Source: Escherichia coli (GTDB taxonomy: Bacteria > Pseudomonadota > Gammaproteobacteria > Enterobacterales > Enterobacteriaceae). From it: a DNA stretch of 64,000 nucleotides. This document shows positions 1-64,000 of this stretch, piece after piece. Positions within the stretch are counted from its first letter, which is position 1; every line of letters begins with the position of its first letter. The DNA is taken from NCBI RefSeq assembly GCF_003018255.1, contig NZ_CP027440.1; one strand, written 5' to 3'. Both the position numbers and the translations under genes were made by a program. Below the pieces are notes generated by a model. That model was not told the origin of the DNA, did no database searches, and was given only the letters and a program-made list of their open reading frames with translations.

Positions 1-1065
1 GAGGATCACAATACTGCGGCCTTCCGGCGTTTCGTCGGCCAGCGAAGCCAGTTGTGCTGCGTCGGCCAGCGTTTTTTCCTCTACGCCCTGCGCAGGGATA
101 AACTCTGATGCCTGACGGTTACCGAGGGTGATGGTGCCAGTTTTATCCAGCAGCAGGACGTCCACGTCGCCCGCCGCTTCAACTGCACGCCCGCTGGTGG
201 CAATCACATTCGCGCCCAACATCCGGCTCATCCCGGCGACGCCGATCGCTGACAACAGGCCGCCAATAGTGGTTGGGATCAGACAGACCAACAGCGCCAC
301 CAGTACCGTTACGCTGACTGCATTACCACCCCATGCGGAAAACGGCCACAGCGTGGCGGTTGCCAGTAAAAAGACGATAGTCAGGGCAATCAGCAGGATG
401 GTCAGGGCAATCTCGTTCGGCGTTTTGCGTCGCTGCGCGCCTTCCACCATCGCGATCATCCGATCCAGAAATGTCTCGCCGGGGTTAACGCTGCACTCAA
501 TCACCAGCCAGTCAGAAAGAATACGCGTGCCGCCAGTGACGGAGGCAAAATCGCCGCCGGATTCACGGATCACCGGAGCCGATTCCCCGGTGATGGCGCT
601 TTCATCGACCGATGCGCCGCCTTCAATGACTTCACCATCGCAGGGGATAATATCGCCAGCTTCTACCAGTACGATATCGCCTTTACGCAGTTGATCTGCG
701 GGAACTTTGTCCGCCGCAGCGCCATATTTCGGCTCACGCAGCTTGCGGGCAAAGGCAGTTTTTTTCACCCCTTTCAGACTATTGGCTTGCGCTTTACTGC
801 GGCCTTCTGCCAGCGCCTCGGCGAAATTAGCGAACAGTACGGTGACCCACAGCCAGCCGCTAATTGCCGCGCTAAACAGCGCATTGCCAGGCATCGCGCC
901 GCTTGCCATTGCAATGCTAATAAAGGTGGTTAACAGACTGCCGATCCAGACGATAAACATCACTGGATTACGCCATTGCGCCTGCGGGTTTAATTTTTTC
1001 ACCGCTTCTTTCAGCGCCTGAACGACAAGTGTTGGTTCGAATAGCGCCAGTTGTTTACGACTCAT
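1..1065 (-). CDS. kdpB: Potassium-transporting P-type ATPase subunit B, N-terminal part; gene continues past window start
   Basis: Minus-strand frame starting [15 protein letters not shown] at 1065 (ATG complement 1063-1065), open to position 1; sits downstream of kdpA in kdpFABC order. Confidence 0.85.
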
Positions 1066-1087
1066 ATTCAGTGCTCACTCAATATCA

Positions 1088-2761
1088 TCAGGAGAGATAT
1101 TCCGCCACCGGACCAAGCGCCAGGGCAGGGATAAAGGTCAGTGCGCCAACCAGCAACACGGTGCCGATTAACAGGCCAACAAACAGCGGGCCGTGCGTTG
1201 GCAGCGTGCCGGAGCTGGCGGGCTGGCTCTTTTTACTCACCAGCGAACCGGCAATTGCCATCACCGGGATAATTACCCCGAAGCGACCGACAAACATGCA
1301 GAACGCCAGCAAACAGTTCCAGAATGGAGAGTTGGCGCTTAATCCGGCAAAGGCGCTGCCGTTGTTGTTAGCGGCGGATGACACGGCGTACAGCACTTCG
1401 CTAAAACCATGCGGGCCAGGGTTGAGCATGGCGCTACGTCCGGCGTCGGTCATCATTGCCAGCGCCGCGCCCATCAGCGCCAGCGTTGGGGTGACCAGAA
1501 TCGCCAGCGCGGTCAGTTTCATCTCGCGTACGTCGATTTTTTTACCCAGATATTCCGGTGTACGACCAATCATCAGCCCAGCAATAAACACCGCCAGCAG
1601 GACAAACAGCATCATGCCGTAAAGACCAGAACCGACACCGCCGAACACCACTTCACCAATTTGCATCAGCCACATCGGCACCATGCCACCAAGAGCGGTA
1701 AACGAATCATGCATCGCAATCACCGCGCCACAGGAAGCCGCCGTAGTCACGACCGCAAACAGGCTACTGACCAGCACGCCGAAACGACTCTCTTTACCTT
1801 CCATATTGATGCTGCTGTCCGCGCCCAGTGCCAGCAGATGCGGATTACCCTGAACTTCTGCCCACATCACCACGCCTGTGCAGATGATAAAAATCACTGA
1901 CATCGCCCACAGCAACATGCGCCCCTGACGGCGATCGCCCGCCACTTCGCCAAAGGCAAAGCACAGCGCTGTTGGGATCAAGAAGATCGCCAGCATCTGC
2001 ACGAAGTTGGTCAGTGCGGTTGGGTTTTCAAACGGATGCGACGAGTTGGCATTAAAGAAGCCACCGCCGTTAGTGCCGAGCATCTTGATCGCTTCCTGAG
2101 AAGCTACAGGCCCCATGGGTAACAGCTGTTGCGCTCCTTCAACGGTATTCACCGCCTGATAGGGCAGAAAGTTTTGCAGCGCACCTTGTTGAATAAAAAA
2201 CAATGCGATCAACAACGCCACAGGGACTAGCACCCATAACGTGATGCGTAGCAGATCGACCCAGGCATTCCCGAGTGTGCTCATGCTCTGGCGGGTAAAT
2301 GCACGTATGAGGGCAAAAATCACCGCAATCCCGCTGGCGGCAGAAAGAAAGTTTTGCACCGTTAAGCCCGCCATCTGGCTGAAATAGCTCAACGTGGTTT
2401 CACCGCTGTAAGATTGCCAGTTGGTATTTGTGACAAAGCTGACGGCGGTATTCAGCGCCAGATCCCACGACAGTCCTGGCAACTGCTGTGGATTAAGCGG
2501 CAGATAGTGCTGACCGAGCAACATAAAAAACAGCACCGCCAGCCCCAGTATATTCAGGCCAAGAATGGCTGAGAGATACTGCTTCCAGTTCATCTCGCGG
2601 TCAGAGACGCCAAGCGCGCGAAAAAGTACGCGCTCAACGCCCGTCGTACCGGGAAGAGGAATGTCATTAATCAGCCGCGCCAGCCCGCTGCCTAAAGGAC
2701 GCGCCAGCACCATTAACACCAGTAAAAACGTGGCAATCAGTAAGAACCCTTGCGCAGCCAT
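1088..2761 (-). CDS. kdpA: Potassium-transporting ATPase subunit A (557 aa)
   Basis: ORF 1088..2905 contains the KdpA sequence from [24 protein letters not shown]; start ATG at 2759-2761 overlaps the kdpF stop (ATGA). Confidence 0.95.
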
Positions 2762-2850
2762 CAGAACGCCTCCGCATTGATCAGGGCATAAACCAGATAA
2801 CCCAGTAATAAAAACACCAGCAACACGCCGGCTATCACGCCTGCACTCAC
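2761..2850 (-). CDS. kdpF: KdpF, 29-aa membrane peptide of the Kdp complex, GTG start
   Basis: Translation [30 protein letters not shown] read from the C-terminus of ORF 2761..2964; stop overlaps kdpA start. Confidence 0.85.
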
Positions 2851-2923
2851 AGTGCACCTCCAGTGGCCTAAAAGTGATACCGGAAGAGTAGAATTCTGGC
2901 TGCAAAGATTTCGCAAAAATCTG

Positions 2924-2955
2924 CGGGCGGGGTGTAAAAAAAGTATAAAAATGGC
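2924..2955 (-). promoter_or_regulatory. Probable KdpE response-regulator box upstream of kdpF
   Basis: Minus-strand sequence CATTTTTATACTTTTTTTACACCCCGCCCG with TTTATA/TTTACA half-sites, about 75-105 bp upstream of the kdpF start; matches the KdpE operator as I remember it. Confidence 0.55.
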
Positions 2956-3162
2956 AAAAGCCATGATTTAACTAATGTTTAGTATTAATTTAACCTTTGT
3001 GTAACTTAATTACGGTATGAATGTAAATAAACCATCAATAAGCAAAAATAAGTGGTCGGATGAGTAGTAAAATTACACAAAAGGCGGTACTATTTTCATC
3101 AGATAAACAAATTCATTTTTCCGGTGCTATTCACCGGGTAGATACAAAAGGGGGAGAAAAGT

Positions 3163-3369
3163 ATGGAACTCTACAGAGAATATCCTGCATGGCTTATCTT
3201 TTTACGCCGTACTTATGCGGTTGCAGCGGGCGTTCTGGCGCTGCCTTTCATGCTTTTCTGGAAAGACCGCGCCCGCTTTTACAGCTACCTGCACCGCGTC
3301 TGGTCGAAAACCAGCGATAAACCGGTGTGGATGGATCAGGCCGAAAAGGCGACTGGTGATTTTTACTGA
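3163..3369 (+). CDS. ybfA: Small conserved membrane protein YbfA (68 aa)
   Basis: [71 protein letters not shown]; GGAG-type RBS upstream. Confidence 0.85.
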
Positions 3370-3393
3370 TTGCTGAGTTCTGAATACATTGAA

Positions 3394-3427
3394 AACCGCC
3401 AGCGGAAACGCTGGCGGTTTTTTTTGT
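3394..3427 (+). terminator. Rho-independent terminator after ybfA
   Basis: Hairpin CCGCCAGCG-GAAA-CGCTGGCGG followed by a run of 8 T. Confidence 0.8.
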
Positions 3428-3613
3428 ATCAGGAAGATGTTCAGAGGAATATTTAGACACCGTTATACCAATCGAAACATATATTCATGAAATATATATA
3501 AATATTTTCCTAATTGTTCTTATCTGACAGATATCTCACTTAAGGCTTTCTTATAAATCTGTAGGGTTTCGCCTGTCAGCAGACAAATAACCCGATAAAA
3601 CAAGGATGAGCAG

Positions 3614-6600
3614 ATGAGCGGAAAACCGGCGGCGCGTCAGGGCGACATGACGCAGTATGGCGGTAGCATTGTTCAGGATTCAGCCGGGGTACGTATTGGT
3701 GCCCCCACCGGCGTGGCCTGTTCGGTGTGCCCCGGCGGGGTGACGTCCGGCCATCCGGTCAATCCGCTGCTCGGTGCGAAGGTCCTTCCCGGCGAAACCG
3801 ACCTTGCCCTGCCCGGCCCGCTGCCGTTCATCCTCTCCCGCACCTACAGCAGTTACCGGACAAAAACGCCCGCGCCGGTGGGGAGCCTCGGCCCCGGCTG
3901 GAAAATGCCTGCGGATATCCGCTTACAGCTGCGCGATAACACACTGATACTCAGTGATAACGGCGGCAGAAGCCTGTATTTTGAGCACCTGTTTCCCGGT
4001 GAGGACGGTTACAGCCGCAGCGAGTCACTCTGGCTGGTGCGCGGCGGCGTGGCGAAACTGGATGAAGGTCACCGGCTGGCCGCACTCTGGCAGGCGCTGC
4101 CGGAAGAGCTTCGCCTGAGTCCGCATCGTTATCTGGCGAAGAACAGTCCGCAGGGGCCGTGGTGGGTATTCGGCTGGTGTGAGCGGGTGCCGGAGGCGGA
4201 TGAGGTGCTGCCTGCGCCGCTGCCGCCGTACCGGATACTGACCGGGCTGGTGGACCGCTTCGGGCGCACACAGACGTTTCACCGTGAGGCTGGCGGCGAA
4301 TTCAGCGGCGAAATCACCGGCGTGACCGACGGCGCAGGCCGTCACTTCCGGCTGGTACTGACCACGCAGGCGCTGCGGGCAGAAGAGGCCCGGCAGAAGG
4401 CCACTTCCGGCGGGACGGAACCGTCCGCTTTTCCTGATACCCAGCCGGACTACACGGAATATGGCCGGGACAACGGTATCCGTCTGTCTGCCGTGTGGCT
4501 GACGCACGACCCGGAATACCCGGAGAATTTACCTGCCGCGCCGCTGGTACGCTATGGCTGGACGCCGCGCGGCGAACTGGCGGCGGTGTATGACCGCAGC
4601 AATACACAGGTGCGCAGCTTTACTTACGATGATAAATACCGGGGCCGGATGGTGGCGCACCGTCACACGGGCCGGCCGGAAATCCGTTACCGTTACGACA
4701 GTGACGGGCGGGTGACAGAACAGCTAAACCCGGCAGGCTTAAGCTACACGTATCAGTATGAGAAAGACCACATCACCATCACCGACAGCCTGGACCGCCG
4801 TGAAGTGCTGCACACGCAGGGCGAAGGCGGGCTGAAGCGGGTGGTGAAAAAGGAACACGCGGACGGCAGCGTCACGCAGAGTCAGTTTGACGCGGTGGGC
4901 AGGCTTAAGGCACAGACGGATGCCGCAGGCCGGACGACTGAGTACAGCCCGGATGTGGTGACCGGACTCATCACGCGCATCACCACGCCGGATGGCAGGG
5001 CATCGGCGTTTTACTATAACCACCACAGCCAGTTAACGTCAGCCACCGGGACTGACGGGCTGGAGTTGCGCAGGGAATATGATGAATCCGGCCGTCTGAT
5101 TCAGGAAACTGCCCCTGACGGCGATATCACCCGCTACCGTTATGATAATCTACACAGTGAATTACCCTGCGCAACGGAAGATGCCACCGGCAGCCGGAAA
5201 ACCATGACATGGAGCCGTTACGGTCAGTTGCTGACCGTCACTGACTGTTCCGGTTATGTAACCCGTTATGACCATGACCGTTTTGGTCAGATGACGGCGG
5301 CGCACCGCGAGGAAGGGCTGAGTCAGTATCGCGCATACGACAGCCGTGGACAGTTAATTGCGGTGAAAGACATGCAGGGCCATGAAACGCGGTATGAATA
5401 CAACGCCGCCGGTGACCTGACCGCCGTCATTGCCCCGGACGGCAGCAGAAACGGGACACAGTACGATACGTGGGGAAAGGCCATCCGTACCACGCAGGGT
5501 GGTCTGACGCGCAGTATGGAATACGATGCTGCCGGACGGGTCATCCGCCTGACCAGTGAAAACGGCAGCCACACCACCTTCCGTTACGATGTACTCGACC
5601 GGCTGATACAGGAAACCGGCTTTGACGGCCGCACACAGCGTTATCATCACGACCTGACCGGTAAACTTATCCGCAGCGAGGATGAGGGGCTGGTCACCCA
5701 CTGGCACTATGACGAAGCAGACCGCATCACGCACCGCACCGTGAAGGGTGAAACCGCAGAACAGTGGCGGTACGACGAACGCGGCTGGCTGACACAAATC
5801 AGCCATCTCAGCGAAGGCCACCGGGTGACGGTGCATTACGGGTATGATGAGAAAGGCCGCCTGACCGGTGAGCGCCAGACGGTACATCACCCGCAGACGG
5901 AAGCACTGCTCTGGCAGCATGAGACCAGACATGCGTACAACGCGCAGGGGCTGGCGAACCGCTGTATACCGGACAGCCTGCCCGCCGTGGAATGGCTGAC
6001 TTACGGCAGCGGCTGGCTGGCAGGCATGAAACTCGGCGACACACCGCTGGTGGATTTCACCCGTGACCGCCTGCACCGGGAAACGCTGCGCAGCTTCGGC
6101 CGTTATGAACTCACCACCGCTTATACCTCTGCCGGGCAGTTACAGAGCCAGCACCTGAACAGCCTGCAGTATGACCGCGATTACACCTGGAACGACAACG
6201 GCGAACTCATCCGCATCAGCAGCCCGCGACAGACCCGGAGTTACAGCTACAGCGACTCCGGCAGGCTGACCGGCGTCCACACCACCACCTCAAATCTGGA
6301 TATCCGCATCCCGTATGCCACGGACCCGGCAGGTAACCGCCTGCCCGACCCGGAGCTGCACCCGGACAGCACCCTCAGCATGTGGCCGGATAACCGTATC
6401 GCCCGTGACGCGCACTATCTTTACCAGTATGACCGTCACGGCAGGCTGACAGAGAAAACCGACCTCATCCCGGAAGGGGTTATCCGCACGGATGATGAGC
6501 GGACTCACCGGTACCATTACGACAGCCGGCACCGGCTGGTGCACTACACGCGGACACAATATGCAGAGCCGCTGGTCGAAAGTCGCTATCTTTACGACCC

Positions 6601-7300
6601 GCTGGGGCGCAGGGTGGCAAAACGGGTATGGCGGCGTGAACGGGACCTGACGGGCTGGATGTCGCTGTCACGGAAACCGGAAGTGACCTGGTACGGCTGG
6701 GACGGCGACCGGCTGACCACAATACAGAACGACAGAACCCGCATCCAGACGGTTTATCAGCCGGGGAGCTTCACGCCACTCATCAGGGTCGAAACTGCCA
6801 CCGGTGAGCTGGCGAAAACGCAGCGCCGCAGCCTGGCGGATGCGCTTCAGCAGTCCGGCGGTGAAGACGGTGGCAGTGTGGTGTTCCCGCCGGTGCTGGT
6901 GCAGATGCTCGACCGGCTGGAAAGTGAAATCCTGGCTGACCGGGTGAGTGAGGAAAGCCGCCGCTGGCTGGCATCGTGCGGCCTGACGGTGGAGCAGATA
7001 CAAAACCAGATGGACCCGGTGTACACGCCGGCGCGAAAAATCCACCTGTACCACTGCGACCATCGCGGCCTGCCGCTGGCGCTTGTCAGCACGGAAGGGG
7101 CAACAGAATGGTGCGCAGAATACGATGAATGGGGCAACCTGCTGAATGAAGAGAACCCGCACCAGCTGCAGCAGCTCATCCGCCTGCCGGGTCAGCAGTA
7201 TGATGAGGAGTCCGGCCTGTATTACAACCGCCACCGCTATTATGACCCGCTGCAGGGGCCAGGGAAAGATCACGTAACGCTGCTTTTTTGTACTAAATAA
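3614..7300 (+). CDS. rhsC: Rhs core protein of the RhsA/B/C subfamily (1228 aa), C-terminally truncated just before the DPxGL boundary; no toxin tip
   Basis: GC-rich ORF with YD-repeat core; N-terminus [21 protein letters not shown]; ends ...[13 protein letters not shown] then 13 unrelated codons ([13 protein letters not shown]) and stop. Confidence 0.9.
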
Positions 7301-8255
7301 TTCGCATTTTATGTTTAAAAATTGAGATATTCCTCATTACCTAAAGCTGTTTTTCATTGCTTATACATGATCAAATACTCCTTACATAATTAAGGAGAAC
7401 AAAATGGAACTTAAAAAATTGATGGAGCATATTTCTATTATCCCAGATTACAGACAAGCCTGGAAAGTGGAACATAAATTGTCTGATATTCTACTGTTGA
7501 CTATTTGTGACGTTATTTCTGGTGCAGAAGGTTGGGAAGATATAGAGGATTTTGGGGAAACACATCTCGATTTTTTAAAACAATATGGTGATTTTGAAAA
7601 TGGTATTCCTGTTCACGATACCATTGCCAGAGTTGTATCCTGTATCAGTCCTGCAAAATTTCACGAGTGCTTTATTAACTGGATGCGTGACTGCCATTCT
7701 TCAGATGATAAAGACGTCATTGCAATTGATGGAAAAACGCTCCGGCACTCTTATGACAAGAGTCGCCGCAAGGGAGCGATTCATGTCATTAGTGCGTTCT
7801 CAACAATGCACAGTCTGGTCATCGGACAGATCAAGACGGATGAGAAATCCAATGAGATCACAGCTATCCCGGAACTTCTTAACATGCTGAATATTAAAGG
7901 AAAAATAATCACAACTGATGCGATGGGTTGCCAGAAAGATATTGCAGAGAAGATACAAAAACAGGGCGGTGATTATTTATTCGCTGTAAAAGGAAACCAG
8001 GGGCGGCTAAATAAAGCCTTCGAGGAAAAATTTCCGCTGAAAGAATTAAATAATCCAGAGCATGGCAGTTACGCAATGAGTGAAAAGAGTCACGGCAGAG
8101 AAGAAATCCGTCTTCATATTGTTTGCGATGTCCCTGATGAACTTATTGATTTCACGTTTGAATGGAAAGGGCAGCCATGGACAGAAAATATCTGGCGTCA
8201 GTCCTTGCGGGGAGCGTGCTTTCGTAATTTTGCCCTGCTACAACAGGATTAACTT
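7258..8255 (+). mobile_element. H-repeat (ISAs1-family) element remnant fused to the 3-prime end of the Rhs core
   Basis: Rhs homology stops after the DPLQG codons at about 7257; AT-rich leader then an H-repeat transposase ORF with an internal deletion; no terminal inverted repeat seen at the right end. Confidence 0.7.
7404..8252 (+). pseudogene. H-repeat-associated (ISAs1-family) transposase, internally deleted and frameshifted (282 codons; intact homologs are about 378 aa as I recall)
   Basis: N-terminus [35 protein letters not shown] typical of YhhI/YdcC-like H-repeat proteins; after ...FEWKG the frame changes and the expected C-terminus ([16 protein letters not shown]) is readable in another frame at 8177-8227. 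Confidence 0.75.
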
Positions 8256-8312
8256 CACAAACATCATTTGCCAACGTCTACACTTACTCCTGTTAATATC
8301 TCAGGAGCAGTA

Positions 8313-8822
8313 ATGAATCAGCAACGATTTGATGAAAGCACTCTAATCCGTATCTTCGCGCTTTATGAGTTACATCGACTGAAAGAACATGGCTTAACGC
8401 GCGGGGCACTCAACGATTATCACAGCCGCTATAAACTCGTCTTTCTGGCCCATTCCCAGCCCGAGTACCGCAAACTTGGCCCGTTCGTGGCTGATATTCA
8501 CCAGTGGCAAAATCTGGATGACTATTACAACCAGTACCGCCAACGCGTAGTTGTTTTGCTTTCTCACCCCGCCAACCGACGTGACCACACCAATGTTTTG
8601 ATGCACGTTCAGGGTTATTTTCGCCCTCATATTGATTCCACAGAACGCCAGCAGCTGGCGGCGCTTATCGACAGTTATCGCGGTGGCGAGCAACCGCTTC
8701 TTGCGCCGCTGATGCGTATCAAACACTATATGGCGCTTTATCCTGACGCCTGGCTTTCAGGGCAGCGTTATTTCGAACTTTGGCCGCGTGTGATTAACTT
8801 GCGCCATTCAGGAGTTTTATGA
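8313..8822 (+). CDS. ybgA: DUF1722 protein YbgA (169 aa)
   Basis: ORF MNQQRFDESTLIRIFALYELHRLKEHGLTRG...; stop overlaps phr start. Confidence 0.85.
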   Translation: MNQQRFDESTLIRIFALYELHRLKEHGLTRGALNDYHSRYKLVFLAHSQPEYRKLGPFVADIHQWQNLDDYYNQYRQRVVVLLSHPANRRDHTNVLMHVQGYFRPHIDSTERQQLAALIDSYRGGEQPLLAPLMRIKHYMALYPDAWLSGQRYFELWPRVINLRHSGVL

Positions 8823-10237
8823 CTACCCATCTGGTCTGGTTTCGCCAGGATTTACGTCAGCATGATAATCTCGCGCTGGCTGCCGCCTGCCGCAATTCGT
8901 CTGCAAGCGTGCTGGCGTTGTATATCGCTACACCACGCCAGTGGGCGGCGCATAATATGTCGCCGCGTCAGGCTGAATTTATCAATGCACAACTGAACGG
9001 GCTACAAATCGCGCTGGCGGAAAAAGGCATTCCTTTGCTGTTTCATGAAGTGGATGACTTTGCCGCCAGCGTCGAAATAGTTAAACAGGTGTGCGCGGAA
9101 AATCGTGTTACCCATCTGTTTTATAACTATCAGTATGAGGTGAATGAGCGGGCGCGGGATGTGCAGGCTGAGAGGGCGCTGCGTAACGTGGTGTGTGAAG
9201 GATTTGACGACGGCGTGATCCTGCCGCCGGGGGCGGTGATGACTGGCAATCATGAGATGTACAAAGTCTTTACGCCATTTAAAAACGCCTGGCTTAAACG
9301 GCTGCGAGAAGGGATGCCGGAGTGCGTCGCTGCGCCAAAAGTACGTAGTAGCGGATCGATAGATCCCGCGCCATCCATTACGCTGAATTATCCTCGTCAG
9401 CCTTTCGATACTGCGCATTTCCCGGTGGAAGAGAAAGCGGCGATTGCGCAATTACGCCAGTTTTGCCAGAACGGTGCCGGAGAGTATGAGCAACAGCGAG
9501 ATTTCCCTGCGGTAGAAGGCACCAGCCGTTTGTCCGCCAGCCTGGCAACGGGCGGGTTATCGCCTCGCCAGTGTTTGCATCGCCTGTTGGCGGAACAGCC
9601 GCAGGCGCTGGACGGTGGGGCCGGTAGTATCTGGCTTAATGAGCTGATCTGGCGCGAGTTTTACCGTCATCTGATAACGTATTACCCCTCGCTGTGTAAA
9701 CATCGTCCGTTTATTGTCTGGACCGACCGCGTGCAGTGGCAGAGCAATTCCGCGCATTTAAAGGCCTGGCAGGAAGGCAAAACGGGATACCCGATTGTTG
9801 ATGCTGCCATGCGTCAGCTTAACAGCACCGGCTGGATGCATAACCGGCTACGGATGATTACAGCCAGTTTTTTGGTGAAAGATTTATTGATCGACTGGCG
9901 CGAAGGTGAGCGATATTTCATGTCGCAGCTGATTGATGGTGATTTGGCAGCCAATAACGGTGGCTGGCAGTGGGCCGCTTCAACCGGAACCGATGCAGCG
10001 CCGTATTTTCGTATTTTTAACCCGACAACCCAGGGCGAGAAATTTGACCGTGAGGGCGAGTTTATCCGCCAGTGGCTACCGGAACTGCGCGATGTGCCAG
10101 GGAAAGTGGTGCATGAGCCGTGGAAGTGGGCGCAGAAAGCAGGTGTGACGCTGGATTATCCGCAACCGATAGTTGATCACAAAGAGGCAAGGCTGCGAAC
10201 GCTGGCAGCGTACGAAGAAGCGAGGAAAGGAGCCTGA
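8819..10237 (+). CDS. phr: Deoxyribodipyrimidine photolyase (472 aa)
   Basis: MTTHLVWFRQDLR... with FAD-binding C-terminal region (GWMHNRLRMITASFLVKDL, WQWAASTGTDAAPYFRIFNP). Confidence 0.95.
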   Translation: MTTHLVWFRQDLRQHDNLALAAACRNSSASVLALYIATPRQWAAHNMSPRQAEFINAQLNGLQIALAEKGIPLLFHEVDDFAASVEIVKQVCAENRVTHLFYNYQYEVNERARDVQAERALRNVVCEGFDDGVILPPGAVMTGNHEMYKVFTPFKNAWLKRLREGMPECVAAPKVRSSGSIDPAPSITLNYPRQPFDTAHFPVEEKAAIAQLRQFCQNGAGEYEQQRDFPAVEGTSRLSASLATGGLSPRQCLHRLLAEQPQALDGGAGSIWLNELIWREFYRHLITYYPSLCKHRPFIVWTDRVQWQSNSAHLKAWQEGKTGYPIVDAAMRQLNSTGWMHNRLRMITASFLVKDLLIDWREGERYFMSQLIDGDLAANNGGWQWAASTGTDAAPYFRIFNPTTQGEKFDREGEFIRQWLPELRDVPGKVVHEPWKWAQKAGVTLDYPQPIVDHKEARLRTLAAYEEARKGA

Positions 10238-10279
10238 TAAAACGCAGCGAGCGTCTTATCAGGCATCGGTGCTGGCCTG

Positions 10280-11944
<1,665 letters not shown>

Positions 11945-12031
11945 TTAATATGTCAAAAGATTGGCTATCGACGAACAGGCGAGGTAACGCTATGTTAACG
12001 GTGTAGCTATCAGAATACGGAAGGCGCGAAG

Positions 12032-12775
12032 ATGAAAAACACCGAACTGGAACAACTGATTAACGAAAAACTGAACAGCGCGGCGATTAGTGATTACGCG
12101 CCGAATGGTTTGCAGGTGGAAGGCAAAGAGACGGTGCAAAAAATTGTTACCGGTGTCACCGCCAGCCAGGCTTTGCTCGATGAAGCGGTGCGTCTGGGCG
12201 CGGATGCGGTCATTGTGCATCATGGCTACTTCTGGAAAGGTGAATCTCCGGTCATTCGCGGAATGAAGCGTAACCGTTTAAAAACGTTGCTGGCGAATGA
12301 TATCAACCTGTATGGCTGGCATCTGCCCCTGGACGCGCATCCGGAGCTGGGTAATAACGCACAACTGGCGGCGTTACTGGGGATCACGGTCATGGGCGAA
12401 ATTGAGCCGTTGGTGCCGTGGGGCGAACTGACCATGCCTGTGCCGGGACTGGAACTGGCCTCCTGGATTGAAGCGCGTCTGGGACGTAAGCCGTTATGGT
12501 GTGGCGATACCGGACCTGAGGTGGTCCAGCGCGTCGCCTGGTGCACGGGCGGCGGGCAAAGTTTTATCGATAGCGCCGCGCGTTTTGGCGTGGATGCTTT
12601 TATTACTGGCGAAGTTTCTGAACAGACCATTCATTCAGCCCGCGAGCAGGGATTGCATTTTTATGCTGCGGGTCACCATGCCACTGAACGCGGTGGTATT
12701 CGCGCGTTGAGCGAGTGGCTGAATGAAAATACCGATCTTGATGTGACCTTTATTGATATTCCTAATCCTGCATAA
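12032..12775 (+). CDS. ybgI: NIF3-family metal-binding protein YbgI (247 aa)
   Basis: ORF MKNTELEQLINEKLNSAAISDYAPNGLQVEGKETVQKIVTGVTAS... Confidence 0.9.
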   Translation: MKNTELEQLINEKLNSAAISDYAPNGLQVEGKETVQKIVTGVTASQALLDEAVRLGADAVIVHHGYFWKGESPVIRGMKRNRLKTLLANDINLYGWHLPLDAHPELGNNAQLAALLGITVMGEIEPLVPWGELTMPVPGLELASWIEARLGRKPLWCGDTGPEVVQRVAWCTGGGQSFIDSAARFGVDAFITGEVSEQTIHSAREQGLHFYAAGHHATERGGIRALSEWLNENTDLDVTFIDIPNPA

Positions 12776-12797
12776 CGAATAATCAGAGGGATCGAAA

Positions 12798-13454
12798 GTG
12801 CAACGAGCGCGTTGTTATCTGATAGGTGAAACGGCGGTAGTGCTGGAGCTGGAACCGCCGGTGACGCTGGCTAGCCAGAAACGGATCTGGCGACTGGCGC
12901 AGCGTCTGGTGGATATGCCGAATGTGGTTGAAGCCATTCCCGGCATGAACAATATCACGGTGATTTTACGTAATCCTGAGTCGCTGGCGCTGGATGCCAT
13001 AGAGCGTTTGCAACGCTGGTGGGAGGAGAGTGAGGCGCTGGAGCCGGAGTCTCGCTTTATTGAAATTCCGGTGGTTTACGGTGGCGCAGCCGGACCGGAT
13101 TTGGCGGTGGTCGCGGCGCATTGTGGATTGAGCGAAAAACAGGTTGTTGAATTGCACTCCTCCGTGGAATACGTGGTCTGGTTTTTAGGTTTTCAACCGG
13201 GCTTCCCGTATCTCGGGAGTTTGCCGGAACAACTACACACGCCACGGCGCGCTGAACCGCGCTTGCTCGTTCCGGCAGGTTCTGTCGGGATCGGCGGGCC
13301 GCAGACTGGTATTTATCCGTTGGCAACGCCGGGTGGCTGGCAGTTGATTGGTCATACCTCACTCAGCCTGTTTGATCCGGCGCGTGACGAACCCATCTTA
13401 TTACGTCCGGGAGACAGCGTGCGCTTTGTACCGCAGAAGGAGGGAGTATGCTGA
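12798..13454 (+). CDS. pxpB: 5-oxoprolinase subunit B (218 aa), GTG start
   Basis: [25 protein letters not shown]...; first gene of the ybgJKL (pxpBCA) cluster. Confidence 0.88.
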
Positions 13455-14380
13455 AGATTATTCGTGCGGGTATGTATACCACTGTGCAGGATGGCGGTCG
13501 TCACGGTTTTCGCCAGTCGGGTATCAGCCACTGCGGCGCACTGGATATGCCTGCGCTGCGCATTGCTAACCTACTGGTGGGTAATGACGCCAATGCCCCC
13601 GCGCTGGAGATCACGCTCGGTCAGTTAACGGTTGAGTTCGAAACTGATGGGTGGTTTGCTCTGACGGGGGCCGGTTGCGAAGCGCGGCTGGATGATAACG
13701 CCGTCTGGACCGGCTGGCGATTGCCGATGAAAGCAGGCCAGCGTTTAACGCTTAAACGCCCGCAGCACGGGATGCGCAGTTATCTGGCGGTCGCGGGTGG
13801 TATTGATGTTCCGCCGGTAATGGGGTCATGCAGCACCGATCTCAAAGTGGGGATTGGCGGGCTGGAAGGCCGTTTACTGAAGGATGGTGACCGACTCCCG
13901 ATTGGCAAATCGAAGCGTGATTTTATGGAAGCGCAGGGCGTTAAACAGCTGCTGTGGGGCAACCGCATTCGCGCCTTGCCGGGGCCGGAATATCATGAGT
14001 TCGATCGCGCCTCGCAGGATGCATTCTGGCGTTCGCCCTGGCAGCTTAGCTCGCAAAGTAACCGAATGGGCTATCGCTTACAGGGGCAAATTTTAAAACG
14101 CACCACCGATCGCGAACTGTTATCTCACGGTTTGTTACCGGGCGTGGTGCAGGTGCCACATAACGGGCAGCCGATTGTGTTGATGAACGACGCACAGACC
14201 ACCGGTGGTTATCCGCGTATTGCCTGTATCATTGAGGCTGATATGTACCATCTGGCGCAAATTCCGCTCGGTCAGCCGATTCATTTTGTCCAGTGTTCAC
14301 TGGAAGAGGCACTGAAAGCACGGCAAGATCAACAACGTTATTTCGAACAATTAGCGTGGCGGCTGCACAATGAAAATTGA
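13448..14380 (+). CDS. pxpC: 5-oxoprolinase subunit C (310 aa)
   Basis: [36 protein letters not shown]...; overlaps pxpB end. Confidence 0.9.
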
Positions 14381-15104
14381 CCTGAACGCCGATCTGGGCG
14401 AAGGCTGCGCCAGCGACGCAGAGCTATTAACGCTGGTTTCCTCTGCCAATATTGCCTGTGGATTTCATGCAGGCGATGCGCAAACCATGCAGGCTTGCGT
14501 GCGTGAAGCCATAAAAAATGGTGTTGCGATTGGCGCTCACCCGAGTTTTCCCGACAGGGAAAATTTTGGGCGCAGCGTCATGCAGCTGCCGCCAGAAACC
14601 ATTTACGCCCAGACGCTGTATCAAATTGGCGCGCTGGCAACGATTGCCCGTGCGCAAGGCGGTGTTATGCGTCATGTCAAACCTCACGGCATGTTATACA
14701 ACCAGGCAGTGAAAGAGGCACAACTGGCAGACGCCATCGCCAGAGCGGTATACGCTTGCGATCCGGCATTGATTCTCGTCGGACTGGCGGGAAGCGAGCT
14801 GATTCGTGCAGGCAAGCAATATGGCCTGACAACGCGCGAGGAAGTGTTTGCCGATCGCGGTTACCAGGCTGACGGCTCGCTGGTGCCGCGAAGCCAGCCA
14901 GGCGCGTTGATTGAAGACGAAGAACAGGCGCTGGCGCAAACGTTGGAGATGGTGCAACACGGCAGAGTCAAAAGTATCACCGGCGAATGGGCAACGGTCA
15001 CGGCGCAAACGGTCTGCCTGCATGGCGACGGCGAGCACGCACTGGCATTCGCCCGCCGACTACGCTCTACATTTGCCGAAAAGGGGATTGTTGTCGCAGC
15101 ATAA
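14370..15104 (+). CDS. pxpA: 5-oxoprolinase subunit A, LamB/YcsF family (244 aa)
   Basis: [43 protein letters not shown]... Confidence 0.9.
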
Positions 15105-15139
15105 CCCCGTTTAATAAAGAATGAAAAAAGGATATCACC

Positions 15140-15931
15140 ATGCCTGAAGGCCCGGAGATCCGCCGTGCAGCGGATAACCTGGAGGCGGCGATCAAAGGCA
15201 AACCACTAACTGATGTCTGGTTTGCCTTCCCGCAGTTAAAACCTTATCAATCACAACTTATCGGTCAACACGTTACCCATGTGGAAACGCGTGGTAAGGC
15301 GTTGTTAACTCATTTTTCCAACGACTTAACGCTCTACAGCCATAATCAGCTTTACGGCGTCTGGCGCGTGGTTGATACCGGCGAAGAGCCGCAGACTACG
15401 CGAGTATTGCGGGTAAAACTGCAAACGGTTGACAAAACCATTCTGCTTTATAGCGCCTCGGATATTGAGATGTTGACGCCGGAACAACTGATCACGCATC
15501 CGTTTTTACAACGAGTCGGCCCCGATGTGCTGGATCCGAATCTGACGCCGGAGGTGGTAAAGGAACGGTTATTGTCGCCGCGCTTTCGTAACCGTCAGTT
15601 TGCTGGATTACTGCTCGATCAGGCGTTTCTGGCTGGGCTTGGCAATTATTTGCGGGTGGAGATCCTCTGGCAGGTTGGGTTGACTGGAAATCATAAAGCG
15701 AAAGATCTCAGTGCGGCGCAACTGGATGCACTCGCACACGCGTTACTGGATATTCCTCGATTTTCCTACGCTACGCGGGGGCAGGTGGATGAGAATAAGC
15801 ATCATGGGGCGCTGTTTCGCTTTAAGGTTTTTCATCGTGATGGCGAACTGTGCGAACGCTGTGGCGGCATCATTGAGAAAACCACGCTGTCATCTCGCCC
15901 GTTTTACTGGTGCCCTGGCTGTCAGCACTAG
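15140..15931 (+). CDS. nei: Endonuclease VIII (263 aa)
   Basis: [21 protein letters not shown]... with C-terminal zinc finger [25 protein letters not shown]. Confidence 0.95.
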
Positions 15932-16974
15932 GCCGTACGTTTCGGCGCATAGGTTGAAATAAACCGCGCAATGGCAGGTCCCGTCAGCAAAATACTGAAC
16001 AGGCGCAGGGTTTGCATCGCCATGATGAGCGCCATATCGGCATTGCTCCCTGCGGCGATGACCGCCACGGTATCAAGCCCGCCGGGGCTGGTGGCGAGGT
16101 AGGCGGTCATAAAATCAATATGCATAAACCGGGTCAGCCCCCACGCCATACCCGCACAAATAGCCAGCAGAGCAAAAATCGACAGCAGGATTTGCGGTAG
16201 CGGGCGCAATGCCCGCAGTAAGATTTGTTTATCGAAACCAAGACCAATCCGCCAACCAATTGCCATATACGCCATCGCAAGCAGCCATTCCGGTAGTTCG
16301 ATGGTGATGAGCTGACCAGACTGGAGCACTGCGCCCGCCAGCATCGGGATGAGCATCGTGCCGGAAGGAAGACGTAGCAAGCATCCCACTGTACCGGCAA
16401 CGACCGCGAGCAAAATCGTAAGCAGGAGATTAATGCTCACTGGCGGAAACCAGACGATCTGCTGGTTAACCGCTTCAGCGTTATCGCCCAGCATCATGCG
16501 GGTGACCAGAACAGCGGCCCCTGCGACGAACAGCACTCGCAGATATTGCATAAACGCCACCAGGCGAATATCTGCGCCGTAATCTTGCGCCATAGCGACC
16601 ATTGCCGCCGCGCCGCCAGGAGAAGAACCCCAGGCACCGGTATTTCCAGGCAGTGAGCTATAGCGCACCAATAACCAACCCACGATGGCGCTGGAAAGTA
16701 ACGTCACCAGTAAAATAGCTAACACAATCGGCCAGTTCACCGCTAGCGTGGTCAGGATCGAACCGGTCAGGTTTTGCGCAATCATGCAGCCAAGAATGGC
16801 CTGGGCGGCGAGAAAAGCGGAGCGGGGAAGTTGCAGAGTAATTCCGCGCATACTAAAGATGATCCCGGCGATCATCGGCCCAAGTAATAGCGCCGCCGGG
16901 AGATGAACCGCGAGGAAACCAATTGAAAGGAGAAGTGAGAGCACACATAACATTCCCCACTGCAAAACTGGCAT
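15928..16974 (-). CDS. abrB: AbrB-family membrane transporter (348 aa)
   Basis: Start chosen at [23 protein letters not shown] inside the longer ORF 15928..17052; convergent 4-nt overlap with nei. Confidence 0.85.
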
Positions 16975-17126
16975 CCTTCGTTCCCTCATTATTTTTTCTT
17001 TGGTGTATCGATACAGCATAAAGAAAGCCGGGCCAGGAAAAAATAACAGCAATCAAGGAAAAGGGGAAAATCAGCAATTTTCTGAAAGAGAGGCCCTTTA
17101 CTAACTGCAAAGGGCATCATGATAAA

Positions 17127-18188
17127 TTAGTTATAGTTAATCTTAAAAAGCACCACTGTATCGAAGGGACCCGCTTCGATGGGGGTGCCGGGAATGGACG
17201 AAAGTTCAGCCGTATAGGTTTTTTCGTAGATCAGCATATCGCTGGTGAAATCAGCATATTCGCTGTATTTGTTGAAAGTATAGGGTGAAGAATTTTCATC
17301 CAGCAAACGTAGCTTCAGTCCATTACCAATCAGCAGTGCTTTATCCTCTTCAATCAATGTTTCTTCGGTATAAAACGAAGAGCTGACCTTAAATCCGTCG
17401 GTGCACTGGTCATTTTGTGATTTTGTCGTCTTAATACTGAATGTTTTCGACATTGTGTGGCGGCGAATATCCAGCAGGTTAAATTTACCAAAATCAATCA
17501 CCTGTGTTTCTGGTGAAATAGAAAAATTGACGCTGCAATCCAGTACACGAATGTTTTCCAGACCAGTAATATGGTATTTCAGGTTTTGGGCGGTAGGGTC
17601 TTCGTTAACGCTACCGGCACCATCAAATTGCACGACGATGTAGTCGCTAAGCGAACTTTGATAATCATGCGGCGGTATTTCGCGAATCTTAACGTATAAC
17701 CGCATACGAGCAAGAAAGGTTCGCGACATGTGAATATTAGCGGGGTCACCCGAGCATATTTTGTTCTGCCAGCCCATCGCGATAATCTGCTCAGGGGTAT
17801 AAATGTTAATGTTCTTACTGTCGATACACTGGTTGGTGTCGATGCGGCTTTTCCCCAGACTGGCATCGTAATCGACACCATTGTATGTCACGCCGAGTTG
17901 ATAATAACGATCCTGTACCCCCGGGTAGGGGTTTACCCATGCGTAGACATGTTCGCTTTCAAAGTTGCCGTTGGTATTGTTGTCACAATAGACGGGAATT
18001 TTAATATCGTCAGATTCCCAGATCTTATCGCCGGGTTTGGCATTACCTGGCACAGCAAAGGGTTGAATCGCTTCCGATTTTTCTACCGTTCCGCCGGAAG
18101 TACCAAAATAGCAGTTCAGCGCTAGCGCAGACTTCAATGGCAGAAATACCAGACAGATGACGAGCAACACTCCCTTGCCAGCACTCAT
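17127..18188 (-). CDS. ybgO: Fimbrial adhesin-like protein (353 aa)
   Basis: Signal peptide [23 protein letters not shown]; last gene of a chaperone-usher operon; start overlaps ybgP stop. Confidence 0.85.
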
Positions 18189-18913
18189 TTCTTCGCCTCC
18201 ACTGCTTGTAAACGGCATTGTCCGCTGCAGTTGAGCGTCGTCATGCGTAACGCGCCGTAATCATCCATATAACCGAGATAAAACTGACTGCCGCTATAAC
18301 TTCCGGTGTTTGTAATTACTGTACTAAAAGGCGCAACCATCACGGTTTTGAAGCCGGGAAGAACGCCTTTTTCATTTCTCCCCAGATAGGCAATGGTCAG
18401 ATAATACGCGGTAGGATTTTTCAGTGTCAGTTGGTTGCCCTGCTGGCTGACCTGTAACTGCAGTTCGACCTTTTCTCCTGCTTTCTTGCGTAATGCAGCC
18501 GGTCGCCAGAATACCTTGATACGACTCTGAATGGCGACTTGCAGAACGGCATGGCCGCTGTTTTTTTCTGGGGAGGGAGGAATTTCACGCATATTGTAGA
18601 AAAATAGCGTTTCGCGATCGCCCGGTAATTTTGTGGTCGAGGCTTGCTTTACTATCCGTACCTGCGTTGTTGCTTTCGGTTCCAGACGTTGTATCGGTGG
18701 CAGGGCAACCAGAAGATCATCGCTTTTCTCCCCTTTTTCATTTTCGAGCCAGGAATAAGCGAGGTAGGGGAGTTTATCGCTACGATTATCCACGCGCAGA
18801 CTGGTAGCTTTATCATTAGCGTTAAACACAATACGAGTGCGATCGGGTTGTAGTGCAGCGTGGCTGCACAGACTGGCAACCAACAACAAAAGGGGTAGTC
18901 CTTTCATAAATGT
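18185..18913 (-). CDS. ybgP: Periplasmic fimbrial chaperone, PapD-like (242 aa)
   Basis: [44 protein letters not shown]... Confidence 0.88.
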
Positions 18914-18930
18914 CATTTTCATTTCCTTAA

Positions 18931-21390
18931 TTAATGACAAGGTAAAATCAGGCGATTTGCGGTGTCTTCCATATGTTCAGGAAGATGGAGCGAGCAACGC
19001 TGGCTATCACCCCAGATCACGGTAAATTGTTGATTTTCAGCGACTCCGCTTAACCAGGCATGTCCTTCCTCGCCAACCATCCCCACGCTAATGCCGCTGT
19101 TATCCTGGCGGATATCCGCACCGAGGGGAGGGAACTGACCGCTGGCGTTGCGAATGATGACGTTAACGTCTTTACCGGAACGGGAAGCCAGCGATTTGTA
19201 ACCTATCGCGCCTTCAATCCACGTTTCTTTGATAACGTTTTCTGCCACTGTTACGCCGTCGGGTAAGTCATTCATGTTCACCGCCACGGTGGAAGGCTGA
19301 TAACTGGAAATCAACGGCACCACCGCAATGCCAAAATGGTTGGTGTAGTCGAGATTGCCCTGAACCGGAATATCTGCCACGCCATCGGTACTGACCATCA
19401 GACGTGGTTCATTGGTGGAGCTGCGACGATGGAACGCCGCACCATATTGAGTTGCCGTGAAAGAACCGCTCCAGCTGCTGCTGACGGAACTGTAATCATT
19501 GGCGGCATAGGTACCAGAAATATCCCACTCACCCGCTGAACTCAGGTGCTGATAGTTACCGCTCACCTGGGCTCCATTATCCGGACGGTCGGATTGCAGT
19601 CCGGTAGACATGCCCCAGCTATTACGTTCATCTAACGTATCATTCCACGACATGCGGTGCGTGGTGCTGTGACTACTGTTTTGCATGTCATAACCGACCC
19701 GCCCCCCGTTACCGAAGGGGAGCGAAATCGACAGGTAAATCTGATTGTCGCGATCTTTATCTTCGTAATGGGTTGTATTGAATGACGTCGAGATCGAGAT
19801 ATCTCTCCAGTTACCAATATCAACATTAAAACCCGCCGTGATGTTGGCGGTCGTGGAGGCGTCTGCATTCCACCAGGTTTGATGCAGCAGGTTGGCGTAC
19901 AGATTGAGGTTCAGTGGGGTAATCGGTTGGCCCACGGATAAGCTGATCGTCTGTTTTTCGTCCTGCGCATCGCTGTTGTTGTATTTGTGATCCAGATAGT
20001 TGGCGTAGCTGTGAAAATGACGATCGGAGAAACGATAAGCGGCGAGCGAAATCGTGCTGTCGGTGGCATCCACTTGTTTGCTGTAATTAAAGCGGTAACT
20101 TAAGCCCCGCTCGTCCTGCTGAGTATCAAACTGACTACTGGCCCACGTGACATCAAACGACAATGCACCAAGCCACAGCATATTTTGCCCGATACCCATT
20201 GCGGCAGAATGGTAGTCGTCACCCGAAATCAGCAGGCCGCCGTACAGTGAGGTATTTGACAGCATCCCCCAGGAAACTTCATTGCTAAAAAAGGTTTCAT
20301 TTTCAGTTTGATGAGACATAGATGTTCGCGGCTGACCGGCAGCAAGTTTATAGCGAACCTGCCCCTGGCGCGTAAGGAAAGGCGTCGATGCTGCCGAAAC
20401 CTGGAAATTGTTCGCCCGACCATCTTCTTCCGTCACTTTGACATCTAACGTACCCTGGACGGACTGATTAAGGTCATCAATGATAAACGGACCTGGTGGG
20501 ACTTTCTTCTGGTAAATAACTCGCCCTGAGTGACTCACGGTGACGGTGGCGTTGGTTTGTGCAATGCCGCTGATTTGTGGGGCGTAGCCGCGTAGCTCCC
20601 ACGGTAACATCCGATCGTCACTTGCCAGTGCCGCGCCGGTATAAGAAAAGCCGTCGAAAATATTGGAACTGAAATCCGTTTCACCAAGGGTTAATTTTGA
20701 ACCTAATTGCGGTAATGGACGAAAAAGATAGGTGCGTGATATTTCGCCTGACTGTTCATGGTTATCATCGCTATCGGTCTGATTCAATTGGTAATCACTG
20801 CGTAAACGCCATGCTCCCGCGTTAATTCCGGCTGTTCCATAGGCGTTCAGGTTAGTGCTGTTGCTACCATCCTGTGGGCGGTAGCTGCTTGCAAACAGGT
20901 TGTAGTCCATCAGGACGCCGGCGACACCTTCTTTCCATGTTGAGGGGGGAGTCCAGTTATCTGAGTGCCACGCCAGCCAGGCTTGTGGAATAGTGATATT
21001 CAGTTGCTGGCTAGCCTGATCAAAAATGAAGAGAATTTCAGGCCGGGAGCTAAAATCGACGCACTGGTTTAACCGTGGTAACGACTGACGAACTTCAGGT
21101 TTTAAACCAAATTTATCTACCAGTAAATCATTAATACACGGAATGGTTTGGTCACCGTTCTTTTTCCAGTCAATTTTTTGTCCGTTACTGATTTGGTTGT
21201 TATTTACTGCAACGCTAACAAAATATTCACCGGGAACAATGACCCCTTTTCCCTTTAATAATGAAATATCAATGCGATCTCGCATCGATTTATCGAGGAC
21301 ATTCAGGTTGAATTCGACCGCCAATGCGCAAGGCATCGCCATGACCAGACAGGATATAAAAGAGAGTCGATAAATATTCACGGTGTCCAT
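18931..21390 (-). CDS. ybgQ: Fimbrial outer-membrane usher (about 819 aa)
   Basis: Large beta-barrel usher ORF; start taken at MDTVNIYRLSFISCLVMAMPCALA; exact start codon uncertain. Confidence 0.85.
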   Translation of the reverse strand: MDTVNIYRLSFISCLVMAMPCALAVEFNLNVLDKSMRDRIDISLLKGKGVIVPGEYFVSVAVNNNQISNGQKIDWKKNGDQTIPCINDLLVDKFGLKPEVRQSLPRLNQCVDFSSRPEILFIFDQASQQLNITIPQAWLAWHSDNWTPPSTWKEGVAGVLMDYNLFASSYRPQDGSNSTNLNAYGTAGINAGAWRLRSDYQLNQTDSDDNHEQSGEISRTYLFRPLPQLGSKLTLGETDFSSNIFDGFSYTGAALASDDRMLPWELRGYAPQISGIAQTNATVTVSHSGRVIYQKKVPPGPFIIDDLNQSVQGTLDVKVTEEDGRANNFQVSAASTPFLTRQGQVRYKLAAGQPRTSMSHQTENETFFSNEVSWGMLSNTSLYGGLLISGDDYHSAAMGIGQNMLWLGALSFDVTWASSQFDTQQDERGLSYRFNYSKQVDATDSTISLAAYRFSDRHFHSYANYLDHKYNNSDAQDEKQTISLSVGQPITPLNLNLYANLLHQTWWNADASTTANITAGFNVDIGNWRDISISTSFNTTHYEDKDRDNQIYLSISLPFGNGGRVGYDMQNSSHSTTHRMSWNDTLDERNSWGMSTGLQSDRPDNGAQVSGNYQHLSSAGEWDISGTYAANDYSSVSSSWSGSFTATQYGAAFHRRSSTNEPRLMVSTDGVADIPVQGNLDYTNHFGIAVVPLISSYQPSTVAVNMNDLPDGVTVAENVIKETWIEGAIGYKSLASRSGKDVNVIIRNASGQFPPLGADIRQDNSGISVGMVGEEGHAWLSGVAENQQFTVIWGDSQRCSLHLPEHMEDTANRLILPCH

Positions 21391-21440
21391 ACCTGATAAA
21401 TATTTGAAGAAAGGCAGCGATAGCGCCGCCAAAGTGATAC

Positions 21441-22007
21441 TTATTTATAATCCAGCACGTAGGTTGCATTCGCCGTAACTGCACCTGGCGTTACAGGTGT
21501 TGCCTGATCAATTTGTTCCATCCAGGCAAAGAAATTCAGCGTTTGCTCGCTGGAGGTCGGAGCCAGGTCGATATCTGGAGTCGCGGTGCCTAAAACGATA
21601 TTGCTTTGATCTTTATTCATTAAACGCACGCCGACACCGGTGGCTTCACCCGTGCTGGTGTTGTTGAGAATCGGATCTGCGCCGGTGGTTTTCGCTGAGC
21701 TGTCAAAGGTGACTGCAACTTTAGAAATCTTGCCGCCGGAACCGTTGTTGGAGTTTTCCAAATCGCAGTTGACTAAGCGCAGGTCGACAGCAACGGCATC
21801 GCTGTGATGTGACTGATTAATGTGGCTGGTGGTCACCTGACCGAGTTCAACCTCTTTATCAATATCATCCTGATGTATTTCACACGGTGCTTCAATAACT
21901 TCACCTTTAAAGTGAATTTCACCGGATCCTTCATCAGCCGCATAAACAGGTGCTGTGAATAGCAGAGATATGGCCAGTGCGGCCAATGTTTTTTGTCCTT
22001 TAAACAT
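21441..22007 (-). CDS. ybgD: Fimbrial major subunit (188 aa)
   Basis: MFKGQKTLAALAISLLFTAPVYA signal peptide; AGGA RBS 7 nt upstream. Confidence 0.88.
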   Translation of the reverse strand: MFKGQKTLAALAISLLFTAPVYAADEGSGEIHFKGEVIEAPCEIHQDDIDKEVELGQVTTSHINQSHHSDAVAVDLRLVNCDLENSNNGSGGKISKVAVTFDSSAKTTGADPILNNTSTGEATGVGVRLMNKDQSNIVLGTATPDIDLAPTSSEQTLNFFAWMEQIDQATPVTPGAVTANATYVLDYK

Positions 22008-22334
22008 AGCTGAGTCCTTTAAATAATGAGATAGAGTGTTGCGAGGCAAGAATATATTAACTGACAGTTGAATGTATTTGGTTTTATTTAACAATATTAA
22101 AAAGCTTGTTATATAAAGAATGGAATAATTGAGTGCATAAATTTATTGTTTAATGAGATGAAAGATGGGGTGGGATGGATATGCATAATTTTCATTGGGT
22201 TAACAATGCTACCGGCAGGAAAGTAAAAAAATAAACTTATCATTCTGCTCAGTATGTGGCTTGTCACATTTTTTCACCTTATTAATGGGTATTTGCATCT
22301 GGTTTAATTTTTACAATTTATTATGTTCAGCCAT

Positions 22335-22370
22335 ATAAAAAAGAACCCGCTCTATTAAAGGCGGGTCCGG
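22335..22370 (-). terminator. Rho-independent terminator after gltA
   Basis: Minus-strand hairpin GACCCGCC...GGCGGGTTC followed by a run of 6 T. Confidence 0.7.
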
Positions 22371-22396
22371 AAAGTAAACGGCTTAGCAATCAACCA

Positions 22397-23680
22397 TTAA
22401 CGCTTGATGTCGCTTTTAAAGTCGCGTTTTTCATATCCTGTATACAGTTGACGCGGACGGGCAATCTTCATACCGTCACTGTGCATTTCGCTCCAGTGGG
22501 CGATCCAGCCAACGGTGCGTGCCATAGCGAAGATCACGGTGAACATAGAAGACGGAATACCCATCGCTTTCAGGATGATACCAGAGTAGAAATCGACGTT
22601 CGGATAGAGTTTCTTCTCGATAAAGTACGGGTCGTTCAGCGCGATGTTTTCCAGCTCCATAGCCACTTCCAGCAGGTCATCTTTGGTACCCAGCTCTTTC
22701 AGCACTTCATGGCAGGTTTCACGCATTACGGTGGCGCGCGGGTCGTAATTTTTGTACACGCGGTGACCGAAGCCCATCAGGCGGAAAGAATCATTTTTAT
22801 CTTTCGCACGACGAACAAATTCCGGAATGTGTTTAACGGAGCTGATTTCTTCCAGCATTTTCAGCGCCGCTTCGTTAGCACCACCGTGCGCAGGTCCCCA
22901 CAGTGAAGCAATACCTGCTGCGATACAGGCAAACGGGTTCGCCCCCGAAGAGCCAGCGGTACGCACGGTGGAGGTGGAGGCGTTCTGTTCATGGTCAGCG
23001 TGCAGGATCAGAATACGGTCCATAGCACGTTCCAGAATCGGATTAACTTCATACGGTTCGCACGGCGTAGAGAACATCATATTCAGGAAGTTACCGGCGT
23101 AGGAGAGATCGTTGCGCGGGTAAACAAATGGCTGACCAATGGAATACTTGTAACACATCGCGGCCATGGTCGGCATTTTCGACAGCAGGCGGAACGCGGC
23201 AATTTCACGGTGACGAGGATTGTTAACATCCAGCGAGTCGTGATAGAACGCCGCCAGCGCGCCGGTAATACCACACATGACTGCCATTGGATGCGAGTCG
23301 CGACGGAAAGCATGGAACAGACGGGTAATCTGCTCGTGGATCATGGTATGACGGGTCACCGTAGTTTTAAATTCGTCATACTGTTCCTGAGTCGGTTTTT
23401 CACCATTCAGCAGGATGTAACAAACTTCCAGGTAGTTAGAATCGGTCGCCAGCTGATCGATCGGGAAACCGCGGTGCAGCAAAATACCTTCATCACCATC
23501 AATAAAAGTAATTTTAGATTCGCAGGATGCGGTTGAAGTGAAGCCTGGGTCAAAGGTGAATACACCTTTTGAACCGAGAGTACGGATATCAATAACATCT
23601 TGACCCAGCGTGCCTTTCAGCACATCCAGTTCAACAGCTGTATCCCCGTTGAGGGTGAGTTTTGCTTTTGTATCAGCCAT
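22397..23680 (-). CDS. gltA: Citrate synthase (427 aa)
   Basis: [71 protein letters not shown]... Confidence 0.97.
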
Positions 23681-24388
23681 TTAAGGTCTCCTTAGCGCCT
23701 TATTGCGTAAGACTGCCGGAACTTAAATTTGCCTTCGCACATCAACCTGGCTTTACCCGTTTGTTATTTGGCTCGCCGCTCTGTGAAAGAGGGGAAAACC
23801 TGGGTACAGAGCTCTGGGCGCTTGCAGGTAAAGGATCCATTGATGACGAATAAATGGCGAATCAAGTACTTAGCAATCCGAATTATTAAACTTGTCTACC
23901 ACTAATAACTGTCCCGAATGAATTGGTCAATACTTCCACACTGTTACATAAGTTAATCTTAGGTGAAATACCGACTTCATAACTTTTACGCATTATATGC
24001 TTTTCCTGGTAATGTTTGTAACAACTTTGTTGAATGATTGTCAAATTAGATGATTAAAAATTAAATAAATGTTGTTATCGTGACCTGGATCACTGTTCAG
24101 GATAAAACCCGACAAACTATATGTAGGTTAATTGTAATGATTTTGTGAACGGCCTATACTGCCGCCAGGTCTCCGGAACACCCTGCAATCCCGAGCCACC
24201 CAGCGTTGTAACGTGTCGTTTTCGCATCTGGAAGCAGTGTTTTGCATGACGCGCAGTTATAGAAAGGACGCTGTCTGACCCGCAAGCAGACCGGAGGAAG
24301 GAAATCCCGACGTCTCCAGGTAACAGAAAGTTAACCTCTGTGCCCGTAGTCCCCAGGGAATAATAAGAACAGCATGTGGGCGTTATTC

Positions 24389-24778
24389 ATGATAAGAAAT
24401 GTGAAAAAACAAAGACCTGTTAATCTGGACCTACAGACCATCCGGTTCCCCATCACGGCGATAGCGTCCATTCTCCATCGCGTTTCCGGTGTGATCACCT
24501 TTGTTGCAGTGGGCATCCTGCTGTGGCTTCTGGGTACCAGCCTCTCTTCCCCTGAAGGTTTCGAGCAAGCTTCCGCGATTATGGGCAGCTTCTTCGTCAA
24601 ATTTATCATGTGGGGCATCCTTACCGCTCTGGCGTATCACGTCGTCGTAGGTATTCGCCACATGATGATGGATTTTGGCTATCTGGAAGAAACATTCGAA
24701 GCGGGTAAACGCTCCGCCAAAATATCCTTTGTTATTACTGTCGTGCTTTCACTTCTCGCAGGAGTCCTCGTATGGTAA
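24389..24778 (+). CDS. sdhC: Succinate dehydrogenase cytochrome b556 subunit (129 aa)
   Basis: [34 protein letters not shown]... Confidence 0.95.
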
Positions 24779-25119
24779 GCAACGCCTCCGCATTAGGACG
24801 CAATGGCGTACATGATTTCATCCTCGTTCGCGCTACCGCTATCGTCCTGACGCTCTACATCATTTATATGGTCGGTTTTTTCGCTACCAGTGGCGAGCTG
24901 ACATATGAAGTCTGGATCGGTTTTTTCGCCTCTGCGTTCACCAAAGTGTTCACCCTGCTGGCGCTGTTTTCTATCTTGATCCATGCCTGGATCGGCATGT
25001 GGCAGGTGTTGACCGACTACGTTAAACCGCTGGCCTTGCGCCTGATGCTGCAACTGGTGATTGTCGTTGCTCTGGTGGTTTACGTGATTTATGGATTCGT
25101 TGTGGTGTGGGGTGTGTGA
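24772..25119 (+). CDS. sdhD: Succinate dehydrogenase hydrophobic anchor subunit (115 aa)
   Basis: [37 protein letters not shown]... Confidence 0.95.
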
Positions 25120-26885
25120 TGAAATTGCCAGTCAGAGAATTTGATGCAGTTGTGATTGGTGCCGGTGGCGCAGGTATGCGCGCGGCGCTGCAAATTTCCC
25201 AGAGCGGCCAGACCTGTGCGCTGCTCTCTAAAGTCTTCCCGACCCGTTCCCATACCGTTTCTGCGCAAGGCGGCATTACCGTTGCGCTGGGTAATACCCA
25301 TGAAGATAACTGGGAATGGCATATGTACGACACCGTAAAAGGGTCGGACTATATCGGTGACCAGGACGCGATTGAATATATGTGTAAAACCGGGCCGGAA
25401 GCGATTCTGGAACTGGAACATATGGGCCTGCCGTTCTCGCGTCTTGATGATGGTCGTATCTATCAACGTCCGTTTGGCGGTCAGTCGAAAAACTTCGGCG
25501 GCGAGCAGGCGGCACGTACTGCGGCGGCAGCTGACCGTACCGGTCACGCACTGTTGCACACCCTTTATCAGCAGAACCTGAAAAACCACACCACCATTTT
25601 CTCCGAGTGGTATGCGCTGGATCTGGTGAAAAACCAGGATGGCGCGGTGGTCGGTTGTACCGCACTGTGCATCGAAACTGGTGAAGTGGTTTACTTCAAA
25701 GCTCGCGCTACCGTGCTGGCGACTGGCGGGGCAGGGCGTATTTATCAGTCCACTACCAACGCCCACATTAACACTGGCGACGGCGTCGGCATGGCTATCC
25801 GTGCAGGCGTACCAGTGCAGGATATGGAAATGTGGCAGTTCCACCCGACCGGTATTGCCGGTGCGGGCGTACTGGTCACCGAAGGTTGCCGTGGTGAAGG
25901 CGGTTATCTGCTGAACAAACATGGCGAACGCTTTATGGAGCGTTATGCGCCGAACGCCAAAGACCTGGCGGGCCGTGACGTGGTGGCGCGTTCCATCATG
26001 ATCGAAATCCGTGAAGGCCGCGGCTGTGATGGTCCGTGGGGGCCACACGCAAAACTGAAACTTGACCATCTGGGGAAAGAAGTTCTCGAATCCCGTCTGC
26101 CGGGTATTCTGGAACTCTCCCGCACCTTCGCTCACGTTGATCCGGTGAAAGAGCCGATTCCGGTAATTCCAACCTGTCACTACATGATGGGCGGTATTCC
26201 GACCAAAGTGACCGGTCAGGCGCTGACTGTGAATGAGAAAGGCGAAGATGTGGTTGTTCCGGGGCTGTTTGCCGTTGGTGAAATCGCTTGTGTATCGGTA
26301 CATGGCGCTAACCGTCTGGGCGGCAACTCGCTGCTGGACCTGGTCGTATTTGGTCGTGCGGCAGGTCTGCATCTGCAAGAGTCTATTGCCGAGCAGGGCG
26401 CACTGCGCGATGCCAGCGAGTCTGATGTAGAAGCGTCTCTGGATCGCCTGAACCGCTGGAACAATAACCGTAACGGTGAAGATCCGGTGGCGATCCGTAA
26501 AGCACTGCAAGAATGTATGCAGCATAACTTCTCGGTCTTCCGTGAAGGTGATGCGATGGCGAAAGGGCTTGAGCAGTTGAAAGTTATCCGCGAGCGTCTG
26601 AAAAATGCCCGTCTGGATGACACTTCCAGCGAGTTCAACACCCAGCGCGTTGAGTGCCTGGAACTGGATAACCTGATGGAAACGGCGTATGCAACGGCTG
26701 TTTCTGCCAACTTCCGTACCGAAAGCCGTGGCGCGCATAGCCGCTTCGACTTCCCGGATCGCGATGATGAAAACTGGCTGTGCCACTCCCTGTATCTGCC
26801 AGAGTCGGAATCCATGACGCGCCGAAGCGTCAACATGGAACCGAAACTGCGCCCGGCATTCCCGCCGAAGATTCGTACTTACTAA
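25119..26885 (+). CDS. sdhA: Succinate dehydrogenase flavoprotein subunit (588 aa)
   Basis: [24 protein letters not shown]... FAD-binding fold; start inside the longer ORF 25107..26885. Confidence 0.97.
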
Positions 26886-26900
26886 TGCGGAGACAGGAAA

Positions 26901-27617
26901 ATGAGACTCGAGTTTTCAATTTATCGCTATAACCCGGATGTTGATGATGCTCCGCGTATGCAGGATTACACCCTGGAAGCGGAAGAAGGTCGTGACATGA
27001 TGCTGCTGGATGCGCTTATCCAGCTGAAAGAGAAAGATCCCAGCCTGTCGTTCCGTCGCTCCTGCCGTGAAGGTGTGTGCGGTTCCGACGGTCTGAACAT
27101 GAACGGCAAGAATGGTCTGGCCTGTATTACCCCGATTTCGGCACTCAACCAGCCGGGCAAGAAGATTGTGATTCGCCCGCTGCCAGGTTTACCGGTGATC
27201 CGCGATTTGGTGGTAGACATGGGACAATTCTATGCGCAATATGAGAAAATTAAGCCTTACCTGTTGAATAATGGACAAAATCCGCCAGCTCGCGAGCATT
27301 TACAGATGCCAGAGCAGCGCGAAAAACTCGACGGGTTGTATGAATGTATTCTCTGCGCATGTTGTTCAACCTCTTGTCCGTCTTTCTGGTGGAATCCCGA
27401 TAAGTTTATCGGCCCGGCAGGCTTGTTAGCGGCATATCGTTTCCTGATCGATAGCCGTGATACCGAGACTGACAGCCGCCTCGACGGTTTGAGCGATGCA
27501 TTCAGTGTATTCCGCTGTCACAGCATCATGAACTGCGTCAGTGTATGTCCGAAGGGGCTGAACCCGACGCGCGCCATCGGCCATATCAAGTCGATGTTGT
27601 TGCAACGTAATGCGTAA
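26901..27617 (+). CDS. sdhB: Succinate dehydrogenase iron-sulfur subunit (238 aa)
   Basis: MRLEFSIYRYNPDVDDAPRMQDYTLEAEEGRDMMLLDALIQLK... with Cys clusters. Confidence 0.97.
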   Translation: MRLEFSIYRYNPDVDDAPRMQDYTLEAEEGRDMMLLDALIQLKEKDPSLSFRRSCREGVCGSDGLNMNGKNGLACITPISALNQPGKKIVIRPLPGLPVIRDLVVDMGQFYAQYEKIKPYLLNNGQNPPAREHLQMPEQREKLDGLYECILCACCSTSCPSFWWNPDKFIGPAGLLAAYRFLIDSRDTETDSRLDGLSDAFSVFRCHSIMNCVSVCPKGLNPTRAIGHIKSMLLQRNA

Positions 27618-27618
27618 A

Positions 27619-27742
27619 CCGTAGGCCTGAGAAGACGCGCAAGCGTCGCATCAGGCAACCAGTGCCGGATGCGGCGTGAACGCCTTATCCGGCCTACAAG
27701 TCATTACCCGTAGGCCTGATAAGCGCAGCGCATCAGGCGTAA
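27619..27742. repeat. Cluster of REP (BIME-type) palindromic elements between sdhB and sucA
   Basis: Three imperfect palindromes of the GCCTGATGCGACGC / GCCGGATGCGGCGTGAACGCCTTATCCGGCCTAC type in alternating orientation. Confidence 0.8.
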
Positions 27743-27917
27743 CAAAGAAATGCAGGAAATCTTTAAAAACTGCCCCTGACACTAAGACAGTTTTTAAAGG
27801 TTCCTTCGCGAGCCACTACGTAGACAAGAGCTCGCAAGTGAACCCCGGCACGCACATCACTGTGCGTGGTAGTATCCACGGCGAAGTAAGCATAAAAAAG
27901 ATGCTTAAGGGATCACG

Positions 27918-30719
27918 ATGCAGAACAGCGCTTTGAAAGCCTGGTTGGACTCTTCTTACCTCTCTGGCGCAAACCAGAGCTGGATAGAACAGCTCTATGA
28001 AGACTTCTTAACCGATCCTGACTCGGTTGACGCTAACTGGCGTTCGACGTTCCAGCAGTTACCTGGTACGGGAGTCAAACCGGATCAATTCCACTCTCAA
28101 ACGCGTGAATATTTCCGCCGCCTGGCGAAAGACGCTTCACGTTACTCTTCAACGATCTCCGACCCTGACACCAATGTGAAGCAGGTTAAAGTCCTGCAGC
28201 TCATTAACGCATACCGCTTCCGTGGTCACCAGCATGCGAATCTCGATCCGCTGGGACTGTGGCAGCAAGATAAAGTGGCCGATCTGGATCCGTCTTTCCA
28301 CGATCTGACCGAAGCAGACTTCCAGGAGACCTTCAACGTCGGTTCATTTGCCAGCGGCAAAGAAACCATGAAACTCGGCGAGCTGCTGGAAGCCCTCAAG
28401 CAAACCTACTGCGGCCCGATTGGTGCCGAGTATATGCACATTACCAGCACTGAAGAAAAACGCTGGATCCAACAGCGTATCGAGTCTGGTCGCGCGACTT
28501 TCAATAGCGAAGAGAAAAAACGCTTCTTAAGCGAACTGACCGCCGCTGAAGGCCTTGAACGTTACCTCGGCGCAAAATTCCCTGGCGCAAAACGCTTCTC
28601 GCTGGAAGGTGGTGACGCGTTAATCCCGATGCTTAAAGAGATGATCCGCCACGCTGGCAACAGCGGCACCCGCGAAGTGGTTCTCGGGATGGCGCACCGT
28701 GGTCGTCTGAACGTGCTGGTGAACGTGCTGGGTAAAAAACCGCAAGACTTGTTCGACGAGTTTGCCGGTAAACATAAAGAACACCTCGGCACGGGCGACG
28801 TGAAATACCACATGGGCTTCTCGTCTGACTTCCAGACCGATGGCGGCCTGGTGCACCTGGCGCTGGCGTTTAACCCGTCTCACCTTGAGATTGTAAGCCC
28901 GGTCGTTATCGGTTCTGTTCGTGCCCGTCTGGACAGACTTGATGAGCCGAGCAGCAACAAAGTGCTGCCAATCACCATTCATGGTGACGCCGCAGTGACC
29001 GGGCAGGGCGTGGTTCAGGAAACCCTGAACATGTCGAAAGCGCGTGGTTATGAAGTTGGCGGTACGGTACGTATCGTTATCAACAACCAGGTTGGCTTCA
29101 CCACCTCTAACCCGCTGGATGCCCGTTCGACGCCGTACTGTACTGATATCGGCAAGATGGTACAGGCACCGATTTTCCACGTTAATGCGGATGATCCGGA
29201 AGCCGTTGCTTTTGTGACCCGTCTGGCGCTCGATTTCCGTAACACCTTTAAACGTGATGTCTTCATCGACCTGGTGTGCTACCGCCGTCACGGCCACAAC
29301 GAAGCCGACGAGCCGAGCGCAACCCAGCCGCTGATGTATCAGAAAATCAAAAAACATCCGACGCCGCGCAAAATCTATGCTGACAAGCTGGAGCAGGAAA
29401 AAGTCGCGACGCTGGAAGATGCCACCGAGATGGTTAACCTGTACCGCGATGCGCTGGATGCTGGCGATTGCGTTGTAGCAGAGTGGCGTCCGATGAACAT
29501 GCACTCTTTCACCTGGTCGCCGTACCTCAACCACGAATGGGACGAAGAGTACCCGAACAAAGTTGAGATGAAGCGCCTGCAGGAACTGGCTAAACGCATC
29601 AGCACGGTGCCGGAAGCAGTTGAAATGCAGTCTCGCGTTGCCAAGATTTATGGCGATCGCCAGGCGATGGCTGCTGGTGAGAAACTGTTCGACTGGGGCG
29701 GCGCGGAAAACCTCGCTTACGCCACGCTGGTTGATGAAGGCATTCCGGTTCGCCTGTCGGGTGAAGACTCCGGTCGCGGTACCTTCTTCCACCGCCACGC
29801 GGTGATCCACAACCAGTCTAACGGTTCCACTTACACGCCGCTGCAACATATCCATAACGGTCAGGGCGCGTTCCGTGTCTGGGACTCCGTACTGTCAGAA
29901 GAAGCCGTGCTGGCGTTTGAATACGGTTATGCCACCGCAGAACCACGCACTCTGACCATCTGGGAAGCGCAGTTCGGTGACTTCGCCAACGGTGCGCAGG
30001 TGGTTATCGACCAGTTCATCTCCTCTGGCGAACAGAAATGGGGCCGGATGTGTGGCCTGGTGATGTTGCTGCCGCACGGTTACGAAGGGCAGGGGCCGGA
30101 GCACTCCTCCGCGCGTCTGGAACGTTATCTGCAACTTTGCGCTGAGCAAAACATGCAGGTGTGCGTACCTTCTACCCCGGCACAGGTTTACCACATGCTG
30201 CGTCGTCAGGCGTTGCGCGGGATGCGTCGTCCACTGGTCGTGATGTCGCCGAAATCCCTGCTGCGTCATCCGCTGGCGGTATCCAGCCTCGAAGAACTGG
30301 CGAACGGCACCTTCCTGCCAGCCATCGGTGAAATCGACGAGCTTGATCCGAAGGGCGTGAAGCGCGTAGTGATGTGTTCTGGTAAGGTTTATTACGACCT
30401 GCTGGAACAACGTCGTAAGAACAATCAACACGATGTCGCCATTGTGCGTATCGAGCAACTCTACCCGTTCCCGCATAAAGCGATGCAGGAAGTGTTGCAG
30501 CAGTTTGCTCACGTCAAGGATTTTGTCTGGTGCCAGGAAGAGCCGCTCAATCAGGGCGCATGGTACTGCAGCCAGCATCATTTCCGTGAAGTGATTCCGT
30601 TTGGGGCTTCTCTGCGTTATGCAGGCCGCCCGGCCTCCGCCTCTCCGGCGGTAGGGTATATGTCCGTTCACCAGAAACAGCAACAAGATCTGGTTAATGA
30701 CGCGCTGAACGTCGAATAA
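27918..30719 (+). CDS. sucA: 2-oxoglutarate dehydrogenase E1 component (933 aa)
   Basis: [48 protein letters not shown]... Confidence 0.97.
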
Positions 30720-30733
30720 ATAAAGGATACACA

Positions 30734-31951
30734 ATGAGTAGCGTAGATATTCTGGTCCCTGACCTGCCTGAATCCGTAGCCGATGCCACCGTCGCAACCT
30801 GGCATAAAAAACCCGGCGACGCAGTCGTACGTGATGAAGTGCTGGTAGAAATCGAAACTGACAAAGTGGTACTGGAAGTACCGGCATCAGCAGACGGCAT
30901 TCTGGATGCGGTTCTGGAAGATGAAGGTACAACGGTAACGTCTCGTCAGATCCTTGGTCGCCTGCGTGAAGGCAACAGCGCGGGTAAAGAAACCAGCGCC
31001 AAATCTGAAGAGAAAGCGTCCACTCCGGCGCAACGCCAGCAGGCGTCTCTGGAAGAGCAAAACAACGATGCGTTAAGCCCGGCGATCCGTCGCCTGCTGG
31101 CTGAACATAACCTCGACGCCAGCGCCATTAAAGGCACCGGTGTGGGTGGTCGTCTGACCCGTGAAGATGTGGAAAAACATCTGGCGAAAGCCCCGGCGAA
31201 AGAGTCTGCACCGGCAGCGGCTGCTCCGGCGGCGCAACCGGCTCTGGCTGCACGTAGCGAAAAACGTGTCCCGATGACTCGCCTGCGTAAGCGTGTGGCA
31301 GAGCGTCTGCTGGAAGCGAAAAACTCCACCGCCATGCTGACCACGTTCAACGAAGTCAACATGAAGCCGATTATGGATCTGCGTAAGCAGTACGGTGAAG
31401 CGTTTGAAAAACGCCACGGCATCCGTCTGGGCTTTATGTCCTTCTACGTGAAAGCGGTGGTTGAAGCTCTGAAACGTTACCCGGAAGTGAACGCGTCTAT
31501 CGACGGCGATGACGTGGTTTACCACAACTATTTCGACGTCAGCATGGCGGTTTCTACGCCGCGCGGCCTGGTGACGCCGGTACTGCGTGATGTCGATACC
31601 CTCGGTATGGCAGACATTGAGAAGAAAATTAAAGAGCTGGCTGTTAAAGGTCGTGACGGCAAGCTGACGGTTGAAGATCTGACCGGTGGCAACTTCACCA
31701 TCACCAACGGTGGTGTGTTCGGTTCCCTGATGTCTACGCCTATCATCAACCCGCCGCAGAGCGCAATTTTGGGTATGCACGCTATCAAAGATCGTCCGAT
31801 GGCGGTGAATGGTCAGGTTGAGATCCTGCCGATGATGTACCTGGCGCTGTCCTACGATCACCGTCTGATCGATGGTCGCGAATCCGTGGGCTTCCTGGTA
31901 ACGATCAAAGAGTTGCTGGAAGATCCGACGCGTCTGCTGCTGGACGTGTAG
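30734..31951 (+). CDS. sucB: Dihydrolipoyllysine-residue succinyltransferase E2 (405 aa)
   Basis: [29 protein letters not shown]... lipoyl domain and catalytic domain. Confidence 0.97.
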
Positions 31952-32044
31952 TAGTTTAAGTTTCACCTGCACTGTAGACCGACGTGGATAGGGTGTCGGT
32001 CTACGGTTTAAAAGATAACGATTACTGAAGGATGGACAGAACAC

Positions 32045-33211
32045 ATGAACTTACATGAATATCAGGCAAAACAACTTTTTGCCCGCTATGGCTTACCAGC
32101 ACCGGTGGGTTATGCCTGTACTACTCCGCGCGAAGCAGAAGAAGCCGCTTCAAAAATCGGTGCCGGTCCGTGGGTAGTGAAATGTCAGGTTCACGCTGGT
32201 GGCCGCGGTAAAGCGGGCGGTGTGAAAGTGGTAAACAGCAAAGAAGACATCCGTGCTTTTGCAGAAAACTGGCTGGGCAAGCGTCTGGTAACGTATCAAA
32301 CAGATGCCAATGGCCAACCGGTTAACCAGATTCTGGTTGAAGCAGCGACCGATATCGCTAAAGAGCTGTATCTCGGTGCCGTTGTAGACCGTAGTTCACG
32401 TCGCGTGGTCTTTATGGCCTCCACCGAAGGCGGCGTGGAAATCGAAAAAGTGGCGGAAGAAACTCCGCACCTGATCCACAAAGTTGCGCTTGATCCGCTG
32501 ACTGGCCCGATGCCGTATCAGGGACGCGAGCTGGCGTTCAAACTGGGTCTGGAAGGTAAACTGGTTCAGCAGTTCACCAAAATCTTCATGGGCCTGGCGA
32601 CCATTTTCCTGGAGCGCGACCTGGCGCTGATCGAAATCAACCCGCTGGTCATCACCAAACAGGGCGATCTGATTTGCCTCGACGGCAAACTGGGCGCTGA
32701 CGGCAACGCATTGTTCCGCCAGCCTGATCTGCGCGAAATGCGTGACCAGTCGCAGGAAGATCCGCGTGAAGCACAGGCTGCACAGTGGGAACTGAACTAC
32801 GTTGCGCTGGACGGTAACATCGGTTGTATGGTTAACGGCGCAGGCCTGGCGATGGGCACCATGGACATCGTTAAACTGCACGGCGGCGAACCAGCTAACT
32901 TCCTGGACGTTGGCGGCGGCGCAACCAAAGAACGTGTAACCGAAGCGTTCAAAATCATCCTCTCTGACGACAAAGTGAAAGCCGTTCTGGTTAACATCTT
33001 CGGCGGTATCGTTCGTTGCGACCTGATCGCTGACGGTATCATCGGCGCGGTAGCGGAAGTGGGTGTTAACGTACCGGTCGTGGTACGTCTGGAAGGTAAC
33101 AACGCCGAACTCGGCGCGAAGAAACTGGCTGACAGCGGCCTGAATATTATTGCAGCAAAAGGTCTGACGGATGCAGCTCAGCAGGTTGTTGCCGCAGTGG
33201 AGGGGAAATAA
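32045..33211 (+). CDS. sucC: Succinyl-CoA synthetase beta subunit (388 aa)
   Basis: [36 protein letters not shown]... Confidence 0.97.
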
Positions 33212-34080
33212 TGTCCATTTTAATTGATAAAAACACCAAGGTTATCTGCCAGGGCTTTACCGGTAGCCAGGGGACTTTCCACTCAGAACAGGCCATTGCA
33301 TACGGCACTAAAATGGTTGGCGGCGTAACCCCAGGTAAAGGCGGCACCACCCACCTCGGCCTGCCGGTGTTCAACACCGTGCGTGAAGCTGTTGCTGCTA
33401 CTGGCGCTACCGCTTCTGTTATCTACGTACCAGCACCGTTCTGCAAAGACTCCATTCTGGAAGCTATTGATGCAGGCATCAAACTAATTATCACCATCAC
33501 TGAAGGCATCCCGACGCTGGATATGCTGACCGTGAAAGTGAAACTGGATGAAGCAGGCGTTCGTATGATCGGCCCGAACTGCCCAGGCGTTATCACTCCG
33601 GGTGAATGCAAAATCGGTATCCAGCCGGGTCACATTCACAAACCGGGTAAAGTGGGTATCGTTTCCCGTTCCGGTACACTGACCTATGAAGCGGTTAAAC
33701 AGACCACGGATTACGGTTTCGGTCAGTCGACCTGTGTCGGTATCGGCGGTGACCCGATCCCTGGCTCTAACTTTATCGACATCCTCGAAATGTTCGAAAA
33801 AGATCCGCAGACCGAAGCGATCGTGATGATCGGTGAGATCGGCGGTAGCGCTGAAGAAGAAGCGGCTGCGTACATCAAAGAGCACGTTACCAAGCCTGTT
33901 GTGGGTTACATCGCTGGTGTGACTGCGCCGAAAGGCAAACGTATGGGCCACGCGGGTGCGATCATTGCCGGTGGGAAAGGGACTGCGGATGAGAAATTCG
34001 CTGCTCTGGAAGCCGCAGGCGTGAAAACCGTTCGCAGCCTGGCGGATATCGGTGAAGCACTGAAAACTGTTCTGAAATAA
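33211..34080 (+). CDS. sucD: Succinyl-CoA synthetase alpha subunit (289 aa)
   Basis: [45 protein letters not shown]... Confidence 0.97.
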
Positions 34081-34180
34081 ATATCTGTAATAAGAAATAG
34101 CCCTCGCCGCTTCCTTCTACAGGAATGGCGAAGGGCTGTCGGTTTCGACATGGTTGGCCATCATATGATGGCCTTTTTTG
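34081..34180 (+). ncRNA. sdhX: 3-prime-UTR-derived small RNA region of sucD (SdhX/RybD-like) with intrinsic terminator
   Basis: About 100 nt after the sucD stop with two hairpins (AGCCCTCGCC...GGCGAAGGGCT and GGCCATCATATGATGGCC) followed by a T run at 34173-34179; ends not determined. Confidence 0.5.
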
Positions 34181-34183
34181 TGC

Positions 34184-34906
34184 TTATCGCGATGATTTTC
34201 GCTGCGCTATCAGGGTAAATTTATAGTCATCGGTATTAAAAGCGTTGCGGCTATATTCAAACACCCGGCCATCAACTAAATATCCACGCGATACTTTTTC
34301 AAGAATCGGCTTAGTCTGGCTGATATTAAGCAGACGGCTCATTTCTTCGGTTGGCATCAGAGGAATGATTTCCTGTTCGCTACGATCGATAACCATTTTC
34401 TTCACTTCTTCAATAAAGTGATATTTCGAATTTTCCATGACCTGCCAGGTGAGATCCGGGAACAACGCAAGCGGCATCCAGGTTTCTTCCAGCGCCATTG
34501 GCTTTTGCTTGCGATAGCGCACGCGCTTCACATGCCACACACGATCCTGCGCGGTGATTTGTAGCTGTTGCTGAAGAAAATCGTCAGCCGGAATCACTTC
34601 GAATATCAGAACTTCACTGTGTGTATCGACGTGACGGTCCGTCAGTTTTTCATCAAAACTGGTTAACTGAAAAATATCGTAATTGACCCGCTCTTCTTTT
34701 ACGTAAGTCCCGCTGCCCTGAATGCTTTCGAGGATCTGCTGTTCAACTAACTGGCGCAAAGCCTGACGCACCGTAACCCGGCTGACGCCAAACTCTGTTT
34801 GTAGCGCTGATTCAGTGGGTAACGCATCGCCAGGTTTAAGCTCGCCACGCGCAATTTGCTCACGAATGCGATCAGCAATCTGTCGGTATAAGGGTTTCCG
34901 TCCCAT
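34184..34906 (-). CDS. mngR: GntR-family transcriptional regulator of the mannosyl-D-glycerate operon (240 aa)
   Basis: N-terminal GntR HTH (MGRKPLYRQIADRIREQIARGELKPGDALPTESALQTEFGVSRVTVRQAL) plus UTRA-type C-terminal domain. Confidence 0.93.
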   Translation of the reverse strand: MGRKPLYRQIADRIREQIARGELKPGDALPTESALQTEFGVSRVTVRQALRQLVEQQILESIQGSGTYVKEERVNYDIFQLTSFDEKLTDRHVDTHSEVLIFEVIPADDFLQQQLQITAQDRVWHVKRVRYRKQKPMALEETWMPLALFPDLTWQVMENSKYHFIEEVKKMVIDRSEQEIIPLMPTEEMSRLLNISQTKPILEKVSRGYLVDGRVFEYSRNAFNTDDYKFTLIAQRKSSR

Positions 34907-35015
34907 GATTTAGCATCTCATTAATACGAATTTAGCCATTATGCCCGATAAATTCATCCTGTAAATAATACAAATACAATACAAATAATTTCAATCAAGT
35001 GAAATTGATCACATA

Positions 35016-36992
35016 ATGGTATTGTTTTATCGGGCACACTGGCGCGACTATAAAAACGATCAAGTGAGGATCATGATGAACCTGACGACTCTGACCCACC
35101 GCGATGCGTTGTGTCTGAATGCGCGCTTTACCAGCCGTGAAGAGGCCATCCACGCGTTGACTCAACGTCTTGCTGCTCTGGGGAAAATTTCCAGTACTGA
35201 GCAATTTCTGAAAGAAGTGTATCGCCGTGAAAGCCTTGGCCCGACCGCCTTAGGTGAAGGGCTGGCTGTGCCGCATGGCAAAACTGCTGCGGTAAAAGAA
35301 GCGGCGTTTGCGGTCGCCACACTCAGCGAGCCGCTTCAGTGGGAAGGCGTGGATGGCCCGGAAGCGGTTGATTTAGTGGTGTTGCTGGCGATTCCCCCCA
35401 ATGAAGCGGGTACTACGCACATGCAACTGCTGACAGCGCTGACCACGCGCCTGGCGGATGATGAGATACGGGCGCGTATACAGTCGGCGACGACGCCTGA
35501 TGAATTGCTCTCGGCGCTGGATGACAAGGGAGGCACGCAACCCTCAGCTTCTTTTTCCAACGCGCCAACTATCGTCTGCGTAACGGCCTGCCCGGCGGGT
35601 ATTGCTCACACCTATATGGCTGCGGAGTATCTGGAAAAAGCCGGACGCAAACTCGGCGTGAATGTCTACGTTGAAAAGCAAGGTGCTAACGGCATTGAAG
35701 GGCGTTTAACGGCAGAGCAACTCAATAGTGCAACCGCCTGTATTTTTGCGGCTGAAGTCGCCATCAAGGAGAGTGAGCGTTTTAACGGCATTCCCGCGCT
35801 TTCTGTGCCTGTTGCCGAGCCGATTCGCCATGCAGAAGCGTTGATCCAACAAGCGCTTAACCTCAAGCGTAGCGATGAGACGCGTACCGTACAGCAAGAT
35901 ACGCAACCGGTGAAAAGCCTCAAAACGGAGCTAAAACAGGCACTGTTGAGCGGGATCTCTTTTGCAGTGCCGTTGATTGTCGCGGGGGGCACGGTGCTGG
36001 CGGTTGCGGTATTACTGTCGCAAATCTTCGGGCTACAAGATTTGTTTAATGAAGAAAACTCCTGGCTGTGGATGTACCGCAAACTGGGCGGAGGGCTGCT
36101 CGGGATTTTGATGGTACCGGTGCTGGCAGCCTACACCGCCTATTCACTGGCTGATAAACCGGCGTTAGCGCCAGGCTTTGCGGCTGGACTTGCCGCCAAC
36201 ATGATCGGTTCCGGGTTTCTCGGTGCTGTCGTTGGCGGATTGATAGCCGGTTATCTGATGCGCTGGGTGAAAAATCACTTGCGTCTTAGCAGTAAATTCA
36301 ATGGATTCCTGACTTTTTATCTCTACCCGGTGCTCGGTACGTTGGGAGCGGGCAGTCTGATGCTGTTTGTGGTGGGGGAACCTGTCGCCTGGATCAATAA
36401 CTCGCTTACCGCCTGGCTGAACGGTCTGTCAGGAAGTAACGCGCTGTTGCTGGGTGCCATTCTCGGTTTTATGTGTTCCTTTGACCTTGGAGGGCCAGTG
36501 AACAAAGCCGCTTATGCATTCTGCCTGGGCGCAATGGCGAACGGCGTTTACGGCCCGTATGCCATTTTCGCCTCCGTCAAAATGGTTTCGGCATTTACCG
36601 TAACCGCTTCCACGATGCTCGCACCGCGCCTGTTTAAAGAGTTTGAAATTGAGACCGGGAAATCCACCTGGCTGTTAGGGCTGGCAGGTATTACCGAAGG
36701 GGCGATCCCGATGGCGATTGAAGATCCGCTGCGGGTTATTGGTTCGTTTGTGCTGGGCTCTATGGTAACGGGCGCTATCGTCGGCGCGATGAATATCGGC
36801 CTTTCGACACCCGGTGCCGGCATTTTCTCGCTCTTTTTACTTCATGATAATGGCGCGGGCGGTGTTATGGCGGCAATTGGCTGGTTTGGTGCGGCATTGG
36901 TGGGGGCTGCAATCTCGACTGCAATTCTTCTGATCTGGCGGCGTCACGCGGTTAAGCATGGCAACTATCTGACTGATGGCGTAATGCCATAA
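35016..36992 (+). CDS. mngA: PTS 2-O-alpha-mannosyl-D-glycerate-specific EIIABC component (658 aa)
   Basis: EIIA (PTS-type) N-terminal domain, EIIB, and polytopic EIIC domain; divergent from mngR. Confidence 0.9.
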
Positions 36993-37009
36993 ACAAAAAG
37001 GAAACGACG

Positions 37010-39643
37010 ATGAAAGCGGTATCTCGCGTTCACATCACCCCGCATATGCACTGGGATCGGGAGTGGTATTTCACCACCGAAGAGTCACGCATTCTGCTGG
37101 TCAATAATATGGAAGAGATCCTGTGCCGACTGGAACAGGACAACGAATACAAATATTACGTACTCGACGGGCAAACGGCGATCCTCGAAGATTATTTCGC
37201 GGTGAAACCGGAAAACAAAGACCGTGTGAAGAAACAGGTAGAAGCAGGCAAGTTGATTATCGGCCCCTGGTATACCCAGACCGATACCACGATTGTTTCT
37301 GCGGAATCCATCGTCCGTAATCTGATGTACGGAATGCGTGACTGCCTCACGTTTGGCGAGCCGATGAAAATAGGTTATTTACCAGATTCCTTTGGCATGT
37401 CCGGGCAACTGCCGCATATTTACAATGGATTTGGCATTACCCGCACCATGTTCTGGCGCGGATGTTCTGAGCGCCACGGTACTGATAAAACCGAGTTTTT
37501 GTGGCAAAGCAGTGACGGTAGCGAAGTGACGGCGCAGGTGCTGCCGCTGGGCTACGCCATCGGTAAGTACTTACCTGCCGACGAAGACGGATTACGCAAA
37601 CGCCTCGACAGTTATTTTGATGTGCTGGAAAAAGCGTCAGTAACCAAAGAGATTTTGCTGCCGAATGGTCATGACCAGATGCCATTGCAGCAAAATATCT
37701 TCGAAGTGATGGATAAGCTACGTGAGATCTACCCTCAACGTAAGTTTGTGATGAGCCGCTTTGAAGAGGTATTTGAGAAGATCGAAGCGCAGCGAGATAA
37801 TCTGGCAACCCTGAAAGGGGAATTTATTGATGGCAAATATATGCGCGTGCATCGCACCATCGGTTCTACGCGTATGGATATCAAAATTGCCCACGCGCGT
37901 ATTGAAAATAAGATTGTTAATCTGCTGGAACCGCTGGCAACGCTGGCCTGGACGTTGGGTTTTGAATACCACCACGGCTTGCTGGAGAAATTGTGGAAAG
38001 AAATTTTAAAAAACCACGCCCATGACAGCATCGGCTGCTGCTGTAGTGACAAAGTTCATCGCGAGATTGTCGCCCGTTTCGAACTGGCAGAAGACATGGC
38101 GGATAATCTGCTGCGTTTCTATATGCGTAAAATTGCCGATAACATGCCACAGAGTGATGCCGACAAACTTGTGCTGTTTAACCTGATGCCCTGGCCGCGG
38201 GAAGAAGTGATCAACACCACTGTGCGGCTGCGCGCCAGCCAGTTTAATTTGCGGGACGATCGCGGTCAGCCTGTACCGTATTTTATTCGCCATGCCCGTG
38301 AGATCGATCCTGGCCTAATCGATCGGCAAATCGTTCATTACGGTAATTATGATCCCTTTATGGAGTTTGATATTCAGATCAACCAGATTGTCCCTTCTAT
38401 GGGCTATCGCACGCTTTATATCGAAGCGAATCAGCCTGGCAACGTGATTGCGGCAAAAAGTGACGCTGAAGGGATACTGGAAAATGCTTTCTGGCAAATT
38501 GCGCTCAATGAGGATGGAACGCTACAACTGGTAGATAAAGACAGCGGTGTGCGCTATGACCGGGTGTTGCAAATTGAAGAAAGCTCTGATGATGGTGATG
38601 AATATGACTATTCACCCGCAAAAGAAGAGTGGGTAATTACTTCGGCGAACGCGAAACCGCAATGCGAGATTACTCATGAGGCCTGGCAGAGTAGGGCTGT
38701 TATCCGCTATGACATGGCGGTGCCGCGTAATCTGCATGAACGCAGCGCAAGACAATCCACTGGCAGAGTAGGGGTGGAGTTGGCTGTCACTCTGAGTGAT
38801 AACAGCAGGCGCATTGATGTGGATATCAACCTTGATAACCAGGCTGACGATCATCGCCTTCGCGTCCTGGTCCCTACACCTTTTAACACCGACAGTGTTC
38901 TGGCCGATACCCAGTTTGGTTCGCTAACGCGCCCCGTGAACGACAGTGCAATGAACAACTGGCAGCAAGAAGGCTGGAAAGAAGCGCCGGTTCCGGTATG
39001 GAATATGCTCAACTATGCTGCCTTACAGGAAGGGCGTAACGGTCTGGCTGTCTTTAGCGAAGGGCTACGTGAATATGAAGTCATCGGTGAAGAGAAGAAA
39101 ACCTTTGCCATTACGTTGCTGCGTGGCGTGGGCTTACTGGGGAAAGAAGATCTGCTTTTAAGGCCTGGACGTCCTTCAGGAATAAAAATGCCGGTGCCCG
39201 ATTCACAATTACGTGGCTCCTTTAGCTGCCGTCTGAGCTTATTTAGTTATACAGGTACGCCTTCGACCGCCGGTGTAGCCCAGCAGGCGCGCGCATGGCT
39301 GACGCCAGTACAGTGTTACAACAAAATCCCGTGGGATGCGATGAAGTTAAATAAAGCCGGATTCAATGTGCCGGAAAGCTATAGCTTGCTGAAAATGCCC
39401 CCTGTGGGATGCCTGATTAGCGCTCTTAAAAAAGCGGAAGACCGGCAAGAAGTGGTATTGCGACTGTTTAATCCGGCAGAATCGACAACCTGTGAGGCAA
39501 CTGTCGCGTTCAGTCGTGAGGTGATTTCATGTACGCAAACGATGATGGATGAAAGCATCAGCACAGCGGAAAGAGATAATTTAAAGGAACTGGGGGCATT
39601 TTTACCGGGGCAGTCACGGACATTTAGCTACCGCCTTGGCTGA
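37010..39643 (+). CDS. mngB: Alpha-mannosidase, glycoside hydrolase family 38 (877 aa)
   Basis: [38 protein letters not shown]... GH38 signature. Confidence 0.93.
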
Positions 39644-39681
39644 TTATTGCGCTAAAAGTGTATCTGAGGGGGGCAATAATT

Positions 39682-39712
39682 TCAGGCCATCTTCGGATGG
39701 CCTGAGATTGTT
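39682..39712 (+). terminator. Probable terminator after mngB
   Basis: Hairpin TCAGGCCATC-TTCG-GATGGCCTGA followed by a T-rich stretch. Confidence 0.55.
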
Positions 39713-39787
39713 GATAAACAAGTTTGTTAGCTTACGCAGATACCAGATTTGACCTGCGTGAGAACCGCAGGCCATTTATCATTTCAG

Positions 39788-41185
39788 TTACCCCTTAAAC
39801 GTTAACCACGGTCGAAATCTGACCGCTGGCTGAATTAATCCGGCTTCTTGTTGGGCTTCGATAACCGGACCAATATCTTTATAAGCCGCTGGCGCTTCTT
39901 CAAAACGTCGTTCTTCGCGCAATGTGACGCATTGCCACGGCAGCGTTGACTCTTCAGTCGCGCGTGAGCGCATGGCCTGCCGACGCTGGCTGCGTCCTGC
40001 TCCGTGACTGCATGACCACAGCCACTCCGGGTTGCCGCAACCTACCGCAAGCCACGAATAATCGCCCATTGAACCGGGGATTAACGCCAGATTGCCCACT
40101 CGTGCCGGTGTTGCGCCTTTGCGATGAATATTCATTTCATGCTCGCGAAGGATGATGTTATGTGGCACATCCACCACCAGATGCGAATTGTCCTGATGAA
40201 AGAGATTGGCAAGACATACGCGCACCATTTCGGCAATTGTGACGCGATTTAACCATGCGTAACGCGCCGCCATTCCTATCGCTTGTAGATATTCCTCCGC
40301 CAGTCCGCCTGCCAGACCATATAACCCGCTTTGTGGATGTTTATGTCCGGTGGGCCATTCAGCACGGGCGCGATCCATCCAGCGTCTTCCGACGTAAAAG
40401 CCAACATCTCGCGATCCACTGTGGATCATCACCACAATATCGCCTGTTTTCAGCCCTTGTTGCCAGGCTACATGGCGATCAACCACGCTATCAACGACCT
40501 GAAGTTCAATAAAATGATTACCTGAACCCGGCGTACCCAGACAAGGATCGCGGAGTAATGCGCGGTCCGTTGCCTGCAGGGCGGGTGGGGCATAACGCGA
40601 ATGACTGTTATGCTCGTTAAGCCCAATGCAGCGGTCAATCTCTTGTACCATTCGGGGGATATTCGTGCGTATCCAGAGACCTTCTGATGGCAAGGTCGAC
40701 ACGCAATCTGCCGGTCCGCCATCAAAAAGCGCGGTGAACGCCTGTGCGGATAACGGAACATCGCGCTCATTTTGCAGTAGCACTTGCGTTAACCGCTGAG
40801 CGATGACGTCTTTATGCGCTTCGGCTTGCTCAAGTGTTAATCCGGTCGTCAGCAGCCGCATGCCACAAGAAATATCGGTGCCGATGGCGGCGGGAATGAC
40901 TAAATCCGGCGTTGAGGCCACCACCGCGCCAACGGGGACGCCATTGCCGGGATGAAAATCTGGCGTCGCGCACGTCTGGCGCACATAACCTGGGTGGTCT
41001 GGTAGCTTCACTTCTGCAAAATCAAGCAGTTGTGTTACTGCTTTTTCTTCCAGCGGCAGTTCGTCCGGCAGCAGTACGCGGGCACTGGCACCTGATGGAC
41101 GAGATAATGAAACAATATTGTTGGCGCGGGAAAGTTGGATCCCTTTGCGCAGAAAGGCTTTATCAAGCCTTGAAAGATGATGCAT
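39788..41185 (-). CDS. RtcB-family RNA 3-prime-phosphate ligase paralog (465 aa), orphan
   Basis: Conserved RtcB motifs: TPDFHPGNG, IPAAIGTDISCGMRLL, GTPGSGNHFIELQ, MIHSGSRDVG, IPGSMG, CSHGAGR, AYKDIGPVIEAQ; N-terminus about 30 aa longer than canonical RtcB; start codon uncertain. Confidence 0.85.
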   Translation of the reverse strand: MHHLSRLDKAFLRKGIQLSRANNIVSLSRPSGASARVLLPDELPLEEKAVTQLLDFAEVKLPDHPGYVRQTCATPDFHPGNGVPVGAVVASTPDLVIPAAIGTDISCGMRLLTTGLTLEQAEAHKDVIAQRLTQVLLQNERDVPLSAQAFTALFDGGPADCVSTLPSEGLWIRTNIPRMVQEIDRCIGLNEHNSHSRYAPPALQATDRALLRDPCLGTPGSGNHFIELQVVDSVVDRHVAWQQGLKTGDIVVMIHSGSRDVGFYVGRRWMDRARAEWPTGHKHPQSGLYGLAGGLAEEYLQAIGMAARYAWLNRVTIAEMVRVCLANLFHQDNSHLVVDVPHNIILREHEMNIHRKGATPARVGNLALIPGSMGDYSWLAVGCGNPEWLWSCSHGAGRSQRRQAMRSRATEESTLPWQCVTLREERRFEEAPAAYKDIGPVIEAQQEAGLIQPAVRFRPWLTFKG

Positions 41186-41490
41186 AACGCTGTCCTGAAA
41201 TATAGACGTTAAACAACCCCCTGTATGGCGAGGGTAATTTTGTCTTTCCGGTCAGCAGCCAGCAAAAGGGAAAGAAAACGCGCGTAGTGTATGTGGCGAT
41301 AGCAAGTGTTACAAGTGGTAAATCTGGCTTATTGTTAAAGAGGAATTATCTTTTGTGAAGTCTTTTAAGGCCATGACTCATTCAATTTAACCGGACATAG
41401 ATAATATATAACATAGGGTATCTAAATTTATCATTGTATACTTGTCATAATTCAAGTTGCATGTGCTGCATCGATGTTCGCTCACCCAGG

Positions 41491-42060
41491 TCACTTACTT
41501 ATGTAAGCTTCTGGAAATTCATTATTTGTTCCCTTCCTGCAACTTGACTTATTTAGAGTATATTCATGTATACACATCGAGATTTCAGCCAGCAGACGCG
41601 CATCTGGCGTGCCGTGGCGGATCTGTAGCGGTTTTTGCAGAGTTTCGGTGAGGCGACGGCAAGCTGCAACGCCGTGGTTAACGACCGGTAAACCGTTCAG
41701 TTTAGAGGTTCCGGCTTCGATGGATTTTTTAATCCCTACAGCCGCTTCTTCGTACCGATTCAGACGGGTATATGCATCGATGGTGCTCGGCAGCAGATCG
41801 CACTCTTCTTGTAGTGTTTTCAGTAGTTCGATGTGTTCGTCCATCAGCGCCACACCTGCGCGCGGTTGGCTAAGGGTTTTACCTTCCTTGTCTGCTTTCA
41901 ACAGCGCAAGAGAGAAGCGTTTATGCTCAGGAATGGTTTGTTGGTATTTAACGCCATCTTCAAAGTTTTCAACATCCTTGCCGGTTTCCCAGGTTTTCAG
42001 TACCTGTTGCCGCTCGGTCATGAATTCGTCATGGGTTAATTTCTTATTTCGAAGTTCCAT
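41491..42060 (-). pseudogene. glmE: Glutamate mutase E (epsilon) subunit, truncated: 189 codons versus about 480 in intact homologs
   Basis: [33 protein letters not shown]...[20 protein letters not shown]...[15 protein letters not shown]...[13 protein letters not shown] resembles the GlmE N-terminus; similarity ends near codon 165, then 24 unrelated codons and stop. Confidence 0.75.
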
Positions 42061-42078
42061 TGATTGCAGCCTTAATTG

Positions 42079-43467
42079 TTATAGGGTTAAGCATTGAATA
42101 CTGGTGCGCGCGGCGGCCAGCGGATCGACTCTGGCGACGTTTGCCAGCAGTGGTAATAGCCCCCGGGAATCGCGGTAATATTCAAATTCGGTCGGTAAGA
42201 GAATGCGTTTACCGTCGTCGTTTAACTCGCGGTATTTCAACCAGTGATGCATATCGAACTGACTGGCACGCGAGAGCCATCCGCCGGATCCGACGACTTT
42301 ACGCACGGTTGTCAGGTCACGTCCCATCTGTAAATCGACATTGCCGACGCAGGTGCAGACCTCTTTTTTGGTGCCCGCATGTCTTTCGGTGGCATAACCC
42401 ACACACAGTCCGGCCAGGACGGTATCGAAATATTTTTCTTCTGCATTCGCGGGTAAGTAGTCGGGATGAGCGACTAGATGACGGAGGTAATGATAAAAAG
42501 CGTCCAGCTGTGCGGGTTGCTGAGCAAAATTCACATTGACTAACTCTTTCGCACTTTCACCAACCACCATTGCCGAGACGCGCATTCCCAGATCTCCTTC
42601 CACCGTCCGTTTTACGAAGGGTTCCGGTACGCCATGTAAAACAGTGTCGGGCGAGAGCGTGTTGGCACTGGCGGAATAGACATCGGTGGTTGCGCCACCC
42701 ATGTCGATCAGCATGAACTCTTTCCAGCTGTGATCGACATTACTGATTGCCTTAACCAGTTCAAAGACTGTCCACGGTGTCGGCATTGGTTCTTCGCCTG
42801 TTTTATCAACAACGACATCCAGCCCTTTCCCTTTAACGATGCGTTTAAGGAATATGTCGCAGATAGCCTGGCGTGCAGCTAAAGGGTTCGGATGGTCAAG
42901 ATCGGGCAGAACGTTGTCGACGATGGTCAGGTCTTTATGCCCGAGGATCTCCTGCACCTCGTCCTGAATATCCCGGTTTCCGGCATAAATAATGGCGCAG
43001 TCGAGTTTGGATTCTGCCAACACACGGGCGTTATTCAGTCCGTAGCTTTCTTCTCCGCCATCGGTGCCGCCGGTGAACAAGAGAATATCGGGCTGCGTTT
43101 CTTCCAGTGCCTGGATATCACGGCGGTTCAGCTTGTAGGCGTAAGATTGCGCAATTTTAGCACCCGCAGAGTGAGCGGTTACTTTCGCGGTTTCCAGGGT
43201 GATAGAAGGCACCAATCCCATTGCGGCAACCGCCAGCCCACCTTTGGCAGAGGAGGAATACTTCAATGCAACCTCACCACTGTTTAACAGGGGGAGGGCA
43301 TCATCTACGTTTAACACCTGGTCCAGGCTGGAGAAAAACCCCTTCGCCAGATGATGGGTGGTGGTTGGGGTCAGTACGTGGTTAACCAACGTTAACGCGT
43401 CCCCCTCCCGGGCGAAGAGGGCTGCTTTGGTCCACGTCGATCCAATATCGACAGAGACGATTTGCAT
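42079..43467 (-). CDS. glmL: Glutamate mutase accessory protein GlmL/MutL-like (462 aa)
   Basis: [18 protein letters not shown]... actin/Hsp70-like ATPase fold; translationally coupled to glmS (TGATG overlap); placed between glmS and glmE as in clostridial operons. Confidence 0.75.
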   Translation of the reverse strand: MQIVSVDIGSTWTKAALFAREGDALTLVNHVLTPTTTHHLAKGFFSSLDQVLNVDDALPLLNSGEVALKYSSSAKGGLAVAAMGLVPSITLETAKVTAHSAGAKIAQSYAYKLNRRDIQALEETQPDILLFTGGTDGGEESYGLNNARVLAESKLDCAIIYAGNRDIQDEVQEILGHKDLTIVDNVLPDLDHPNPLAARQAICDIFLKRIVKGKGLDVVVDKTGEEPMPTPWTVFELVKAISNVDHSWKEFMLIDMGGATTDVYSASANTLSPDTVLHGVPEPFVKRTVEGDLGMRVSAMVVGESAKELVNVNFAQQPAQLDAFYHYLRHLVAHPDYLPANAEEKYFDTVLAGLCVGYATERHAGTKKEVCTCVGNVDLQMGRDLTTVRKVVGSGGWLSRASQFDMHHWLKYRELNDDGKRILLPTEFEYYRDSRGLLPLLANVARVDPLAAARTSIQCLTL

Positions 43468-43916
43468 CAGATTGCCTCTTCAAGAATACGAGTATCAACG
43501 TCATGACGTTGGTTGATATCGTGGGCCATCAGCTGACAAACATCTTCTAAGTCATGACTTGGGGCAAAGACGCGATCAAATCCCATCTCTTTGAATTTGG
43601 TTTCCACGTCAGCGAAGTCATGTTTTCCGACCACCAGGTTACCGCCCACATAGAGCAGGATGTCCCCCAGTCCACGCTCGATGCAGCGTTCGCGCATGCC
43701 CAGACAGTCGATATCGCCATGCCCATAGATAGAGGAGACGACAATCGCGTCAGCACCAGTTTCAATGGCAGCATCAATATATTCGTCCTGGCTGACCATT
43801 ACGCCCAGATTAATAACTCTGAAGTCATGGTTGCTAAAAACGCGGTCCAGAACTTTATTGCCTACTGCATGGCAGTCCGCGCCAATAACGCCAATCACAA
43901 GTGTTGCTTTCTTCAT
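43467..43916 (-). CDS. glmS: Glutamate mutase S (sigma) subunit, B12-binding (149 aa)
   Basis: [24 protein letters not shown]... with the DxHxxG cobalamin-binding motif; AGGA RBS 7 nt upstream of this ATG (the listed ORF extends 21 codons further upstream). Confidence 0.8.
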
Positions 43917-44463
43917 GGGTAATCCTTTGTAAGACAGAGAGTAAAATAAGTTACACACGTCGTATTTATGGCCGCTCATAACGGCACAGGTTTAATATCA
44001 CAGGAGTGTCTTTATCTGACCGTAATGTTGCAATTGATCTATTTTCAAAATGTCTTTCGGGAAATGATTGTTTAAAGTGTGTTTTCAAATTCTCATGTTA
44101 ATTCAGTGTGTTATGTCAACTAATGTCATGAATGTTAAATTTTTAAAATTAACTTGATTTGATGTATTGAGATAATTGTGATCAACTTCTAATTTGCATT
44201 TTAGTGATATGGGGTTAGCCATGAGTAAATGCATTTCATAAAAGTTAAGTCGAATTTCACTGCAATTCATCTCTGCTTAATGTAAAAATAATGTTGAAAA
44301 TAACAAATAATTAATGATTCATGCGAATTATGACCTTTGTTAGCTCTTTTGATTTTTCGTAAAAAAGAAAAGTACATGAAGGTGCTACCAGTACGAGAAA
44401 CGTTAATCAAAAGTTTTATTACGTCTGGCAATAACGCAGGCCATTTTTCGCGACAGGAGGGAT

Positions 44464-44886
44464 TTAATCAGTATAATCCTCATACAATAGGTCAGGATTT
44501 ACAGAACCGTTAACGGGGTTTTGGTGTTGAAATTTAGAAATGGTGGAGTCAATCAATGAAGACAGTATCGAAAAAATGACTGTGTCAGAATTAATTTCAA
44601 TTAATCCTTCTCGTTGTTGACCAAAAAAGATATTTATCTTGATTTCATTTGTACTACGGAAATCAATATGTAGTAATTTTTGATCGCTGAGATTTTCTGT
44701 TTCATAAATGTTTTTGGCGATAGTCGGATGTATTGATGCCAGACATCTGCTCAGATAAGCCAGATCCTTTAGGGAACACCCCGCTGAGTAGAGGATGTCA
44801 GAGAATTTTTGTGTGTCAACTGTTGGCTCTGAAGCGTATGTTGCATTGACTGGAAGGGTGTTGAAGGAGATTTGAGATGGGATCAT
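44464..44886 (-). CDS. Hypothetical protein (140 aa), small and acidic, low GC
   Basis: Intact ORF MIPSQISFNTLPVNATYASEPTVDTQKF...; no recognisable motif; sits in an AT-rich segment of the island. Confidence 0.5.
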   Translation of the reverse strand: MIPSQISFNTLPVNATYASEPTVDTQKFSDILYSAGCSLKDLAYLSRCLASIHPTIAKNIYETENLSDQKLLHIDFRSTNEIKINIFFGQQREGLIEINSDTVIFSILSSLIDSTISKFQHQNPVNGSVNPDLLYEDYTD

Positions 44887-44966
44887 TATTTAAATCTTTC
44901 CGTGAGTAATAAAAATTAATCCCCGGGCATTGTTTAGTAATATTTGCCACAGGGGATATATAAAAA

Positions 44967-45911
44967 TTAAAGTATTTGATTGGCATCGGTTAACTGATCA
45001 ATAACCAGTGCCAGATTGGTAAACATTTTGAAAAAGCGATACTGGCTCGGAATATCTCTTTCAAAGACGAAACATTCAATGTCATTGTTTGAAAAATAAA
45101 GGACTAGTGATGCTGATTCGTCAGGAAAAATATGGAAATATATCTGGTTACCAGAAGGAGGATAGTCCAGAAGAAGGGTATCTTTGCCCGTCACATACCT
45201 GTTGTGGTCGTGGATGCTGCGCTCACACTTCATCAGAGGTGTCATGATACTCATGTATTCATCTGATGTTAATATATTAAAATCACCATCCATTTTAAAG
45301 AAACGATAAAGTAACAGTACATCCTCTTGCGTAACCGGTTCGTTTGTTTTTAGAGGGAAATAAGTGGGAACCAGAAGATGAGGTTCTAATCTATTTTGTT
45401 GAGCGCTATAACTAAATTTGAACATAAATTCCGGATCGCTCATCAATTGAGCGACATAATTATGCCTGGCTTCAAAAATTTTAACTTTTATCAGGTTAAA
45501 TAAGTCTGTTTCGTCATCCTGTATTAAAAGACATTGGCCATAGCAGCCAGGCTTTTTTTCATTATAAGCAGAAACGGTTATTCTGTCAGGAGTGTCAACG
45601 TTATATCCAAAAGCCAGATAGTGACCTTCCTCATCGAGATTTGTTTCCAGGTTATTTAAATTCATCACATGAAGTGTTTGCAATGCTGATTCAATGAGCT
45701 GTTGACTCTCTGAGGTAAATGTTTCGCGCTGCGTTGTATAAAGTGTATCGATTCCAACGACTATCCGATGTGGGTCAAGGATGGCGGCAATCATCTTTAT
45801 TACCTGCACAGTCATGGGTGATGTCATTGATTCTTTATCTGTTTTTAGAGGATCATTAGATGGCCAACCTGAGAAGCGATTGACAGCAGAACTGATAATA
45901 TCAGGACTCAT
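44967..45911 (-). CDS. Hypothetical protein (314 aa), low GC
   Basis: Intact ORF MSPDIISSAVNRFSGWPSNDPLKTDKESM...; GAGG RBS 8 nt upstream of ATG; no signal peptide or TM helix evident; no family recognised. Confidence 0.6.
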   Translation of the reverse strand: MSPDIISSAVNRFSGWPSNDPLKTDKESMTSPMTVQVIKMIAAILDPHRIVVGIDTLYTTQRETFTSESQQLIESALQTLHVMNLNNLETNLDEEGHYLAFGYNVDTPDRITVSAYNEKKPGCYGQCLLIQDDETDLFNLIKVKIFEARHNYVAQLMSDPEFMFKFSYSAQQNRLEPHLLVPTYFPLKTNEPVTQEDVLLLYRFFKMDGDFNILTSDEYMSIMTPLMKCERSIHDHNRYVTGKDTLLLDYPPSGNQIYFHIFPDESASLVLYFSNNDIECFVFERDIPSQYRFFKMFTNLALVIDQLTDANQIL

Positions 45912-46365
45912 AGCAGCAACCTCATTGTAATCAAGCGAGGCGCTGAGCGTACTCGGCTATAGAAAAACTAACTTGCAAAAATCGCTCATTTTTCATTTAT
46001 CAGGCGAAAGTGGTCTCTGTTCACTCAGAAACAATCACTCCCGCTAAGTCATACCTGTTTCATCGATACATTTAAGTGATTATTACTAATGAAACAATAA
46101 CATAATGGGCTTACGGCCGGTGCTCATAAACGCAACAATCAATTAACTTTGATAAAAATATGTTATGTAAAATAGCAACAAATTGGCTAATCTAATCAAT
46201 TGGTATTATAAAAAGTGGATAAGGCGGTTCTGTTAAATAAAACACTGGTTTTTTATCTATACCTTTTCATTGTAATAATTGTGTTGCATAAATATTTCAC
46301 AATAAATTAACAATAAAATCACCAATGATCTATGGTTTATACATAATTAACATATTTGGTTGATT

Positions 46366-46379
46366 TTGATATAAATCAA
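46366..46379. promoter_or_regulatory. FNR/CRP-type palindromic site in the cydA upstream region
   Basis: Perfect TTGAT-ATAA-ATCAA (TTGAT N4 ATCAA) about 340 bp upstream of cydA in an AT-rich leader. Confidence 0.55.
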
Positions 46380-46716
46380 TTTTTAATTCTTGAAAAAAAT
46401 CTGCAAAACACGATAAATTGTCGTAGATCAAATTGGTGAGATCGTGACAATTTCGCTATAAATTGATCACTGTCGAAAAATGCAAATTTGCTCAATAAAA
46501 ACCTGTTTATTGTAAGGATTTTGCGGCGTAATATAATTACGGGATCAATTTGGTTTATTCATTAACACATTTGTAACTTTTTTATCATTGTCTTTTCCTC
46601 TTTTGATGAAATGGCAACGATAGAGGCGAGCAAATAATTTTGTATTGGGGCATGCGTGTGACCCTTTCTAACGGGGTTCACTCTCGGAGTCTTCATGCGA
46701 TGAGCAAGGAGTCATG

Positions 46717-48285
46717 ATGTTAGATATAGTCGAACTGTCGCGCTTACAGTTTGCCTTGACCGCGATGTACCACTTCCTTTTTGTGCCACTGACGCTCGGT
46801 ATGGCGTTCCTGCTGGCCATTATGGAAACGGTCTACGTCCTTTCCGGCAAACAGATTTATAAAGATATGACCAAGTTCTGGGGCAAGTTGTTTGGTATCA
46901 ACTTCGCTCTGGGTGTGGCTACCGGTCTGACCATGGAGTTCCAGTTCGGGACTAACTGGTCTTACTATTCCCACTATGTAGGGGATATCTTCGGTGCGCC
47001 GCTGGCAATCGAAGGTCTGATGGCCTTCTTCCTCGAATCCACCTTTGTAGGTCTGTTCTTCTTCGGTTGGGATCGTCTGGGTAAAGTTCAGCATATGTGT
47101 GTCACCTGGCTGGTGGCGCTCGGTTCAAACCTGTCCGCACTGTGGATTCTGGTTGCGAACGGCTGGATGCAAAACCCAATCGCGTCCGATTTCAACTTTG
47201 AAACTATGCGTATGGAGATGGTGAGCTTCTCCGAGCTGGTGCTTAACCCGGTTGCTCAGGTGAAATTCGTTCACACTGTAGCGTCTGGTTATGTGACTGG
47301 CGCGATGTTCATCCTCGGTATCAGCGCATGGTATATGCTGAAAGGTCGTGACTTCGCCTTCGCTAAACGCTCTTTTGCTATCGCTGCCAGCTTCGGTATG
47401 GCTGCCGTTCTGTCTGTTATTGTTCTGGGTGATGAATCTGGTTACGAAATGGGCGACGTGCAGAAAACCAAACTGGCTGCTATTGAAGCCGAGTGGGAAA
47501 CGCAACCTGCGCCTGCTGCCTTTACTCTGTTCGGCATTCCTGATCAGGAAGAGGAGACGAACAAATTTGCGATCCAGATCCCTTACGCGCTGGGCATCAT
47601 TGCAACGCGTTCCGTGGATACTCCAGTTATCGGCCTGAAAGAACTGATGGTGCAGCATGAAGAACGCATTCGTAACGGGATGAAGGCGTACTCTCTGCTC
47701 GAGCAACTGCGTTCTGGTTCTACCGACCAGGCGGTTCGTGACCAGTTCAATAGCATGAAGAAAGACCTCGGTTACGGTCTGCTGCTGAAACGCTATACGC
47801 CAAACGTGGCTGATGCGACTGAAGCGCAGATTCAACAGGCAACCAAAGACTCCATTCCGCGTGTAGCGCCGCTGTACTTCGCGTTCCGTATCATGGTGGC
47901 GTGTGGCTTCCTGCTGCTGGCAATCATCGCGCTCTCTTTCTGGAGTGTCATCCGCAACCGCATTGGCGAGAAAAAATGGCTGCTGCGCGCCGCGCTGTAC
48001 GGTATTCCGCTGCCGTGGATTGCTGTAGAAGCGGGCTGGTTCGTGGCTGAATATGGTCGCCAACCGTGGGCTATCGGTGAAGTGCTGCCGACAGCTGTGG
48101 CGAACTCGTCACTGACCGCAGGCGATCTCATCTTCTCAATGGTGCTGATTTGCGGCCTGTATACCCTGTTCCTGGTGGCAGAATTGTTCTTAATGTTCAA
48201 ATTTGCACGCCTCGGCCCAAGCAGCCTGAAAACCGGTCGCTATCACTTTGAGCAGTCTTCCACGACTACTCAGCCGGCACGCTAA
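46717..48285 (+). CDS. cydA: Cytochrome bd-I ubiquinol oxidase subunit I (522 aa)
   Basis: [41 protein letters not shown]... Confidence 0.97.
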
Positions 48286-48300
48286 GACAGGAGTCGTCAA

Positions 48301-49440
48301 ATGATCGATTATGAAGTATTGCGTTTTATCTGGTGGCTGCTGGTTGGCGTTCTGCTGATTGGTTTTGCAGTCACTGACGGTTTCGACATGGGGGTGGGCA
48401 TGCTCACTCGTTTCCTCGGTCGTAACGACACCGAGCGTCGAATTATGATTAACTCCATTGCACCACACTGGGACGGTAACCAGGTATGGCTTATCACCGC
48501 GGGCGGCGCACTCTTTGCTGCCTGGCCGATGGTCTATGCCGCTGCGTTCTCCGGCTTCTATGTGGCGATGATCCTCGTGCTGGCGTCTTTGTTCTTCCGT
48601 CCGGTCGGTTTTGACTACCGCTCCAAGATTGAAGAAACCCGCTGGCGTAACATGTGGGACTGGGGCATCTTCATTGGTAGCTTCGTTCCGCCGTTGGTGA
48701 TTGGTGTAGCGTTCGGTAACCTGTTGCAGGGCGTACCGTTCAACGTTGATGAATATCTGCGTCTGTACTACACCGGTAACTTCTTCCACCTGCTTAATCC
48801 GTTCGGCCTGCTGGCAGGCGTGGTGAGCGTAGGGATGATCATTACTCAGGGCGCAACCTATCTGCAAATGCGTACCGTGGGCGAACTGCACCTGCGTACC
48901 CGTGCAACGGCTCAGGTGGCGGCACTGGTGACACTGGTCTGTTTCGCACTGGCTGGCGTATGGGTGATGTACGGTATCGATGGTTATGTCGTGAAATCGA
49001 CAATGGACCATTACGCAGCCTCTAACCCACTGAATAAAGAAGTGGTTCGTGAAGCTGGCGCATGGCTGGTTAACTTCAACAACACGCCAATTCTGTGGGC
49101 TATTCCGGCACTGGGTGTGGTTCTGCCGCTGCTGACCATCCTGACTGCACGTATGGATAAAGCGGCGTGGGCGTTTGTGTTCTCCTCCCTGACGCTGGCC
49201 TGCATCATCCTGACAGCCGGTATCGCAATGTTCCCGTTTGTGATGCCGTCCAGCACCATGATGAACGCAAGTCTGACAATGTGGGATGCAACTTCCAGCC
49301 AGCTGACGCTTAACGTCATGACCTGGGTTGCGGTGGTTCTGGTACCGATCATTCTGCTCTACACCGCCTGGTGTTACTGGAAAATGTTCGGTCGTATCAC
49401 CAAAGAAGATATTGAACGTAACACCCACTCTCTGTACTAA
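48301..49440 (+). CDS. cydB: Cytochrome bd-I ubiquinol oxidase subunit II (379 aa)
   Basis: MIDYEVLRFIWWLLVGVLLIGFAVTDGFDMGVGML... Confidence 0.97.
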   Translation: MIDYEVLRFIWWLLVGVLLIGFAVTDGFDMGVGMLTRFLGRNDTERRIMINSIAPHWDGNQVWLITAGGALFAAWPMVYAAAFSGFYVAMILVLASLFFRPVGFDYRSKIEETRWRNMWDWGIFIGSFVPPLVIGVAFGNLLQGVPFNVDEYLRLYYTGNFFHLLNPFGLLAGVVSVGMIITQGATYLQMRTVGELHLRTRATAQVAALVTLVCFALAGVWVMYGIDGYVVKSTMDHYAASNPLNKEVVREAGAWLVNFNNTPILWAIPALGVVLPLLTILTARMDKAAWAFVFSSLTLACIILTAGIAMFPFVMPSSTMMNASLTMWDATSSQLTLNVMTWVAVVLVPIILLYTAWCYWKMFGRITKEDIERNTHSLY

Positions 49441-49454
49441 GTAAGGAGCTAAAA

Positions 49455-49568
49455 ATGTGGTATTTCGCATGGATTCTGGGAACGCTTCTTGCCTGTTCGT
49501 TTGGGGTAATCACCGCGCTGGCGCTTGAGCACGTCGAATCAGGCAAAGCCGGTCAAGAAGACATCTGA
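49455..49568 (+). CDS. cydX: Cytochrome bd-I accessory small protein CydX (37 aa)
   Basis: MWYFAWILGTLLACSFGVITALALEHVESGKAGQEDI with AGGAG RBS; below the ORF-track length cut-off; stop overlaps ybgE start. Confidence 0.85.
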   Translation: MWYFAWILGTLLACSFGVITALALEHVESGKAGQEDI

Positions 49569-49861
49569 TGAGTAAGATTATCGCAACCTTGTATGCGGTA
49601 ATGGACAAGCGCCCCCTGCGGGCGCTTTCCTTCGTGATGGCGCTTCTGTTAGCAGGATGTATGTTTTGGGACCCATCACGTTTCGCCGCGAAGACCAGTG
49701 AACTGGAAATCTGGCATGGTTTATTGCTGATGTGGGCCGTCTGTGCTGGTGTGATTCACGGCGTGGGCTTTCGTCCGCAGAAGGTTCTTTGGCAAGGGAT
49801 TTTTTGCCCATTGCTTGCCGATATTGTTCTCATTGTCGGGCTGATTTTCTTCTTCTTTTAA
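49568..49861 (+). CDS. ybgE: Small membrane protein YbgE of the cyd operon (97 aa)
   Basis: MSKIIATLYAVMDKRPLRALSFVMALLLAGCMFWDP... Confidence 0.85.
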   Translation: MSKIIATLYAVMDKRPLRALSFVMALLLAGCMFWDPSRFAAKTSELEIWHGLLLMWAVCAGVIHGVGFRPQKVLWQGIFCPLLADIVLIVGLIFFFF

Positions 49862-50010
49862 ATCAGAATTCTCTTTAAAAAATTATGGGCCGCTCCAGGC
49901 CCATAAATTTTTACGCTCCCTTAACTTGCCCTCATTCCCAAACCTCAATCGCGCGCGTATAGTAGCAGCGTTTAAAAGCTCTAACTTTTGTTGCATTACC
50001 GGGATGTAAA

Positions 50011-51104
<1,094 letters not shown>

Positions 51105-51107
51105 GCC

Positions 51108-51536
51108 ATGGCCAGAGCGCGTGGACGAGGTCGTCGCGATCTCAAGTCCGAAATCAACATTGTACCGTTGCTGGACGTACTGCTGGTGCTGTTGCTGATC
51201 TTTATGGCGACAGCGCCCATCATCACCCAGAGCGTGGAGGTCGATCTGCCAGACGCTACTGAATCACAGGCGGTGAGCAGTAACGATAATCCGCCAGTGA
51301 TTGTTGAAGTGTCTGGTATTGGTCAGTACACCGTGGTGGTTGAGAAAGATCGCCTGGAGCGTTTACCACCAGAGCAGGTGGTGGCGGAAGTGTCCAGCCG
51401 TTTCAAGGCCAACCCGAAAACGGTCTTTCTGATCGGTGGCGCAAAAGATGTGCCTTACGATGAAATAATTAAAGCACTGAACTTGTTACATAGTGCGGGT
51501 GTGAAATCGGTTGGTTTAATGACGCAGCCTATCTAA
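51108..51536 (+). CDS. tolR: Tol-Pal system protein TolR (142 aa)
   Basis: MARARGRGRRDLKSEINIVPLLDVLLVLLLIFMATAPIITQSVEVDLP... Confidence 0.97.
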   Translation: MARARGRGRRDLKSEINIVPLLDVLLVLLLIFMATAPIITQSVEVDLPDATESQAVSSNDNPPVIVEVSGIGQYTVVVEKDRLERLPPEQVVAEVSSRFKANPKTVFLIGGAKDVPYDEIIKALNLLHSAGVKSVGLMTQPI

Positions 51537-51600
51537 ACATCTGCGTTTCCCTTGCTTGAAAGAGAGCGGGTAACAGGCGAACAGTTTTTGGAAACCGAGA

Positions 51601-52866
51601 GTGTCAAAGGCAACCGAACAAAACGACAAGCTCAAGCGGGCGATAATTATTTCAGCAGTGCTGCATGTCATCTTATTTGCGGCGCTGATCTGGAGTTCGT
51701 TCGATGAGAATATAGAAGCTTCAGCCGGAGGCGGCGGTGGTTCATCCATCGACGCTGTCATGGTTGATTCAGGTGCGGTAGTTGAGCAGTACAAACGCAT
51801 GCAAAGCCAGGAATCAAGCGCGAAGCGTTCTGATGAGCAGCGCAAGATGAAGGAACAGCAGGCTGCGGAAGAGCTGCGTGAGAAACAAGCGGCTGAACAG
51901 GAACGCCTGAAGCAACTTGAGAAAGAGCGGTTAGCTGCTCAGGAGCAGAAAAAGCAGGCTGAAGAAGCCGCAAAACAGGCCGAGTTAAAGCAGAAGCAAG
52001 CGGAAGAAGCGGCAGCGAAAGCGGCGGCAGATGCTAAAGCGAAGGCCGAAGCGGATGCTAAAGCTGCGGAAGAAGCTGCGAAGAAAGCGGCTGCAGACGC
52101 GAAGAAAAAAGCAGAAGCAGAAGCCGCCAAAGCCGCAGCCGAAGCGCAGAAAAAAGCCGAGGCAGCCGCGGCGGCACTGAAGAAGAAAGCGGAAGCGGCA
52201 GAAGCAGCTGCAGCTGAAGCAAGAAAGAAAGCGGCAACTGAAGCTGCTGAAAAAGCCAAAGCAGAAGCTGAGAAGAAAGCGGCTGCTGAAAAGGCTGCAG
52301 CTGATAAGAAAGCGGCAGCAGAGAAAGCTGCAGCCGACAAAAAAGCAGCAGAAAAAGCGGCTGCTGAAAAGGCAGCAGCTGATAAGAAAGCAGCGGCAGA
52401 AAAAGCCGCCGCAGACAAAAAAGCGGCAGCTGCAAAAGCAGCAGCTGAAAAAGCCGCTGCAGCAAAAGCTGCCGCAGAGGCAGATGATATTTTCGGTGAG
52501 CTAAGCTCTGGTAAGAATGCACCGAAAACGGGGGGAGGGGCGAAAGGGAACAATGCTTCGCCAGCCGGGAGTGGTAATACTAAAAACAATGGCGCATCAG
52601 GGGCCGATATCAATAACTATGCCGGGCAGATTAAATCTGCTATCGAAAGTAAGTTCTATGACGCATCGTCCTATGCAGGCAAAACCTGTACGCTGCGCAT
52701 AAAACTGGCTCCCGATGGTATGTTACTGGATATCAAACCTGAAGGTGGCGATCCCGCACTTTGTCAGGCTGCGTTGGCAGCAGCTAAACTTGCGAAGATC
52801 CCGAAACCACCAAGCCAGGCAGTATATGAAGTGTTCAAAAACGCGCCATTGGACTTCAAACCGTAA
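51601..52866 (+). CDS. tolA: Tol-Pal system protein TolA (421 aa), GTG start, Ala/Lys/Glu-rich central helical repeat domain
   Basis: V/MSKATEQNDKLKRAIIISAVLHVILFAALIWSSF...; long low-complexity (E/K/A)n region; conserved C-terminal domain. Confidence 0.95.
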   Translation: MSKATEQNDKLKRAIIISAVLHVILFAALIWSSFDENIEASAGGGGGSSIDAVMVDSGAVVEQYKRMQSQESSAKRSDEQRKMKEQQAAEELREKQAAEQERLKQLEKERLAAQEQKKQAEEAAKQAELKQKQAEEAAAKAAADAKAKAEADAKAAEEAAKKAAADAKKKAEAEAAKAAAEAQKKAEAAAAALKKKAEAAEAAAAEARKKAATEAAEKAKAEAEKKAAAEKAAADKKAAAEKAAADKKAAEKAAAEKAAADKKAAAEKAAADKKAAAAKAAAEKAAAAKAAAEADDIFGELSSGKNAPKTGGGAKGNNASPAGSGNTKNNGASGADINNYAGQIKSAIESKFYDASSYAGKTCTLRIKLAPDGMLLDIKPEGGDPALCQAALAAAKLAKIPKPPSQAVYEVFKNAPLDFKP

Positions 52867-52998
52867 TCGCGATGTTGACTGTTCCGACGGTCAACATCAG
52901 GCACCGGTTGCCACGGGGTTCTGGTAGTTTTGTGTATTTTAGTTTGTTAACATTCTGCTAAATTATCGTGGGCCATCGGTCCAGATAAGGGAGATATG

Positions 52999-54291
52999 AT
53001 GAAGCAGGCATTACGAGTAGCATTTGGTTTTCTCATACTGTGGGCATCAGTTCTGCATGCTGAAGTCCGCATTGTGATCGACAGCGGTGTAGATTCCGGT
53101 CGTCCTATTGGAGTTGTTCCTTTCCAGTGGGCGGGCCCTGGTGCGGCACCTGAAGATATTGGCGGCATCGTTGCTGCCGACTTGCGTAACAGCGGTAAAT
53201 TTAATCCGTTAGATCGCGCTCGTCTGCCACAGCAGCCGGGTAGTGCGCAGGAAGTACAACCAGCTGCATGGTCCGCGCTGGGTATTGACGCTGTAGTTGT
53301 CGGTCAGGTCACTCCGAATCCGGATGGTTCTTACAATGTTGCTTATCAACTTGTTGACACTGGCGGCGCACCGGGTACTGTACTTGCTCAGAACTCGTAC
53401 AAAGTGAACAAGCAGTGGCTGCGTTATGCTGGTCATACCGCCAGTGATGAAGTGTTTGAAAAACTGACCGGCATTAAAGGTGCGTTCCGTACCCGTATTG
53501 CCTACGTTGTTCAGACCAACGGCGGTCAGTTCCCGTATGAACTGCGCGTATCTGACTATGACGGTTACAACCAGTTTGTCGTTCACCGTTCACCGCAGCC
53601 GCTGATGTCTCCGGCGTGGTCACCAGACGGTTCTAAACTGGCTTATGTGACCTTCGAAAGCGGTCGTTCCGCGCTGGTCATCCAAACGCTGGCAAATGGC
53701 GCTGTACGTCAGGTGGCTTCATTCCCGCGTCACAACGGTGCACCTGCATTCTCGCCAGACGGCAGCAAACTGGCATTCGCCTTGTCGAAAACCGGTAGTC
53801 TGAACCTGTACGTAATGGATTTGGCTTCTGGTCAGATCCGCCAGGTGACGGATGGTCGCAGTAACAATACCGAACCGACCTGGTTCCCGGACAGCCAGAA
53901 CCTGGCATTTACTTCTGACCAGGCCGGTCGTCCACAGGTTTATAAAGTGAATATCAACGGCGGTGCGCCACAACGTATTACCTGGGAAGGTTCGCAGAAC
54001 CAGGATGCGGATGTCAGCAGCGACGGTAAATTTATGGTAATGGTCAGCTCCAATGGTGGGCAGCAGCACATTGCCAAACAAGATCTGGCAACGGGAGGCG
54101 TACAAGTTCTGTCGTCCACGTTCCTGGATGAAACGCCAAGTCTGGCACCTAACGGCACTATGGTAATCTACAGCTCTTCTCAGGGGATGGGATCCGTGCT
54201 GAATTTGGTTTCTACAGATGGGCGTTTCAAAGCGCGTCTTCCGGCAACTGATGGACAGGTCAAATTCCCTGCCTGGTCGCCGTATCTGTGA
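52999..54291 (+). CDS. tolB: Tol-Pal system periplasmic beta-propeller protein TolB (430 aa)
   Basis: [44 protein letters not shown]... Confidence 0.97.
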
Positions 54292-54301
54292 TAATAATTA
54301 A

Positions 54302-54847
<546 letters not shown>

Positions 54848-54856
54848 GAGAATTGC

Positions 54857-55648
54857 ATGAGCAGTAACTTCAGACATCAACTATTGAGTCTGTCGTTACT
54901 GGTTGGTATAGCGGCCCCCTGGGCCGCTTTTGCTCAGGCACCAATCAGTAGTGTCGGCTCAGGCTCGGTCGAAGACCGCGTCACTCAACTTGAGCGTATT
55001 TCAAATGCTCACAGCCAGCTTTTAACCCAACTCCAGCAACAACTCTCTGATAATCAATCCGATATTGATTCCCTGCGCGGTCAGATTCAGGAAAATCAGT
55101 ATCAACTGAATCAGGTCGTGGAGCGGCAAAAGCAGATCCTGTTGCAGATCGATAGCCTCAGCAGCGGTGGTGCAGCGGCGCAATCAACCAGCGGTGATCA
55201 AAGCGGTGCGGCGGCATCAACGACGCCGACAGCTGATGCTGGTACTGCGAATGCTGGCGCGCCGGTGAAAAGCGGCGATGCAAACACGGATTACAATGCA
55301 GCAATTGCGCTGGTGCAGGATAAATCCCGCCAGGATGAAGCAATAGTGGCATTTCAGAATTTCATCAAAAATTACCCTGATTCAACTTACCTGCCAAACG
55401 CCAATTATTGGCTGGGTCAGTTAAACTACAACAAGGGTAAAAAAGATGATGCGGCGTATTATTTTGCTTCGGTAGTGAAAAACTATCCGAAGTCACCGAA
55501 GGCTGCAGATGCGATGTTTAAAGTCGGCGTCATCATGCAGGACAAAGGTGACACCGCAAAAGCGAAAGCCGTATACCAGCAGGTTATCAGTAAATACCCT
55601 GGTACTGATGGCGCTAAACAGGCGCAAAAACGTCTGAACGCGATGTAA
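54857..55648 (+). CDS. cpoB: Cell division coordinator CpoB (YbgF), TPR protein (263 aa)
   Basis: MSSNFRHQLLSLSLLVGIAAPWAAFAQ signal peptide, coiled coil, TPR repeats. Confidence 0.95.
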   Translation: MSSNFRHQLLSLSLLVGIAAPWAAFAQAPISSVGSGSVEDRVTQLERISNAHSQLLTQLQQQLSDNQSDIDSLRGQIQENQYQLNQVVERQKQILLQIDSLSSGGAAAQSTSGDQSGAAASTTPTADAGTANAGAPVKSGDANTDYNAAIALVQDKSRQDEAIVAFQNFIKNYPDSTYLPNANYWLGQLNYNKGKKDDAAYYFASVVKNYPKSPKAADAMFKVGVIMQDKGDTAKAKAVYQQVISKYPGTDGAKQAQKRLNAM

Positions 55649-55812
55649 TGCATAACACACGACCAGAAGTCGCATTATTTCTGGTCGTGTCGTGCGAATC
55701 ATAAGCAGTTGAGTGATCTGCATCGAAATTTTTGTTGCGCTCAAGTCTGAAATCAGTAATATATGCCGCCGTTGCCACGGGATATCAAACAAACCGAAAG
55801 CAACGAAAAAGT

Positions 55813-55888
55813 GGGTCGTTAGCTCAGTTGGTAGAGCAGTTGACTTTTAATCAATTGGTCGCAGGTTCGAATCCTGCACGACCCACCA
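55813..55888 (+). tRNA. lysT: tRNA-Lys (anticodon UUU)
   Basis: GGGTCGTTAGCTCAGTTGGTAGAGCAGTTGACTTTTAATCAATTGGTCGCAGGTTCGAATCCTGCACGACCCACCA. Confidence 0.95.
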
Positions 55889-56023
55889 ATCGCTAAGGTG
55901 GAAGCGGTAGTAAAACGTGAAGGATAACGTTGCGTCAGCAACGGCCCGAAGGGCGAGACGAAGTCGAGTCATCCTGCACGACCCACCACTAACCTAGTTA
56001 GTTGTAGTATCCAGCGTAGTATC

Positions 56024-56099
56024 GGGTGATTAGCTCAGCTGGGAGAGCACCTCCCTTACAAGGAGGGGGTCGGCGGTTCGATCCCGTCATCACCCACCA
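56024..56099 (+). tRNA. valT: tRNA-Val (anticodon UAC)
   Basis: GGGTGATTAGCTCAGCTGGGAGAGCACCTCCCTTACAAGGAGGGGGTCGGCGGTTCGATCCCGTCATCACCCACCA. Confidence 0.95.
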
Positions 56100-56101
56100 C
56101 C

Positions 56102-56177
56102 GGGTCGTTAGCTCAGTTGGTAGAGCAGTTGACTTTTAATCAATTGGTCGCAGGTTCGAATCCTGCACGACCCACCA
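56102..56177 (+). tRNA. lysW: tRNA-Lys (UUU)
   Basis: Identical to the lysT sequence. Confidence 0.95.
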
Positions 56178-56228
56178 CTAATTACGGTGGGTTCGGTGGA
56201 AGTAGTTTGTAGTATTCAGCGCAGTATC

Positions 56229-56304
56229 GGGTGATTAGCTCAGCTGGGAGAGCACCTCCCTTACAAGGAGGGGGTCGGCGGTTCGATCCCGTCATCACCC
56301 ACCA
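56229..56304 (+). tRNA. valZ: tRNA-Val (UAC)
   Basis: Identical to the valT sequence. Confidence 0.95.
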
Positions 56305-56307
56305 CTC

Positions 56308-56383
56308 GGGTCGTTAGCTCAGTTGGTAGAGCAGTTGACTTTTAATCAATTGGTCGCAGGTTCGAATCCTGCACGACCCACCA
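56308..56383 (+). tRNA. lysY: tRNA-Lys (UUU)
   Basis: Identical to the lysT sequence. Confidence 0.95.
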
Positions 56384-56529
56384 GTTTTAACATCAAACTC
56401 AGATGTTAAGCGTGAAGGATAACGTTGCGCCAGCAACGGCCCGTAGGGCGAGCGAAGCGAGTCATCCTGCACGACCCACCAATTTTAAAGATTGGTTCCG
56501 AGTAGAAATCTTTCAGGTAACACCCGTAT

Positions 56530-56605
56530 GGGTCGTTAGCTCAGTTGGTAGAGCAGTTGACTTTTAATCAATTGGTCGCAGGTTCGAATCCTGCACGACC
56601 CACCA
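56530..56605 (+). tRNA. lysZ: tRNA-Lys (UUU)
   Basis: Identical to the lysT sequence. Confidence 0.95.
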
Positions 56606-56638
56606 TCCTGAATGATTAAAGCAGCATAATCCCGCAAG

Positions 56639-56714
56639 GGGTCGTTAGCTCAGTTGGTAGAGCAGTTGACTTTTAATCAATTGGTCGCAGGTTCGAATCC
56701 TGCACGACCCACCA
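56639..56714 (+). tRNA. lysQ: tRNA-Lys (UUU)
   Basis: Identical to the lysT sequence. Confidence 0.95.
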
Positions 56715-57063
56715 ATGTAAAAAAGCGCCCTAAAGGCGCTTTTTTGCTATCTGCGATACTCAAAGATTCGAACCTGCAGCAGGTTCGAGTTGAGCGCAGC
56801 GAAACAACGGAGCCGCTCGCGGCGACGGCCCGTAGGGCGAGCGAAGCGAGTTATCCTGCACGACCCACCAATGTAAAAAAGCGCCCTAAAGGCGCTTTTT
56901 TGCTATCTGCGATACTCAAAGATTCGAACCTGCAGCAGGTTCGAGTTGAGCGCAGCGAAATAACGGAGCCGCTCGCGGCGACGGCCCGTAGGGCGAGCGA
57001 AGCGAGTCATCCTGCACGACCCACCAATGTAAAAAAGCGCCCTAAAGGCGCTTTTTTGCTATT
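56715..57063 (+). repeat. Tandem direct repeat, 156-bp period, about 2.2 copies; each unit carries a terminator hairpin and a tRNA-Lys 3-prime-end fragment
   Basis: Units 56715-56870 and 56871-57026 differ at about 3 positions; a partial third copy (terminator part) follows at 57027-57063; each unit ends ...ATCCTGCACGACCCACCA. Confidence 0.9.
56719..56747 (+). terminator. Rho-independent terminator after lysQ (repeated at about 56875 and 57031)
   Basis: AAAAAAGCGCCC-TAAA-GGCGCTTTTTTG hairpin with T run. Confidence 0.85.
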
Positions 57064-57273
57064 CAGGCATCCTCAATTTCACTTTGTAACCTGATGACAT
57101 CTTCAGAGCTTACTTTGCAAGCAACTCTACGTCGGTGGAATTAGGCGTAATTCGAGTGACTTTTCCCCACCATTCGACTATCTTGTTTAGCATATAAAAC
57201 AAATTTCACCGATAACAGCGAATATTACGCTCATGTCGGTTTTAACGTTAAGCCTGTAAAACGAGATGGTAAG

Positions 57274-58317
57274 ATGAGCGTGATGTTTGATCCAGACACG
57301 GCGATTTATCCTTTTCCCCCGAAGCCGACGCCGTTAAGCATTGATGAAAAAGCGTATTACCGCGAGAAGATAAAACGTCTGCTAAAAGAACGTAATGCGG
57401 TGATGGTTGCCCACTACTATACCGATCCCGAAATTCAACAACTGGCAGAAGAAACCGGTGGCTGTATTTCTGATTCTCTGGAAATGGCGCGCTTCGGTGC
57501 AAAGCATCCCGCTTCTACGTTGTTAGTCGCTGGGGTGAGATTTATGGGAGAAACCGCCAAAATTCTCAGTCCGGAAAAAACAATTCTGATGCCGACACTT
57601 CAGGCTGAATGTTCACTGGATCTCGGCTGCTCTGTTGAAGAATTTAACGCATTTTGCGATGCCCATCCCGATCGTACTGTCGTCGTCTACGCCAACACTT
57701 CTGCTGCGGTAAAAGCGCGCGCAGATTGGGTGGTAACTTCAAGCATTGCCGTCGAACTTATTGATCATCTGGATAGTTTGGGTGAAAAAATCATCTGGGC
57801 ACCCGACAAACATCTGGGGCGTTACGTGCAAAAACAGACGGGCGCAGACATATTATGCTGGCAGGGTGCCTGCATTGTGCATGATGAGTTTAAGACTCAG
57901 GCGTTAACCCGCTTGCAAGAAGAATACCCGGATGCTGCCATACTGGTGCATCCAGAATCACCGCAAGCTATTGTAGAGATGGCGGATGCGGTCGGTTCCA
58001 CCAGTCAACTGATCGCTGCTGCGAAAACATTGCCACATCAGAGGCTTATTGTGGCAACCGATCGGGGTATTTTCTACAAAATGCAGCAGGCGGTGCCAGT
58101 TAAAGAGTTACTGGAAGCACCAACCGCAGGTGAGGGTGCAACCTGCCGCAGCTGCGCGCATTGTCCGTGGATGGCCATGAATGGCCTTCAGGCCATCGCA
58201 GAGGCATTAGAACAGGAAGGAAGCAATCACGAGGTTCATGTTGATGAAAGGCTGCGAGAGAGGGCGCTGGTGCCGCTCAATCGTATGCTGGATTTTGCGG
58301 CTACACTACGTGGATAA
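57274..58317 (+). CDS. nadA: Quinolinate synthase A (347 aa)
   Basis: [63 protein letters not shown]... Confidence 0.97.
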
Positions 58318-58354
58318 CGAATAATAAGGCGTAACGTTACGCTTTGGGGGAAAG

Positions 58355-59074
58355 ATGGATTTTTTTAGTGTGCAGAATATCCTGGTACATATACCAATAG
58401 GTGCAGGCGGTTATGATCTCTCATGGATCGAAGCGGTAGGCACGATCGCCGGGTTGCTGTGTATTGGCCTTGCCAGTCTGGAGAAGATCAGCAACTACTT
58501 CTTTGGCCTGATCAACGTCACCTTGTTTGGCATTATTTTCTTTCAGATTCAGCTGTATGCCAGCCTGCTATTACAGATGTTTTTCTTTGCCGCGAATATT
58601 TACGGCTGGTATGCGTGGTCGCGACAAACCAGTCAGAACGAGGCGGAGTTGAAAATTCGCTGGTTGCCATTGCCGAAGGCGCTAAGCTGGTTGGCGGTTT
58701 GCGTTGTTTCGATTGGTCTGATGACGGTATTTATCAATCCGGTGTTTGCATTTTTGACCCGCGTGGCAGTCATGATCATGCAAGCATTAGGATTACAGGT
58801 TGCGATGCCTGAACTACAGCCGGACGCTTTCCCGTTCTGGGATTCATGCATGATGGTGTTATCTATCGTGGCAATGATTCTGATGACGCGTAAGTATGTG
58901 GAAAACTGGCTGTTGTGGGTGATTATTAACGTGATTAGCGTCGTTATTTTTGCACTTCAGGGCGTTTACGCCATGTCTCTGGAGTACATCATCCTGACCT
59001 TTATTGCCCTCAACGGCAGCCGGATGTGGATCAACAGCGCACGCGAAAGAGGTTCACGCGCGCTGTCCCATTAA
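58355..59074 (+). CDS. pnuC: Nicotinamide riboside transporter PnuC (239 aa)
   Basis: [51 protein letters not shown]... Confidence 0.95.
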
Positions 59075-60012
59075 TGGTGATGATGTGAATGGCCAGACAC
59101 CCCTTCATTCAGGTGGCAGTCTGGCCCATGACAAGGTTGATATTCCATCTGAATAGTGGCGTGCTCAATCTGATAGTGATCCATCAGGTAGTGTTGGATC
59201 TGATCTAACAAGGCATCGTGATCGTGTGGCGGGATCACCTGCACATGCAGCGTCATCACCGGCTTCTCGCCTACCATCCATACATGCACATGGTGCACAT
59301 TGCGGACTTCCGGGATTTCCCGGCACATACGACGCTTCAGTTCGGCGATATCCAGCGATACCGGTGCACCTTCAAGTAATTCATTCACGCTATCTTTCAA
59401 CAGTCGCCACGCGCTACGCAGAACCAGAAGCGACACCAGTATTGAGAGAATGGGGTCAGCAGGTGTCCAGCCGGTCCAGATAATAATCAACGCGGCAATA
59501 ATAGCCCCAACCGAACCCAGCAGGTCCCCGAGCACATGCAGTGCCGCTGCTCGCACGTTGAGGTTTTTCTCTTCGCTGCCGTGATGAAGTAACCAGAAAG
59601 AAAGTATATTTGCCAGCAGCCCAGCCACGGCAATTGCCATCATCATGCCGCCCTCGACCGGACGCGGAGTGCGGAAGCGTTCTATCGCCTCCCAGACAAT
59701 CAAAATAGTAATCACCACCAGGGCGATGGCATTCACAAACGCCGCGAGCGTGGTCAATCTTAGCCAACCGAAAGTGTGGCGAATGGTGGGAGGACGACGG
59801 GAAAATTGCACTGCGAGTAGGGCGAAAAGCAGGGCGGCAGTATCGGTCAACATATGACCCGCATCGGCCAGCAATGCCAGAGAACCGGAAAGAAAACCAC
59901 CAATGACTTCTACGAGCATAAACCCGGCAGTCACGCCGAAAGCATACAACAAGCGACGAGCATTATTATCTTCTGGCAGGTGTGAGGAAGTGTGTGAGTG
60001 TGAGTGCGCCAT
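59071..60012 (-). CDS. zitB: Zinc efflux transporter, cation diffusion facilitator family (313 aa)
   Basis: His-rich N-terminus [11 protein letters not shown] and C-terminus SGHSHHHH; CDF membrane core; convergent overlap with pnuC. Confidence 0.95.
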
Positions 60013-60126
60013 GACGAGTCATCCCTTAATTATTCTCACTTAACTTTATGACATCATACTGCTTTTAGAAGGGAAAAATTAAAAGGGAGAGACTCCGCTC
60101 TCCCATTATTGGCTATTTTCGCAGGG

Positions 60127-60507
60127 TTACTGCGTGGTACCGTCGGTTTTGGTATCGACATCATTGTTGATGCCATCACCGGTTTGGACTTTTTTATTGA
60201 TATCCGGGCAGCGACCATCTTTGCACATGGTGTTCTTGTGCTCTTCATCTTTGGTCATGCCGTCATTGTTCATTGAAGAACCATCCGGATGCAGCATTGT
60301 GCCGCCAGAACCGGTATTTACCCCGTTATTGTCGACGTTATTTGGCGCGACATTTTCACGGGCATCAGGGGCTACCTGGCCCGCATCAGCTGCGGCGTTT
60401 GCCTGGCCGTTATTGCTTTGCGCTCCGCTATCGGCAGCCAGTGCGGCACCGCTGGCAAGGCTTAGAGTGGCAGTCAAAAATAGTGTGGCCAGTTTTGTCA
60501 TTTTCAT
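60127..60507 (-). CDS. ybgS: Secreted Gly/Asn/Asp-rich small protein YbgS (126 aa)
   Basis: [24 protein letters not shown] signal peptide followed by a low-complexity N/G/D-rich region. Confidence 0.88.
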
Positions 60508-60822
60508 AGGATGCTCCTGTTATGGTCGTTATGTCGGATAACCTCTTCCAACAGTGCATTTGCAGGTGAATATAAGGCAATGGTTTAAGATTTCAGCCAG
60601 GCAAAGATACCCAGCAGAGAATCTTGAAATAATTAACAAACAAAGGAGTTACAGTTAGAAATTGTAGGAGAGATCTCGTTTTTCGCGACAATCTGGCGAT
60701 TTTCTTGCTAATTCCAGGATTAATCCGTTCATAGTGTAAAACCCCGTTTACACATTCTGACGGAAGATATAGATTGGAAGTATTGCATTCACTAAGATAA
60801 GTATGGCAACACTGGAACAGAC

Positions 60823-61875
60823 ATGAATTATCAGAACGACGATTTACGCATCAAAGAAATCAAAGAGTTACTTCCTCCAGTCGCATTGCTGGAAAAATTC
60901 CCCGCTACTGAAAATGCCGCGAATACGGTCGCCCATGCCCGAAAAGCGATCCATAAGATCCTGAAAGGTAATGATGATCGCCTGTTGGTGGTGATTGGTC
61001 CGTGCTCAATTCATGATCCTGTCGCGGCGAAAGAGTATGCCACTCGCTTGCTGACGCTGCGTGAAGAGCTGCAAGATGAGCTGGAAATCGTGATGCGCGT
61101 CTATTTTGAAAAGCCGCGTACCACGGTGGGCTGGAAAGGGCTGATTAACGATCCGCATATGGATAACAGCTTCCAGATCAACGACGGTCTGCGTATTGCC
61201 CGTAAATTGCTGCTTGATATTAACGACAGCGGTCTGCCAGCGGCGGGTGAATTCCTGGATATGATCACCCCACAATATCTCGCTGACCTGATGAGCTGGG
61301 GCGCAATTGGCGCACGTACCACCGAATCGCAGGTGCACCGCGAACTGGCATCAGGGCTTTCTTGTCCGGTCGGCTTCAAAAATGGCACCGACGGTACGAT
61401 TAAAGTGGCTATCGATGCCATTAATGCCGCCGGTGCGCCGCACTGCTTCCTGTCCGTAACGAAATGGGGGCATTCGGCGATTGTGAATACCAGCGGTAAC
61501 GGCGATTGCCATATCATTCTGCGCGGCGGTAAAGAGCCTAACTACAGCGCGAAGCACGTTGCTGAAGTGAAAGAAGGGCTGAACAAAGCAGGCCTGCCAG
61601 CACAGGTGATGATCGATTTCAGCCATGCTAACTCGTCAAAACAATTCAAAAAGCAGATGGATGTTTGTGCTGACGTTTGCCAGCAGATTGCCGGTGGCGA
61701 AAAGGCTATTATTGGCGTGATGGTGGAAAGCCATCTGGTGGAAGGCAATCAGAGCCTCGAGAGTGGGGAACCGCTGGCCTATGGTAAGAGCATCACCGAT
61801 GCCTGCATTGGCTGGGATGATACCGATGCTCTGTTACGTCAACTGGCGAATGCAGTAAAAGCGCGTCGCGGGTAA
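60823..61875 (+). CDS. aroG: Phe-sensitive 3-deoxy-7-phosphoheptulonate (DAHP) synthase (350 aa)
   Basis: MNYQNDDLRIKEIKELLPPVALLEKFPATENAANTVAHARKAIHKILKGNDDRLLVVIGPCSIHDP... Confidence 0.97.
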   Translation: MNYQNDDLRIKEIKELLPPVALLEKFPATENAANTVAHARKAIHKILKGNDDRLLVVIGPCSIHDPVAAKEYATRLLTLREELQDELEIVMRVYFEKPRTTVGWKGLINDPHMDNSFQINDGLRIARKLLLDINDSGLPAAGEFLDMITPQYLADLMSWGAIGARTTESQVHRELASGLSCPVGFKNGTDGTIKVAIDAINAAGAPHCFLSVTKWGHSAIVNTSGNGDCHIILRGGKEPNYSAKHVAEVKEGLNKAGLPAQVMIDFSHANSSKQFKKQMDVCADVCQQIAGGEKAIIGVMVESHLVEGNQSLESGEPLAYGKSITDACIGWDDTDALLRQLANAVKARRG

Positions 61876-61907
61876 TTTATAGTCGAATCGCCATGACTGT
61901 ACGTTTG

Positions 61908-61945
61908 CAGCCCTGATAAGACGCGCAGCGTAGCATCAGGCAATG
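61908..61945. repeat. REP palindromic element downstream of aroG
   Basis: GCCCTGATAAGACGCGCAGCGTAGCATCAGGC palindrome. Confidence 0.7.
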
Positions 61946-61970
61946 TGCTCCATTGTTAGCAACGACAAAC

Positions 61971-62004
61971 AAAAAAGCCGACTCACTTGCAGTCGGCTTT
62001 CTCA
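61971..62004. terminator. Bidirectional intrinsic terminator between convergent aroG and gpmA
   Basis: AAAAAAGCCGACTCACTTGCAGTCGGCTTTCTCATTTTT hairpin flanked by A and T runs. Confidence 0.75.
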
Positions 62005-62022
62005 TTTTTAAGCGAATGACGT

Positions 62023-62775
62023 TTACTTCGCTTTACCCTGGTTCGCAACGGCCGCTGCTTTCGCCGCGATCTCGTCAGCATTACCCAGATAATAGCGTTT
62101 CAACGGTTTGAAATTCTCGTCGAACTCATACACCAGTGGCACACCAGTCGGGATATTCAGCTCAAGAATCTCTTCTTCGCTCATGTTATCAAGATATTTC
62201 ACCAGCGCACGTAACGAGTTACCGTGTGCAGCGATGATTACGCGCTCACCGCTCTTCATACGCGGCAGAATGGTTTCATTCCAGTAAGGGATCACGCGGT
62301 CAATGGTCAGCGCCAGGCTTTCCGTCAGTGGCAGTTCTTTCTCGCTCAGCTTCGCGTAACGTGGATCGTGACCCGGATAACGCTCATCATCTTTAGTCAG
62401 TTCCGGCGGAGTCACTGCAAAACCACGACGCCACTGTTTCACCTGCTCGTCGCCATACTTTTCAGCGGTTTCTGCTTTGTTCAGACCCTGCAACGCACCG
62501 TAGTGACGTTCGTTCAGTTTCCAGGATTTCTCAACGGGCAGCCATGCCTGATCCAGTTCGTCCAGCACATTCCACAGGGTATGGATAGCGCGTTTCAGCA
62601 CAGAGGTGTAAGCAAAGTCAAAGCTGTAACCTTCCTCTTTCAGCAGCTTACCTGCTGCTTTTGCTTCGCTTACGCCTTTCTCAGACAGATCCACGTCGTA
62701 CCAACCGGTGAAACGGTTTTCTTTGTTCCACTGACTTTCGCCATGACGAACCAGAACCAGCTTAGTTACAGCCAT
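62023..62775 (-). CDS. gpmA: 2,3-bisphosphoglycerate-dependent phosphoglycerate mutase (250 aa)
   Basis: [46 protein letters not shown]... with RHG catalytic motif; start inside the longer ORF. Confidence 0.97.
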
Positions 62776-62977
62776 ATACTTACTCCTCAAATCATCTTTT
62801 AATGATAATAATTCTCATTATATTGCCGTGACGAAGCAACAGCAATGCTTACGCATAACCATAGCGAAAATAGTGTCGCAGTGTAAGGTTGTTGTGAATA
62901 TTGAGTTGCAAATATGTCGGTGTTTGCTGGTGATTTGAACAATATGAAGATAAAGCCCTCATGACGAGGGCTTAACA

Positions 62978-64000
62978 TTACTGAGCAATAAACTGATATT
63001 CCGTCAGGCTGGAATACTCTTCGCCAGGACGCAGGAAACAGTCCGGTTGCGGCCATTCAGGGTGGTTCGGGCTGTCCGGCAGAAACTCGCTTTCCAACGC
63101 CAGCCCTTGCCAGTCGGTGTAAGGTTCGGTTCCCCGCGACGGTGTGCCGCCGAGGTAGTTGCCGGAGTAGAATTGCAGAGCCGGAGCGGTGGTGTAGACC
63201 TTCAGCTGCAATTTTTCATCTGCTGACCAGACATGCGCCGCCACTTTCTTGCCATCGCCTTTGGCCTGTAACAAGAACGCGTGATCGTAACCTTTCACTT
63301 TGCGCTGATCGTCGTCGGCAAGAAACTCACTGGCGATGATTTTGGCGCTGCGGAAATCAAAAGACGTTCCGGCGACAGATTTCAGGCCGTCGTGGGGAAT
63401 GCCGCCTTCATCAACCGGCAGATATTCGTCCGCCAGAATCTGCAACTTGTGATTGCGCACGTCAGACTGCTCGCCGTCAAGATTGAAATAGACGTGATTA
63501 GTCATATTCACCGGGCAAGGTTTATCAACTGTGGCGCGATAAGTAATAGAGATACGGTTATCGTCGGTCAGACGATATTGTACCGTCGCTCCGAGATTAC
63601 CCGGGAAGCCCTGATCGCCATCATCTGAACTCAGGGCAAACAGCACCTGACGATCGTTCTGGTTCACAATCTGCCAGCGACGTTTGTCGAACCCTTCCGG
63701 GCCGCCGTGCAGCTGGTTAACGCCCTGACTTGGTGAAAGCGTCACGGTTTCACCGTCAAAGGTATAACGGCTATTGGCGATACGGTTGGCATAACGACCA
63801 ATAGAGGCCCCCAGAAATGCGGCCTGATCCTGATAGCATTCCGGGCTGGCACAGCCGAGCAGCGCCTCGCGGACGCTGCCATCGGAAAACGGAATACGGG
63901 CGGAAAGTAAAGTCGCACCCCAGTCCATCAGCGTGACTACCATCCCTGCGTTGTTACGCAAAGTTAACAGTCGGTACGGCTGACCATCGGGTGCCAGTGC
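62978..64000 (-). CDS. galM: Aldose 1-epimerase (galactose mutarotase), C-terminal part; N-terminus lies beyond window end
   Basis: ...RNNAGMVVTLMDWGATLLSARIPFSDGSVREALLGCASPECYQDQAAFLGASIGRYANRI...; reading frame still open at the window edge. Confidence 0.93.
   Translation of the reverse strand, partial: ALAPDGQPYRLLTLRNNAGMVVTLMDWGATLLSARIPFSDGSVREALLGCASPECYQDQAAFLGASIGRYANRIANSRYTFDGETVTLSPSQGVNQLHGGPEGFDKRRWQIVNQNDRQVLFALSSDDGDQGFPGNLGATVQYRLTDDNRISITYRATVDKPCPVNMTNHVYFNLDGEQSDVRNHKLQILADEYLPVDEGGIPHDGLKSVAGTSFDFRSAKIIASEFLADDDQRKVKGYDHAFLLQAKGDGKKVAAHVWSADEKLQLKVYTTAPALQFYSGNYLGGTPSRGTEPYTDWQGLALESEFLPDSPNHPEWPQPDCFLRPGEEYSSLTEYQFIAQ

Follow-up and report, generated by a model that had tools for sequence, protein, structure and literature searches.

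Among the described small membrane proteins closest to those considered here, KdpF binds to KdpABC and makes the complex more stable, and CydX, which is purified together with CydAB, is required for the activity of the oxidase, in which it probably stabilises the di-haem site (both reviewed in PMC12648545). KdpF is present as a chain in solved structures of KdpFABC (PDB 6hra chain D, and also 5mrw), and CydX (YbgT), subunit X of the cytochrome bd-I ubiquinol oxidase, is chain X of structures 6rko and 6rx4. A third small protein that is relevant to the same chromosomal region, YbgU, has been detected in Escherichia coli K-12 by epitope tagging (PMC6001520). Upstream of cydA, three ArcA-binding regions and several transcription starts have been described, together with a repression by H-NS that is relieved by ArcA (PMC3798270). 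In addition, a RIBOseq study of the O157:H7 strain Sakai used three growth conditions, in LB and BHI media, and took in every intergenic ORF with a length of 30 aa or more (PMC5597208).

The window analysed here, meaning the whole 64,000-nt stretch of DNA, is a piece of the E. coli chromosome that runs from kdpBAF to aroG. Its gene order, based on the RefSeq annotation of the closest genomes and on the window's own ORFs, begins with kdpB-kdpA-kdpF, ybfA, an Rhs element, ybfD, ybgA-phr, gltA, sdhCDAB-sucABCD and mngRAB, and continues with an inserted island, cydA-cydB-cydX-ybgE, tol-pal, a Lys/Val tRNA cluster, and nadA through aroG. The RefSeq genomes used for comparison are 100% and 99.9% identical to the window over the compared stretches, and a match to the 1-kb stretch around kdpF is present in 5423 of the 5426 complete E. 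coli genomes, with an identity of 100% in two of these. A first-pass annotation of this DNA had singled out kdpF and cydX as genuine small membrane proteins with translational coupling to their neighbours, and had suggested that two AT-rich intervals of the island (43980-44463 and 45912-46300) might likewise hide small proteins. The reading favoured here, with a probability of roughly 0.9, is that the flagged ORFs are the known kdpF and cydX genes and that the two AT-rich intervals encode no protein.

The kdpF CDS lies at 2761..2850 on the minus strand, as judged from its translation and from RefSeq, Pfam and NCBIfam. It reads GTG AGT GCA ... TTC TGA, from a GTG start to a TGA stop, and specifies a hydrophobic peptide of 29 aa. 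The GTG start is also used in K-12 (b4513), and RefSeq places kdpF at identical coordinates in the genome that is 100% identical to the window. The peptide scores 27.8 bits against PF09604 (cut-off 21.2) and 74.3 bits against NF011332 (cut-off 56), and the curated cut-off of TIGR02115 is also passed. Over its full length, 28 of 29 residues are identical to the KdpF chain of the solved structures, and this identity to the 6hra and 5mrw chains supports the prediction that the protein is a single transmembrane helix bound in KdpFABC. The K-12 protein differs from that of the window by a single residue (T7A), and is otherwise equal in GTG start, length and overlap with kdpA; the K-12 gene has one further, synonymous change, and its promoter region has one base change. 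Nothing functional is implied by these differences. As a 29-aa single-helix subunit, KdpF stabilises the KdpFABC K+-ATPase.

Within the kdpFABC operon, kdpF is the first gene and is placed directly upstream of kdpA (1088..2761 in the RefSeq annotation), with kdpB downstream and all of the genes on the minus strand. The start of kdpF is preceded by a Shine-Dalgarno (SD) sequence, GGAGGTG (2855..2861, minus strand), that was identified by its sequence and by its duplex energy with the anti-SD (-10.6 kcal/mol), a value that places it in the top 0.1% when all 2834 starts of small ORFs across the window are ranked. At the other end of the gene, the termination codon of kdpF (2763..2761) and the AUG of kdpA (ATG, 2761..2759) share one nucleotide, creating the arrangement TGATG (2759..2763, minus strand). 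The SD of kdpA, GGAGG (2773..2769, minus strand; energy -9.5), is found inside kdpF.

In the case of cydX, the CDS (49455..49568, plus strand; 37 aa) is recognised by RefSeq, PF08173, TIGR02106 and the match to chain X of 6rko. It is located 46.6 kb from kdpF, and the positions 2761-2850 that had been assigned jointly to both small genes correspond to kdpF only. The scores are 53.9 bits against PF08173 (cut-off 26.2) and 70.7 bits against TIGR02106 (cut-off 31.6), all 37 of 37 residues agree with chain X of 6rko, a structure of cytochrome bd-I, and the same holds for chain X of 6rx4. No difference was detected from the described CydX, including its place between cydB and ybgE. The gene sits directly downstream of cydAB, where the cydB stop codon (49438..49440) is separated from the cydX start (49455) by a gap of 14 nt that contains an SD, AAGGAG (49443..49448, plus strand), 6 nt before the ATG and with an energy of -8.4 kcal/mol, in the top 0.9% of small-ORF starts in the window. 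A second TGATG is present at 49566..49570 on the plus strand, where the cydX stop codon overlaps by one nucleotide with the ATG of ybgE; in the annotation, ybgE appears as directly abutting. In the Sakai RIBOseq data, cydX (ECs5391) is fully covered, with a coverage of 1.00. As a 37-aa single-helix subunit, CydX is required for both the assembly and the activity of the cytochrome bd-I oxidase.

Thus, kdpF and cydX are known, experimentally established small membrane-protein genes, and the first-pass annotation was right to call proteins of 29 and 37 aa genuine, as is borne out by the family cut-offs, by RefSeq and by the structure chains. Each is translated from a polycistronic operon mRNA by way of its own strong SD site. 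The proposal of coupling to the neighbouring genes holds in part. The stop/start overlap by which coupled pairs are recognised is present as TGATG at both kdpF/kdpA and cydX/ybgE, and because these codons overlap, and because the kdpA SD is contained in kdpF, it is reasonable to suppose from the layout that translation of kdpA is probably coupled to that of kdpF, and translation of ybgE to that of cydX. Upstream of cydX, in contrast, the 14-nt gap does not fit this arrangement: the tie between cydX and cydB is one of proximity and not of overlap, and cydX has its own SD.

The first-pass annotation had also stated that the mechanical ORF list, which has a threshold of 60 aa, misses genes of fewer than 60 codons, and this is accurate for both genes, albeit by different routes. 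The cydX gene falls below the threshold, and kdpF is masked by longer ORFs. The only ORF that the list holds in the kdpF frame is one of 67 aa (2761..2964) that starts at an upstream in-frame ATG, and kdpA, listed as 1088..2905, is over-extended and masks kdpF as well. The upstream extension of kdpF (2851..2964, minus strand, from the ORF list) is spurious and spans the kdp promoter region; it shares 99% identity with K-12, precedes the GTG at which the annotated gene begins, and includes a T-rich box that we take to be the KdpE-binding region.

Annotated genes of fewer than 60 codons in the window number three rather than two, the third being ybgU (23886..23993, minus strand), a gene of 35 aa between gltA and sdhC that had not been mentioned before. 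Its product is identical in sequence to K-12 YbgU, scores 100.5 bits against PF23495 (cut-off 27), and is not hydrophobic. The SD of ybgU is weak, at only -4.3, and an SD filter alone would therefore miss real small genes. For the same reason, the island intervals were not judged by their SD sites alone; since the validated ybgU has only -4.3, a weak SD is compatible with translation and does not exclude it. A further candidate, a 16-aa ORF at 39732..39782 that follows rtcB (with a strong SD, 5 nt past the rtcB stop codon), was rejected as junction DNA because homology to the rtcB module ends at 39793 in most of the genomes that carry the module.

Relative to K-12, the inserted island extends over about 39647..46340. 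In O157:H7, the island holds a complete glutamate-fermentation cluster, consisting of genes for a fumarase, a transporter and methylaspartate ammonia-lyase and the mutase genes E, L and S, with two hypothetical genes after the cluster. The island of the window is degraded, with mutase E truncated and an RtcB paralogue in place of the distal genes. The segment 43900..46075 is present in 1134 of 5426 genomes. The 140-aa and 314-aa hypothetical proteins of the island have no significant match in PADLOC, PHROGs, Pfam or NCBIfam, and a search with the 140-aa protein of 100,044 GTDB species genomes returned only two loci, in metagenome-assembled genomes labelled Collinsella and Citrobacter. By blastn, the contigs of both are E. 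coli-like DNA with about 98-99% nucleotide identity to the island of the window. As far as can be judged from these searches, the low-GC module of the island is confined to Escherichia-like sequences and, because of this restricted distribution, the divergence available for comparison is shallow (no more than about 4%) and the counts are small.

The two intervals are AT-rich, as had been described (GC 0.25-0.36). Neither contains a convincing candidate gene by any of several measures. When every ORF of 3-59 codons in the two intervals was scored, no SD energy of -7 or below was obtained (the 5% quantile over the whole window being -6.1). The lengths of the ORFs were compared with 1000 dinucleotide-preserving shuffles, and their conservation was assessed in an alignment of seven alleles of the island, whose identity to the window is 96.1-99.2%; the results are given below for each interval. 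No Pfam or NCBIfam match was obtained for the candidate small ORFs, and PGAP calls no gene in either interval in the eight island-bearing genomes that were inspected. Rfam returned nothing in the intervals, whether the whole window was searched at gathering thresholds or positions 43850-46750 at E-values of up to 1. A repeat search gave only short two-copy matches of the kind expected by chance. In the promoter and terminator scan, counts were not above those in shuffles, and no terminator-like sites were seen in the intervals. In the RIBOseq study of Sakai, which is an island-bearing strain, neither interval has an entry among the translated ORFs (30 aa or longer), with cydX detected in the same data, although the island may be silent under the conditions used. 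Small-ORF prediction with scoring of ribosome-binding sites and ribosome-profiling data, the two checks that the first-pass annotation had named, thus both speak against hidden small proteins in the intervals, as do the chance-like lengths and the broken ORFs. As far as the available divergence allows such a judgement, no conserved small ORF preceded by a ribosome-binding site is present in the intervals.

The first interval is a 547-bp AT-rich spacer (43917..44463; GC 0.32) that reaches from the stop codon of the 140-aa gene to the start of glmS, with the flanking genes all on the minus strand. It begins at 43917 and not at 43980, the true start of glmS being at 43916. The longest ORF in this interval is 55 aa, compared with a mean of 54 aa in the shuffles, 42% of which reach 55 aa. 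Other ORFs, of 40, 29, 54, 58 and 26 aa, have lost the start codon, gained a stop codon or suffered a frameshift in 3-5 of the seven alleles, and the best SD energy anywhere in the interval is -5.4. Most likely, the interval is best read as a non-coding region upstream of the glm operon (glmS-glmL-mutE) and downstream of the 140-aa gene. Whatever signals separate the 140-aa gene from the glm operon must be contained in this spacer. A promoter role may be inferred from this position; the promoter and terminator scan detected nothing promoter-like on the minus strand here.

The pattern of variation in this spacer bears on a different reading, in which what the AT-rich intervals specify is not a protein but an RNA, either a small regulatory one or a cis-regulatory one. 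In the seven alleles, a single site varies within the 153 bp that adjoin glmS (43917-44069), which are thus almost invariant, and about 10% of sites are variable in the remainder of the interval. This pattern fits the boundary of two modules with different histories, or a conserved promoter and 5' UTR. An RNA would be consistent with this near-invariance, and with the fact that both intervals are long untranslated gaps adjoining operons. However, the invariance may simply reflect low diversity of the adjoining glm module. Furthermore, the glmS-proximal 201 nt show no excess of RNA structure (fold z-score 0.05), and neither the relaxed Rfam search nor the scan for terminator-like sites provided a candidate in the intervals. 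A regulatory RNA is therefore considered improbable, and a non-coding spacer upstream of the glm operon is retained as the preferred reading of the first interval.

The longest ORF of this spacer, at 44103..44270 on the minus strand, merits separate consideration, as it could be a real, Escherichia-restricted orphan small protein that is expressed from the strand of the island genes. The ORF shares its strand with the flanking genes, is intact in 9 of 9 alleles seen, and has a history in annotation. An exact-sequence look-up identifies it as the legacy "hypothetical protein Z0896" of O157:H7 strain EDL933; it is also called by some other pipelines, and it belongs with Z0896 to a 113-member protein cluster at 90% identity. 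Z0896 is itself no more than a name, no experimental support having been found for it. RefSeq, however, has dropped the ORF, and the current Sakai record passes over the locus tag ECs_0765. No papers on Z0896 or ECs0765 came up in literature searches, ECs0765 is absent from all tables of the Sakai RIBOseq study (PMC5597208), and the 55-aa sequence has no Pfam, NCBIfam or PHROG match. The SD energy of the ORF is -0.6, and its length, as noted, is one that shuffled sequence often attains.

The substitutions in this ORF argue in the same direction. Variable sites are spread over the three codon positions as 4/5/6, and the seven alleles encode six distinct proteins. The pN/pS of the ORF is 0.91, as compared with 0.17 for the 140-aa gene and 0.43 for the 314-aa gene, and lies within the range of 0.47-0.94 obtained for six null frames of the same interval. 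That the frame has stayed intact is not informative, because only 6.7% of single substitutions would break it and intactness thus has a probability of about 0.36 for 15 neutral substitutions. The 55-aa ORF appears to evolve neutrally, with no purifying selection seen at a shallow divergence that affords limited power, and it is most likely not a gene; a genuine orphan protein at this position is given very little credence.

The second interval (45912-46300) was considered together with the region upstream of cydA (45912..46716), between the 314-aa gene on the minus strand and cydA on the plus strand. Breakpoints of homology divide this region in three: 45912..46075 is restricted to island-bearing genomes, 46076..46340 is common to a non-island lineage at about 92% identity, and 46341..46716 is common to K-12 at about 82% identity. 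The longest ORF in the interval is 24 aa, shorter than the mean of 46 aa in the shuffles, 99% of which reach at least 24 aa. Most likely, the interval is a divergent promoter and regulatory region, with the 314-aa gene on one side and cydA on the other, and its cydA-proximal part belongs to the known ArcA-, FNR- and H-NS-controlled cydA control region.

Much shorter reading frames are the basis of another possibility, whereby the glm operon or the 314-aa gene is under the control of upstream ORFs or leader peptides of fewer than 15 codons that the intervals carry. The best SD energies of the second interval are those of a 12-codon ORF that starts with GTG at 46024 (-6.9) and of a 13-codon ORF that starts with TTG at 46034 (-6.2), with a GGGAG-like site before the two starts; both are on the minus strand, which is also that of the 314-aa gene, and are positioned about 110-120 nt upstream of that gene. 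Among all ORF starts in the window, however, such energies rank only at around the top 5%, and neither start is an ATG codon. In addition, the one variable site of the 12-codon ORF is at the second position of a codon, there was no sign of an attenuator-like structure or of a terminator, and the first interval has nothing better than the -5.4 cited above. Leader peptides are accordingly regarded as highly improbable, and a divergent promoter and regulatory region remains the favoured interpretation of the second interval.

Closer to cydA, and outside the interval for which small proteins had been suggested, is XECs075 (46470..46565, plus strand), a 31-codon ORF with a CTG start in the conserved cydA leader; the published coordinates of the ORF are offset by one. 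It is the only ORF near the island that is flagged by RIBOseq in the supplements of PMC5597208, and the sole entry between genome positions 831793 and 882228; the authors' own classifier labelled it 'pseudo'. A TTG start at 46488 in the same region has an SD energy of 0.1. There is scarcely any likelihood that either this ORF (31 codons, CTG start) or the 55-aa ORF is genuinely translated and represents an Escherichia-restricted micro-protein or regulatory upstream ORF of recent origin, removed in the course of curated annotation.

The products of the two flagged small genes are textbook small membrane-protein subunits, and the fact that a threshold of 60 codons hides such genes is already well known. 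At kdpF, mechanical ORF lists are in addition misleading, in that an in-frame extension and an over-extended kdpA ORF take the place of the true gene. For the AT-rich gaps of the island, no hidden-gene explanation is needed: their base composition may reflect promoter DNA and DNA subject to H-NS-type silencing rather than coding sequence.

The first-pass annotation had listed two genes of fewer than 60 codons, kdpF and cydX, and a third lies in the same window. This is ybgU (23886-23993, minus strand), the gene for a validated 35-aa protein in the gap between gltA and sdhC, the product of which is identical in sequence to that of K-12. The Shine-Dalgarno (SD) site at ybgU is weak, with an anti-SD duplex energy of -4.3 kcal/mol.

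A 31-codon ORF with a CTG start, XECs075, is found on the plus strand in the conserved leader of cydA (46470-46565). Ribosome profiling of O157:H7 Sakai reports this ORF as translated, with an RCV of 1.71 in LB, and the classifier used by the authors of that study labels it 'pseudo' (PMC5597208). No nonsynonymous variation is found in XECs075 among seven aligned island alleles, in a region that is nearly invariant throughout. On the minus strand, a 16-codon ORF (39732-39782) is positioned 5 nucleotides past the rtcB stop codon and has a strong SD site (-8.4 kcal/mol). Because homology stops at 39793 in most of the genomes that carry the rtcB module, this ORF looks like an artefact of the junction and was rejected as a gene.

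Three kinds of Rfam match occur elsewhere in the window, all outside the kdpF and cydX finding: the CpoB/ybgF thermometer (54748-54886, 142 bits), naRNA4 (27624-27694, minus strand, 82 bits), and four RtT elements (55820-57026) that are interleaved with the Lys/Val tRNA cluster. The Rhs region (3614-8252) differs from that of L001 (3614-11021 in that genome), which is identical to the window at kdpF. It is shorter by ~2.85 kb, with the Rhs core ORF ending at 7300 and followed directly by a ybfD (ISAs1-family) ORF, and it lacks both the toxin-tip and immunity genes that are annotated in L001.

The island itself (39647-46340) is a degraded version of the glutamate-fermentation (methylaspartate) island of O157:H7. 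Relative to the latter, mutase subunit E is truncated (41491-42060), and the genes for ammonia-lyase, an AtuA-like protein, a transporter, and fumarase are missing, their place being occupied by an RtcB-family paralogue (39788-41185) whose module is present in 289 of 5426 genomes. In the spacer upstream of glmS, the 153 bp adjoining that gene (43917-44069) contain a single variable site, whereas the other 394 bp (44070-44463) contain 39. This abrupt shift in diversity points to a boundary, either from recombination or between modules, or else to conservation of the glm promoter and leader.

Beyond this spacer are two low-GC hypothetical genes on the minus strand, encoding proteins of 140 aa (44464-44886) and 314 aa (44967-45911). 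Variation in the island alignment peaks in the 80 bp that separate them (44887-44966), where 18.5% of columns vary and one indel occurs. Neither protein has a match in Pfam, NCBIfam, or PADLOC, and the sole PHROG match, to the 140-aa protein, is insignificant (E = 0.051). With the 140-aa protein as query, GTDB species genomes yielded only Escherichia-like DNA; one matching contig, JAIJJM010000209.1, comes from a MAG labelled Collinsella sp. but is 98.9% identical to E. coli island DNA and is probably a binning contaminant. With pN/pS values of 0.17 for the 140-aa gene and 0.43 for the 314-aa gene, both are under purifying selection despite the absence of family matches.

Follow-up and report, generated by a model that had tools for sequence, protein, structure and literature searches.

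A deletion of 2.85 kb between 191-bp direct repeats very probably deprived the kdp-linked rhs locus of the window, by which the whole stretch of 64,000 nucleotides analysed here is meant, of its toxin tip and of three immunity genes that an ancestor with the full locus had carried. What is left is a truncated Rhs ORF of 1228 aa (3614..7300, + strand), identified from the ORF list and from profile searches, followed by a defective H-repeat. The locus is bordered by conserved flanks, with ybfA (3163..3369, + strand) on the left, kdpFA lying further left on the - strand, and ybgA (8313..8822, + strand) followed by phrB on the right. This is a strain-specific instance of a kind of rhs rearrangement that is already known, an ordinary event which does not establish any new kind of system.

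The ORF holds the large conserved core of clade I (RhsA/B/C type), with its N-terminal DUF6531/PAAR-like region and its YD-repeat shell, together with the first ~42 of the 76 positions of the Rhs-associated core (plug/aspartyl-protease). It matches the NCBIfam model RHS_core (NF041261) at 2531 bits, its residues 1-1215 aligning to profile positions 1-1229 of 1261, and the model Rhs_assc_core (TIGR03696) only at profile positions 1-42 of 76. The final 32 positions of the former and the final 34 of the latter are missing, and a full-length Rhs protein from a sister covers both models completely. A Pfam search run on residues 1-1200 returned DUF6531, at least 13 RHS_repeat matches and RHS. The region 5' of and into the ORF (2000-3677) is identical to that of the sister JNE112863, and the exact 1228-aa protein has no record in a large assembly collection.

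The ORF ends 13 codons past YYDPLQG, and ORF and joint comparison place this tail and its TAA stop at 7260..7300 (+ strand), where the residues are encoded by the left end of the H-repeat. No variable C-terminal toxin domain is found in the ORF, which has just these 13 residues beyond the core. Two DPLGL motifs placed 17 residues apart make up the C-terminal plug/protease of Rhs proteins, and the catalytic Asp is in the second of them (Jurenas et al. 2021, PMC8636562). Following the motif definition of PMC3150448 and PMC8636562, the clade-I demarcation PxxxxDPxGL (two DPxGL-type motifs about 17 aa apart) is absent from the ORF; PxxxxDPxGL was found nowhere in the 64-kb window and DPxG[LIVM] in none of the six frames of 7200-8400. 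The Rhs protein of the sisters has DPIGL, 17 aa and DSMGL. Moreover, there is no immunity gene directly 3' of the Rhs ORF, where the next ORFs are that of the H-repeat and then ybgA, nor is there a second copy of the deleted tip/immunity segment within the 64-kb window. The K-12 cassettes ybfB, ybfO, ybfC, ybfQ and ybfL are also absent from the window locus. A preliminary description of this DNA, made from the letters alone, had proposed a core-only ORF collinear with the Rhs core for about 1215 aa, stopping 13 codons after YYDPLQG and having no DPxGL motif, followed by an internally deleted H-repeat ORF and ybgA, and all of this was borne out.

The downstream element is a 978-bp remnant (7260..8237, + strand) of an H-repeat (H-rpt / ISEc1-like, ISAs1 family), against 1291 bp for H-rptB of K-12. 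It has the terminal inverted repeats that serve as a criterion for ISAs1 elements, the left one being CAGGGAAAGATCACG (7260-7274) and the right one lying at 8223-8237, with 12/15 positions matching. These repeats share an exact seed of only 5 nt and were established by direct comparison of the ends; the left end is also supported by the differing left flanks of the element at other loci. Its left neighbour in the window is the core end GGGGC and its right neighbour is ybgA-proximal sequence. An internal deletion of 313 bp at ~8172, which is also present in ybfD of K-12, shifts the frame past ...FEWKG and leaves a defective ISAs1-family transposase ORF of 282 aa (7404..8252, + strand) that matches the ISAs1 transposase profile at positions 1-229 of 314 only. 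The intact DDE transposase (378 aa in H-rptB/YhhI) is not present in the H-repeat of the window.

Examination of 13 sister isolate genomes of the lineage (five RefSeq complete genomes and eight further assemblies) found the full locus kept in every one. In these, ybfA is followed by rhs, by a YbfC-like and then an NTF2-fold immunity gene, by a DUF6258 gene and by an orphan core stub of 191 bp that is fused to the H-repeat, with ybgA next to it. The sister rhs encodes 1399 aa with a C-terminal tip of the K-12 ybfO type, and the product of the YbfC-like immunity gene has 189 aa. Identity to ybfO/ybfC of K-12 is 96.8% for the tip and immunity gene that were lost; the tip has no match to a Pfam family and the YbfC-like protein none to an NCBIfam family. 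The preliminary description was right that the K-12 rhsC cassettes are absent, but what was lost here is a ybfO-type tip with the YbfC-like, NTF2-fold and DUF6258 genes, and not the K-12 rhsC set. The closest sisters differ from the window by 2-3 SNPs in 11.7 kb of flank, and the window is nested in their sub-lineage. A more distant sub-lineage (2014C-3075, SCU-301), whose flank is ~98% identical, still has the full form. The comparison across E. coli genomes suggested in the preliminary description found no case, among 5,426 complete genomes, of a long core that continues without a break into the H-repeat.

Over all 64 kb the window is collinear with the sister JNE23-011, save that it lacks 2,850 bp which in the sister separate the stub from the 3' end of the main core. 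Window positions 1-7259 align to JNE23-011 at 99.3% and positions 7069-64000 at 99.87%, the latter stretch of 56.9 kb having one gap of 1 nt, and the two alignments overlap by 191 bp. This overlap is a repeat (7069..7259, + strand) that is present once in the window and twice in the sisters, where one copy closes the main core on its 3' side and the other constitutes the orphan stub. The two sister copies are direct repeats, identical at 190 of 191 positions, and the missing 2,850 bp are exactly the segment that they flank. In three sisters they differ solely at window position 7085, with one more difference in the main copy of a fourth; the main copy has G at this position, the stub has A and the window has the main-type G. 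Since the only distinguishing site is main-type in the window, the crossover is placed in the interval 7086-7259, which comprises 174 bp of perfect identity and is delimited by this one informative site. Beyond 7259 the sequence is that of the joint between stub and H-repeat. A recombinant should carry main-type markers upstream and orphan-type sequence downstream of the crossover, and the window has this configuration, on a single marker. The joint region 7150-7450 is 100% identical in four complete sister genomes and 99% identical in a fifth, where the annotation shows an RHS fragment, truncated at its N-terminus, adjoining ybfD, and the identical joint, with at least 70 nt on each side, was found as the end of the stub in all sister genomes.

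Homologous recombination between the main core and the orphan stub is considered the proximate cause of the loss because the joint is identical to the pre-existing joint of the stub and the missing DNA is bounded by direct repeats. The ancestor would have had the full kdp-linked rhs locus of the sisters, in which the stub, at its core/tip boundary, already abutted the defective H-repeat's left end. An intrachromosomal crossover between the 3' end of the main core and the stub, presumably dependent on RecA, would then have removed the 2,850 bp between the repeats, presumably as a circle; replication slippage is a possible alternative. The product is a promoter-proximal, in-frame Rhs core whose frame continues past YYDPLQG into the H-repeat, where 13 foreign codons precede the stop; both DPxGL-type motifs, the toxin and all three immunity genes are missing. 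With these gone, the element should be unable to deliver a toxin and the locus no longer encodes immunity to the ancestral one. The event did not fuse the core to a new orphan toxin, which would have re-armed it; the stub has no tip and so the product is toxin-less. The truncated protein may still be expressed, and the change may have consequences for fitness.

An assembly artefact is improbable. Here the source genome would have the full locus, and the assembler would have crossed the 191-bp repeat once and skipped a loop of 2.66 kb. The 174 bp of perfect identity in the repeat are longer than typical k-mers, and the search with a diagnostic pattern of 228 nt (main-core-specific anchor, 163-nt gap and H-repeat joint), which had no matches in GTDB species-representative genomes, found two metagenome contigs with the same path. 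OLEA01000550 has a nikR-core joined to an H-repeat of full length and part of yafV, and OLFA01000339 a ybfA-core joined to an H-repeat of the yncH-locus type, a vgrG remnant and a divergent rhsE-like rhs. These flanks are mutually inconsistent, as is typical of repeat-induced chimeras, and therefore indicate that assemblers can make this path; a MEGAHIT contig likewise joins yncH to the ybfD H-repeat. As independent confirmation of the deletion the two contigs were rejected, since their flanks would need multiple large rearrangements and they are best read as such chimeras, and no independent isolate sharing the deletion was found. The core of the window is also a mosaic of two paralogue types, which an artefact could explain: a tract of ~1 kb inside it (4072..5072, + strand) carries alleles of the nik-linked rhs paralogue and not those of the kdp-linked copy of the sisters. 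Judged from these alleles, the tract likely arose by gene conversion between paralogous cores. Against an artefact, the window is unbroken through the 3.65-kb multi-copy core and the multi-copy H-repeat, whereas short-read assemblies break there, one of them starting inside the core. This suggests long-read contiguity, and long reads would span the 2.85-kb loop. In addition, apart from the 1-nt gap the sequence is clean against JNE23-011, and both flanks are syntenic, unlike those of the metagenome chimeras.

The opposite direction of change is still less probable. In that case the fusion of core and H-repeat would be ancestral and the sisters would have gained the repeat, the tip, ybfC and the NTF2 and DUF6258 genes when a circle integrated by one crossover in the 3' end of the core. 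This is the exact reverse of the deletion and leaves the same repeat structure, and such integrations have been proposed (Jackson et al. 2009, PMC2935791, step 2 of the model). Nevertheless, the other 13 genomes of the lineage all have the full form with the same G/A repeat difference, including the sub-lineage with ~98% identical flanks, and the closest sub-lineage includes the window. A single recent deletion is therefore more parsimonious than several gains, or than one ancient gain plus a surviving relic.

A deletion made in this strain by the H-repeat transposase, starting at the element's left end and reaching back to the core/tip boundary, is very improbable: the endpoint does fall precisely on the left terminus of the H-repeat (7260), and H-repeats abut truncated Rhs fragments in AR_0067 (orphan tip), HS-02 (ybfO') and the nik locus of JNE23-011 (internal core), but such a deletion would have to recreate the nucleotide joint already present in all sisters, the missing DNA is bounded by the 191-bp direct repeats and the local transposase is truncated and frameshifted. 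The preliminary description had attributed the disarming to an H-repeat-associated deletion. That the element was disarmed with its 3.7-kb core kept is confirmed; that the H-repeat was the proximate cause is not, given the direct repeats and the joint that pre-exists in the sisters. The H-repeat is implicated in an older event alone, the making of the toxin-less stub, and no new H-repeat junction arose in the window. For this older joint an origin through the CAGGG microhomology shared by the core end and the left inverted repeat was considered and rejected, as both CAGGG copies are retained.

Main core by stub recombination in this locus, with its ancestral state documented in 13 sister genomes, offers a natural example of the product predicted by step 1 of the Jackson model and by main by orphan recombination as described by Koskiniemi et al., with breakpoints placed within 174 bp. 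It indicates that, where an insertion sequence has truncated the last orphan, such recombination can leave an Rhs element disarmed instead of re-armed, and that the immunity genes go simultaneously. For annotation, an old orphan truncation made by an IS can be told apart from a recent, homology-driven loss of an active toxin. It is also conceivable, though highly speculative, that the tip-less stub capped by the H-repeat is a built-in "off" cassette which recurrently yields a cargo-less Rhs shell kept for a structural or decoy role. If so, the shell would consist of the PAAR-like N-terminus and the cage with no protease plug or toxin, and it might serve for example in the assembly of the secretion apparatus without the cost of a toxin and would not be a dead gene. 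Compatible with this are the intact 1228-aa frame, the untouched 5' region and other apparent inactivations of the same rhs among the sisters (frameshift annotations in JNE23-011 and SCU-301 and a split ORF in GCA_974490455.1).

Among known systems, the rhsC locus of E. coli K-12 (rhsC-ybfB-ybfO-ybfC-ybfQ-ybfL-ybfD), a comparison with which had been recommended, occupies the same site (kdpFA-ybfA ... ybgA-phrB) and has a clade-I core and a terminal H-repeat remnant adjoining ybgA, with the 313-bp internal deletion as in ybfD. K-12 has in addition a complete RhsC with its tip, the YbfB immunity protein, the orphan ybfO/ybfC module and two further H-repeat fragments, none of which is in the window. 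Like the H-rpt/ISEc1 (ISAs1-family) elements of E. coli Rhs loci, the window H-repeat has terminal inverted repeats of the CAGGG type and a match to the ISAs1 profile, and it is 96.4% identical to K-12 H-rptB over 916 bp. Unlike them it is internally deleted, with a frameshifted and C-terminally incomplete transposase, and shows no sign of movement in the lineage.

In Salmonella Typhimurium LT2, recombination between main and orphan sequences deletes rhs-CT(main) and rhsI(main) (Koskiniemi et al. 2014, PMC3967940). There too the 3' core of a full-length rhs recombines with the core homology of a downstream orphan, and the main tip and its immunity gene are deleted. The homology is 522 bp at 95% in LT2, whereas it is 191 bp at 99.5% in the present case, and no immunity-preserving duplication intermediate is evident for the window. 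Moreover, the LT2 orphan brings a new functional toxin and re-arms the element, whereas the bare, H-repeat-capped stub leaves it toxin-less. Jackson et al. (2009, PMC2935791) proposed that an rhs core recombines with the core sequence of a dissociated tip to give a circle with a core fragment, the tip and the intervening genes. The window resembles the chromosomal product of the first step of this model of C-terminal displacement, with the circle as its prediction; the model explains the gain and displacement of tips, whereas the window represents a net loss.

At its kdp-linked rhs locus the window has lost, by a strain-specific and homology-driven event, the toxin/immunity end of a known Rhs element, and a toxin-less core was left. 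The Rhs core ORF (3614-7300, 1228 aa) follows kdpA/kdpF (minus strand) and ybfA (3163-3369) and ends before a 282-aa H-repeat ORF (7404-8252), to the right of which lie ybgA (8313-8822), phrB and dtpD (minus strand). Residues 1-1215 match the NCBIfam RHS_core equivalog with 2531 bits (cut-off 2000 bits), and DUF6531, many RHS repeats and the RHS motif were recognized in Pfam. The RHS_core profile is covered at positions 1-1229 of 1261 only and the Rhs-associated core domain at 1-42 of 76 only, the C-terminus of the protein being the core end with a 13-residue tail. The preliminary description had reported a core-only ORF that stops before the DPxGL motif, and by profiles and motif scans this observation was correct in every particular: the frames of 7200-8400 are all free of DPxG[LIVM], and PxxxxDPxGL is missing from the entire 64-kb window. 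Photorhabdus Rhs1 carries two DPLGL motifs, 17 residues apart, in its C-terminal plug/aspartyl-protease domain, the second Asp being catalytic (PMC8636562). As the window protein lacks both, its product, if made, would be a cage without C-terminal plug, protease or cargo. Expression seems plausible because window 2000-3677 is identical to the complete genome JNE112863.

Three complete genomes (DETEC-S792, JNE23-011 and JNE112863) match the ybgA-dtpD flank at 100.0% identity, and the last two are also 99.7% identical to a further 24.9 kb of the window. The same three genomes and 2014C-3075 have the segment with the core/H-repeat joint (7150-7450) at 100% identity and SCU-301 has it at 99%; in about 288 other genomes the core end is separated from the H-repeat by roughly 320 bp of additional orphan-tip sequence. 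In each of the five genomes with the joint, this is where a short RHS fragment, truncated at its N-terminus, comes to an end. Upstream of the fragment lies a full locus, with rhs (1399 aa, carrying a frameshift in two of the genomes) followed by the genes for a 189-aa protein, an NTF2-fold immunity protein and a DUF6258 protein. A look-up with the exact YbgA protein gave nine isolate assemblies (one being DETEC-S792 again), all with the same full arrangement and all with window 7069-7259 aligning twice; L027, with 2 SNPs in 11.75 kb, and L019, with 3, come closest. The rhs gene of JNE23-011 contains the insertion TGCCC at the window equivalent of 3804 (about 1800 in that locus), that of SCU-301 is annotated as frameshifted, and that of GCA_974490455.1 (2688-6651 of the locus) is split into ORFs of 929 and 384 aa; these apparent inactivations may be real decay or sequencing errors.

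By blastn, window 3000-7259 corresponds to positions 1-4260 of the DETEC-S792 locus and 7069-12000 to positions 6920-11851 (99.96%), with a 191-bp overlap between the two blocks; the window lacks 2,850 bp that the sister has. Across all 64 kb the window is collinear with JNE23-011 and, apart from 5 nt inserted in the latter and a single 1-nt gap, this loss is the only structural difference between them. The lost DNA comprises the tip RYITQDPIGL-(17 aa)-DSMGL... with a C-terminal domain of ~150 aa for which no Pfam match was found, the 189-aa YbfC-like protein, the NTF2-fold immunity gene and the DUF6258 gene. The K-12 orphan module ybfO/ybfC matches the first 1,162 bp of this lost DNA at 96.8% identity, and no copy of the DNA occurs elsewhere in the window.

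The 191-bp copies, one at the 3' end of the main core and one in an orphan stub, were compared base by base in four sister loci (L003, L005, L006 and L007). In the first three they differ at one site, window 7085, with G in the main core and A in the stub, and the main copy of L007 has one further difference. The window has G at 7085 and then runs on into the H-repeat joint of the stub, so that the crossover falls within 7086-7259, a stretch of 174 identical bases. The full form, with the same G/A difference, is carried by all 13 other genomes of the lineage, among them a sub-lineage whose flank is only about 98% identical, and the window nests among the closest sisters; one recent deletion is the parsimonious reading.

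A long core contiguous with an H-repeat was found in none of 5,426 complete genomes, and no record of the exact 1228-aa product was found. A diagnostic 228-nt pattern, absent from the 12 sister or reference loci compared and from the GTDB representative genomes, matches the window and two metagenome contigs, OLEA01000550.1 (flanks nikE'-nikR ... H-rpt-yafV') and OLFA01000339.1 (ybfA ... H-rpt-vgrG'-divergent rhs). The flanks of these contigs are mutually incompatible and their H-repeat is of the yncH-locus type, and they were rejected as confirmation of the deletion. In another contig (ERZ27255629 k141_14597) yncH, H-rpt and ybgA are joined. The three contigs are probably repeat-induced chimeras joining unrelated loci via the rhs core and/or the H-repeat, and they call for caution with rhs structures from short-read or metagenome assemblies. 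Since assemblers can evidently produce the core to H-repeat path, a loop skipped when the source genome was assembled has to be taken seriously as an alternative to a true deletion. Nevertheless we consider it quite improbable: the window passes unbroken through the 3.65-kb multi-copy core and the H-repeat, where short-read assemblies break (L027 begins inside the core), it is essentially indel-free against its sister, and both flanks are syntenic.

The remaining core is a mosaic. Over 4072-5072 (plus 5388), the window's alleles at no fewer than 26 sites are those that JNE23-011 has in its nik-linked rhs paralogue, not those of the kdp-linked copy, and this tract of ~1 kb, present as a whole in no sister genome examined, is 99.7% identical to the nik-linked paralogue and 97% to the kdp-linked copy. 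Such alleles in a kdp-linked core point to a likely gene conversion between paralogous cores. Moreover, six core substitutions are private to the window (3678, 4140, 4169, 5161, 6426 and 6607), five of them non-synonymous (G22D, in the N-terminal PAAR-like region, T176K, L186F, D516E and R938Q), at a density roughly 8-fold above the flanks. A loosening of constraint could explain them, as could conversion from a third paralogue; six sites are too few to claim relaxed selection. In JNE23-011 the yncH/RhsE-type locus (L015, 5001-14650), which may be a degraded T6SS-linked rhs, has three full-length H-repeats, the C-terminal remnant of a VgrG and a divergent Rhs (1386 aa; about 78% identical to the window core at the nucleotide level). 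Elsewhere, between mngB and cydA, the lineage has an accessory segment (window about 39800-45900, by collinearity with L016 42728-48851), which K-12 is not known to have there; the genes annotated within it in the sister are one of the RtcB family, a truncated methylaspartate mutase E gene, glmL, glmS and two hypothetical ones.

The GC content of 57-67% over 3500-7250 drops to 36-46% from about 7250 to 8250, marking a change of composition at about 7260. At its left end the H-repeat begins at 7260 with CAGGGAAAGATCACG..., and the same start has unrelated DNA on its left at other loci of K-12 and other strains. At the joint (7259-7264) the core end ...CTGCAGGGGC meets the H-repeat start CAGGGAAAG, with CAGGG twice, 5 nt apart; the core/tip boundary resembles the IS end, which may have had a bearing on the site where the stub was cut. 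Window 7257-8172 is 96.4% identical to the left 916 bp of K-12 H-rptB (1291 bp) and 8162-8237 aligns to its right end, giving a remnant of 978 bp with an internal deletion of 313 bp and terminal inverted repeats agreeing at 12 of 15 positions. Owing to the internal deletion the ORF changes frame after FEWKG, and it spans only positions 1-229 of 314 in the ISAs1 transposase model. As K-12 ybfD aligns through the same 313-bp deletion, the H-repeat next to ybgA is, on this alignment, old, shared and not recently acting.

The preliminary description was thus right about a disarmed core without toxin, but its suggestion of an H-repeat-associated loss gives way to homology between the 191-bp repeats, the H-repeat seeming to have played a part only in the prior formation of the stub, which ends exactly at the core/tip boundary. 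H-repeats also abut an orphan tip in AR_0067-type genomes, ybfO' in HS-02 and internal core at the nik-linked locus of JNE23-011. In this last locus (L012) a 470-bp internal core fragment (10880-11349, window ~6308-6777) breaks off at 11349, where a full-length H-repeat begins with its left end. This second, different joint in JNE23-011 suggests that H-repeats recurrently cap rhs arrays.

A deletion between long near-identical direct repeats, without new junction sequence, bears the signature of homology-dependent recombination, for which RecA-mediated unequal or intramolecular exchange is the likely route. Slippage is less likely at the 2.66-kb spacing, as is generally established (for example Lovett et al. 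2002, cited in PMC3967940). The locus is a tidy case of an already known process. The deletion matches step 1 of the circular-intermediate model that Jackson et al. 2009 (PMC2935791) proposed for rhs loci, and also the event in Salmonella LT2 in which recombination of main and orphan copies deletes rhs-CT(main) and rhsI(main) (PMC3967940). However, unlike in these processes, the orphan partner here was a bare core stub, and the recombinant was therefore disarmed, not re-armed.

Follow-up and report, generated by a model that had tools for sequence, protein, structure and literature searches.

The ybfD locus of Escherichia coli, very probably an internally deleted H-repeat (ISEc1, ISAs1 family) fixed in the chromosome with both of its ends

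The DNA analysed here, called the window, is a stretch of 64,000 nucleotides from Escherichia coli (NCBI RefSeq assembly GCF_003018255.1, contig NZ_CP027440.1). Between an RhsC core and the ybgA-phr genes it carries a transposase ORF of 282 codons (7404-8252, + strand; ORF list and translation), lying within a shortened copy of the element known as the H-repeat. The features of the region, from left to right, are the following:

3614..7300, + strand: RhsC core ORF of 1228 codons, without the C-terminal toxin tip; it enters the left end of the H-repeat directly and terminates 13 codons inside it
7260..8237, + strand: defective H-repeat/ISEc1 (ISAs1-family) element, the ybfD locus, 978 bp against 1291 bp for intact copies (blastn against the intact yhhI element, junction scan, annotation in near-identical genomes)
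7260..7279, + strand: left terminal inverted repeat CAGGGAAAGATCACGTAACG, by alignment with the left ends of yhhI, ydcC and the O157 H-repeat, all CAGGGAAAGATCA...; from 7260 the repeat of the window element reads CAGGGAAAGATCACG
7362-7390: weak promoter-like match, from reading of the sequence; the promoter scan gives chance level only
7392..7397, + strand: Shine-Dalgarno-like AAGGAG, 6 nt 5' of the ATG, read from the sequence
7404..8171, + strand: native part of the transposase ORF, codons 1-256, with the DDE_Tnp_1_assoc domain and the first ~70% of the DDE domain (putative catalytic residues D109 and D172)
8170..8172, + strand: deletion junction, 313 bp missing (element nt ~912/914 to 1224/1226), by junction scan against yhhI and ydcC
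8172..8252, + strand: out-of-frame tail of 26 codons plus TAA (8250-8252), crossing the right inverted repeat into flanking DNA (ORF list and translation)
8177..8227, + strand: relic of the native C-terminus, 16 aa, in the original, now displaced frame (translation compared with the YhhI C-terminus)
8218..8237, + strand: right terminal inverted repeat, kept: GCTTTCGTAATTTTGCCCTG, reverse complement CAGGGCAAAATTACGAAAGC (alignment with intact copies)
8313..8822, + strand: ybgA, first gene of ybgA-phr, with its ATG at 8313, starting 75 bp past the right end of the element (annotation of genomes L001, L002 and L014)

The ybfD, yhhI and ydcC loci of strain K-12 served as comparison. Intact yhhI and ydcC, whose ends read CAGGGAAAGATCA... 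and ...CTTGCCCTG, each measure 1291 bp and contain a single uninterrupted ORF of 378 codons; intact paralogues are named 'ISAs1-like element ISEc1 family transposase' by PGAP. A blastn search of the whole window with the yhhI element returned just two hits, one matching element nt 1-913 to 7260-8172 (96.4% identity, E=0) and the other element nt 1216-1291 to 8162-8237 (E=2e-25), which together represent the only H-repeat copy in the 64 kb. The window ORF is identical to K-12 YhhI at 249 of its first 256 codons, down to the FEWKG peptide, which ends at 8171, and continues beyond it in another frame, as the original prediction had noticed. A scan for promoters and terminators gave chance-level matches only (three promoters found against 3.3 expected).

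Alignment with the intact yhhI and ydcC copies, which the original prediction had proposed as a check, makes it possible to size what is missing. There is a single gap of 313 bp at 8170-8172, corresponding to 104 codons plus one nucleotide, in good agreement with the roughly 100 internal codons that had been estimated. Because of the supernumerary nucleotide, the frame shifts after codon 256 and 26 foreign codons follow. The native frame restarts at 8171 (AAMDRK...), ahead of 8177, and the peptide encoded at 8177-8227 matches the C-terminus of YhhI upon translation, so the claim that the original C-terminus is still readable out of frame holds. The exact breakpoint can be placed no more closely than to a 2-nt GC microhomology, which forms part of an imperfect 11-nt repeat (ATGGAAAGGGC / ATGCGAAAAGC). 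A C-terminal peptide readable in a second frame just past the switch could also be expected from a programmed two-frame arrangement of the IS1/IS3 type, or from a sequencing or assembly error, and no deletion would then be needed. Such a reading is scarcely credible, since intact H-repeats carry one continuous ORF, the frame change falls exactly at the 313-bp gap relative to these copies, and the same junction recurs in ~3,000 independently assembled complete genomes (see below).

The original prediction had further assumed that the right inverted repeat disappeared with the deleted codons. This turned out to be wrong: the last 65 bp of the element (8173-8237) are present and identical to yhhI at 62 of 65 positions, with the terminal ...CGTAATTTTGCCCTG / ...TTTTGCCCTG ending at 8237, and the repeat itself occupies 8218-8237, meaning that the deletion is strictly internal. 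An element truncated at one end, a reading for which the continuation of the ORF in a new frame was the whole argument, is thus practically excluded, the more so as the boundary between element and flank is the same in all alleles. The sequences adjoining the element (...CTGCAGGGGC on the left, CTACAACAGG... on the right) display no direct repeat; the intact K-12 copies examined lack one as well, so this absence says little.

The consequences of the deletion for the protein can be followed with domain models. In the Pfam search, the window ORF matches PF13808 (DDE_Tnp_1_assoc) over aa 8-94 and PF01609 (DDE_Tnp_1) over aa 102-232, both above the gathering scores, with the second match covering profile positions 3-139 of 200, which leaves the DDE catalytic domain incomplete. 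The NCBIfam model for ISAs1-family transposases, NF033564, is likewise matched in part (profile 1-229 of 314, E=6.8e-87, 291.6 bits for a cutoff of 70). For comparison, YhhI matches PF01609 over profile positions 3-200 of 200, ending at aa 343, and NF033564 over 1-314 of 314, ending at aa 344. The YhhI residues 257-360 that are deleted in the window copy contain HWHVENKLHWRLD, with an HWHVEN motif that we take, from the signature of IS4/ISAs1-type DDE transposases, to bear the third catalytic residue, E306. The deletion would therefore have removed this glutamate and kept D109 and D172; a sequence search of the PDB for a solved structural homologue on which to map the DDE triad found none. With the C-terminal third of its catalytic domain gone, the window copy is predicted to be unable to make an active transposase.

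It is on this point that the immobility of the element has to be judged. The original prediction deduced it from the loss of an end, a ground that falls with the presence of the right repeat. The conclusion itself stands for autonomous transposition: it is reasonable for a copy whose catalytic domain lacks its C-terminal third, and it agrees with the fixed, single-copy site that the element occupies in thousands of genomes. As both ends are present, mobilisation in trans may be formally possible. According to PMC3032704, H-repeats in general have not been observed to transpose.

Over the 913 bp it retains, the window copy shows 96.4% DNA identity to intact H-repeats (yhhI and ydcC of K-12, and the O157:H7 copy beside ybgA), with which it shares the inverted repeats, the N-terminal DDE_Tnp_1_assoc domain and the first two presumed catalytic aspartates. 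Both of its ends are homologous to those of the intact copies (CAGGG...). It differs from them by its length, 978 bp instead of the full 1291 bp, and by the lack of element nt ~914-1226 (aa 257-360) with the ensuing frameshift, whereas the 378-aa transposase of the intact elements spans the whole family model. The arrangement, with two terminal repeats around a transposase gene disabled by internal deletion, is that of internally deleted non-autonomous IS derivatives; unlike these, the window copy gives no sign of amplification or movement, its junction being found once per genome and at one site.

In the genomes closest to the window, the region bears the annotation 'ybfD: ISAs1 family transposase' and is marked as a pseudogene that lacks its C-terminus; it lies there between an Rhs core fragment and ybgA-phrB-dtpD. 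The order rhsC ... ybfD - ybgA - phr - dtpD, together with the deletion junction, matches K-12 b0706, which identifies the window copy as an orthologue of ybfD by position and by junction. Indeed, K-12 ybfD (b0706, 'H repeat-associated putative transposase YbfD') lies like the window copy at the RhsC end, directly upstream of ybgA-phr, and shares with it the 313-bp deletion junction, the right inverted repeat and the right flank. Differences between the two alleles affect 35 of 768 ORF positions. One change in K-12 turns TGG into TAG at codon 254, leaving 253 aa instead of 282. In addition, the K-12 element has the right end of the neighbouring ybfL H-repeat in place of its left inverted repeat, while the window copy keeps its own, which abuts the Rhs core. 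Taken together, we hold with high confidence, on the basis of these sequence comparisons, that the region is the known and annotated ybfD of E. coli, a decaying, non-autonomous H-repeat (ISEc1, ISAs1 family) that has both ends and an internal deletion and persists as a fixed relic.

The Rhs core that runs into the element deserves a description of its own. Strains JNE23-011 and JNE112863 match the cyd-tol segment of the window at 100% identity. Compared with the first of these (L014), its nearest relative, the window lacks 2,850 bp, which encode the toxin tip, a ybfC-like gene, an NTF2-fold immunity gene and a DUF6258 gene. Positions 1-7259 of the window correspond to 86-7349 of this relative (99.3% identity) and positions 7069-9500 to its positions 10009-12440 (99.9%). 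The two matches overlap in a 191-bp repeat (7069-7259), which is present in the relative at the end of the main core and in an orphan core fragment. The missing 2,850 bp were lost by recombination between these two copies, with the crossover within the repeat; the sole site that tells the copies apart, at 7085, has the letter of the main one. A single-piece match to the RhsC/H-repeat fusion was found in no complete E. coli genome of the collection searched.

What adjoins ybfD on the left depends on the strain, and the change falls precisely at the left inverted repeat. An Rhs core fragment is found there in the window and in its near-twin (L001), a fragment of the ybfQ H-repeat in L008 and L013, the right end of ybfL, replacing the repeat, in K-12, an IS1 fragment in L007, and a group II intron that truncates the repeat in L011.

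The distribution of the deletion was studied in two ways. In the first, the window allele and 10 other ybfD alleles spanning the range of identity were aligned with three intact copies, and eleven further alleles were then added. The junction (GAAAGGGC/AGC) and the right boundary (CCCTG/CTACAACAGGATTAACTTCACAAA, also CCCTG/CTACAACAGG) are identical in 22 out of 22 alleles from diverse strains. In the second, 71-nt queries centred on the junction were run against 5,426 complete E. coli genomes, with an E-value cutoff that excludes half-matches from intact copies. The window-type junction was detected in 381 genomes, that of the K-12 type in 2,815. Each genome has the junction in one place, save two genomes, of the K-12 type, that have two copies; all places but one, also of the K-12 type and located on a plasmid, are chromosomal. 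A query running from the junction to ybgA, which was read by the number of pieces matched, had a single-piece, full-length match in 35 of 60 evenly spaced records. Since junction and right flank are the same in every one of the 22 alleles, the deletion goes back to a single old event; it occupies one fixed site and is found in ~3,000 of the 5,426 complete genomes searched (~55-60%). A larger count of 4,952 genomes, obtained at a coverage of at least 80% in a megablast search with the whole region, was rejected as a measure of deletion alleles: intact H-repeats located elsewhere cover 83% of the query.

Strain MB9-1, of serotype O157:H7, has an intact 1291-bp H-repeat with a 378-aa transposase beside ybgA (L005, 3201-4491). 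It was not accepted as proof of the undeleted ancestor, for its right flank has ~63 bp extra and its left flank is different.

An alternative to a decaying relic would be that the truncated protein, with an N-terminal domain of the DNA-binding type and part of the catalytic core, has been domesticated as a conserved short isoform and is kept by selection, for instance as an inhibitor of H-repeat transposition or as a regulator; that the 282-aa protein might be a naturally short, conserved form had been named in the original prediction as the finding that would overturn it. Several observations can be cited in its favour: the Shine-Dalgarno sequence is kept, ybfD is listed as a CDS in the K-12 reference (NP_415234.1, 253 aa), and in three of the 22 alleles (those of the window, its near-twin L001 and L011) the frame is open to 282 aa. 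A further six alleles, whose nucleotide sequences are all identical, have a stop only at codon 254 and so retain the 253 native codons of the K-12 type. However, nine alleles carry a TAA at codon 18 and four a TAA at codon 65, two of the latter being also frameshifted; overall, 13 of 22 alleles have a stop at one of these two codons or a frameshift. Identity classes with an early stop make up about half of the deletion-carrying genomes among the single-piece rows of the evenly spaced sample of 60 records. Moreover, the 26-aa out-of-frame tail varies by lineage or is absent, and PGAP classifies every sampled non-K-12 allele as a pseudogene ('incomplete... missing C-terminus', often 'internal stop' or 'frameshifted'). 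It is the deleted DNA that is conserved, and not the 282-aa ORF. From the state of the alleles, it seems clear that the 282-aa product is not a conserved isoform and that the frame is not maintained across the lineages carrying the deletion. As premature stops or frameshifts occur in most other lineages, no function of the product need be assumed, and we consider domestication improbable.

An argument on the side of a functional protein also comes from the pattern of substitutions, which is unlike that of a neutrally drifting pseudogene. Between the ybfD alleles of the window (7404-8171), L002 and L006-L013, pairwise dN/dS ratios are 0.1-0.25, similar to those of the adjacent functional genes ybgA+phr. 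Among deletion alleles, the mean pairwise difference is 0.026 at codon position 1, 0.026 at position 2 and 0.083 at position 3, compared with 0.062 in the leader and 0.089 in the tail; diversity at positions 1 and 2 is thus lower by a factor of ~3 than at position 3 or in the leader and the tail. This could be interpreted as meaning that truncated YbfD was under purifying selection for a long time, for example as a trans-acting inhibitor of H-repeat activity, and is being lost, repeatedly, only in recent times, in which case the pattern would reflect selection and not gene conversion. To this version, too, we attach a low probability. The low dN/dS is also found between alleles that share the stop at codon 18 or at codon 65, and between codon-18-stop alleles selection on the protein cannot act. 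In addition, several alleles have a mosaic structure, in which some tracts equal those of intact paralogues, so that coding-like variation can be imported.

Evidence for such mosaics came from a table of variable sites and from a permutation test on runs of concordant polymorphic sites. In the table, allele L008 equals yhhI over element nt ~409-880, and L009 and K-12 ybfD have a tract in common at 657-905. In the test, L008 and L013 are significant against intact copies (p<=0.005) and several pairs of alleles against each other (p<0.001). For gene conversion of the window allele with intact paralogues, the test was not significant (p=0.06-0.15). The flanks of L009 and L013 are nearly identical (dS 0.006), yet 16 sites of the ORF differ, which indicates that tracts were imported. 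Ectopic conversion from functional H-repeats and recombination between alleles, both of which bring in variation selected elsewhere, probably account for the coding-like pattern. This model falls short of fully explaining the window allele: the nearest intact ISEc1 to the window ORF in the 5,426 genomes is only 97.9% identical to it.

The neighbouring ybgA+phr segment (8313-9700 of the window, compared with L002 and L006-L013) has an unusually high synonymous divergence between E. coli strains, with dS up to 0.24. This suggests that the locus beside the Rhs element is deeply diverged or recombining.

A plausible history of the decaying relic can be proposed from these data. It would start with a copy of ISEc1 of 1291 bp, with imperfect CAGGG... 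terminal repeats and a DDE transposase gene of 378 codons, situated at the boundary between RhsC and ybgA. In an ancestor of much of E. coli, 313 bp would have been lost between two short imperfect repeats ending in GC, possibly through slippage or illegitimate recombination of the microhomology type, a mechanism to which the 2 nt of microhomology, and these only, point. The loss of codons 257-360 and of one base would have cost the catalytic domain its final ~30% and caused a frameshift, after which the ORF would run through 26 unrelated codons and the right inverted repeat to the stop at 8252, with the true C-terminus left behind in another frame. The outcome would be a single-copy relic fixed in the chromosome, with both ends kept and no sign of ever having moved, whose ORF happens to stay open over 282 aa in the small clade to which this strain belongs.

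What this adds to the original prediction is that both inverted repeats are kept, that the deletion measures exactly 313 bp, and that it is present in more than half of the complete genomes searched. By itself, ybfD matters little, as a named relic in K-12 and a pseudogene, according to the NCBI pipeline, in the other genomes sampled. Its mosaic alleles, with their coding-like pattern, illustrate that a dead IS copy can go on looking 'alive' thanks to its paralogues and to recombination between alleles.

Follow-up and report, generated by a model that had tools for sequence, protein, structure and literature searches.

The ybg locus and its genes

Positions 17127-22007 of the analysed window, a stretch of 64,000 nucleotides from Escherichia coli (contig NZ_CP027440.1), contain four uninterrupted open reading frames on the minus strand, which span exactly the interval first noted for this operon (Table 1). 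The gene starts were taken from the NCBI PGAP annotation of the near-identical E. coli strain JNE23-011, which shows one mismatch with the window in 11.4 kb. In this annotation ybgO, ybgP and ybgQ are named, the fourth coding sequence is described as 'fimbrial protein', and none of the four is flagged as a pseudogene. The order of the genes in this region is pxpA-nei-abrB-ybg-gltA-sdhC, and this position between gltA and abrB/nei is, next to usher phylogeny, what characterises the Ybg fimbrial type in the scheme of Wurpel 2013.

The first-pass annotation had proposed an intact operon with the order subunit, usher, chaperone and adhesin-like protein, and the open reading frames, Pfam matches, PGAP annotation and alignment with K-12 all agree with this view. 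Global alignment with K-12 MG1655, gene by gene, revealed neither a frameshift nor an internal stop; the only gaps were single in-frame codons in ybgP and ybgQ. Indeed, the encoded proteins of 188, 819, 243 and 353 residues compare with 188, 818, 242 and 353 residues in MG1655. Judged by eye, all four N-termini also have the hydrophobic core and the A-x-A-type cleavage site of putative Sec signal peptides, with predicted signal peptide and mature start reading MFKGQKTLAALAISLLFTAPVYA/ADEG for YbgD and ...CLVMAMPCALA/VEF for YbgQ. The stop codon of ybgP and the start codon of ybgO share 4 nt (ATGA), as read from the sequence. The locus is the known Ybg operon for chaperone-usher fimbriae, which lies next to the citrate synthase gene, and its four genes are complete and undamaged.

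Table 1. Features of the ybg locus, with positions in the window.
Feature	Position	Strand	Size or composition	Basis
Candidate operon terminator hairpin, 12 nt downstream of the ybgO stop	17093..17115	-	poor T-tail	scan
ybgO, two-domain tip adhesin gene (predicted)	17127..18188	-	353 aa	ORF, PGAP, AlphaFold2 model
ybgP, periplasmic chaperone gene	18185..18916	-	243 aa	ORF, PGAP, Pfam
ybgQ, outer-membrane usher gene	18931..21390	-	819 aa	ORF, PGAP, Pfam
GC-rich hairpin with U-rich tail between ybgD and ybgQ	21413..21430	-		terminator-like scan
ybgD-type major fimbrial subunit gene	21441..22007	-	188 aa	ORF, PGAP CDS in JNE23-011
AT-rich upstream (putative promoter/regulatory) region of ybgD	22008..22336	-	~30% GC	composition
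gltA intrinsic terminator hairpin	22337..22366	-	ACCCGCC...GCGGGT, then T-run	read from sequence

A full-length ybg locus was found in about 77% of 5,426 complete genomes, while about 23% had no full-length copy. Ten of 13 sampled full-length loci were annotated as intact, and the other three carried frameshifts or IS1 insertions. An intact operon is therefore the common state in E. coli and is not notable in itself. Ybg has been described as a core-associated fimbrial type, and Wurpel 2013 (PMC3559732) calls it 'not intact in many strains'; both the operon and its intact state were already known. One further strain with an undamaged copy of a common and well-annotated E. coli fimbrial operon is in itself a minor finding.

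Assembly proteins, pilin and adhesin

YbgQ has the domains of an usher, with Pfam matches to PapC_N, Usher (E = 6.5e-187) and PapC_C. It groups with K-12 YbgQ by an amino acid identity of 93.7%, with one in-frame codon difference, and by the PGAP name ybgQ. The alignment of YbgQ with PapC covers the full length (residues 25-818) and scores 525 bits, versus 273 bits for FimD, which makes YbgQ nearer to the PapC type than to the FimD type in a similarity ranking that is not a phylogeny. This is the side of the pi clade, in which Ybg is presumably filed in the usher phylogeny of Nuccio and Baumler. YbgP (90.1% identical to K-12 YbgP) is a two-domain chaperone with Pfam PapD_N and PapD_C matches, and PapD is its closest solved structure (170 bits). 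The equivalents of the cleft residues Arg8 and Lys112 of PapD are kept in YbgP (DRTRIVF and RIKVFWRP, versus DRTRAVF and KIKLFYRP in PapD). The best NCBIfam matches were StdB for the usher (630 bits) and SteC, StfD and StdC for the chaperone.

YbgD matches the Pfam Fimbrial family (6.4e-30), and FimA is the closest solved pilin. The protein has both elements expected of a pilin, namely an N-terminal donor-strand segment, GEIHFKGEVIEAPC, that resembles the one of FimA, and a conserved C-terminal strand with the motif YVLDYK. It has the same length as K-12 YbgD, with an amino acid identity of 78.7% (74.6% at the DNA level).

YbgO is predicted, from its architecture, to be a two-domain tip adhesin of the FimH/PapG type. 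The AlphaFold2 model (pLDDT 88.8) consists of two beta-rich domains, a receptor-binding domain at residues ~24-217 and a pilin domain at ~218-353. The mature protein has no N-terminal donor strand and begins straight at the first domain (LNCYFG...). In Foldseek searches, the best matches were the full-length adhesins LpfD, FimH, CupB6, CsuE, PapG and CfaE, and the C-terminal Pfam Fimbrial match is weak, with 23.9 bits against a cut-off of 25.6 bits. The PDB chains 9RX0 and 9RWW, which belong to unpublished crystal structures, match residues 24-217/222 almost exactly; our literature search found no paper on the structure or binding of YbgO. YbgO shares 96.9% of its residues with K-12 YbgO and is exactly 353 residues long in five lineages, one of them a metagenome-assembled genome from outside E. 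coli.

Relation to other fimbrial systems

The Ybg fimbriae of K-12 are encoded at the same site, in the same gene order and on the same strand, with protein lengths equal within one residue, and they differ from those of the window mainly in YbgD and in the spacer upstream of it. A paralogous operon of the Yqi/ExPEC adhesin I type (ygiL-yqiG-yqiH-yqiI, by ribB and glgS) also has four genes in this order and an adhesin of ~353 residues. The Enterobacter and Salmonella copies of this type encode adhesins with 59-62% identity to YbgO, and in them, too, the pilin gene is followed by a hairpin. Unlike ybg, these operons lie at another locus, flanked by ribB and, at the opposite end, by zupT or dsbB, and the receptor-binding domain of their adhesin is far more divergent. 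We take this locus to be yqi, judging from the E. coli map and the flanking Pfam families.

Ybg resembles Pap pili in that, among solved structures, PapC is the nearest usher and PapD the nearest chaperone. Both operons have the usher gene before that of the chaperone and a two-domain adhesin for the tip, and PapG is one of the structural matches of YbgO. In contrast to Pap, the ybg operon does not encode terminator or adaptor subunits of the PapH, PapK, PapE or PapF type, or PapI and PapB, and it is not part of a pathogenicity island. Type 1 (Fim) fimbriae share with Ybg the FimA-like pilin and a FimH-like adhesin, FimH being among the best full-length structural matches of YbgO. However, in the fim operon the chaperone gene precedes the usher gene, FimD and FimC score only about half of what PapC and PapD score against YbgQ and YbgP, and ybg has neither an invertible promoter element nor recombinase genes. 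The Salmonella Std, Ste and Stf fimbriae give the best NCBIfam usher and chaperone matches, but with scores far below the equivalog cut-offs (e.g. 630 versus 1,289 bits), and are relatives rather than orthologues.

Upstream region and hairpins

A long AT-rich region had been indicated upstream of ybgD, and positions 22008-22330 indeed have a GC content of 30.0%. The whole ybgD-gltA spacer (22008-22396, 389 bp) has 32.4% GC versus 51.2% for the window, and only 17 of 1,273 sliding 389-bp windows had a lower value. The last ~60 bp of this spacer, with the hairpin at 22337-22366, constitute the gltA terminator and not ybg promoter DNA. The H-NS motif is modestly enriched in the spacer (5.1 versus 1.25 hits per kb, with up to 2 mismatches), and the AT-rich region up to the terminator is likely an H-NS target. 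Promoter-like sites in the upstream region did not exceed the shuffled expectation, and the sole sigma-70-like site found there was a weak one at 22267-22239 (GTGACA-17-AATGAT, 9 of 12).

In K-12, SELEX placed sites for both the RpoD holoenzyme and H-NS in the gltA-ybgD spacer (Shimada 2014, PMC3946193). The predicted hexamers, TAAACA-16-TAAAAT, are degraded to TGAACA-16-TTAAAC in the window. Here the spacer is 66% identical to that of K-12, and its middle is largely unalignable with that of O157. According to the account of Korea 2010 given by Wurpel 2013 (PMC3559732), such chaperone-usher fimbriae are cryptic and repressed by H-NS, and according to the account of the same work in PMC6033998, constitutive expression of Ybg raised adherence to bladder cells. 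In addition, wild STEC strains were found to transcribe ybg (PMC6033998). The earlier description of the operon as usually cryptic and H-NS-repressed is therefore supported for K-12 by the literature (PMC3559732, PMC3946193); with a spacer that is only 66% identical, it would apply to the allele of the window only by analogy.

Two known modes of phase variation were considered and rejected for this locus. No GATC sites occur between 21929 and 22501, and therefore a Dam/Lrp phase switch as in Pap is absent; there are also no regulator genes, such as those of the PapI/PapB type, in the locus. A Fim-type invertible promoter is not supported either, because the only inverted repeats found upstream are weak, AT-rich and 75-85% complementary, and there is no recombinase gene nearby.

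For three alleles, the hairpin between ybgD and ybgQ has a folding energy of -14 to -17 kcal/mol, with z-scores of -1.8 to -3.2. Its stem, GGCGGC/GCCGCC, is kept in all ybg alleles, with the surrounding spacer being 62-84% identical, and analogous hairpins occur in yqi operons. Its position and conservation make this hairpin a candidate for a partial terminator or an mRNA-stabilising element, either of which would lead to an excess of the major subunit. The candidate terminator downstream of ybgO folds at -15.6 kcal/mol with a z-score of -2.9.

Divergence of the ybg alleles

The near-identity with K-12 that the first-pass annotation had implied was not observed. The operon DNA is only 89% identical overall (ybgD 75%, YbgD protein 79%), whereas the flanking genes are 97-100% identical. 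Synonymous divergence (dS) of the ybg genes relative to K-12 and O157 ranges from 0.36 to saturation, versus 0.01-0.2 for the flanking genes; for K-12 alone the values are 0.36-1.4 and ~0.06, respectively. On its right side, the divergent block ends sharply at the gltA terminator, the stem of which is invariant in six allele classes, and just beyond this terminator the identity with K-12 and O157 is 96-98%. The GC content of the operon (45-50%) is lower than that of the flanking genes. By these comparisons, the ybg locus is a divergence hotspot with unusually deep allelic diversity.

Across alleles, ybgD is conserved in its first ~135 nt and its last 27 nt, and so is its Shine-Dalgarno region; identity in the middle of the gene is 57-73%. 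Both GEIHFKGEVIEAPC and ATYVLDYK are invariant. The ybgD-plus-spacer allele of the window represents the commonest class in E. coli (1,905 genomes at 95-99% identity), and the K-12 ybgD is a minority allele. The proportion of synonymous differences (pS) in ybgD is 0.31 between the window and E. marmotae versus 0.63 between the window and K-12, and the O157-type operon differs from every other allele with pS values of 0.61-0.72. For gltA, pS within E. coli is 0.06-0.125. All four ybg genes have dN/dS values of 0.04-0.12 relative to both K-12 and O157, which shows that they are under purifying selection. Because the operon is also intact, it appears to be a working gene set and not a decaying relic.

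Proposed function and alternative explanations

Altogether, we favour, with a probability of roughly 90%, the view that this is a native and intact Ybg operon in a strain very close to JNE23-011, which directs pilus assembly in the manner of its family and represents a working gene set. The assembly mechanism is deduced from the family and is supported by the domain and structure matches. Expression would most likely start in the 30%-GC spacer, and ybgD, ybgQ, ybgP and ybgO would be transcribed in this order from the minus strand. The conserved hairpin that follows ybgD probably shifts the balance from machinery towards pilin, and the ATGA overlap may couple the translation of ybgP and ybgO. 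All four proteins would be exported by the Sec system, upon which, in the periplasm, YbgD and YbgO, whose immunoglobulin-like folds are incomplete, would be capped by the PapD-like YbgP. The PapC-like YbgQ is expected to recruit the two-domain adhesin YbgO first and then to polymerise YbgD beneath it by donor-strand exchange. The predicted product is a minimal pilus with a YbgD rod and YbgO directly at its tip, free of adaptor or terminator subunits. Under laboratory conditions, H-NS probably keeps the operon silent, as described for K-12, and the operon would work without an operon-encoded regulator or phase switch.

The frames could nevertheless be intact in an operon that is functionally dead, either because it was silenced too recently to have acquired disabling mutations or because its promoter was lost. 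The upstream region, with no convincing promoter and with the predicted K-12-type promoter not conserved, would fit this explanation, as would the absent or broken copies in other genomes and the statement of Wurpel 2013 (PMC3559732) that Ybg is not intact in many strains. However, low dN/dS values in all four genes over a very deep divergence indicate long-term purifying selection, unlike what a relic would show. Protein lengths that are exactly conserved across lineages, the conserved Shine-Dalgarno region and 5' end of ybgD, and the transcripts in wild STEC strains (PMC6033998) also speak against a dead operon, which we consider improbable. The low identity to K-12 within highly similar flanks and the reduced GC content would also be explained if a foreign fimbrial operon had recently been acquired by horizontal transfer in place of native ybg. 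Yet position, gene order and lengths are shared with K-12, O157, E. marmotae and a cryptic-clade Escherichia, the allele belongs to the commonest E. coli class, and the edges of the block show no mobile-element genes, tRNA gene or direct repeats. The divergence is most readily explained by the replacement of alleles at a locus that has long been resident, and an import seems very improbable, even more so than a dead operon.

For the native operon, the divergence pattern points to old allele lineages that would have been swapped by recombination and kept functional by selection. In its full form, this idea holds that several ancient ybg lineages, some predating the split of E. coli and E. marmotae, are maintained in Escherichia, with homologous recombination exchanging cassettes in the interval from the conserved gltA terminator to abrB, all four genes being under purifying selection, the pilin and promoter being most variable, and the receptor-binding domain of YbgO being most conserved. 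We regard this full account as evenly balanced between true and false. If true, the 'cryptic' Ybg fimbriae would serve in nature to bind a receptor that is conserved, and immune, phage or regulatory pressure would turn over the exposed and regulatory parts. Ybg would then be a further surface structure under long-term diversifying pressure, like fimA, flagellin and the O-antigen genes, and would have a real ecological role, for which the crystallised, conserved YbgO domain would be a probe. Pilin and promoter region vary strongly from strain to strain, so that K-12 represents the ybg locus poorly and its expression, H-NS and serological data are not simply transferable. The pattern of a conserved adhesin and a variable major subunit is shared between Ybg and type 1 fimbriae.

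Genetic organization of the ybg locus

The locus is the Ybg chaperone-usher fimbrial operon in its usual setting, flanked by pxpA-nei-abrB and, at the opposite end, by gltA-sdhCDAB. The coordinates given for it in the first-pass annotation are exact; ORF listing returned four long minus-strand frames across 17127-22094. These frames had been described as uninterrupted, with frameshifts on exact alignment set beforehand as the refuting result, and aligning each gene exactly with its K-12 and O157 counterparts revealed none. The alignment to K-12 MG1655 contained no internal stops, and its gaps were confined to single in-frame codons. The proposed comparison of lengths agrees with this, the ybgO, ybgP, ybgQ and ybgD products of K-12 MG1655 being 353, 242, 818 and 188 aa long, respectively, by global alignment. 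Moreover, positions 14000-25400 differ by a single base in 11.4 kb from the near-identical E. coli genome JNE23-011 (NZ_AP045067.1), whose NCBI annotation flags none of the four ybg genes as a pseudogene. The roles assigned to the products (subunit, usher, chaperone and adhesin-like) are borne out by Pfam for YbgD (Fimbrial domain), YbgQ (PapC_N, Usher and PapC_C domains) and YbgP (PapD_N and PapD_C domains), while the Fimbrial match of YbgO was below threshold and covered the C-terminal part only. The N-termini of all four proteins resemble Sec signal peptides, as judged by inspection only. The observation of an intact operon is confirmed, and the interpretation that had been attached to it, namely that a usually cryptic operon with intact frames could be expressed under derepressing conditions, is supported.

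Features of the ybg locus. Gene coordinates and protein lengths are those of the NCBI annotation of JNE23-011, in window positions.
Feature	Position	Strand	Product	Remarks
ybgO	17127-18188	minus	353 aa
ybgP	18185-18916	minus	243 aa
ybgQ	18931-21390	minus	819 aa
fimbrial protein (ybgD type)	21441-22007	minus	188 aa
GC-rich hairpin with U-rich tail	21413-21430			between ybgD and ybgQ
second hairpin	17093-17115			after ybgO
gltA terminator hairpin	22337-22366			in the ~60 bp of the spacer nearest to gltA; conserved in all alleles examined

The stop codon of ybgP overlaps the start codon of ybgO in ATGA, ybgQ and ybgP are separated by 14 nt with AAGGAA preceding the annotated start, and AAGGA lies 8 nt 5' of the ybgD ATG. 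The stem of the hairpin between ybgD and ybgQ (GGCGGC/GCCGCC) is common to all ybg alleles, the surrounding 50 nt being only 62-84% identical. We infer that this hairpin is a candidate partial terminator or mRNA-stabilising element that would yield more pilin relative to the machinery, and it may thereby set the pilin-to-machinery ratio. An Rfam scan of 16800-24400 (E <= 1) returned no known RNA families.

YbgO homologues are confined to the Enterobacteriaceae. Those with ~60% identity in Enterobacter (locus L011, 3167-8062) and Salmonella (locus L015, 3179-8074) belong to a four-gene operon of like design beside ribB and glgS, which we take to be the yqi (ygiL-yqiGHI) locus, a paralogue of ybg. 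They were therefore rejected as ybg, being members of the paralogous operon at the ribB locus. The yqi operons of these two genera carry different but analogous hairpins 3' of the pilin gene. In a metagenome-assembled genome encoding a YbgO homologue with 75% identity, the operon is located between gltA and nei, without abrB.

Assembly machinery, pilin and adhesin

The ybg assembly machinery resembles that of Pap. YbgQ can be aligned over its whole length with PapC (525 bits, compared to 273 bits for FimD), and YbgP aligns with PapD, including conservation of the cleft arginine and lysine, at 170 bits, compared to ~102 bits for FimC. As in pap, the usher gene precedes the chaperone gene. The best NCBIfam relatives were the Salmonella usher StdB for YbgQ and the Salmonella chaperones SteC, StfD and StdC for YbgP, all of them far below the equivalog cut-offs. 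The closest solved pilin to YbgD is FimA, and the donor-strand segment of YbgD is likewise FimA-like.

The AlphaFold2 model of YbgO (39 homologues; pLDDT 88.8) has two beta-rich domains. Its best Foldseek matches were the full-length two-domain tip adhesins LpfD, FimH, CupB6, CsuE, PapG and CfaE, followed by single pilins that matched over the C-terminal domain. In a PDB sequence search, the chains 9RX0 and 9RWW matched YbgO residues 24-217/222 almost exactly, which implies that the receptor-binding domain has already been crystallised; the relatives 9RWU, 9RWV and 9RWE were matched as well. None of the five entries has a more specific label than 'Fimbrial protein' or 'Pilus assembly protein', and our literature search found no paper describing these entries or the structure or receptor of YbgO. 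Genes for adaptors, terminators or regulators are absent from the operon, and the predicted pilus would be a YbgD polymer with YbgO directly at its tip.

Divergence of ybg alleles

Sliding identity delimits a divergent block, a sharp hotspot that begins at ~16.6 kb and ends at the gltA terminator (22.4 kb). On either side of this block the identity to K-12 and to O157 is 96-100%, and within 16600-22400 it is 63-97% to K-12 and 38-84% to O157.

DNA identity of the window to two reference strains.
Segment	K-12	O157:H7
ybgO	90.8%	80.3%
ybgP	87.7%	76.3%
ybgQ	91.3%	77.3%
ybgD	74.6%	70.9%
ybgD-gltA spacer	65.9%	53.3% (middle largely unalignable)

By the Nei-Gojobori method, the dS values of the ybg genes were 0.36-1.38 against K-12 and 1.5-1.9 (saturated) against O157, and those of pxpA, nei, gltA and sdhC were 0.01-0.14. 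The dN/dS ratio was 0.04-0.12 in all four ybg genes. Adjacent to the block, abrB (15928-16974) has intermediate dS values of 0.16-0.22, compared to about 0.06-0.1 for nei and pxpA, with dN/dS of 0.02-0.05; its divergence is consistent with hitch-hiking beside the variable ybg block. Across Escherichia, where values are given as the proportion of synonymous differences (pS), gltA showed 0.06-0.125 within E. coli and 0.30 between E. coli and E. marmotae. The ybgD gene of the window is closer by this measure to that of E. marmotae (0.31) than to that of K-12 (0.63), and O157-type ybg genes differ from every other allele by 0.61-0.72.

The segment comprising ybgD and the spacer falls into discrete classes by identity across genomes: 95-99% in 1,905 genomes (the window's class and the commonest), 90-95% in 1,049, 80-90% in 458, and 60-80% in 1,348, including K-12 and O157. 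Within ybgD, the first ~135 nt and the last 27 nt are conserved, with 57-73% identity in between. Each of the five lineages compared has a YbgO of exactly 353 aa, in which the receptor-binding domain is slightly better conserved than the pilin domain.

An origin of the block as a foreign island was rejected in view of synteny and the lack of mobility genes. On the simplest reading, old ybg allele lineages have been swapped by recombination on the conserved flanks, with selection keeping their function, and the exposed pilin and the regulatory DNA show the fastest turnover. Such an allelic pattern is familiar for surface structures. This allelic depth is the only ybg feature that might merit separate follow-up. 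A high variant density in ybgP of STEC has already been noted (PMC12547504), and a non-exhaustive literature search yielded no explicit treatment of deep ybg lineages.

Upstream spacer and regulation

The AT-rich region that had been noted upstream of the operon is real, with 30.0% GC at 22008-22330 compared to 51.2% for the window. The full 389-bp ybgD-gltA spacer has 32.4% GC, which places it in the lowest 17 of 1,273 sliding windows. The absence of GATC sites throughout the spacer and of PapI/PapB-type genes at the operon excludes a Pap-type Dam/Lrp switch. The same holds for a Fim-type invertible promoter, as the inverted repeats are weak and AT-rich and no recombinase gene lies nearby. 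The promoter search gave one weak sigma-70-like site (22267-22239, 9/12), the number of promoter-like sites in the region (6) being below the 9.1 expected from shuffling. A palindrome, ATGTGAC-AA-GTCACAT, located ~250 nt upstream of ybgD, overlaps the -35 match of this only sigma-70-like site and is perfect in JNE23-011 and in WR3-3, another genome compared. We nevertheless rejected it as a regulatory site, because it is disrupted by the window's only SNP (22259, the sole difference from JNE23-011; G here, A in both other genomes), is missing from the other allele classes and has the wrong spacing for CRP. A 52-aa GTG ORF at 22109-22267 was taken as spurious in view of its AT-rich DNA and poor conservation between alleles.

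In K-12, the gltA-ybgD spacer is listed as containing sites for the RpoD holoenzyme (TAAACA-16-TAAAAT) and for H-NS (Shimada et al., PMC3946193), and such fimbriae are described as cryptic and H-NS-repressed by Wurpel et al., who cite Korea et al. 2010 (PMC3559732). Because the window has a degraded form of the K-12 hexamers (TGAACA-16-TTAAAC) and its spacer shares only 66% identity with that of K-12, H-NS silencing of the window's allele is something we infer, reasonably, from its composition. Transcripts of ybg differ between STEC groups (PMC6033998), and the same paper, citing Korea et al., states that Ybg raised adherence to bladder cells.

Frequency of intact copies

The ybg operon is an already known operon that is commonly intact. 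Among 5,426 complete E. coli genomes, 4,762 had some ybg match and 4,156 (77%) had a single piece covering at least 80% of the locus. Ten of 13 full-length loci, taken from evenly spaced hits, were annotated as intact, an estimate of intact versus disrupted copies that rests on these 13 loci only. The three broken loci had a frameshift in ybgQ, an IS1 insertion plus a stop codon in ybgQ, and frameshifts in ybgO and ybgD, respectively. Deletion forms retain only a 3' remnant of ybgO, or nothing between abrB and gltA. An intact ybg copy is therefore not unusual; our counts agree with the report of Wurpel et al. that Ybg is core-associated and not intact in many strains (PMC3559732). IS1 was found recurrently in ybg of different strains (L022 from ETEC1720; H40; H54), between ybgQ and ybgP in one and beside ybgD in two, and it appears to be a repeated inactivation route. 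The window has exact matches to the ybgD primers of EzClermont, with a predicted product of 177 bp.

Other features of the window

Between mngB and cydA, at ~39700-46700, lie a gene of the RtcB family, a truncated gene for the E subunit of methylaspartate mutase together with glmL and glmS, and two hypothetical genes. GC content reaches its minimum for the whole window in stretches of this segment (26-31%), which looks like a strain-variable island. The RHS element region at 1-7260 differs in structure from that of JNE23-011, in which the RHS core protein is frameshifted according to PGAP; window positions 2856-7259 align at 98.9% to positions 1-4409 of the JNE23-011 stretch compared. At 55800-57060, seven tRNA genes (Lys, Val) form an array, after which come two repeats of ~126 nt that carry the annotation RtT sRNA, and self-BLAST revealed a 210-nt tandem duplication at 56697-57062.

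Follow-up and report, generated by a model that had tools for sequence, protein, structure and literature searches.

An apparently atypical BIME of three REP units in the sdhB-sucA spacer of Escherichia coli

Background

REP sequences in the intercistronic regions malE-malF and hisJ-hisQ are reportedly stabilisers of mRNA, a role attributed to the work of Newbury and Higgins. Intercistronic REPs are also the subject of Higgins 1982, which stands as reference 4 in PMC12306157. The same paper, citing Liang 2015, states that REPs lying no more than 15 nt from a stop codon stall ribosomes and lower the expression of the upstream gene. The names of REP units and BIMEs follow Gilson, Bachellier, and Hofnung, whose nomenclature is summarised in PMC3333891. 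A defining feature of a REP is the GTAG foot, and REPs are combined into BIMEs: BIME-1 has z1 and y units with a long L linker, often with an IHF site, and is present in single copy; BIME-2 has z2 and y units with a short S linker and is present in tandem copies; and BIME-1/BIME-2 chimeras are designated as atypical (PMC3333891). The number of BIME units is variable, with amplification by TnpA-REP (PMC3333891). Two insertion sequences, IS1397 and IS621, are documented as REP-specific (PMC1525189).

The sdhB-sucA spacer has already been studied with respect to an internal terminator, a promoter, RNase III processing, and targeting by the sRNA GlnZ. The genes sdhCDAB and sucABCD are transcribed together; between sdhB and sucA there is internal termination as well as an additional promoter (PMC6393394). 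The terminator is partial and the promoter weak (PMC6393394, PMC4161252), and their interplay balances the coverage of both halves of the transcript (PMC4161252). Three RNase III sites were reported in the spacer, and SucA is lower in an rnc mutant (PMC9731577). An RNA-seq screen revealed RNase III-dependent read depletion at NC_000913.3:758515 (PMC5371410).

Locus and REP Units

The window (the whole stretch of E. coli DNA analysed, 64 kb long) agrees in gene order and sequence with sdhCDAB-sucABCD of E. coli K-12. The spacer between the sdhB stop at 27617 and the sucA start at 27918 is 300 nt long. It differs from that of MG1655 by a single base change in REP1 (GAGAAG here, GATAAG in MG1655; G, not T, at 27632), and it is identical to the spacer of strain 2014C-3338. 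A sequence-only reading had placed the element between two TCA-cycle operons; its place in the spacer is correct, but the operons are not separate, as sdhCDAB-sucABCD forms one read-through unit (PMC6393394, PMC4161252). The features of the locus are:

26901-27617, plus strand, sdhB, with the stop codon TAA at 27615-27617
27619-27742, the whole BIME, consisting of three REPs and two short linkers
27621-27656, minus strand, REP1, z1-type, 36 nt, GTAG foot at 27621-27624, minus-strand reading GCCTGATGCGACGCTTGCGCGTCTTCTCAGGCCTAC
27657-27663, REP1-REP2 linker AACCAGT, 7 nt, head-to-head, too short for the BIME-1 L motif
27664-27697, plus strand, REP2, y-type, 34 nt, CTAC foot at 27694-27697, GCCGGATGCGGCGTGAACGCCTTATCCGGCCTAC
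27698-27709, REP2-REP3 linker AAGTCATTACCC, 12 nt, tail-to-tail
27710-27738, minus strand, REP3, short z2-type, 29 nt, GTAG foot at 27710-27713, GCCTGATGCGCTGCGCTTATCAGGCCTAC
27752-27808, plus strand, long hairpin rich in A/U, just past the BIME, AAATCTTTAAAAACTG / CAGTTTTTAAAGGTT, -18.8 kcal/mol
27803-27917, plus strand, structured and conserved sucA leader, with hairpins at 27810-27835, 27849-27870, and 27887-27907
27918-30719, plus strand, sucA, with the start codon at 27918-27920

Three palindromes in alternating orientation had been proposed for 27619-27742, and these coordinates bracket the units exactly. Along the plus strand, the foot tetranucleotides are GTAG at 27621, CTAC at 27694, and GTAG at 27710, and the orientation is thus alternating (-, +, -). 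The consensus search named beforehand as the check gave one mismatch for REP1 over the 36-nt REP consensus used here, and none of 100 shuffles of the window that preserved dinucleotides contained a match; the typed REP patterns had no match in 20 shuffles. The tail motif YTWATCMGGCCTAC, with at most one mismatch allowed, has only three sites in the whole window, and these are the three REPs. The inner stems of the 36-nt and 29-nt units differ when read directly, with GCGACGC..GCGTC in the former and GCGC..GCGC in the latter. Measured from the sdhB stop codon, REP1 starts at a distance of 4 nt and its stem at 8 nt.

Folded as single units, REP1, REP2, and REP3 form hairpins of -21.1, -21.3, and -14.5 kcal/mol, respectively, with internal loops. 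Taken together as RNA, the cluster is more stable than its shuffles (fold z-score -5.45). Little energy separates the structure with three local hairpins (-56.9 kcal/mol) from one with pairing between REPs (-60.3 kcal/mol), and the conformation of the RNA in vivo is therefore uncertain.

Two solitary degenerate REP-like palindromes lie elsewhere in the window. One, at 10232-10268 (plus strand), differs from the z1 pattern at six positions and lies in the phr-dtpD region; the other, at 61907-61941 (minus strand), differs at three and lies near the modF 3' end. Both were placed by correspondence with MG1655, with which the window is not perfectly collinear around them. In an Rfam scan at gathering thresholds, the CpoB/ybgF thermometer was recognized and then seven tRNA genes interleaved with RtT repeats (54748-54886 and 55813-57026). 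The thermometer and the tRNA/RtT cluster are expected features of this chromosomal region.

Repeat Family and BIME Class

A 401-nt query matched 5,425 of 5,426 complete E. coli genomes at a median of at least 38 places per genome, with up to 40 pieces counted per record, so the element contains a high-copy dispersed repeat. Its units are imperfect palindromes of the 30-40 nt class with GTAG/CTAC feet, a match to the REP consensus, an extragenic site, and a high copy number, as is characteristic of REPs. As is characteristic of BIMEs, at least two REPs alternate, the linkers are 7 and 12 nt long, and the copy number varies among strains. Identity as REP/BIME held in every test run; it belongs to known biology, the family having been described since the 1980s.

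The order of parts is z1, 7-nt linker, y, 12-nt linker, z2. BIME-1 (RIP/RIB) was rejected because the z1-y linker is of 7 nt only, an IHF site is absent (no match to the consensus WATCAANNNNTTR in the sdhB-sucA spacer), and other strains have the unit amplified in tandem. A clean BIME-2 was also rejected, since it is z1 that the short head-to-head linker connects with y, and the lone z2 stands tail-to-tail and only in the K-12-type allele. As neither canonical class is satisfied, the element is classified, according to typing by consensus patterns, as an atypical (chimeric) BIME.

The only Rfam family matched in the spacer was naRNA4 (RF02564) at 27624-27694, for which the gathering score is 59.5; the minus strand scored 82 bits and the plus (operon) strand 47.1. 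A separate gene for a small RNA of the naRNA4 family on the minus strand was considered most improbable in spite of the minus-strand score, because the model is built on one REP325 unit and recognizes any y/z pair, the units matched are y and z1 instead of y-l-z2, both neighbouring genes and the operon are transcribed from the plus strand, which scores below threshold, and no promoter-like site was found on either strand of 27400-28100.

Alleles in E. coli and IS1397

Representative alleles of the spacer were read, and their frequencies were counted in two sets of 60 genomes, each drawn systematically at even intervals from the match ranking of 5,425 complete E. coli genomes. The alleles are:

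Spacer of 300 nt, three REPs, present in the window, K-12, and O157:H7
Spacer of 349 or 361 nt, four REPs, two 95-nt z1-S-y units
Spacer of 455-456 nt, six REPs
Spacer of 550 nt, eight REPs
Spacer of 200 nt, no REP, the BIME being replaced by TTAAATGTTGATGCCGGGGAAATCCCCCGGCTATTC

The allele with three REPs was found in 25 and 23 genomes of the two samples, respectively (about 40%), and the REP-less allele in 19 and 20 (about 33%). Four REPs were present in 12 genomes of each sample and six or eight in three and four, respectively, so that alleles with four, six, or eight REPs together make up about 25%. An allele with an IS1397 insertion was found once in each sample, at the bottom of the ranking. 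The alleles vary by whole 95-nt z1-y units. A REP-associated tyrosine transposase mobilises and amplifies REPs, and the number of units at the site therefore differs among strains. The linker AAGTCATTACCC is confined, among the alleles read, to the K-12-type allele with three REPs. This allele looks like one z1-y unit with z2 and the linker inserted past the CTAC of the y unit, and such an insertion would be the kind of event predicted by the TnpA-REP model. In the REP-less 200-nt allele there is a GC hairpin GCCGGGG..CCCCCGGC, with -17.9 kcal/mol and a z-score of -2.9, and the flanks of the REP-less alleles are 99.6-100% identical to the window. Since about one third of E. coli genomes have no REPs here, REPs as such are dispensable at this site.

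In strain ET979 (locus L009, 529-622, corresponding approximately to window 27646-27739), a frameshifted partial 'hypothetical protein' pseudogene was annotated by PGAP over the REP cluster. This gene call appears to be an artefact of the repeat; a REP element can thus mislead automated annotation.

In strain SK0832 (locus L007, 966-2314), the annotation shows IS1397, a member of the IS3 family, between sdhB and sucA and oriented like the operon. The first junction reads GACGCACAA / TGAACTGCACCCC and the second GGGGTTCAGTTCA / CAAGCGTCGC, with a CAA duplication flanking the element, and according to these junctions IS1397 sits in the loop of REP1. The same junction is present in only two of 5,425 genomes, SK0832 and BH100N. 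When the 300 nt at the end of sdhB were joined to the 300 nt at the start of sucA and used as a query, 5,423 of 5,425 genomes covered it at a single place, and large insertions at the site are therefore limited to these two. In both strains, IS1397 presumably separates sucABCD from the sdh promoter. The claim of a known IS hotspot is thus valid for REPs as a class (PMC1525189), but not for the sdhB-sucA site, which is hit in two of 5,425 genomes.

The Slot after sdhB in Other Species

With a degenerate DNA pattern for the SdhB C-terminus and one genome per species, 120 loci were obtained, and the sdhB-sucA spacer was delimited in about 110 of them, with lengths of 86-660 nt. The roughly 160 nt at the 3' end of the spacer are conserved in Enterobacteriaceae, and the segment right after the sdhB stop is a variable slot. 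In Salmonella enterica arizonae and diarizonae, as well as in Citrobacter sedlakii, the slot contains a plain hairpin GCCGGGGAA..TTCCCCGG, which is homologous to the REP-less allele of E. coli. Genus-specific REP pairs occupy it in another Citrobacter, Kluyvera georgiana, Pluralibacter, Pseudescherichia, and Pseudenterobacter. Superficieibacter has a y-type REP followed by six z-type REPs, E. albertii has eight REPs, and palindromes of the CCCTCTCCC/GGGAGAGGG type are present in several Kluyvera, Enterobacter, Leclercia, and Cedecea. A slot without REPs was never empty among the related species examined, as another GC-rich palindrome is there, which suggests that a hairpin is needed whatever its origin. 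In about 45 Enterobacterales spacers with a downstream anchor, the slot is more stably folded than its shuffles in nearly all cases, with z-scores mostly of -2 to -11, and a few species have slots with no such excess of stability (z about -0.4 to -1.1). Judging from these sequences, the plain GC hairpin seems to be the ancestral state, replaced by REPs in this lineage. A stable stem-loop after sdhB would then be the retained feature, with REPs as one of several interchangeable providers.

The hairpin at 27752-27808 has a stem conserved across Enterobacteriaceae, and its loop is a second slot for repeat insertion in other genera. An ERIC-like insert of about 127 nt was seen in this loop in Salmonella diarizonae, Kluyvera, Enterobacter, and Phytobacter; it is a putative ERIC by the ERIC primer sequences. 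Other genera have an insert of the CCCTCTCCC/GGGAGAGGG type in the same loop. The observations on loop inserts come from loci L117, L022, L119, L011, L107, L037, L057, L128, and L097.

No Rfam family was matched by the sucA leader (27803-27917). When it was analysed in RNAalifold, the complete set of 71 sequences was uninformative due to large lineage-specific insertions, and a subset of 28 sequences was usable. GGUUCC (27803-27808) and GUGAACCC (27838-27845) are each complementary to the Shine-Dalgarno region of sucA, AAGGGAUCAC. The former is invariant in 71 unique sequences and the latter in 28, and for this reason there is no covariation to test in them. The hairpin at 27849-27870 has AU/GC covariation, the stem GCGAGC/GCUCGC being changed to GCGGAC/GUCCGC in B2-type E. 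coli, E. albertii, and Salmonella.

Proposed Function of the Element

The explanation that fits best, and which we hold with considerable confidence, is an atypical BIME in the sdhB-sucA spacer that most likely acts as RNA hairpins in the read-through mRNA. Its most likely function would be that of an RNA hairpin protecting or partly ending the sdhCDAB part of the transcript, because the slot is palindromic and usually better folded than shuffles across about 45 Enterobacterales species. The stabilising or attenuating role proposed for the palindromes in the sequence-only reading is the standard one for such elements; it is plausible by analogy and fits the cross-species data, its basis being the behaviour of the class and the conservation of some hairpin at the slot.

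In this mechanism, the long hairpin at 27752-27808, which is the likeliest RNase III substrate in the spacer, would be cut by RNase III, after which the REP hairpins would block 3'-to-5' exonucleases and protect the upstream sdhCDAB mRNA. The hairpins would probably also contribute to the partial, factor-dependent termination reported in the spacer. As the stem of REP1 lies so near the sdhB stop, an effect on translation is possible, and the stem may damp translation termination of sdhB. Converted via the sdhB end at 758405, position 758515 of NC_000913.3 falls within REP3 at window 27727, 25 nt before the long hairpin begins. The depletion reported there may reflect cleavage in this adjacent hairpin instead, and its position is doubtful because short reads map ambiguously in repeated sequence. 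The designation 'P67/sucA' in PMC5371410 may be a truncated 'REP67'; repeat_region features are absent from the MG1655 RefSeq record.

An intrinsic (Rho-independent) terminator was rejected. No T-run follows any of the three REPs in the cluster sequence, so the hairpins have no U-tract, and a promoter and terminator scan of 27400-28100 on both strands gave no promoter-like and no terminator-like site, by which the element is no intrinsic terminator.

It is rather unlikely, although it is the best of the alternatives, that the BIME is a selfish, essentially neutral passenger in a permissive non-coding site with no effect on sdh/suc expression. The polymorphism from zero to eight REPs within one species, the REP-less alleles with practically unchanged flanks, and the documented amplification by TnpA-REP (PMC3333891) would all be expected of a passenger. 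A passenger does not account for a slot that is never empty in the relatives examined and whose substitute palindrome usually folds better than shuffles, nor for the internal termination and processing reported in the spacer. The RNA-hairpin explanation could be extended to a slot under selection for an RNA hairpin and filled again and again by unrelated elements in Enterobacterales, with the number of REPs (0, 3, 4, 6, or 8) tuning the sdh-to-suc expression by lineage; we regard this extension as unlikely. If it were true, REP number would set how much transcription and mRNA stability pass from sdh to the genes for 2-oxoglutarate dehydrogenase and succinyl-CoA synthetase, and the ratios of TCA-cycle enzymes would be lineage-specific.

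Still less probable is that the BIME, by analogy with others, serves as a DNA-level architectural site (duplex or cruciform) for gyrase, DNA polymerase I, or HU. Such activities are reported for BIMEs as a class (PMC1525189, PMC4550694). The y and z pair with a short linker, matched by the Rfam naRNA4 model, resembles the gyrase-binding BIME-2 core, and a site of this kind would serve nucleoid organisation and the relief of supercoiling between highly transcribed genes. However, gyrase cleavage is characterised for y-S-z2, while here the short linker joins y to z1; moreover, there is no IHF consensus in the spacer, and the element is missing from one third of strains.

The element has little weight as a discovery, and the value added is modest. 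The site offers a clean natural allele series, from the ancestral hairpin to three, four, six, and eight REPs, which would be a convenient test bed for the relation of REP number to polarity in an operon, and a hairpin of some origin is present at the slot in nearly all Enterobacterales species examined.

Comparison with Known Systems

With the E. coli REP/BIME family the element shares the imperfect palindromes of 29-36 nt, the GTAG/CTAC feet, the alternation, and the short linkers, as well as the extragenic position just past a stop codon, the high copy number, and a tandem number varying by strain. Compared to canonical BIMEs, z1 and z2 are here both mixed with y and only short linkers are present, and nothing essential is different.

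Similar to naRNA4/REP325 (RF02564; PMC4550694), the element has two neighbouring REP hairpins with a short linker and, on the minus strand, a model score above the gathering threshold. REP325 is arranged as six y-l-z2 units between yjdM and yjdN, whereas the arrangement here is y-S-z1, on the strand opposite to the operon transcript. As for the IS1397 target sites described in PMC1525189, insertion into a REP loop is shared by SK0832, while the window itself has no IS at this place.

The intercistronic REP regions malE-malF and hisJ-hisQ have, as this locus does, hairpins between cistrons, a few nt past the upstream stop. By analogy, 3' exonucleases would be expected to spare the upstream segment, as proposed for sdhCDAB. 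The difference from these two regions is that the downstream genes here have a weak promoter of their own and a leader processed by RNase III.

Follow-up and report, generated by a model that had tools for sequence, protein, structure and literature searches.

The 101 nt that follow sucD in the window (the whole 64-kb stretch of Escherichia coli DNA that was analysed) almost certainly constitute, as judged from their sequence, the gene sdhX, which would encode the 3'UTR-derived, Hfq-dependent sRNA SdhX (formerly RybD) of the sdhCDAB-sucABCD mRNA. The presence of sdhX at this locus is already known, and in this strain the gene is found in its normal place and with a normal one-way intrinsic terminator. 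The features of the locus are collected in Table 1.

Table 1. Features of the sucD–sdhX–mngR locus, in window coordinates.
Feature	Position	Strand	Basis
sucD CDS, succinyl-CoA synthetase alpha subunit, 289 aa, last gene of the sdhCDAB-sucABCD operon; TAA stop at 34078-34080	33211..34080	+	ORF and annotation
sdhX, full-length form as in K-12 (b4764), 101 nt	34081..34181	+	99/101 identity to NC_000913.3 765050..765150, fold, Term-seq
5' hairpin of long SdhX, long and imperfect, Escherichia lineage-specific, -21.9 kcal/mol	34100..34136	+	folding
Short stem	34138-34149	+	sequence
Putative SdhX2-like 38-nt core (seed and terminator)	34142..34179	+	PMC6393394; custom covariance model match 34141-34181
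Seed UUCGACAUGGU, core CGACAU at 34146-34151	34144..34154	+	PMC6393394 seed sequence; invariant TxGACAT
Rho-independent terminator hairpin GGCCAUC-AUAU-GAUGGCC, DNA GGCCATCATATGATGGCC, perfect 18-nt palindrome here	34156..34173	+	terminator scan, covariation, d-score +30.7
U6 tail, expected Hfq-binding 3' end; transcript ends on the last U	34174..34179	+	terminator scan, Term-seq
mngR CDS, GntR/UTRA repressor, convergent, 240 aa; stop codon at 34184-34186	34184..34906	-	ORF; GntR and UTRA domains

Identity of the sdhX locus

The name of sucD is confirmed by the annotation in 5425 E. coli genomes, and the list of open reading frames places sucB and sucC upstream of it. The sdhX sequence starts at 34081, directly abutting the end of sucD at 34080, and lies on the strand of the sdh-suc operon, whose mRNA of ~10 kb is the parent transcript of SdhX (PMC6393394). 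The same layout is given by the curated record of K-12 MG1655 (NC_000913.3), in which sucD ends at 765049, the ncRNA sdhX (b4764) occupies 765050..765150 directly after it, and mngR (765153..765875) follows with 2 nt in between. An 81-aa ORF on the opposite strand (33906..34151), which overlaps both sucD and sdhX, was discarded as a mechanical reading frame.

The original prediction had assigned the structured ~100 nt after sucD to SdhX from their position, and this assignment is borne out by the identity to the curated sdhX, the intact seed, the unique match of a custom covariance model and the pairing of the seed with ackA. Alignment of 34081-34181 to the annotated K-12 gene shows two mismatches in 101 nt, at 34115 (T in the window, C in K-12) and at 34163 (A in the window, G in K-12). 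The end coordinate first proposed, 34180, is 1 nt short of the annotated end at 34181 and 1 nt beyond the 3' end mapped by Term-seq at 34179. The sdhX region was found in 5424 of 5426 complete E. coli genomes, and a wider segment of the window (33900-34400) shares 100% identity with E. coli DETEC-S792 and 95-99% with almost every other genome. The 101-nt RNA is strongly structured, with a folding energy of -42.8 kcal/mol compared with -24.9 +/- 3.6 for dinucleotide shuffles (z = -5.0), none of the 200 shuffles being as good.

Seed, targets and allele of this strain

The sRNA SdhX (RybD) depends on Hfq and is released from the operon mRNA by RNase E in both Salmonella and E. coli; its seed UUCGACAUGGU lies right in front of the terminator stem, and a minimal form of 38 nt is also known (Miyakoshi et al. 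2019, PMC6393394); a companion study on E. coli SdhX by the Gottesman group is ref. 19 of that paper. The conserved target is ackA, to which E. coli adds fdoG, recognised via G62, and katG, recognised via C34. G62, which pairs with fdoG, lies at the site where SdhX2 is processed, and the katG pairing is marked by the mutant C34G (PMC6393394). In the window the seed is intact and immediately 5' of the terminator stem, and both bases, numbered from the end of the sucD CDS, are present (G62 at 34142 and C34 at 34114). The calculated duplex between the seed and K-12 ackA comprises 10 bp at -2..+8 with an energy of -16.7 kcal/mol, compared with -9.7 +/- 2.2 for shuffles, 0.6% of which are as good.

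With respect to K-12 SdhX, the locus after sucD and before the convergent mngR, the seed, the terminator, the U-tail, the predicted ackA pairing, G62 and C34 are all the same, and the differences are limited to two single bases, C35U (34115) and G83A (34163). The U at nucleotide 35, which adjoins the katG-pairing C34, is rare (3 of 5409 E. coli genomes); located in the katG-pairing loop, C35U could weaken the E. coli-specific interaction with katG. The A at 34163, carried by 178 of 5375 genomes, converts a G-U pair of the stem into A-U and thus renders the terminator stem a perfect palindrome.

A disrupted copy of the gene was observed in E. coli FDAARGOS_944 (NZ_CP065613.1; positions 2226-3010 of the retrieved locus L002), where an IS1 has inserted into the SdhX seed, duplicating a 9-bp target (TCGACATGG), and parts the seed-plus-terminator core from the sdh-suc operon. 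The overlapping BLAST places of this genome had suggested an integration (att) site at the 3' end of sdhX, which was ruled out, the event being a simple IS1 insertion with its 9-bp duplication.

SdhX resembles other Hfq-binding sRNAs derived from mRNA 3' ends. In CpxQ, SroC, NarS and MicL the seed is likewise placed just upstream of the intrinsic terminator of the parent mRNA and the U-tail is the Hfq handle; CpxQ, SroC and NarS also share with SdhX the release by RNase E. These four sRNAs differ from SdhX in locus, seed and targets, and SdhX in turn differs from them by an unusually poor conservation outside a core of ~40 nt.

Covariance models and conservation

Failure to match an SdhX model had been named beforehand as the observation that would count against the assignment. 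No Rfam 15 family was found at sdhX when the whole window was searched at the gathering threshold, and a search of 33900-34400 at E <= 10 returned only a chance RyhB match on the terminator (E = 7.5). However, K-12's own sdhX gave nothing significant either, only chance isrD and snoR9 matches, and since the bona fide gene is equally unmatched the silence of Rfam is uninformative and this test is void. Rfam 15 seems to hold no SdhX model. In PGAP-annotated E. coli genomes no feature was found beneath the sdhX sequence.

A custom covariance model, on the contrary, does match. It was made from 21 non-Escherichia homologues of the sucD 3'UTR, with no Escherichia sequence included, and its sole match in the 64-kb window is at 34141-34181 on the plus strand (54 bits, E = 6.6e-9), the others having E >= 0.16. 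Among these, weak matches on both strands (E ~0.2) fall on a palindromic hairpin, GGCCAUCUUCGGAUGGCC, at 39684-39703 just after mngB, which resembles the SdhX terminator stem. Elsewhere in the window Rfam recognised a CpoB/ybgF thermometer at 54748-54886 (+, 142 bits), a naRNA4/REP-type element at 27624-27694 (-, 82 bits) and, at 55813-57026 (+), seven clustered tRNAs with RtT repeats between them.

The retrieval of homologous loci on the basis of SucD gave 80 loci, and an SdhX-like core, formed by the seed, a GGCC-based hairpin and T6-8, follows sucD in 22 Enterobacterales loci. The carriers include Escherichia albertii, Citrobacter, Enterobacter, Kluyvera, Pluralibacter, Phytobacter, Mangrovibacter, Superficieibacter, Cedecea, Serratia, Dickeya, Rahnella, Hafnia and two unclassified MAGs; in Pantoea, Erwinia, Photorhabdus and all the non-Enterobacterales among the 80 loci only plain terminators, with no SdhX-like core, were found. 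In an alignment of 24 Enterobacterales sequences (13 named genera and the two unclassified MAGs) the motif TxGACAT is invariant, and the 7 bp of the terminator stem are paired in 100% of cells, with compensatory changes in 4 of the 7 pairs. The covariation score of the stem is 0.427, compared with 0.231 in shuffles, none of 500 of which reaches it, and with at most 0.127 in slid registers. Directly behind the T run (columns 37-44, T run included), 18 of the 24 aligned sequences read 'AT', independently of the gene that follows, and mngR-bearing E. coli reads 'GT'.

These data bear on whether the region could be an ordinary operon 3'UTR with its terminator, devoid of any trans-acting role in this strain and similar to SdhX merely in position. 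Such a reading would agree with the lack of an Rfam match and with the poor conservation between genera of the 5' two thirds of the region, but we consider it highly improbable. It is effectively refuted by the identity, at 99 of 101 positions, to the experimentally characterised E. coli SdhX; furthermore, the seed is invariant across the aligned genera and MAGs while its flanks and the interior of the stem vary, and the complementarity to ackA is intact.

The terminator on the sdh-suc strand

The GC-rich hairpin placed between the stops of sucD and mngR, with 7 pairs (5 of them GC), a loop of 4 and the run TTTTTT, is the only strong terminator-like site found by a consensus scan of 33500-35200. 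Published Term-seq data (Adams et al. 2021) map a strong 3' end on the plus strand to K-12 765148 in all three growth conditions, with scores of ~19,800 and ~34,700 in two rows. The conversion from K-12 to the window is a constant offset of 730,969, by which this end falls on 34179, the last T of the run. The hairpin was also evaluated by a d'Aubenton-Carafa-type score, calculated with modern energy parameters and with a zero threshold that is approximate, which reached +30.7 in the forward direction and -53 in the reverse.

Adams et al. 2021 also report Rho-dependent termination on the plus strand in a region at K-12 765604 (window 34635), where mngR is read in antisense. The position of this region inside mngR implies that some transcription passes the SdhX terminator and is halted by Rho within mngR. 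A terminator-like hairpin, TGACGGTCCGTCA followed by GTTTTTC, is located antisense inside mngR at 34632-34654 (+) and coincides with the Rho-dependent region.

Convergent genes beyond the T run

The stop codon of mngR had been predicted to sit 4 nt beyond the T run, and so it does: the run ends at 34179 and the four bases GTGC (34180-34183) separate it from the stop. In E. coli a variable gene region begins sharply at this end of the SdhX T run (34179-34186). The block mngR-mngAB follows the run in ~3881 of 5425 genomes (~72%), and in ~1544 genomes the homology stops at window 34179-34186; the same boundary is seen in the retrieved loci L003 (20276-20300) and L004 (12275-12300). In the genomes without mngR, the place before cydA is taken by an RtcB-family gene and hut genes, by a LysR gene together with a methylaspartate-pathway block, or by both; O157 has the LysR gene and the methylaspartate-pathway block up to cydA. 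The ancestral order seems to be sucD, sdhX, a gap of ~700 nt and a co-directional cydA.

Convergent genes close to the T run are found in several lineages. In E. coli 1532WA an RtcB-family gene, after which the hut genes come, has a TAA stop that takes in the final two T of the run. The gap between the T run and the convergent stop is -2 nt for mngR in Kluyvera and Enterobacter, -2 nt for an unknown 288-aa protein in Superficieibacter (of which a remnant exists in E. albertii) and +11 nt for a 5'-nucleotidase in Serratia plymuthica. Stops overlapping the run or near it (<= 11 nt) were located at L004 12279-12281, L012 3435, L014 3290, L015 1937, L016 3428 and L021 3437. The geometry of mngR relative to the T run thus recurs across lineages. 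In seven convergent arrangements the plus-strand terminator scores from +29 to +49, and exhaustive scoring revealed no reverse-strand hairpin with a U-tail scoring above zero within 260 nt of the convergent stop.

Direction of termination

The original prediction went further and held that a single hairpin probably ends both transcripts. There is no support for this in the sense of a canonical bidirectional terminator: the A-tract is absent, the score in the reverse direction is strongly negative, and the only Term-seq end listed is on the plus strand. We read the hairpin as a canonical terminator that works in one direction, for the sdh-suc/SdhX strand, and that mngR merely abuts. An upstream A-rich tract has been called essential to bidirectional intrinsic terminators, in which both strands then read a hairpin followed by a U-tract (PMC12207403). 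The SdhX terminator has in common with this type a single palindromic GC-rich hairpin between convergent genes and a second stop within a few nucleotides, but it differs in the absence of the upstream A-tract and hence of a U-tract on the mngR strand. A T-tract is present downstream, and the sequence upstream of the hairpin is TTCGACATGGTT, that is, the seed. The invariant seed fills the position of the A-tract, and consequently the tail on the mngR strand is not a U-tract but AACCAUGU (DNA AACCATGT), with 2 U, or 2 T in the DNA, in 8.

It is nevertheless worth considering whether the hairpin at 34156-34173 ends both the sdh-suc/SdhX and the convergent mngR transcripts, which we regard as unlikely. 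The stop of mngR lies 4 nt from the T run and there is no other strong hairpin between the genes; the palindrome is perfect and forms equally on both strands (-11.5 kcal/mol); unrelated convergent genes end -2 to +11 nt from the same T run in other lineages; and those neighbours have no canonical terminator of their own within 260 nt. In addition, the published collision model needs no U-tract (bioRxiv 10.1101/2022.10.23.513370). Against this stand the missing A-tract, described as essential (PMC12207403), and its replacement by an invariant seed, which leaves a reverse tail with 2 U in 8 and a score of -53 as opposed to +31 forward. All seven convergent arrangements are alike in this respect, with reverse scores between -27 and -53 in those for which the hairpin was scored. 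Furthermore, conservation of the terminator is just as high where the co-directional cydA follows ~700 nt away, so that the terminator did not evolve for a convergent partner.

The complete Term-seq tables of Adams et al. 2021 list no minus-strand 3' end in K-12 764600-765199, perhaps simply owing to weak expression of mngR. The consensus scan detected no minus-strand terminator in 33500-35200, the SMRT-Cappable-seq and TERMITe supplements contain nothing for mngR, sucD or sdhX, and none of the papers searched names sdhX or sucD together with mngR.

Ju et al. in 2019 reportedly described, by SEnd-seq, collision-type bidirectional terminators that are Rho-independent and have overlapping convergent 3' ends at a hairpin. 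Hairpins between convergent E. coli genes have been presented as pause sites at which collisions between RNA polymerases terminate transcription without a U-tract (bioRxiv 10.1101/2022.10.23.513370). The SdhX hairpin shares with this type its palindromic, GC-rich character and its placement between convergent genes, and it may hinder mngR transcription as a pause site or collision barrier.

A second route for mngR, to which we give slightly less than an even chance, is that its transcripts pass the reverse side of the SdhX terminator and end either after the hairpin 34136-34100, with its tail UAUUUCUUAUU, or by Rho in the untranslated antisense of sucD. This hairpin is the best reverse-strand candidate past the mngR stop, with -22.4 kcal/mol, 6 U in the first 8 bases of the tail and a borderline d-score of -7.2, and Rho is active nearby, as the plus-strand region at K-12 765604 indicates. 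The score is still below zero, however, and the hairpin and its tail are identical in E. coli lineages without mngR, which argues that they are not tailored to mngR; moreover, the mngR-bearing Kluyvera and Enterobacter have no equivalent hairpin, and no minus-strand 3' end has been reported. If such read-through is true, the 3'UTR of mngR would be at least 90 nt long and fully complementary to SdhX.

Transcription of mngR most likely runs on into sdhX in antisense. A bolder proposal is that horizontally acquired convergent genes repeatedly dock at the SdhX terminator and that their transcripts run antisense over the seed, so that expression of the neighbour could titrate or destroy SdhX by a perfect duplex, or SdhX/sdh-suc transcription could end that of the neighbour by collision; we hold this to be quite improbable.

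Proposed mechanism and implications

We propose that SdhX, encoded directly after sucD, is made in this strain as follows. Transcription of the operon would stop at the intrinsic terminator formed by the hairpin and the U6 tail, as published Term-seq data show for K-12, and RNase E would then free the long form of ~100 nt and the core of ~38 nt (34142-34179), by homology with what is described for Salmonella and E. coli. The single-stranded seed would pair with the start codon and the second codon of ackA, and E. coli SdhX would also repress fdoG, through G62, and, by way of the variable hairpin further upstream around C34, katG. Expression of the TCA-cycle operon would thereby be coupled to acetate metabolism. 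The mngR transcripts, for their part, would end in a non-canonical manner, by pausing at the hairpin or polymerase collision, after the reverse hairpin 34136-34100 with UAUUUCUUAUU, or by Rho.

SdhX ties the expression of the TCA-cycle operon to acetate, formate and catalase genes; this has already been characterised, and its confirmation here adds no new biology. Both Rfam and PGAP miss SdhX, and the lack of an Rfam match is therefore not to be taken as absence of the sRNA. If the reading of the terminator as a docking point with antisense transcripts were true, it would represent an undescribed cis-antisense layer on a known sRNA, and if convergent transcripts do cross the SdhX seed antisense, this would be a small, testable addition to the regulation of SdhX.

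Follow-up and report, generated by a model that had tools for sequence, protein, structure and literature searches.

The mngB-cydA interval of the Escherichia coli strain analysed here raises the question of what the additional DNA at this position represents and how its arrangement arose. The window under study, a stretch of 64,000 nucleotides, had initially been annotated as containing a gap of 7071 bp with six minus-strand open reading frames between the two genes, at a position where K-12 was expected to carry less than 1 kb. Both statements held on re-examination, since the gap measures about 7,070 bp (7,070-7,073 bp) with six minus-strand ORFs and that of K-12 MG1655 comprises 846 bp. 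The extra DNA is an ordinary piece of the accessory genome, namely a damaged version of the methylaspartate (glutamate-fermentation) cluster described earlier.

Genetic composition of the mngB-cydA interval

An alignment of the window with K-12 revealed that homology ends at position 39646 and restarts at position 46341, and the strain-specific segment is therefore delimited to 39647-46340 (6,694 bp). The interval 39720-45950 that had been proposed as DNA lacking in K-12 is indeed absent there, with true boundaries that are slightly wider. In K-12 the segment is replaced by an unrelated 470-bp sequence that includes a REP-like element. The ORFs were named according to NCBIfam and Pfam matches and to the RefSeq entry of a genome almost identical to the window, with 17 mismatches over 19.3 kb, and these sources agreed with the earlier identification of an RtcB paralog, a truncated glmE gene, glmL and glmS.

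The mngR-mngA-mngB cassette (34184-39643; RefSeq annotation) forms the left module of the variable locus and lies outside the interval considered initially. The mngB gene (37010-39643, plus strand) is convergent with an intact RtcB-family gene of 465 amino acids (39788-41185, minus strand), and both are separated by a spacer (39644-39787). The upstream spacer of the RtcB gene (41186-41572, minus strand, 37.9% GC) leads to the remaining glm genes on the minus strand, which are followed by an AT-rich spacer upstream of glmS (43917-44463, 32.2% GC), the minus-strand orphan ORFs hyp140 (44464-44886) and hyp314 (44967-45911) and a stretch of island-specific AT-rich DNA (45912-46340, 32.6% GC) that extends up to the resumed K-12 homology. 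The cydA upstream regulatory region (46341-46716, plus strand) and cydA itself (ORF call from 46714, RefSeq start 46717) complete the interval. The mosaic composition noticed initially was evident as well, with GC contents of 54.1% for the RtcB gene, 52.9% for glmL, 37.1% for hyp140, 38.2% for hyp314 and 32-38% for the spacers, as compared with 51.2% for the whole window.

Variation at the sucD-cydA locus of E. coli

A comparison of complete E. coli genomes indicated that five cassettes are combined differently between sucD and cydA: mngRAB, the stand-alone RtcB gene, a hut cluster, the methylaspartate-pathway cluster with the gene order LysR-cobO-fumD-transporter-DUF4387-AtuA-mal-glmE-glmL-glmS, and the two orphan ORFs. 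The annotated complete genome of K-12 shows the arrangement sucD-mngRAB-cydA, O157:H7 and 042 share sucD-LysR...glmS-hyp-hyp-cydA, and EE72d, LD67-1 and 2013C-4282 contain sucD-mngRAB-RtcB-LysR...cydA, sucD-RtcB-hut-LysR... and sucD-RtcB-LysR...cydA, respectively. The mngRAB cassette is missing from O157:H7, 042, LD67-1 and 2013C-4282; in these four, the match to the window ends at about position 34180. O157:H7 and 042 keep only short RtcB scars. The initial annotation had mentioned reports of a fuller cluster at this position in O157:H7; the complete cluster does adjoin cydA there, in line with the literature (PMC4682846), but replaces mngRAB instead of lying beside mngB, and the variable position is therefore sucD-cydA rather than mngB-cydA. 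The interval in the window represents the right-hand part of this hypervariable locus.

Among 5,426 complete E. coli genomes, mngB was detected in 3,878, glmL-glmS in 1,130 (about 21%), the two orphan ORFs in 1,134 and the RtcB paralog in 289, and mngB adjoins the RtcB gene in 133. These counts, along with the absence of the segment from K-12, confirm the accessory status that had been assigned, as the 7 kb are far from common to most E. coli. The published survey by Kronen, Sasikaran & Berg (2015), who described the cluster and the activity of FumD, put the share of carriers at 26.5% for E. coli and 90.6% for O157:H7 and noted a scattered occurrence among other enterobacterial genera (PMC4682846).

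The locus displays the patchy distribution (about 21% carriers) and atypical composition (GC contents of 32%-54% versus 51.2%) of a classical mobile island. Its other hallmarks, an integrase or recombinase, a tRNA gene or att site and flanking direct repeats, were not found: repeat scans and the annotation yielded no integrase, IS element or long flanking repeats at the locus, and a search of positions 33500-47000 yielded neither a tRNA gene nor a match to an RNA family. The term "island" here denotes a recombination-exchanged cassette and not a mobile element. Variation at sucD-cydA would spread by homologous recombination through the flanking core genes rather than by means of a mobile element. 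These data document sucD-cydA as a modular recombination hotspot, a result of little importance beyond bookkeeping.

An 8,843-bp deletion in the methylaspartate cluster

The intact accessory block spans about 15.8 kb and comprises the RtcB gene, the genes LysR-cobO-fumD-dicarboxylate symporter-DUF4387-AtuA-like-mal-glmE-glmL-glmS and the pair hyp140-hyp314. The window corresponds to the full arrangement of mng, RtcB and glm genes minus 8,843 bp (EE72d locus L004, positions 13930-22772), in agreement with the earlier view of a partly deleted copy of a fuller cluster. The left flank is collinear with EE72d up to locus position 13929, and the junction was read directly from the sequences: window position 41572 is connected to position 41575 by the 2-nt filler CA (41573-41574), which takes the place of the 8,843 bp. 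Neither an IS element nor a repeat is present at the junction, and an imperfect inverted repeat (41437-41461 and 41538-41562) ends 10 bp short of the breakpoint.

A single illegitimate deletion fused codon 162 of glmE to the spacer upstream of the RtcB gene. Lost with it were the genes for the LysR regulator and the transporter, two DUF genes, the genes for CobO (adenosyltransferase), FumD (mesaconase) and methylaspartate ammonia-lyase, and the C-terminal two thirds of glmE. An assembly or sequencing artefact as the cause of the truncation has a negligible probability, as the same junction occurs in five independent complete genomes, from sources that comprise a pig isolate as well as Japan, China and Mexico; L001, L016 and L017 have an identical junction sequence. 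Strain A34 carries a separate 5.1-kb deletion at the locus, and since this event is independent, erosion recurs. Accordingly, the published methylaspartate cluster of pathogenic E. coli erodes at sucD-cydA via independent deletions, and glmS or glmL alone should therefore not be counted as presence of the pathway in pan-genome or metabolic-model surveys.

Fate of the remaining glm genes

The glmE pseudogene (41575-42060, minus strand) retains the N-terminal 162 codons and matches positions 1-162 of the 480 positions of profile TIGR01503; the ORF (41491-42060) runs across the junction to a stop at 41491, and RefSeq labels the fragment an incomplete pseudogene. The glmL gene (42079-43467, minus strand) encodes a full-length methylaspartate mutase accessory protein with scores above the cut-offs of TIGR01319 (883 bits) and NF040745 (508.7 bits). 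The glmS gene (43467-43916, minus strand) specifies the full-length B12-binding small subunit of methylaspartate mutase, with 149 amino acids from the RefSeq start, 253 bits against NF002612 (cut-off 110) and 246.6 bits against TIGR01501, also above the cut-off. No full-length catalytic subunit GlmE is encoded at the locus, nor are the adjacent methylaspartate ammonia-lyase and FumD, which both lie inside the deleted segment.

Judged from the gene content of the locus, the route from glutamate via methylaspartate and mesaconate to citramalate would be inoperative in this strain, because mal, fumD and cobO are deleted along with the genes for regulator and transporter and with two thirds of glmE, and the intact glmS and glmL genes would therefore be relics. 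Even for the intact cluster, Kronen et al. found no conditions giving expression (PMC4682846). The AT-rich spacer at 43917-44463 presumably holds the glm operon promoter, and no RNA element or riboswitch of Rfam matched the spacers at E <= 1.

Every annotated genome with the deletion retains glmS and glmL as intact ORFs, and this persistence could hint at residual use. In such a case glmS-glmL, possibly along with the N-terminal GlmE fragment, would keep a function under selection, for example in B12 binding or as chaperones. A comparison of the relic genes of the window with those of strain A25, which yielded 21 synonymous and 9 non-synonymous changes (pN/pS of about 0.13), is in line with this explanation. 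However, the relic alleles of A25 are 99.8-99.9% identical to alleles of many genomes with an intact cluster, and the SNPs among the deletion-sharing genomes are clustered in patches around an identical 359-bp zone across the junction, with a dense patch in the spacer at 43917-44463. This clustering indicates recombination, and the low pN/pS value was therefore imported from functional copies and did not arise after the deletion. Purifying selection on the relic genes was rejected as an explanation on these grounds. Moreover, no regulator, adenosyltransferase, lyase, mesaconase or catalytic mutase subunit is left at the locus, and a selected function of the relics is very improbable.

Flanking haplotypes and age of the accessory block

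The sequences beside the segment differ markedly from those of K-12. Identity to K-12, 98-99% further out, falls to about 82% in the final 450 bp of mngB and to 82.6% in the aligned block 46341-46778 upstream of cydA, whereas island-bearing genomes match the latter region at 98-100%. The cydA promoter haplotype linked to the island is thus about 17% diverged from the K-12 sequence that underlies all studies of cydAB regulation.

This steep increase of divergence beside the indel suggests that the haplotypes are old, and rather than a recent horizontal acquisition, the block might be an old Escherichia polymorphism that was ancestral at sucD-cydA and was lost in most lineages including K-12; "island" would then be a misnomer and the window one stage of loss. 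The RtcB scars in O157 and 042 point to loss rather than gain, mobility genes are absent, and a homologue of hyp314 (64% amino-acid identity) adjoins cydA in a contig with a 94.6%-identical cydA gene. On the other hand, the block is restricted to about 21% of E. coli and is mosaic in GC content, and the gene cluster has a scattered occurrence in other enterobacterial genera (PMC4682846). The 470-bp replacement DNA of K-12 contains no scar of island genes, its sole match being the REP-like repeat, and the nearest relatives of the RtcB paralog outside Escherichia, found in Betaproteobacteria and Pseudomonas, are 60-67% identical proteins. An ancestral origin of the block consequently appears possible but somewhat doubtful. 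By contrast, we are highly confident in the explanation as a whole, according to which mngRAB is followed in this strain by a degraded copy of the accessory block of about 15.8 kb, shortened by one deletion at a locus where variation is spread by recombination. The overall interpretation given in the initial annotation is supported.

The stand-alone RtcB paralog and the orphan ORFs

The deduced protein of the RtcB gene matches Pfam family PF01139 (6.9e-95, residues 63-465) and is 30% identical to K-12 RtcB, with conserved metal-binding and GMP-histidine motifs. Alignments with the Pyrococcus horikoshii protein showed that all six residues D95, C98, H203, H234, H329 and H404 are kept. As the gene is intact and all catalytic residues are retained, the product is predicted to be an active Mn/GTP-dependent 3'-P/5'-OH RNA ligase. 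Membership in the RtcB2-PrfH module is not indicated, with scores of 171.8 for TIGR03073 (cut-off 271.8) and 208.7 for NF007153 (cut-off 407), and no prfH gene lies beside the paralog, whose neighbours are mngB and the glmE pseudogene. A conserved partner gene of this 465-aa RtcB clade was not found in Pseudomonas or Burkholderia; a KptA/Tpt1 gene (PF01885) was observed once as a neighbour, in Chitinivorax. No sigma-54 promoter was detected within two mismatches upstream of the paralog. Generic sigma-70 and terminator scans gave no enrichment over shuffled sequence. An inverted-repeat scan identified a hairpin at 39674-39713 with an 18-bp stem between the convergent genes (-30.8 kcal/mol; z-scores of -5.0 on the plus and -4.6 on the minus strand), which is probably a terminator for both mngB and the RtcB gene.

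The orphan ORFs hyp140 and hyp314 have no family match in Pfam, NCBIfam, PADLOC or PHROGs. A word-index search and a complete HMMER run against 1.84 billion representatives yielded Escherichia sequences or fragments only: homologues of hyp140 are confined to E. coli and Shigella, and hyp314 was represented by fragments among these representatives and by five clusters among 5.8 billion proteins. The 64%-identical homologue of hyp314, likewise of 314 amino acids, occurs in a more distant Escherichia-like contig without glm genes. The dN/dS values are 0.24-0.40 for hyp140 and 0.36-0.52 for hyp314, and hyp140 is frameshifted in DETEC-S792 and P0046/P0047. AlphaFold models reached pLDDT values of only 41.8 (hyp140) and 43.5 (hyp314), too poor for a fold search. 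No phage matches were obtained by tblastn, and the only "plasmid" matches were records of 0.7-4.9 Mb, presumably mislabelled chromosomal sequence. Both ORFs are conserved, evolve fast, occur only in Escherichia and accompany the glm operon.

A more far-reaching proposal, which we regard as speculative and unlikely, is that hyp140 and hyp314 form a genuine translated Escherichia-specific pair with a function of its own and, separately, that the RtcB paralog is a third RNA-repair ligase of E. coli. In about 21% of E. coli the pair would be inherited together with the glutamate mutase operon, staying intact after destruction of the pathway, and it could constitute a new small module, for instance related to regulation or host interaction, located in AT-rich DNA of the H-NS type next to the cydAB control region. 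The stand-alone long-form RtcB protein could have its own ribotoxin target. The stand-alone RtcB gene and the two Escherichia-only ORFs are flagged as three uncharacterised genes.

Comparison with known systems

The glmS, glmL and glmE sequences of the window share 97.7-98.9% nucleotide identity with the O157:H7 cluster (PMC4682846), and the whole right-hand block is 98.1% identical; both occupy the same position adjoining cydA, next to the same two hypothetical ORFs. Of the O157:H7 cluster, the genes for LysR, DUF4387, the AtuA-like protein and the transporter as well as cobO, fumD, mal and two thirds of glmE are missing from the window, which carries mngRAB and an intact RtcB gene that O157:H7 does not have. 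The locus of EE72d is collinear with about 98% identity on either side of the junction and shows the same RtcB-linked haplotype of the mngB 3' end, but it retains the 8,843 bp missing from the window. The K-12 region is bounded by the same genes and shares, in diverged form, the proximal 373 bp upstream of cydA, with 470 bp of unrelated DNA as opposed to the 6,694 bp of the window.

With the E. coli RtcB of the rtcBA/rtcR operon and with RtcB2 (PMC9304027, PMC9223846), the paralog shares the PF01139 family, the Asp/Cys/His metal ligands and the SHGAGR motif with the GMP-accepting histidine. Unlike K-12 RtcB it is a long form (465 amino acids) closest to the Thermus and Pyrococcus structures, and in contrast to the rtcBA/rtcR operon and the RtcB2-PrfH module it stands without rtcA, rtcR or prfH as a neighbour.

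Gene content and boundaries of the mngB-cydA interval

Between the end of mngB (39643) and the start of cydA (46714 in the ORF listing, 46717 in RefSeq), six ORFs are located on the minus strand of the window. They comprise an RtcB-family gene (39788-41185; 54.1% GC; PF01139 at 6.9e-95), a glmE fragment within an ORF at 41491-42060 that matches only positions 1-162 of the 480-position NCBIfam model, the glmL (42079-43467) and glmS (43467-43916) genes, both above the curated NCBIfam cut-offs, and two unknown ORFs, hyp140 (44464-44886; 37.1% GC) and hyp314 (44967-45911; 38.2% GC). With AT-rich spacers of 32-38% GC, the ORF listing and composition confirm the mosaic gene set of the initial annotation. 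The complete genome of E. coli JNE23-011, which has only 17 mismatches to the window over 19,301 bases of the locus, is annotated with the same ORFs, glmE being marked as an incomplete pseudogene. A hairpin between the convergent mngB and RtcB genes (39674-39713; 18-bp, perfect-looking stem; -30.8 kcal/mol, z-score -5) is likely a terminator shared by both.

The corresponding gap of K-12 MG1655 measures 846 bp and is devoid of these additional ORFs, as had been expected for a gap below 1 kb. By sensitive BLAST, homology to K-12 stops at 39646 and restarts at 46341, and the strain-specific segment therefore spans 39647-46340 (6,694 bp). In its place K-12 contains 470 bp of unrelated DNA with a REP-like repeat as sole content, in which no scars of island genes were found. 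Identity to K-12 amounts to 98-99% for sucCD and cydAB and for the greater part of mngA. Within mngB it falls from ~98-99% over the first ~1 kb to ~93-96% in the middle and ~82% over the last ~450 bp (39200-39646), and this diverged 3' haplotype was detected only in the 133 of 5,426 complete E. coli genomes in which RtcB directly adjoins mngB. Upstream of cydA, the aligned block (46341-46778) shows 82.6% identity to K-12. The control region preceding cydA (46341-46716) occurs in two deep haplotypes, of which the island-linked one of the window is 98-100% identical to that of O157-type genomes; to our knowledge, all work on cydAB regulation concerns the K-12 haplotype.

An 8,843-bp deletion within the island

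The window is collinear with EE72d, the intact reference arrangement, at ~98% identity except where positions 13930-22772 of the EE72d locus (8,843 bp) give way to the dinucleotide CA at 41573-41574. The left breakpoint lies 387 bp upstream of the RtcB start codon and the right one after glmE codon 162; the genes lost are LysR, cobO, fumD, the symporter, DUF4387, the AtuA-like gene, mal and the remainder of glmE. The same junction is spanned in five complete genomes, and the exact junction string was identical in the three checked, so the deletion is real and of single origin. Neither an IS remnant nor useful microhomology was found at the junction. An imperfect inverted repeat of 25 nt at 41437-41562, with 80% complementarity and arms 76 nt apart, stops 10 bp short of the left breakpoint and may have promoted the deletion. 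Since the catalytic subunit, lyase, mesaconase, adenosyltransferase and regulator are gone, we infer from gene content that the methylaspartate pathway would be dead in this strain.

The window and A25, which carries the same deletion, diverge by 1.3% over 19.3 kb, with 21 synonymous and 9 non-synonymous differences in the truncated glmE and in glmL and glmS. Taken at face value, this low pN/pS suggests selection on the relic genes. This reading was rejected because the A25 relic alleles are 99.8-99.9% identical to those of many intact-cluster genomes and because the differences are densely clustered, leaving an identical zone of 359 bp that spans the junction. These results are diagnostic of homologous recombination with intact copies after the deletion; the low pN/pS was inherited from functional donors and is uninformative on the relics. 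A dense patch of ~30 SNPs at 44079-44660 (glmS-hyp140 spacer and 3' half of hyp140), separating the window and JNE23-011 from the two further carriers of the deletion that were compared, DETEC-S792 and A25, looks like a recombination tract.

Modular arrangements of the sucD-cydA locus

At least seven arrangements were distinguished among annotated complete genomes, the window included. K-12 contains mngRAB only, and O157:H7 and 042 carry the cluster LysR-cobO-fumD-symporter-DUF4387-AtuA-mal-glmE-glmL-glmS-hyp140-hyp314 and lack the mng genes. The fuller cluster that had been anticipated at this position in O157:H7 is thus present beside cydA, but not beside mngB. In 2013C-4282 RtcB precedes this cluster; in LD67-1 an 8.6-kb histidine-utilisation (hut) cassette (L005 13500-22150) is inserted into the spacer between RtcB and the LysR-hyp314 cluster. 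EE72d combines mngRAB, RtcB and the full cluster, A34 represents the EE72d type minus 5.1 kb from LysR to the AtuA-like gene, and the window, with mngRAB, RtcB, a truncated glmE and glmL-glmS-hyp140-hyp314, is the seventh type. The RtcB-LysR spacer contains both the site of the hut insertion and the left breakpoint of the window's deletion. The A34 deletion (5,076 bp; L013 3776-5127) takes out cobO, fumD, the symporter and DUF4387, leaves the remnants of the LysR and AtuA-like genes, both truncated, fused with 9 bp of overlap, and is independent of that of the window in the same island.

RtcB 3' scars of 44 bp and/or 57 bp directly follow sucD in 042 (L006 12001-12096) and O157:H7 (L002 2836-2892), and RtcB was therefore lost from these arrangements; ~450 bp of unrelated DNA separate the scars from LysR. 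In a more distant Escherichia-like contig (cydA 94.6% identical), the sucD-cydA gap encodes just an unannotated protein of 258 aa and a homologue of hyp314 at 64% identity, the mng, RtcB and glm genes all being absent. The 258-aa protein (L007 11786-12562) matches no Pfam family, and its N-terminus is hydrophobic, possibly a signal peptide.

The RtcB paralog and the orphan ORFs

The RtcB paralog (465 aa) is only 30% identical to K-12 RtcB; among proteins of solved structure, it most resembles the long-form enzymes of Thermus and Pyrococcus. Alignments show conservation of every metal-binding residue and of the GMP-accepting histidine, and by sequence an active RNA ligase is the likeliest reading of the protein. 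It differs from the PrfH-associated RtcB2 in scoring below the NCBIfam model cut-offs; rtcA, rtcR and prfH are absent from its neighbourhood in the annotated near-identical genome, and a search for an upstream sigma-54 promoter motif found none. The closest named relatives outside Escherichia (60-67% identity) are stand-alone genes of Betaproteobacteria and Pseudomonas, one of which adjoins a KptA/Tpt1 gene.

Neither hyp140 nor hyp314 belongs to a family in Pfam, NCBIfam, PADLOC or PHROG. Homologues were restricted to Escherichia and Shigella, also when 1.84 billion representatives were scanned in full with HMMER, none was found on phages or true plasmids, and the quality of the AlphaFold models was too low for further use. 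Values of dN/dS of 0.24-0.52, along with strict length conservation down to 64% identity, argue that both are real coding genes; hyp140 is frameshifted in some genomes, including DETEC-S792.

Other features of the window

According to the annotation of a near-identical genome, 759-8171 contains an RHS core protein gene with a frameshift, after which come small ORFs resembling immunity genes (for an NTF2-fold immunity protein and a DUF6258 protein), a fragment of an RHS gene and a transposase of the ISAs1 type (ybfD), which is truncated. Seven tRNA genes downstream of cpoB (55813-57026), tRNA-Lys and tRNA-Val by annotation of related genomes, are interleaved with four RtT-family matches. Further matches were a CpoB/ybgF thermometer (54748-54886) and a REP-like naRNA4 (27624-27694).

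Distribution and comparison with the published cluster

Among the 5,426 complete E. coli genomes, mngB is present in 3,878, the hyp140-hyp314 block in 1,134, glmL-glmS in 1,130 (20.8%) and full-length RtcB in 289, with ~400 further genomes retaining only a 39-bp RtcB scar. Together with the absence from K-12 and the deletion relative to EE72d, these frequencies support the initial annotation, which had correctly read 39720-45950 (~6.2 kb) as accessory, partly deleted DNA. The finding amounts to ordinary variation of the accessory genome at a hotspot of recombination.

A paper of 2015 described the cluster, its FumD mesaconase and its patchy spread, with occurrence in 26.5% of E. coli and 90.6% of O157:H7 (PMC4682846). 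Expression conditions were sought by its authors and none found. In the consulted sections, neither the RtcB gene nor either of the orphan ORFs is mentioned. The cluster is already known, and the window holds a degraded state of it; the 20.8% found here is similar in order of magnitude to the published 26.5% (PMC4682846).
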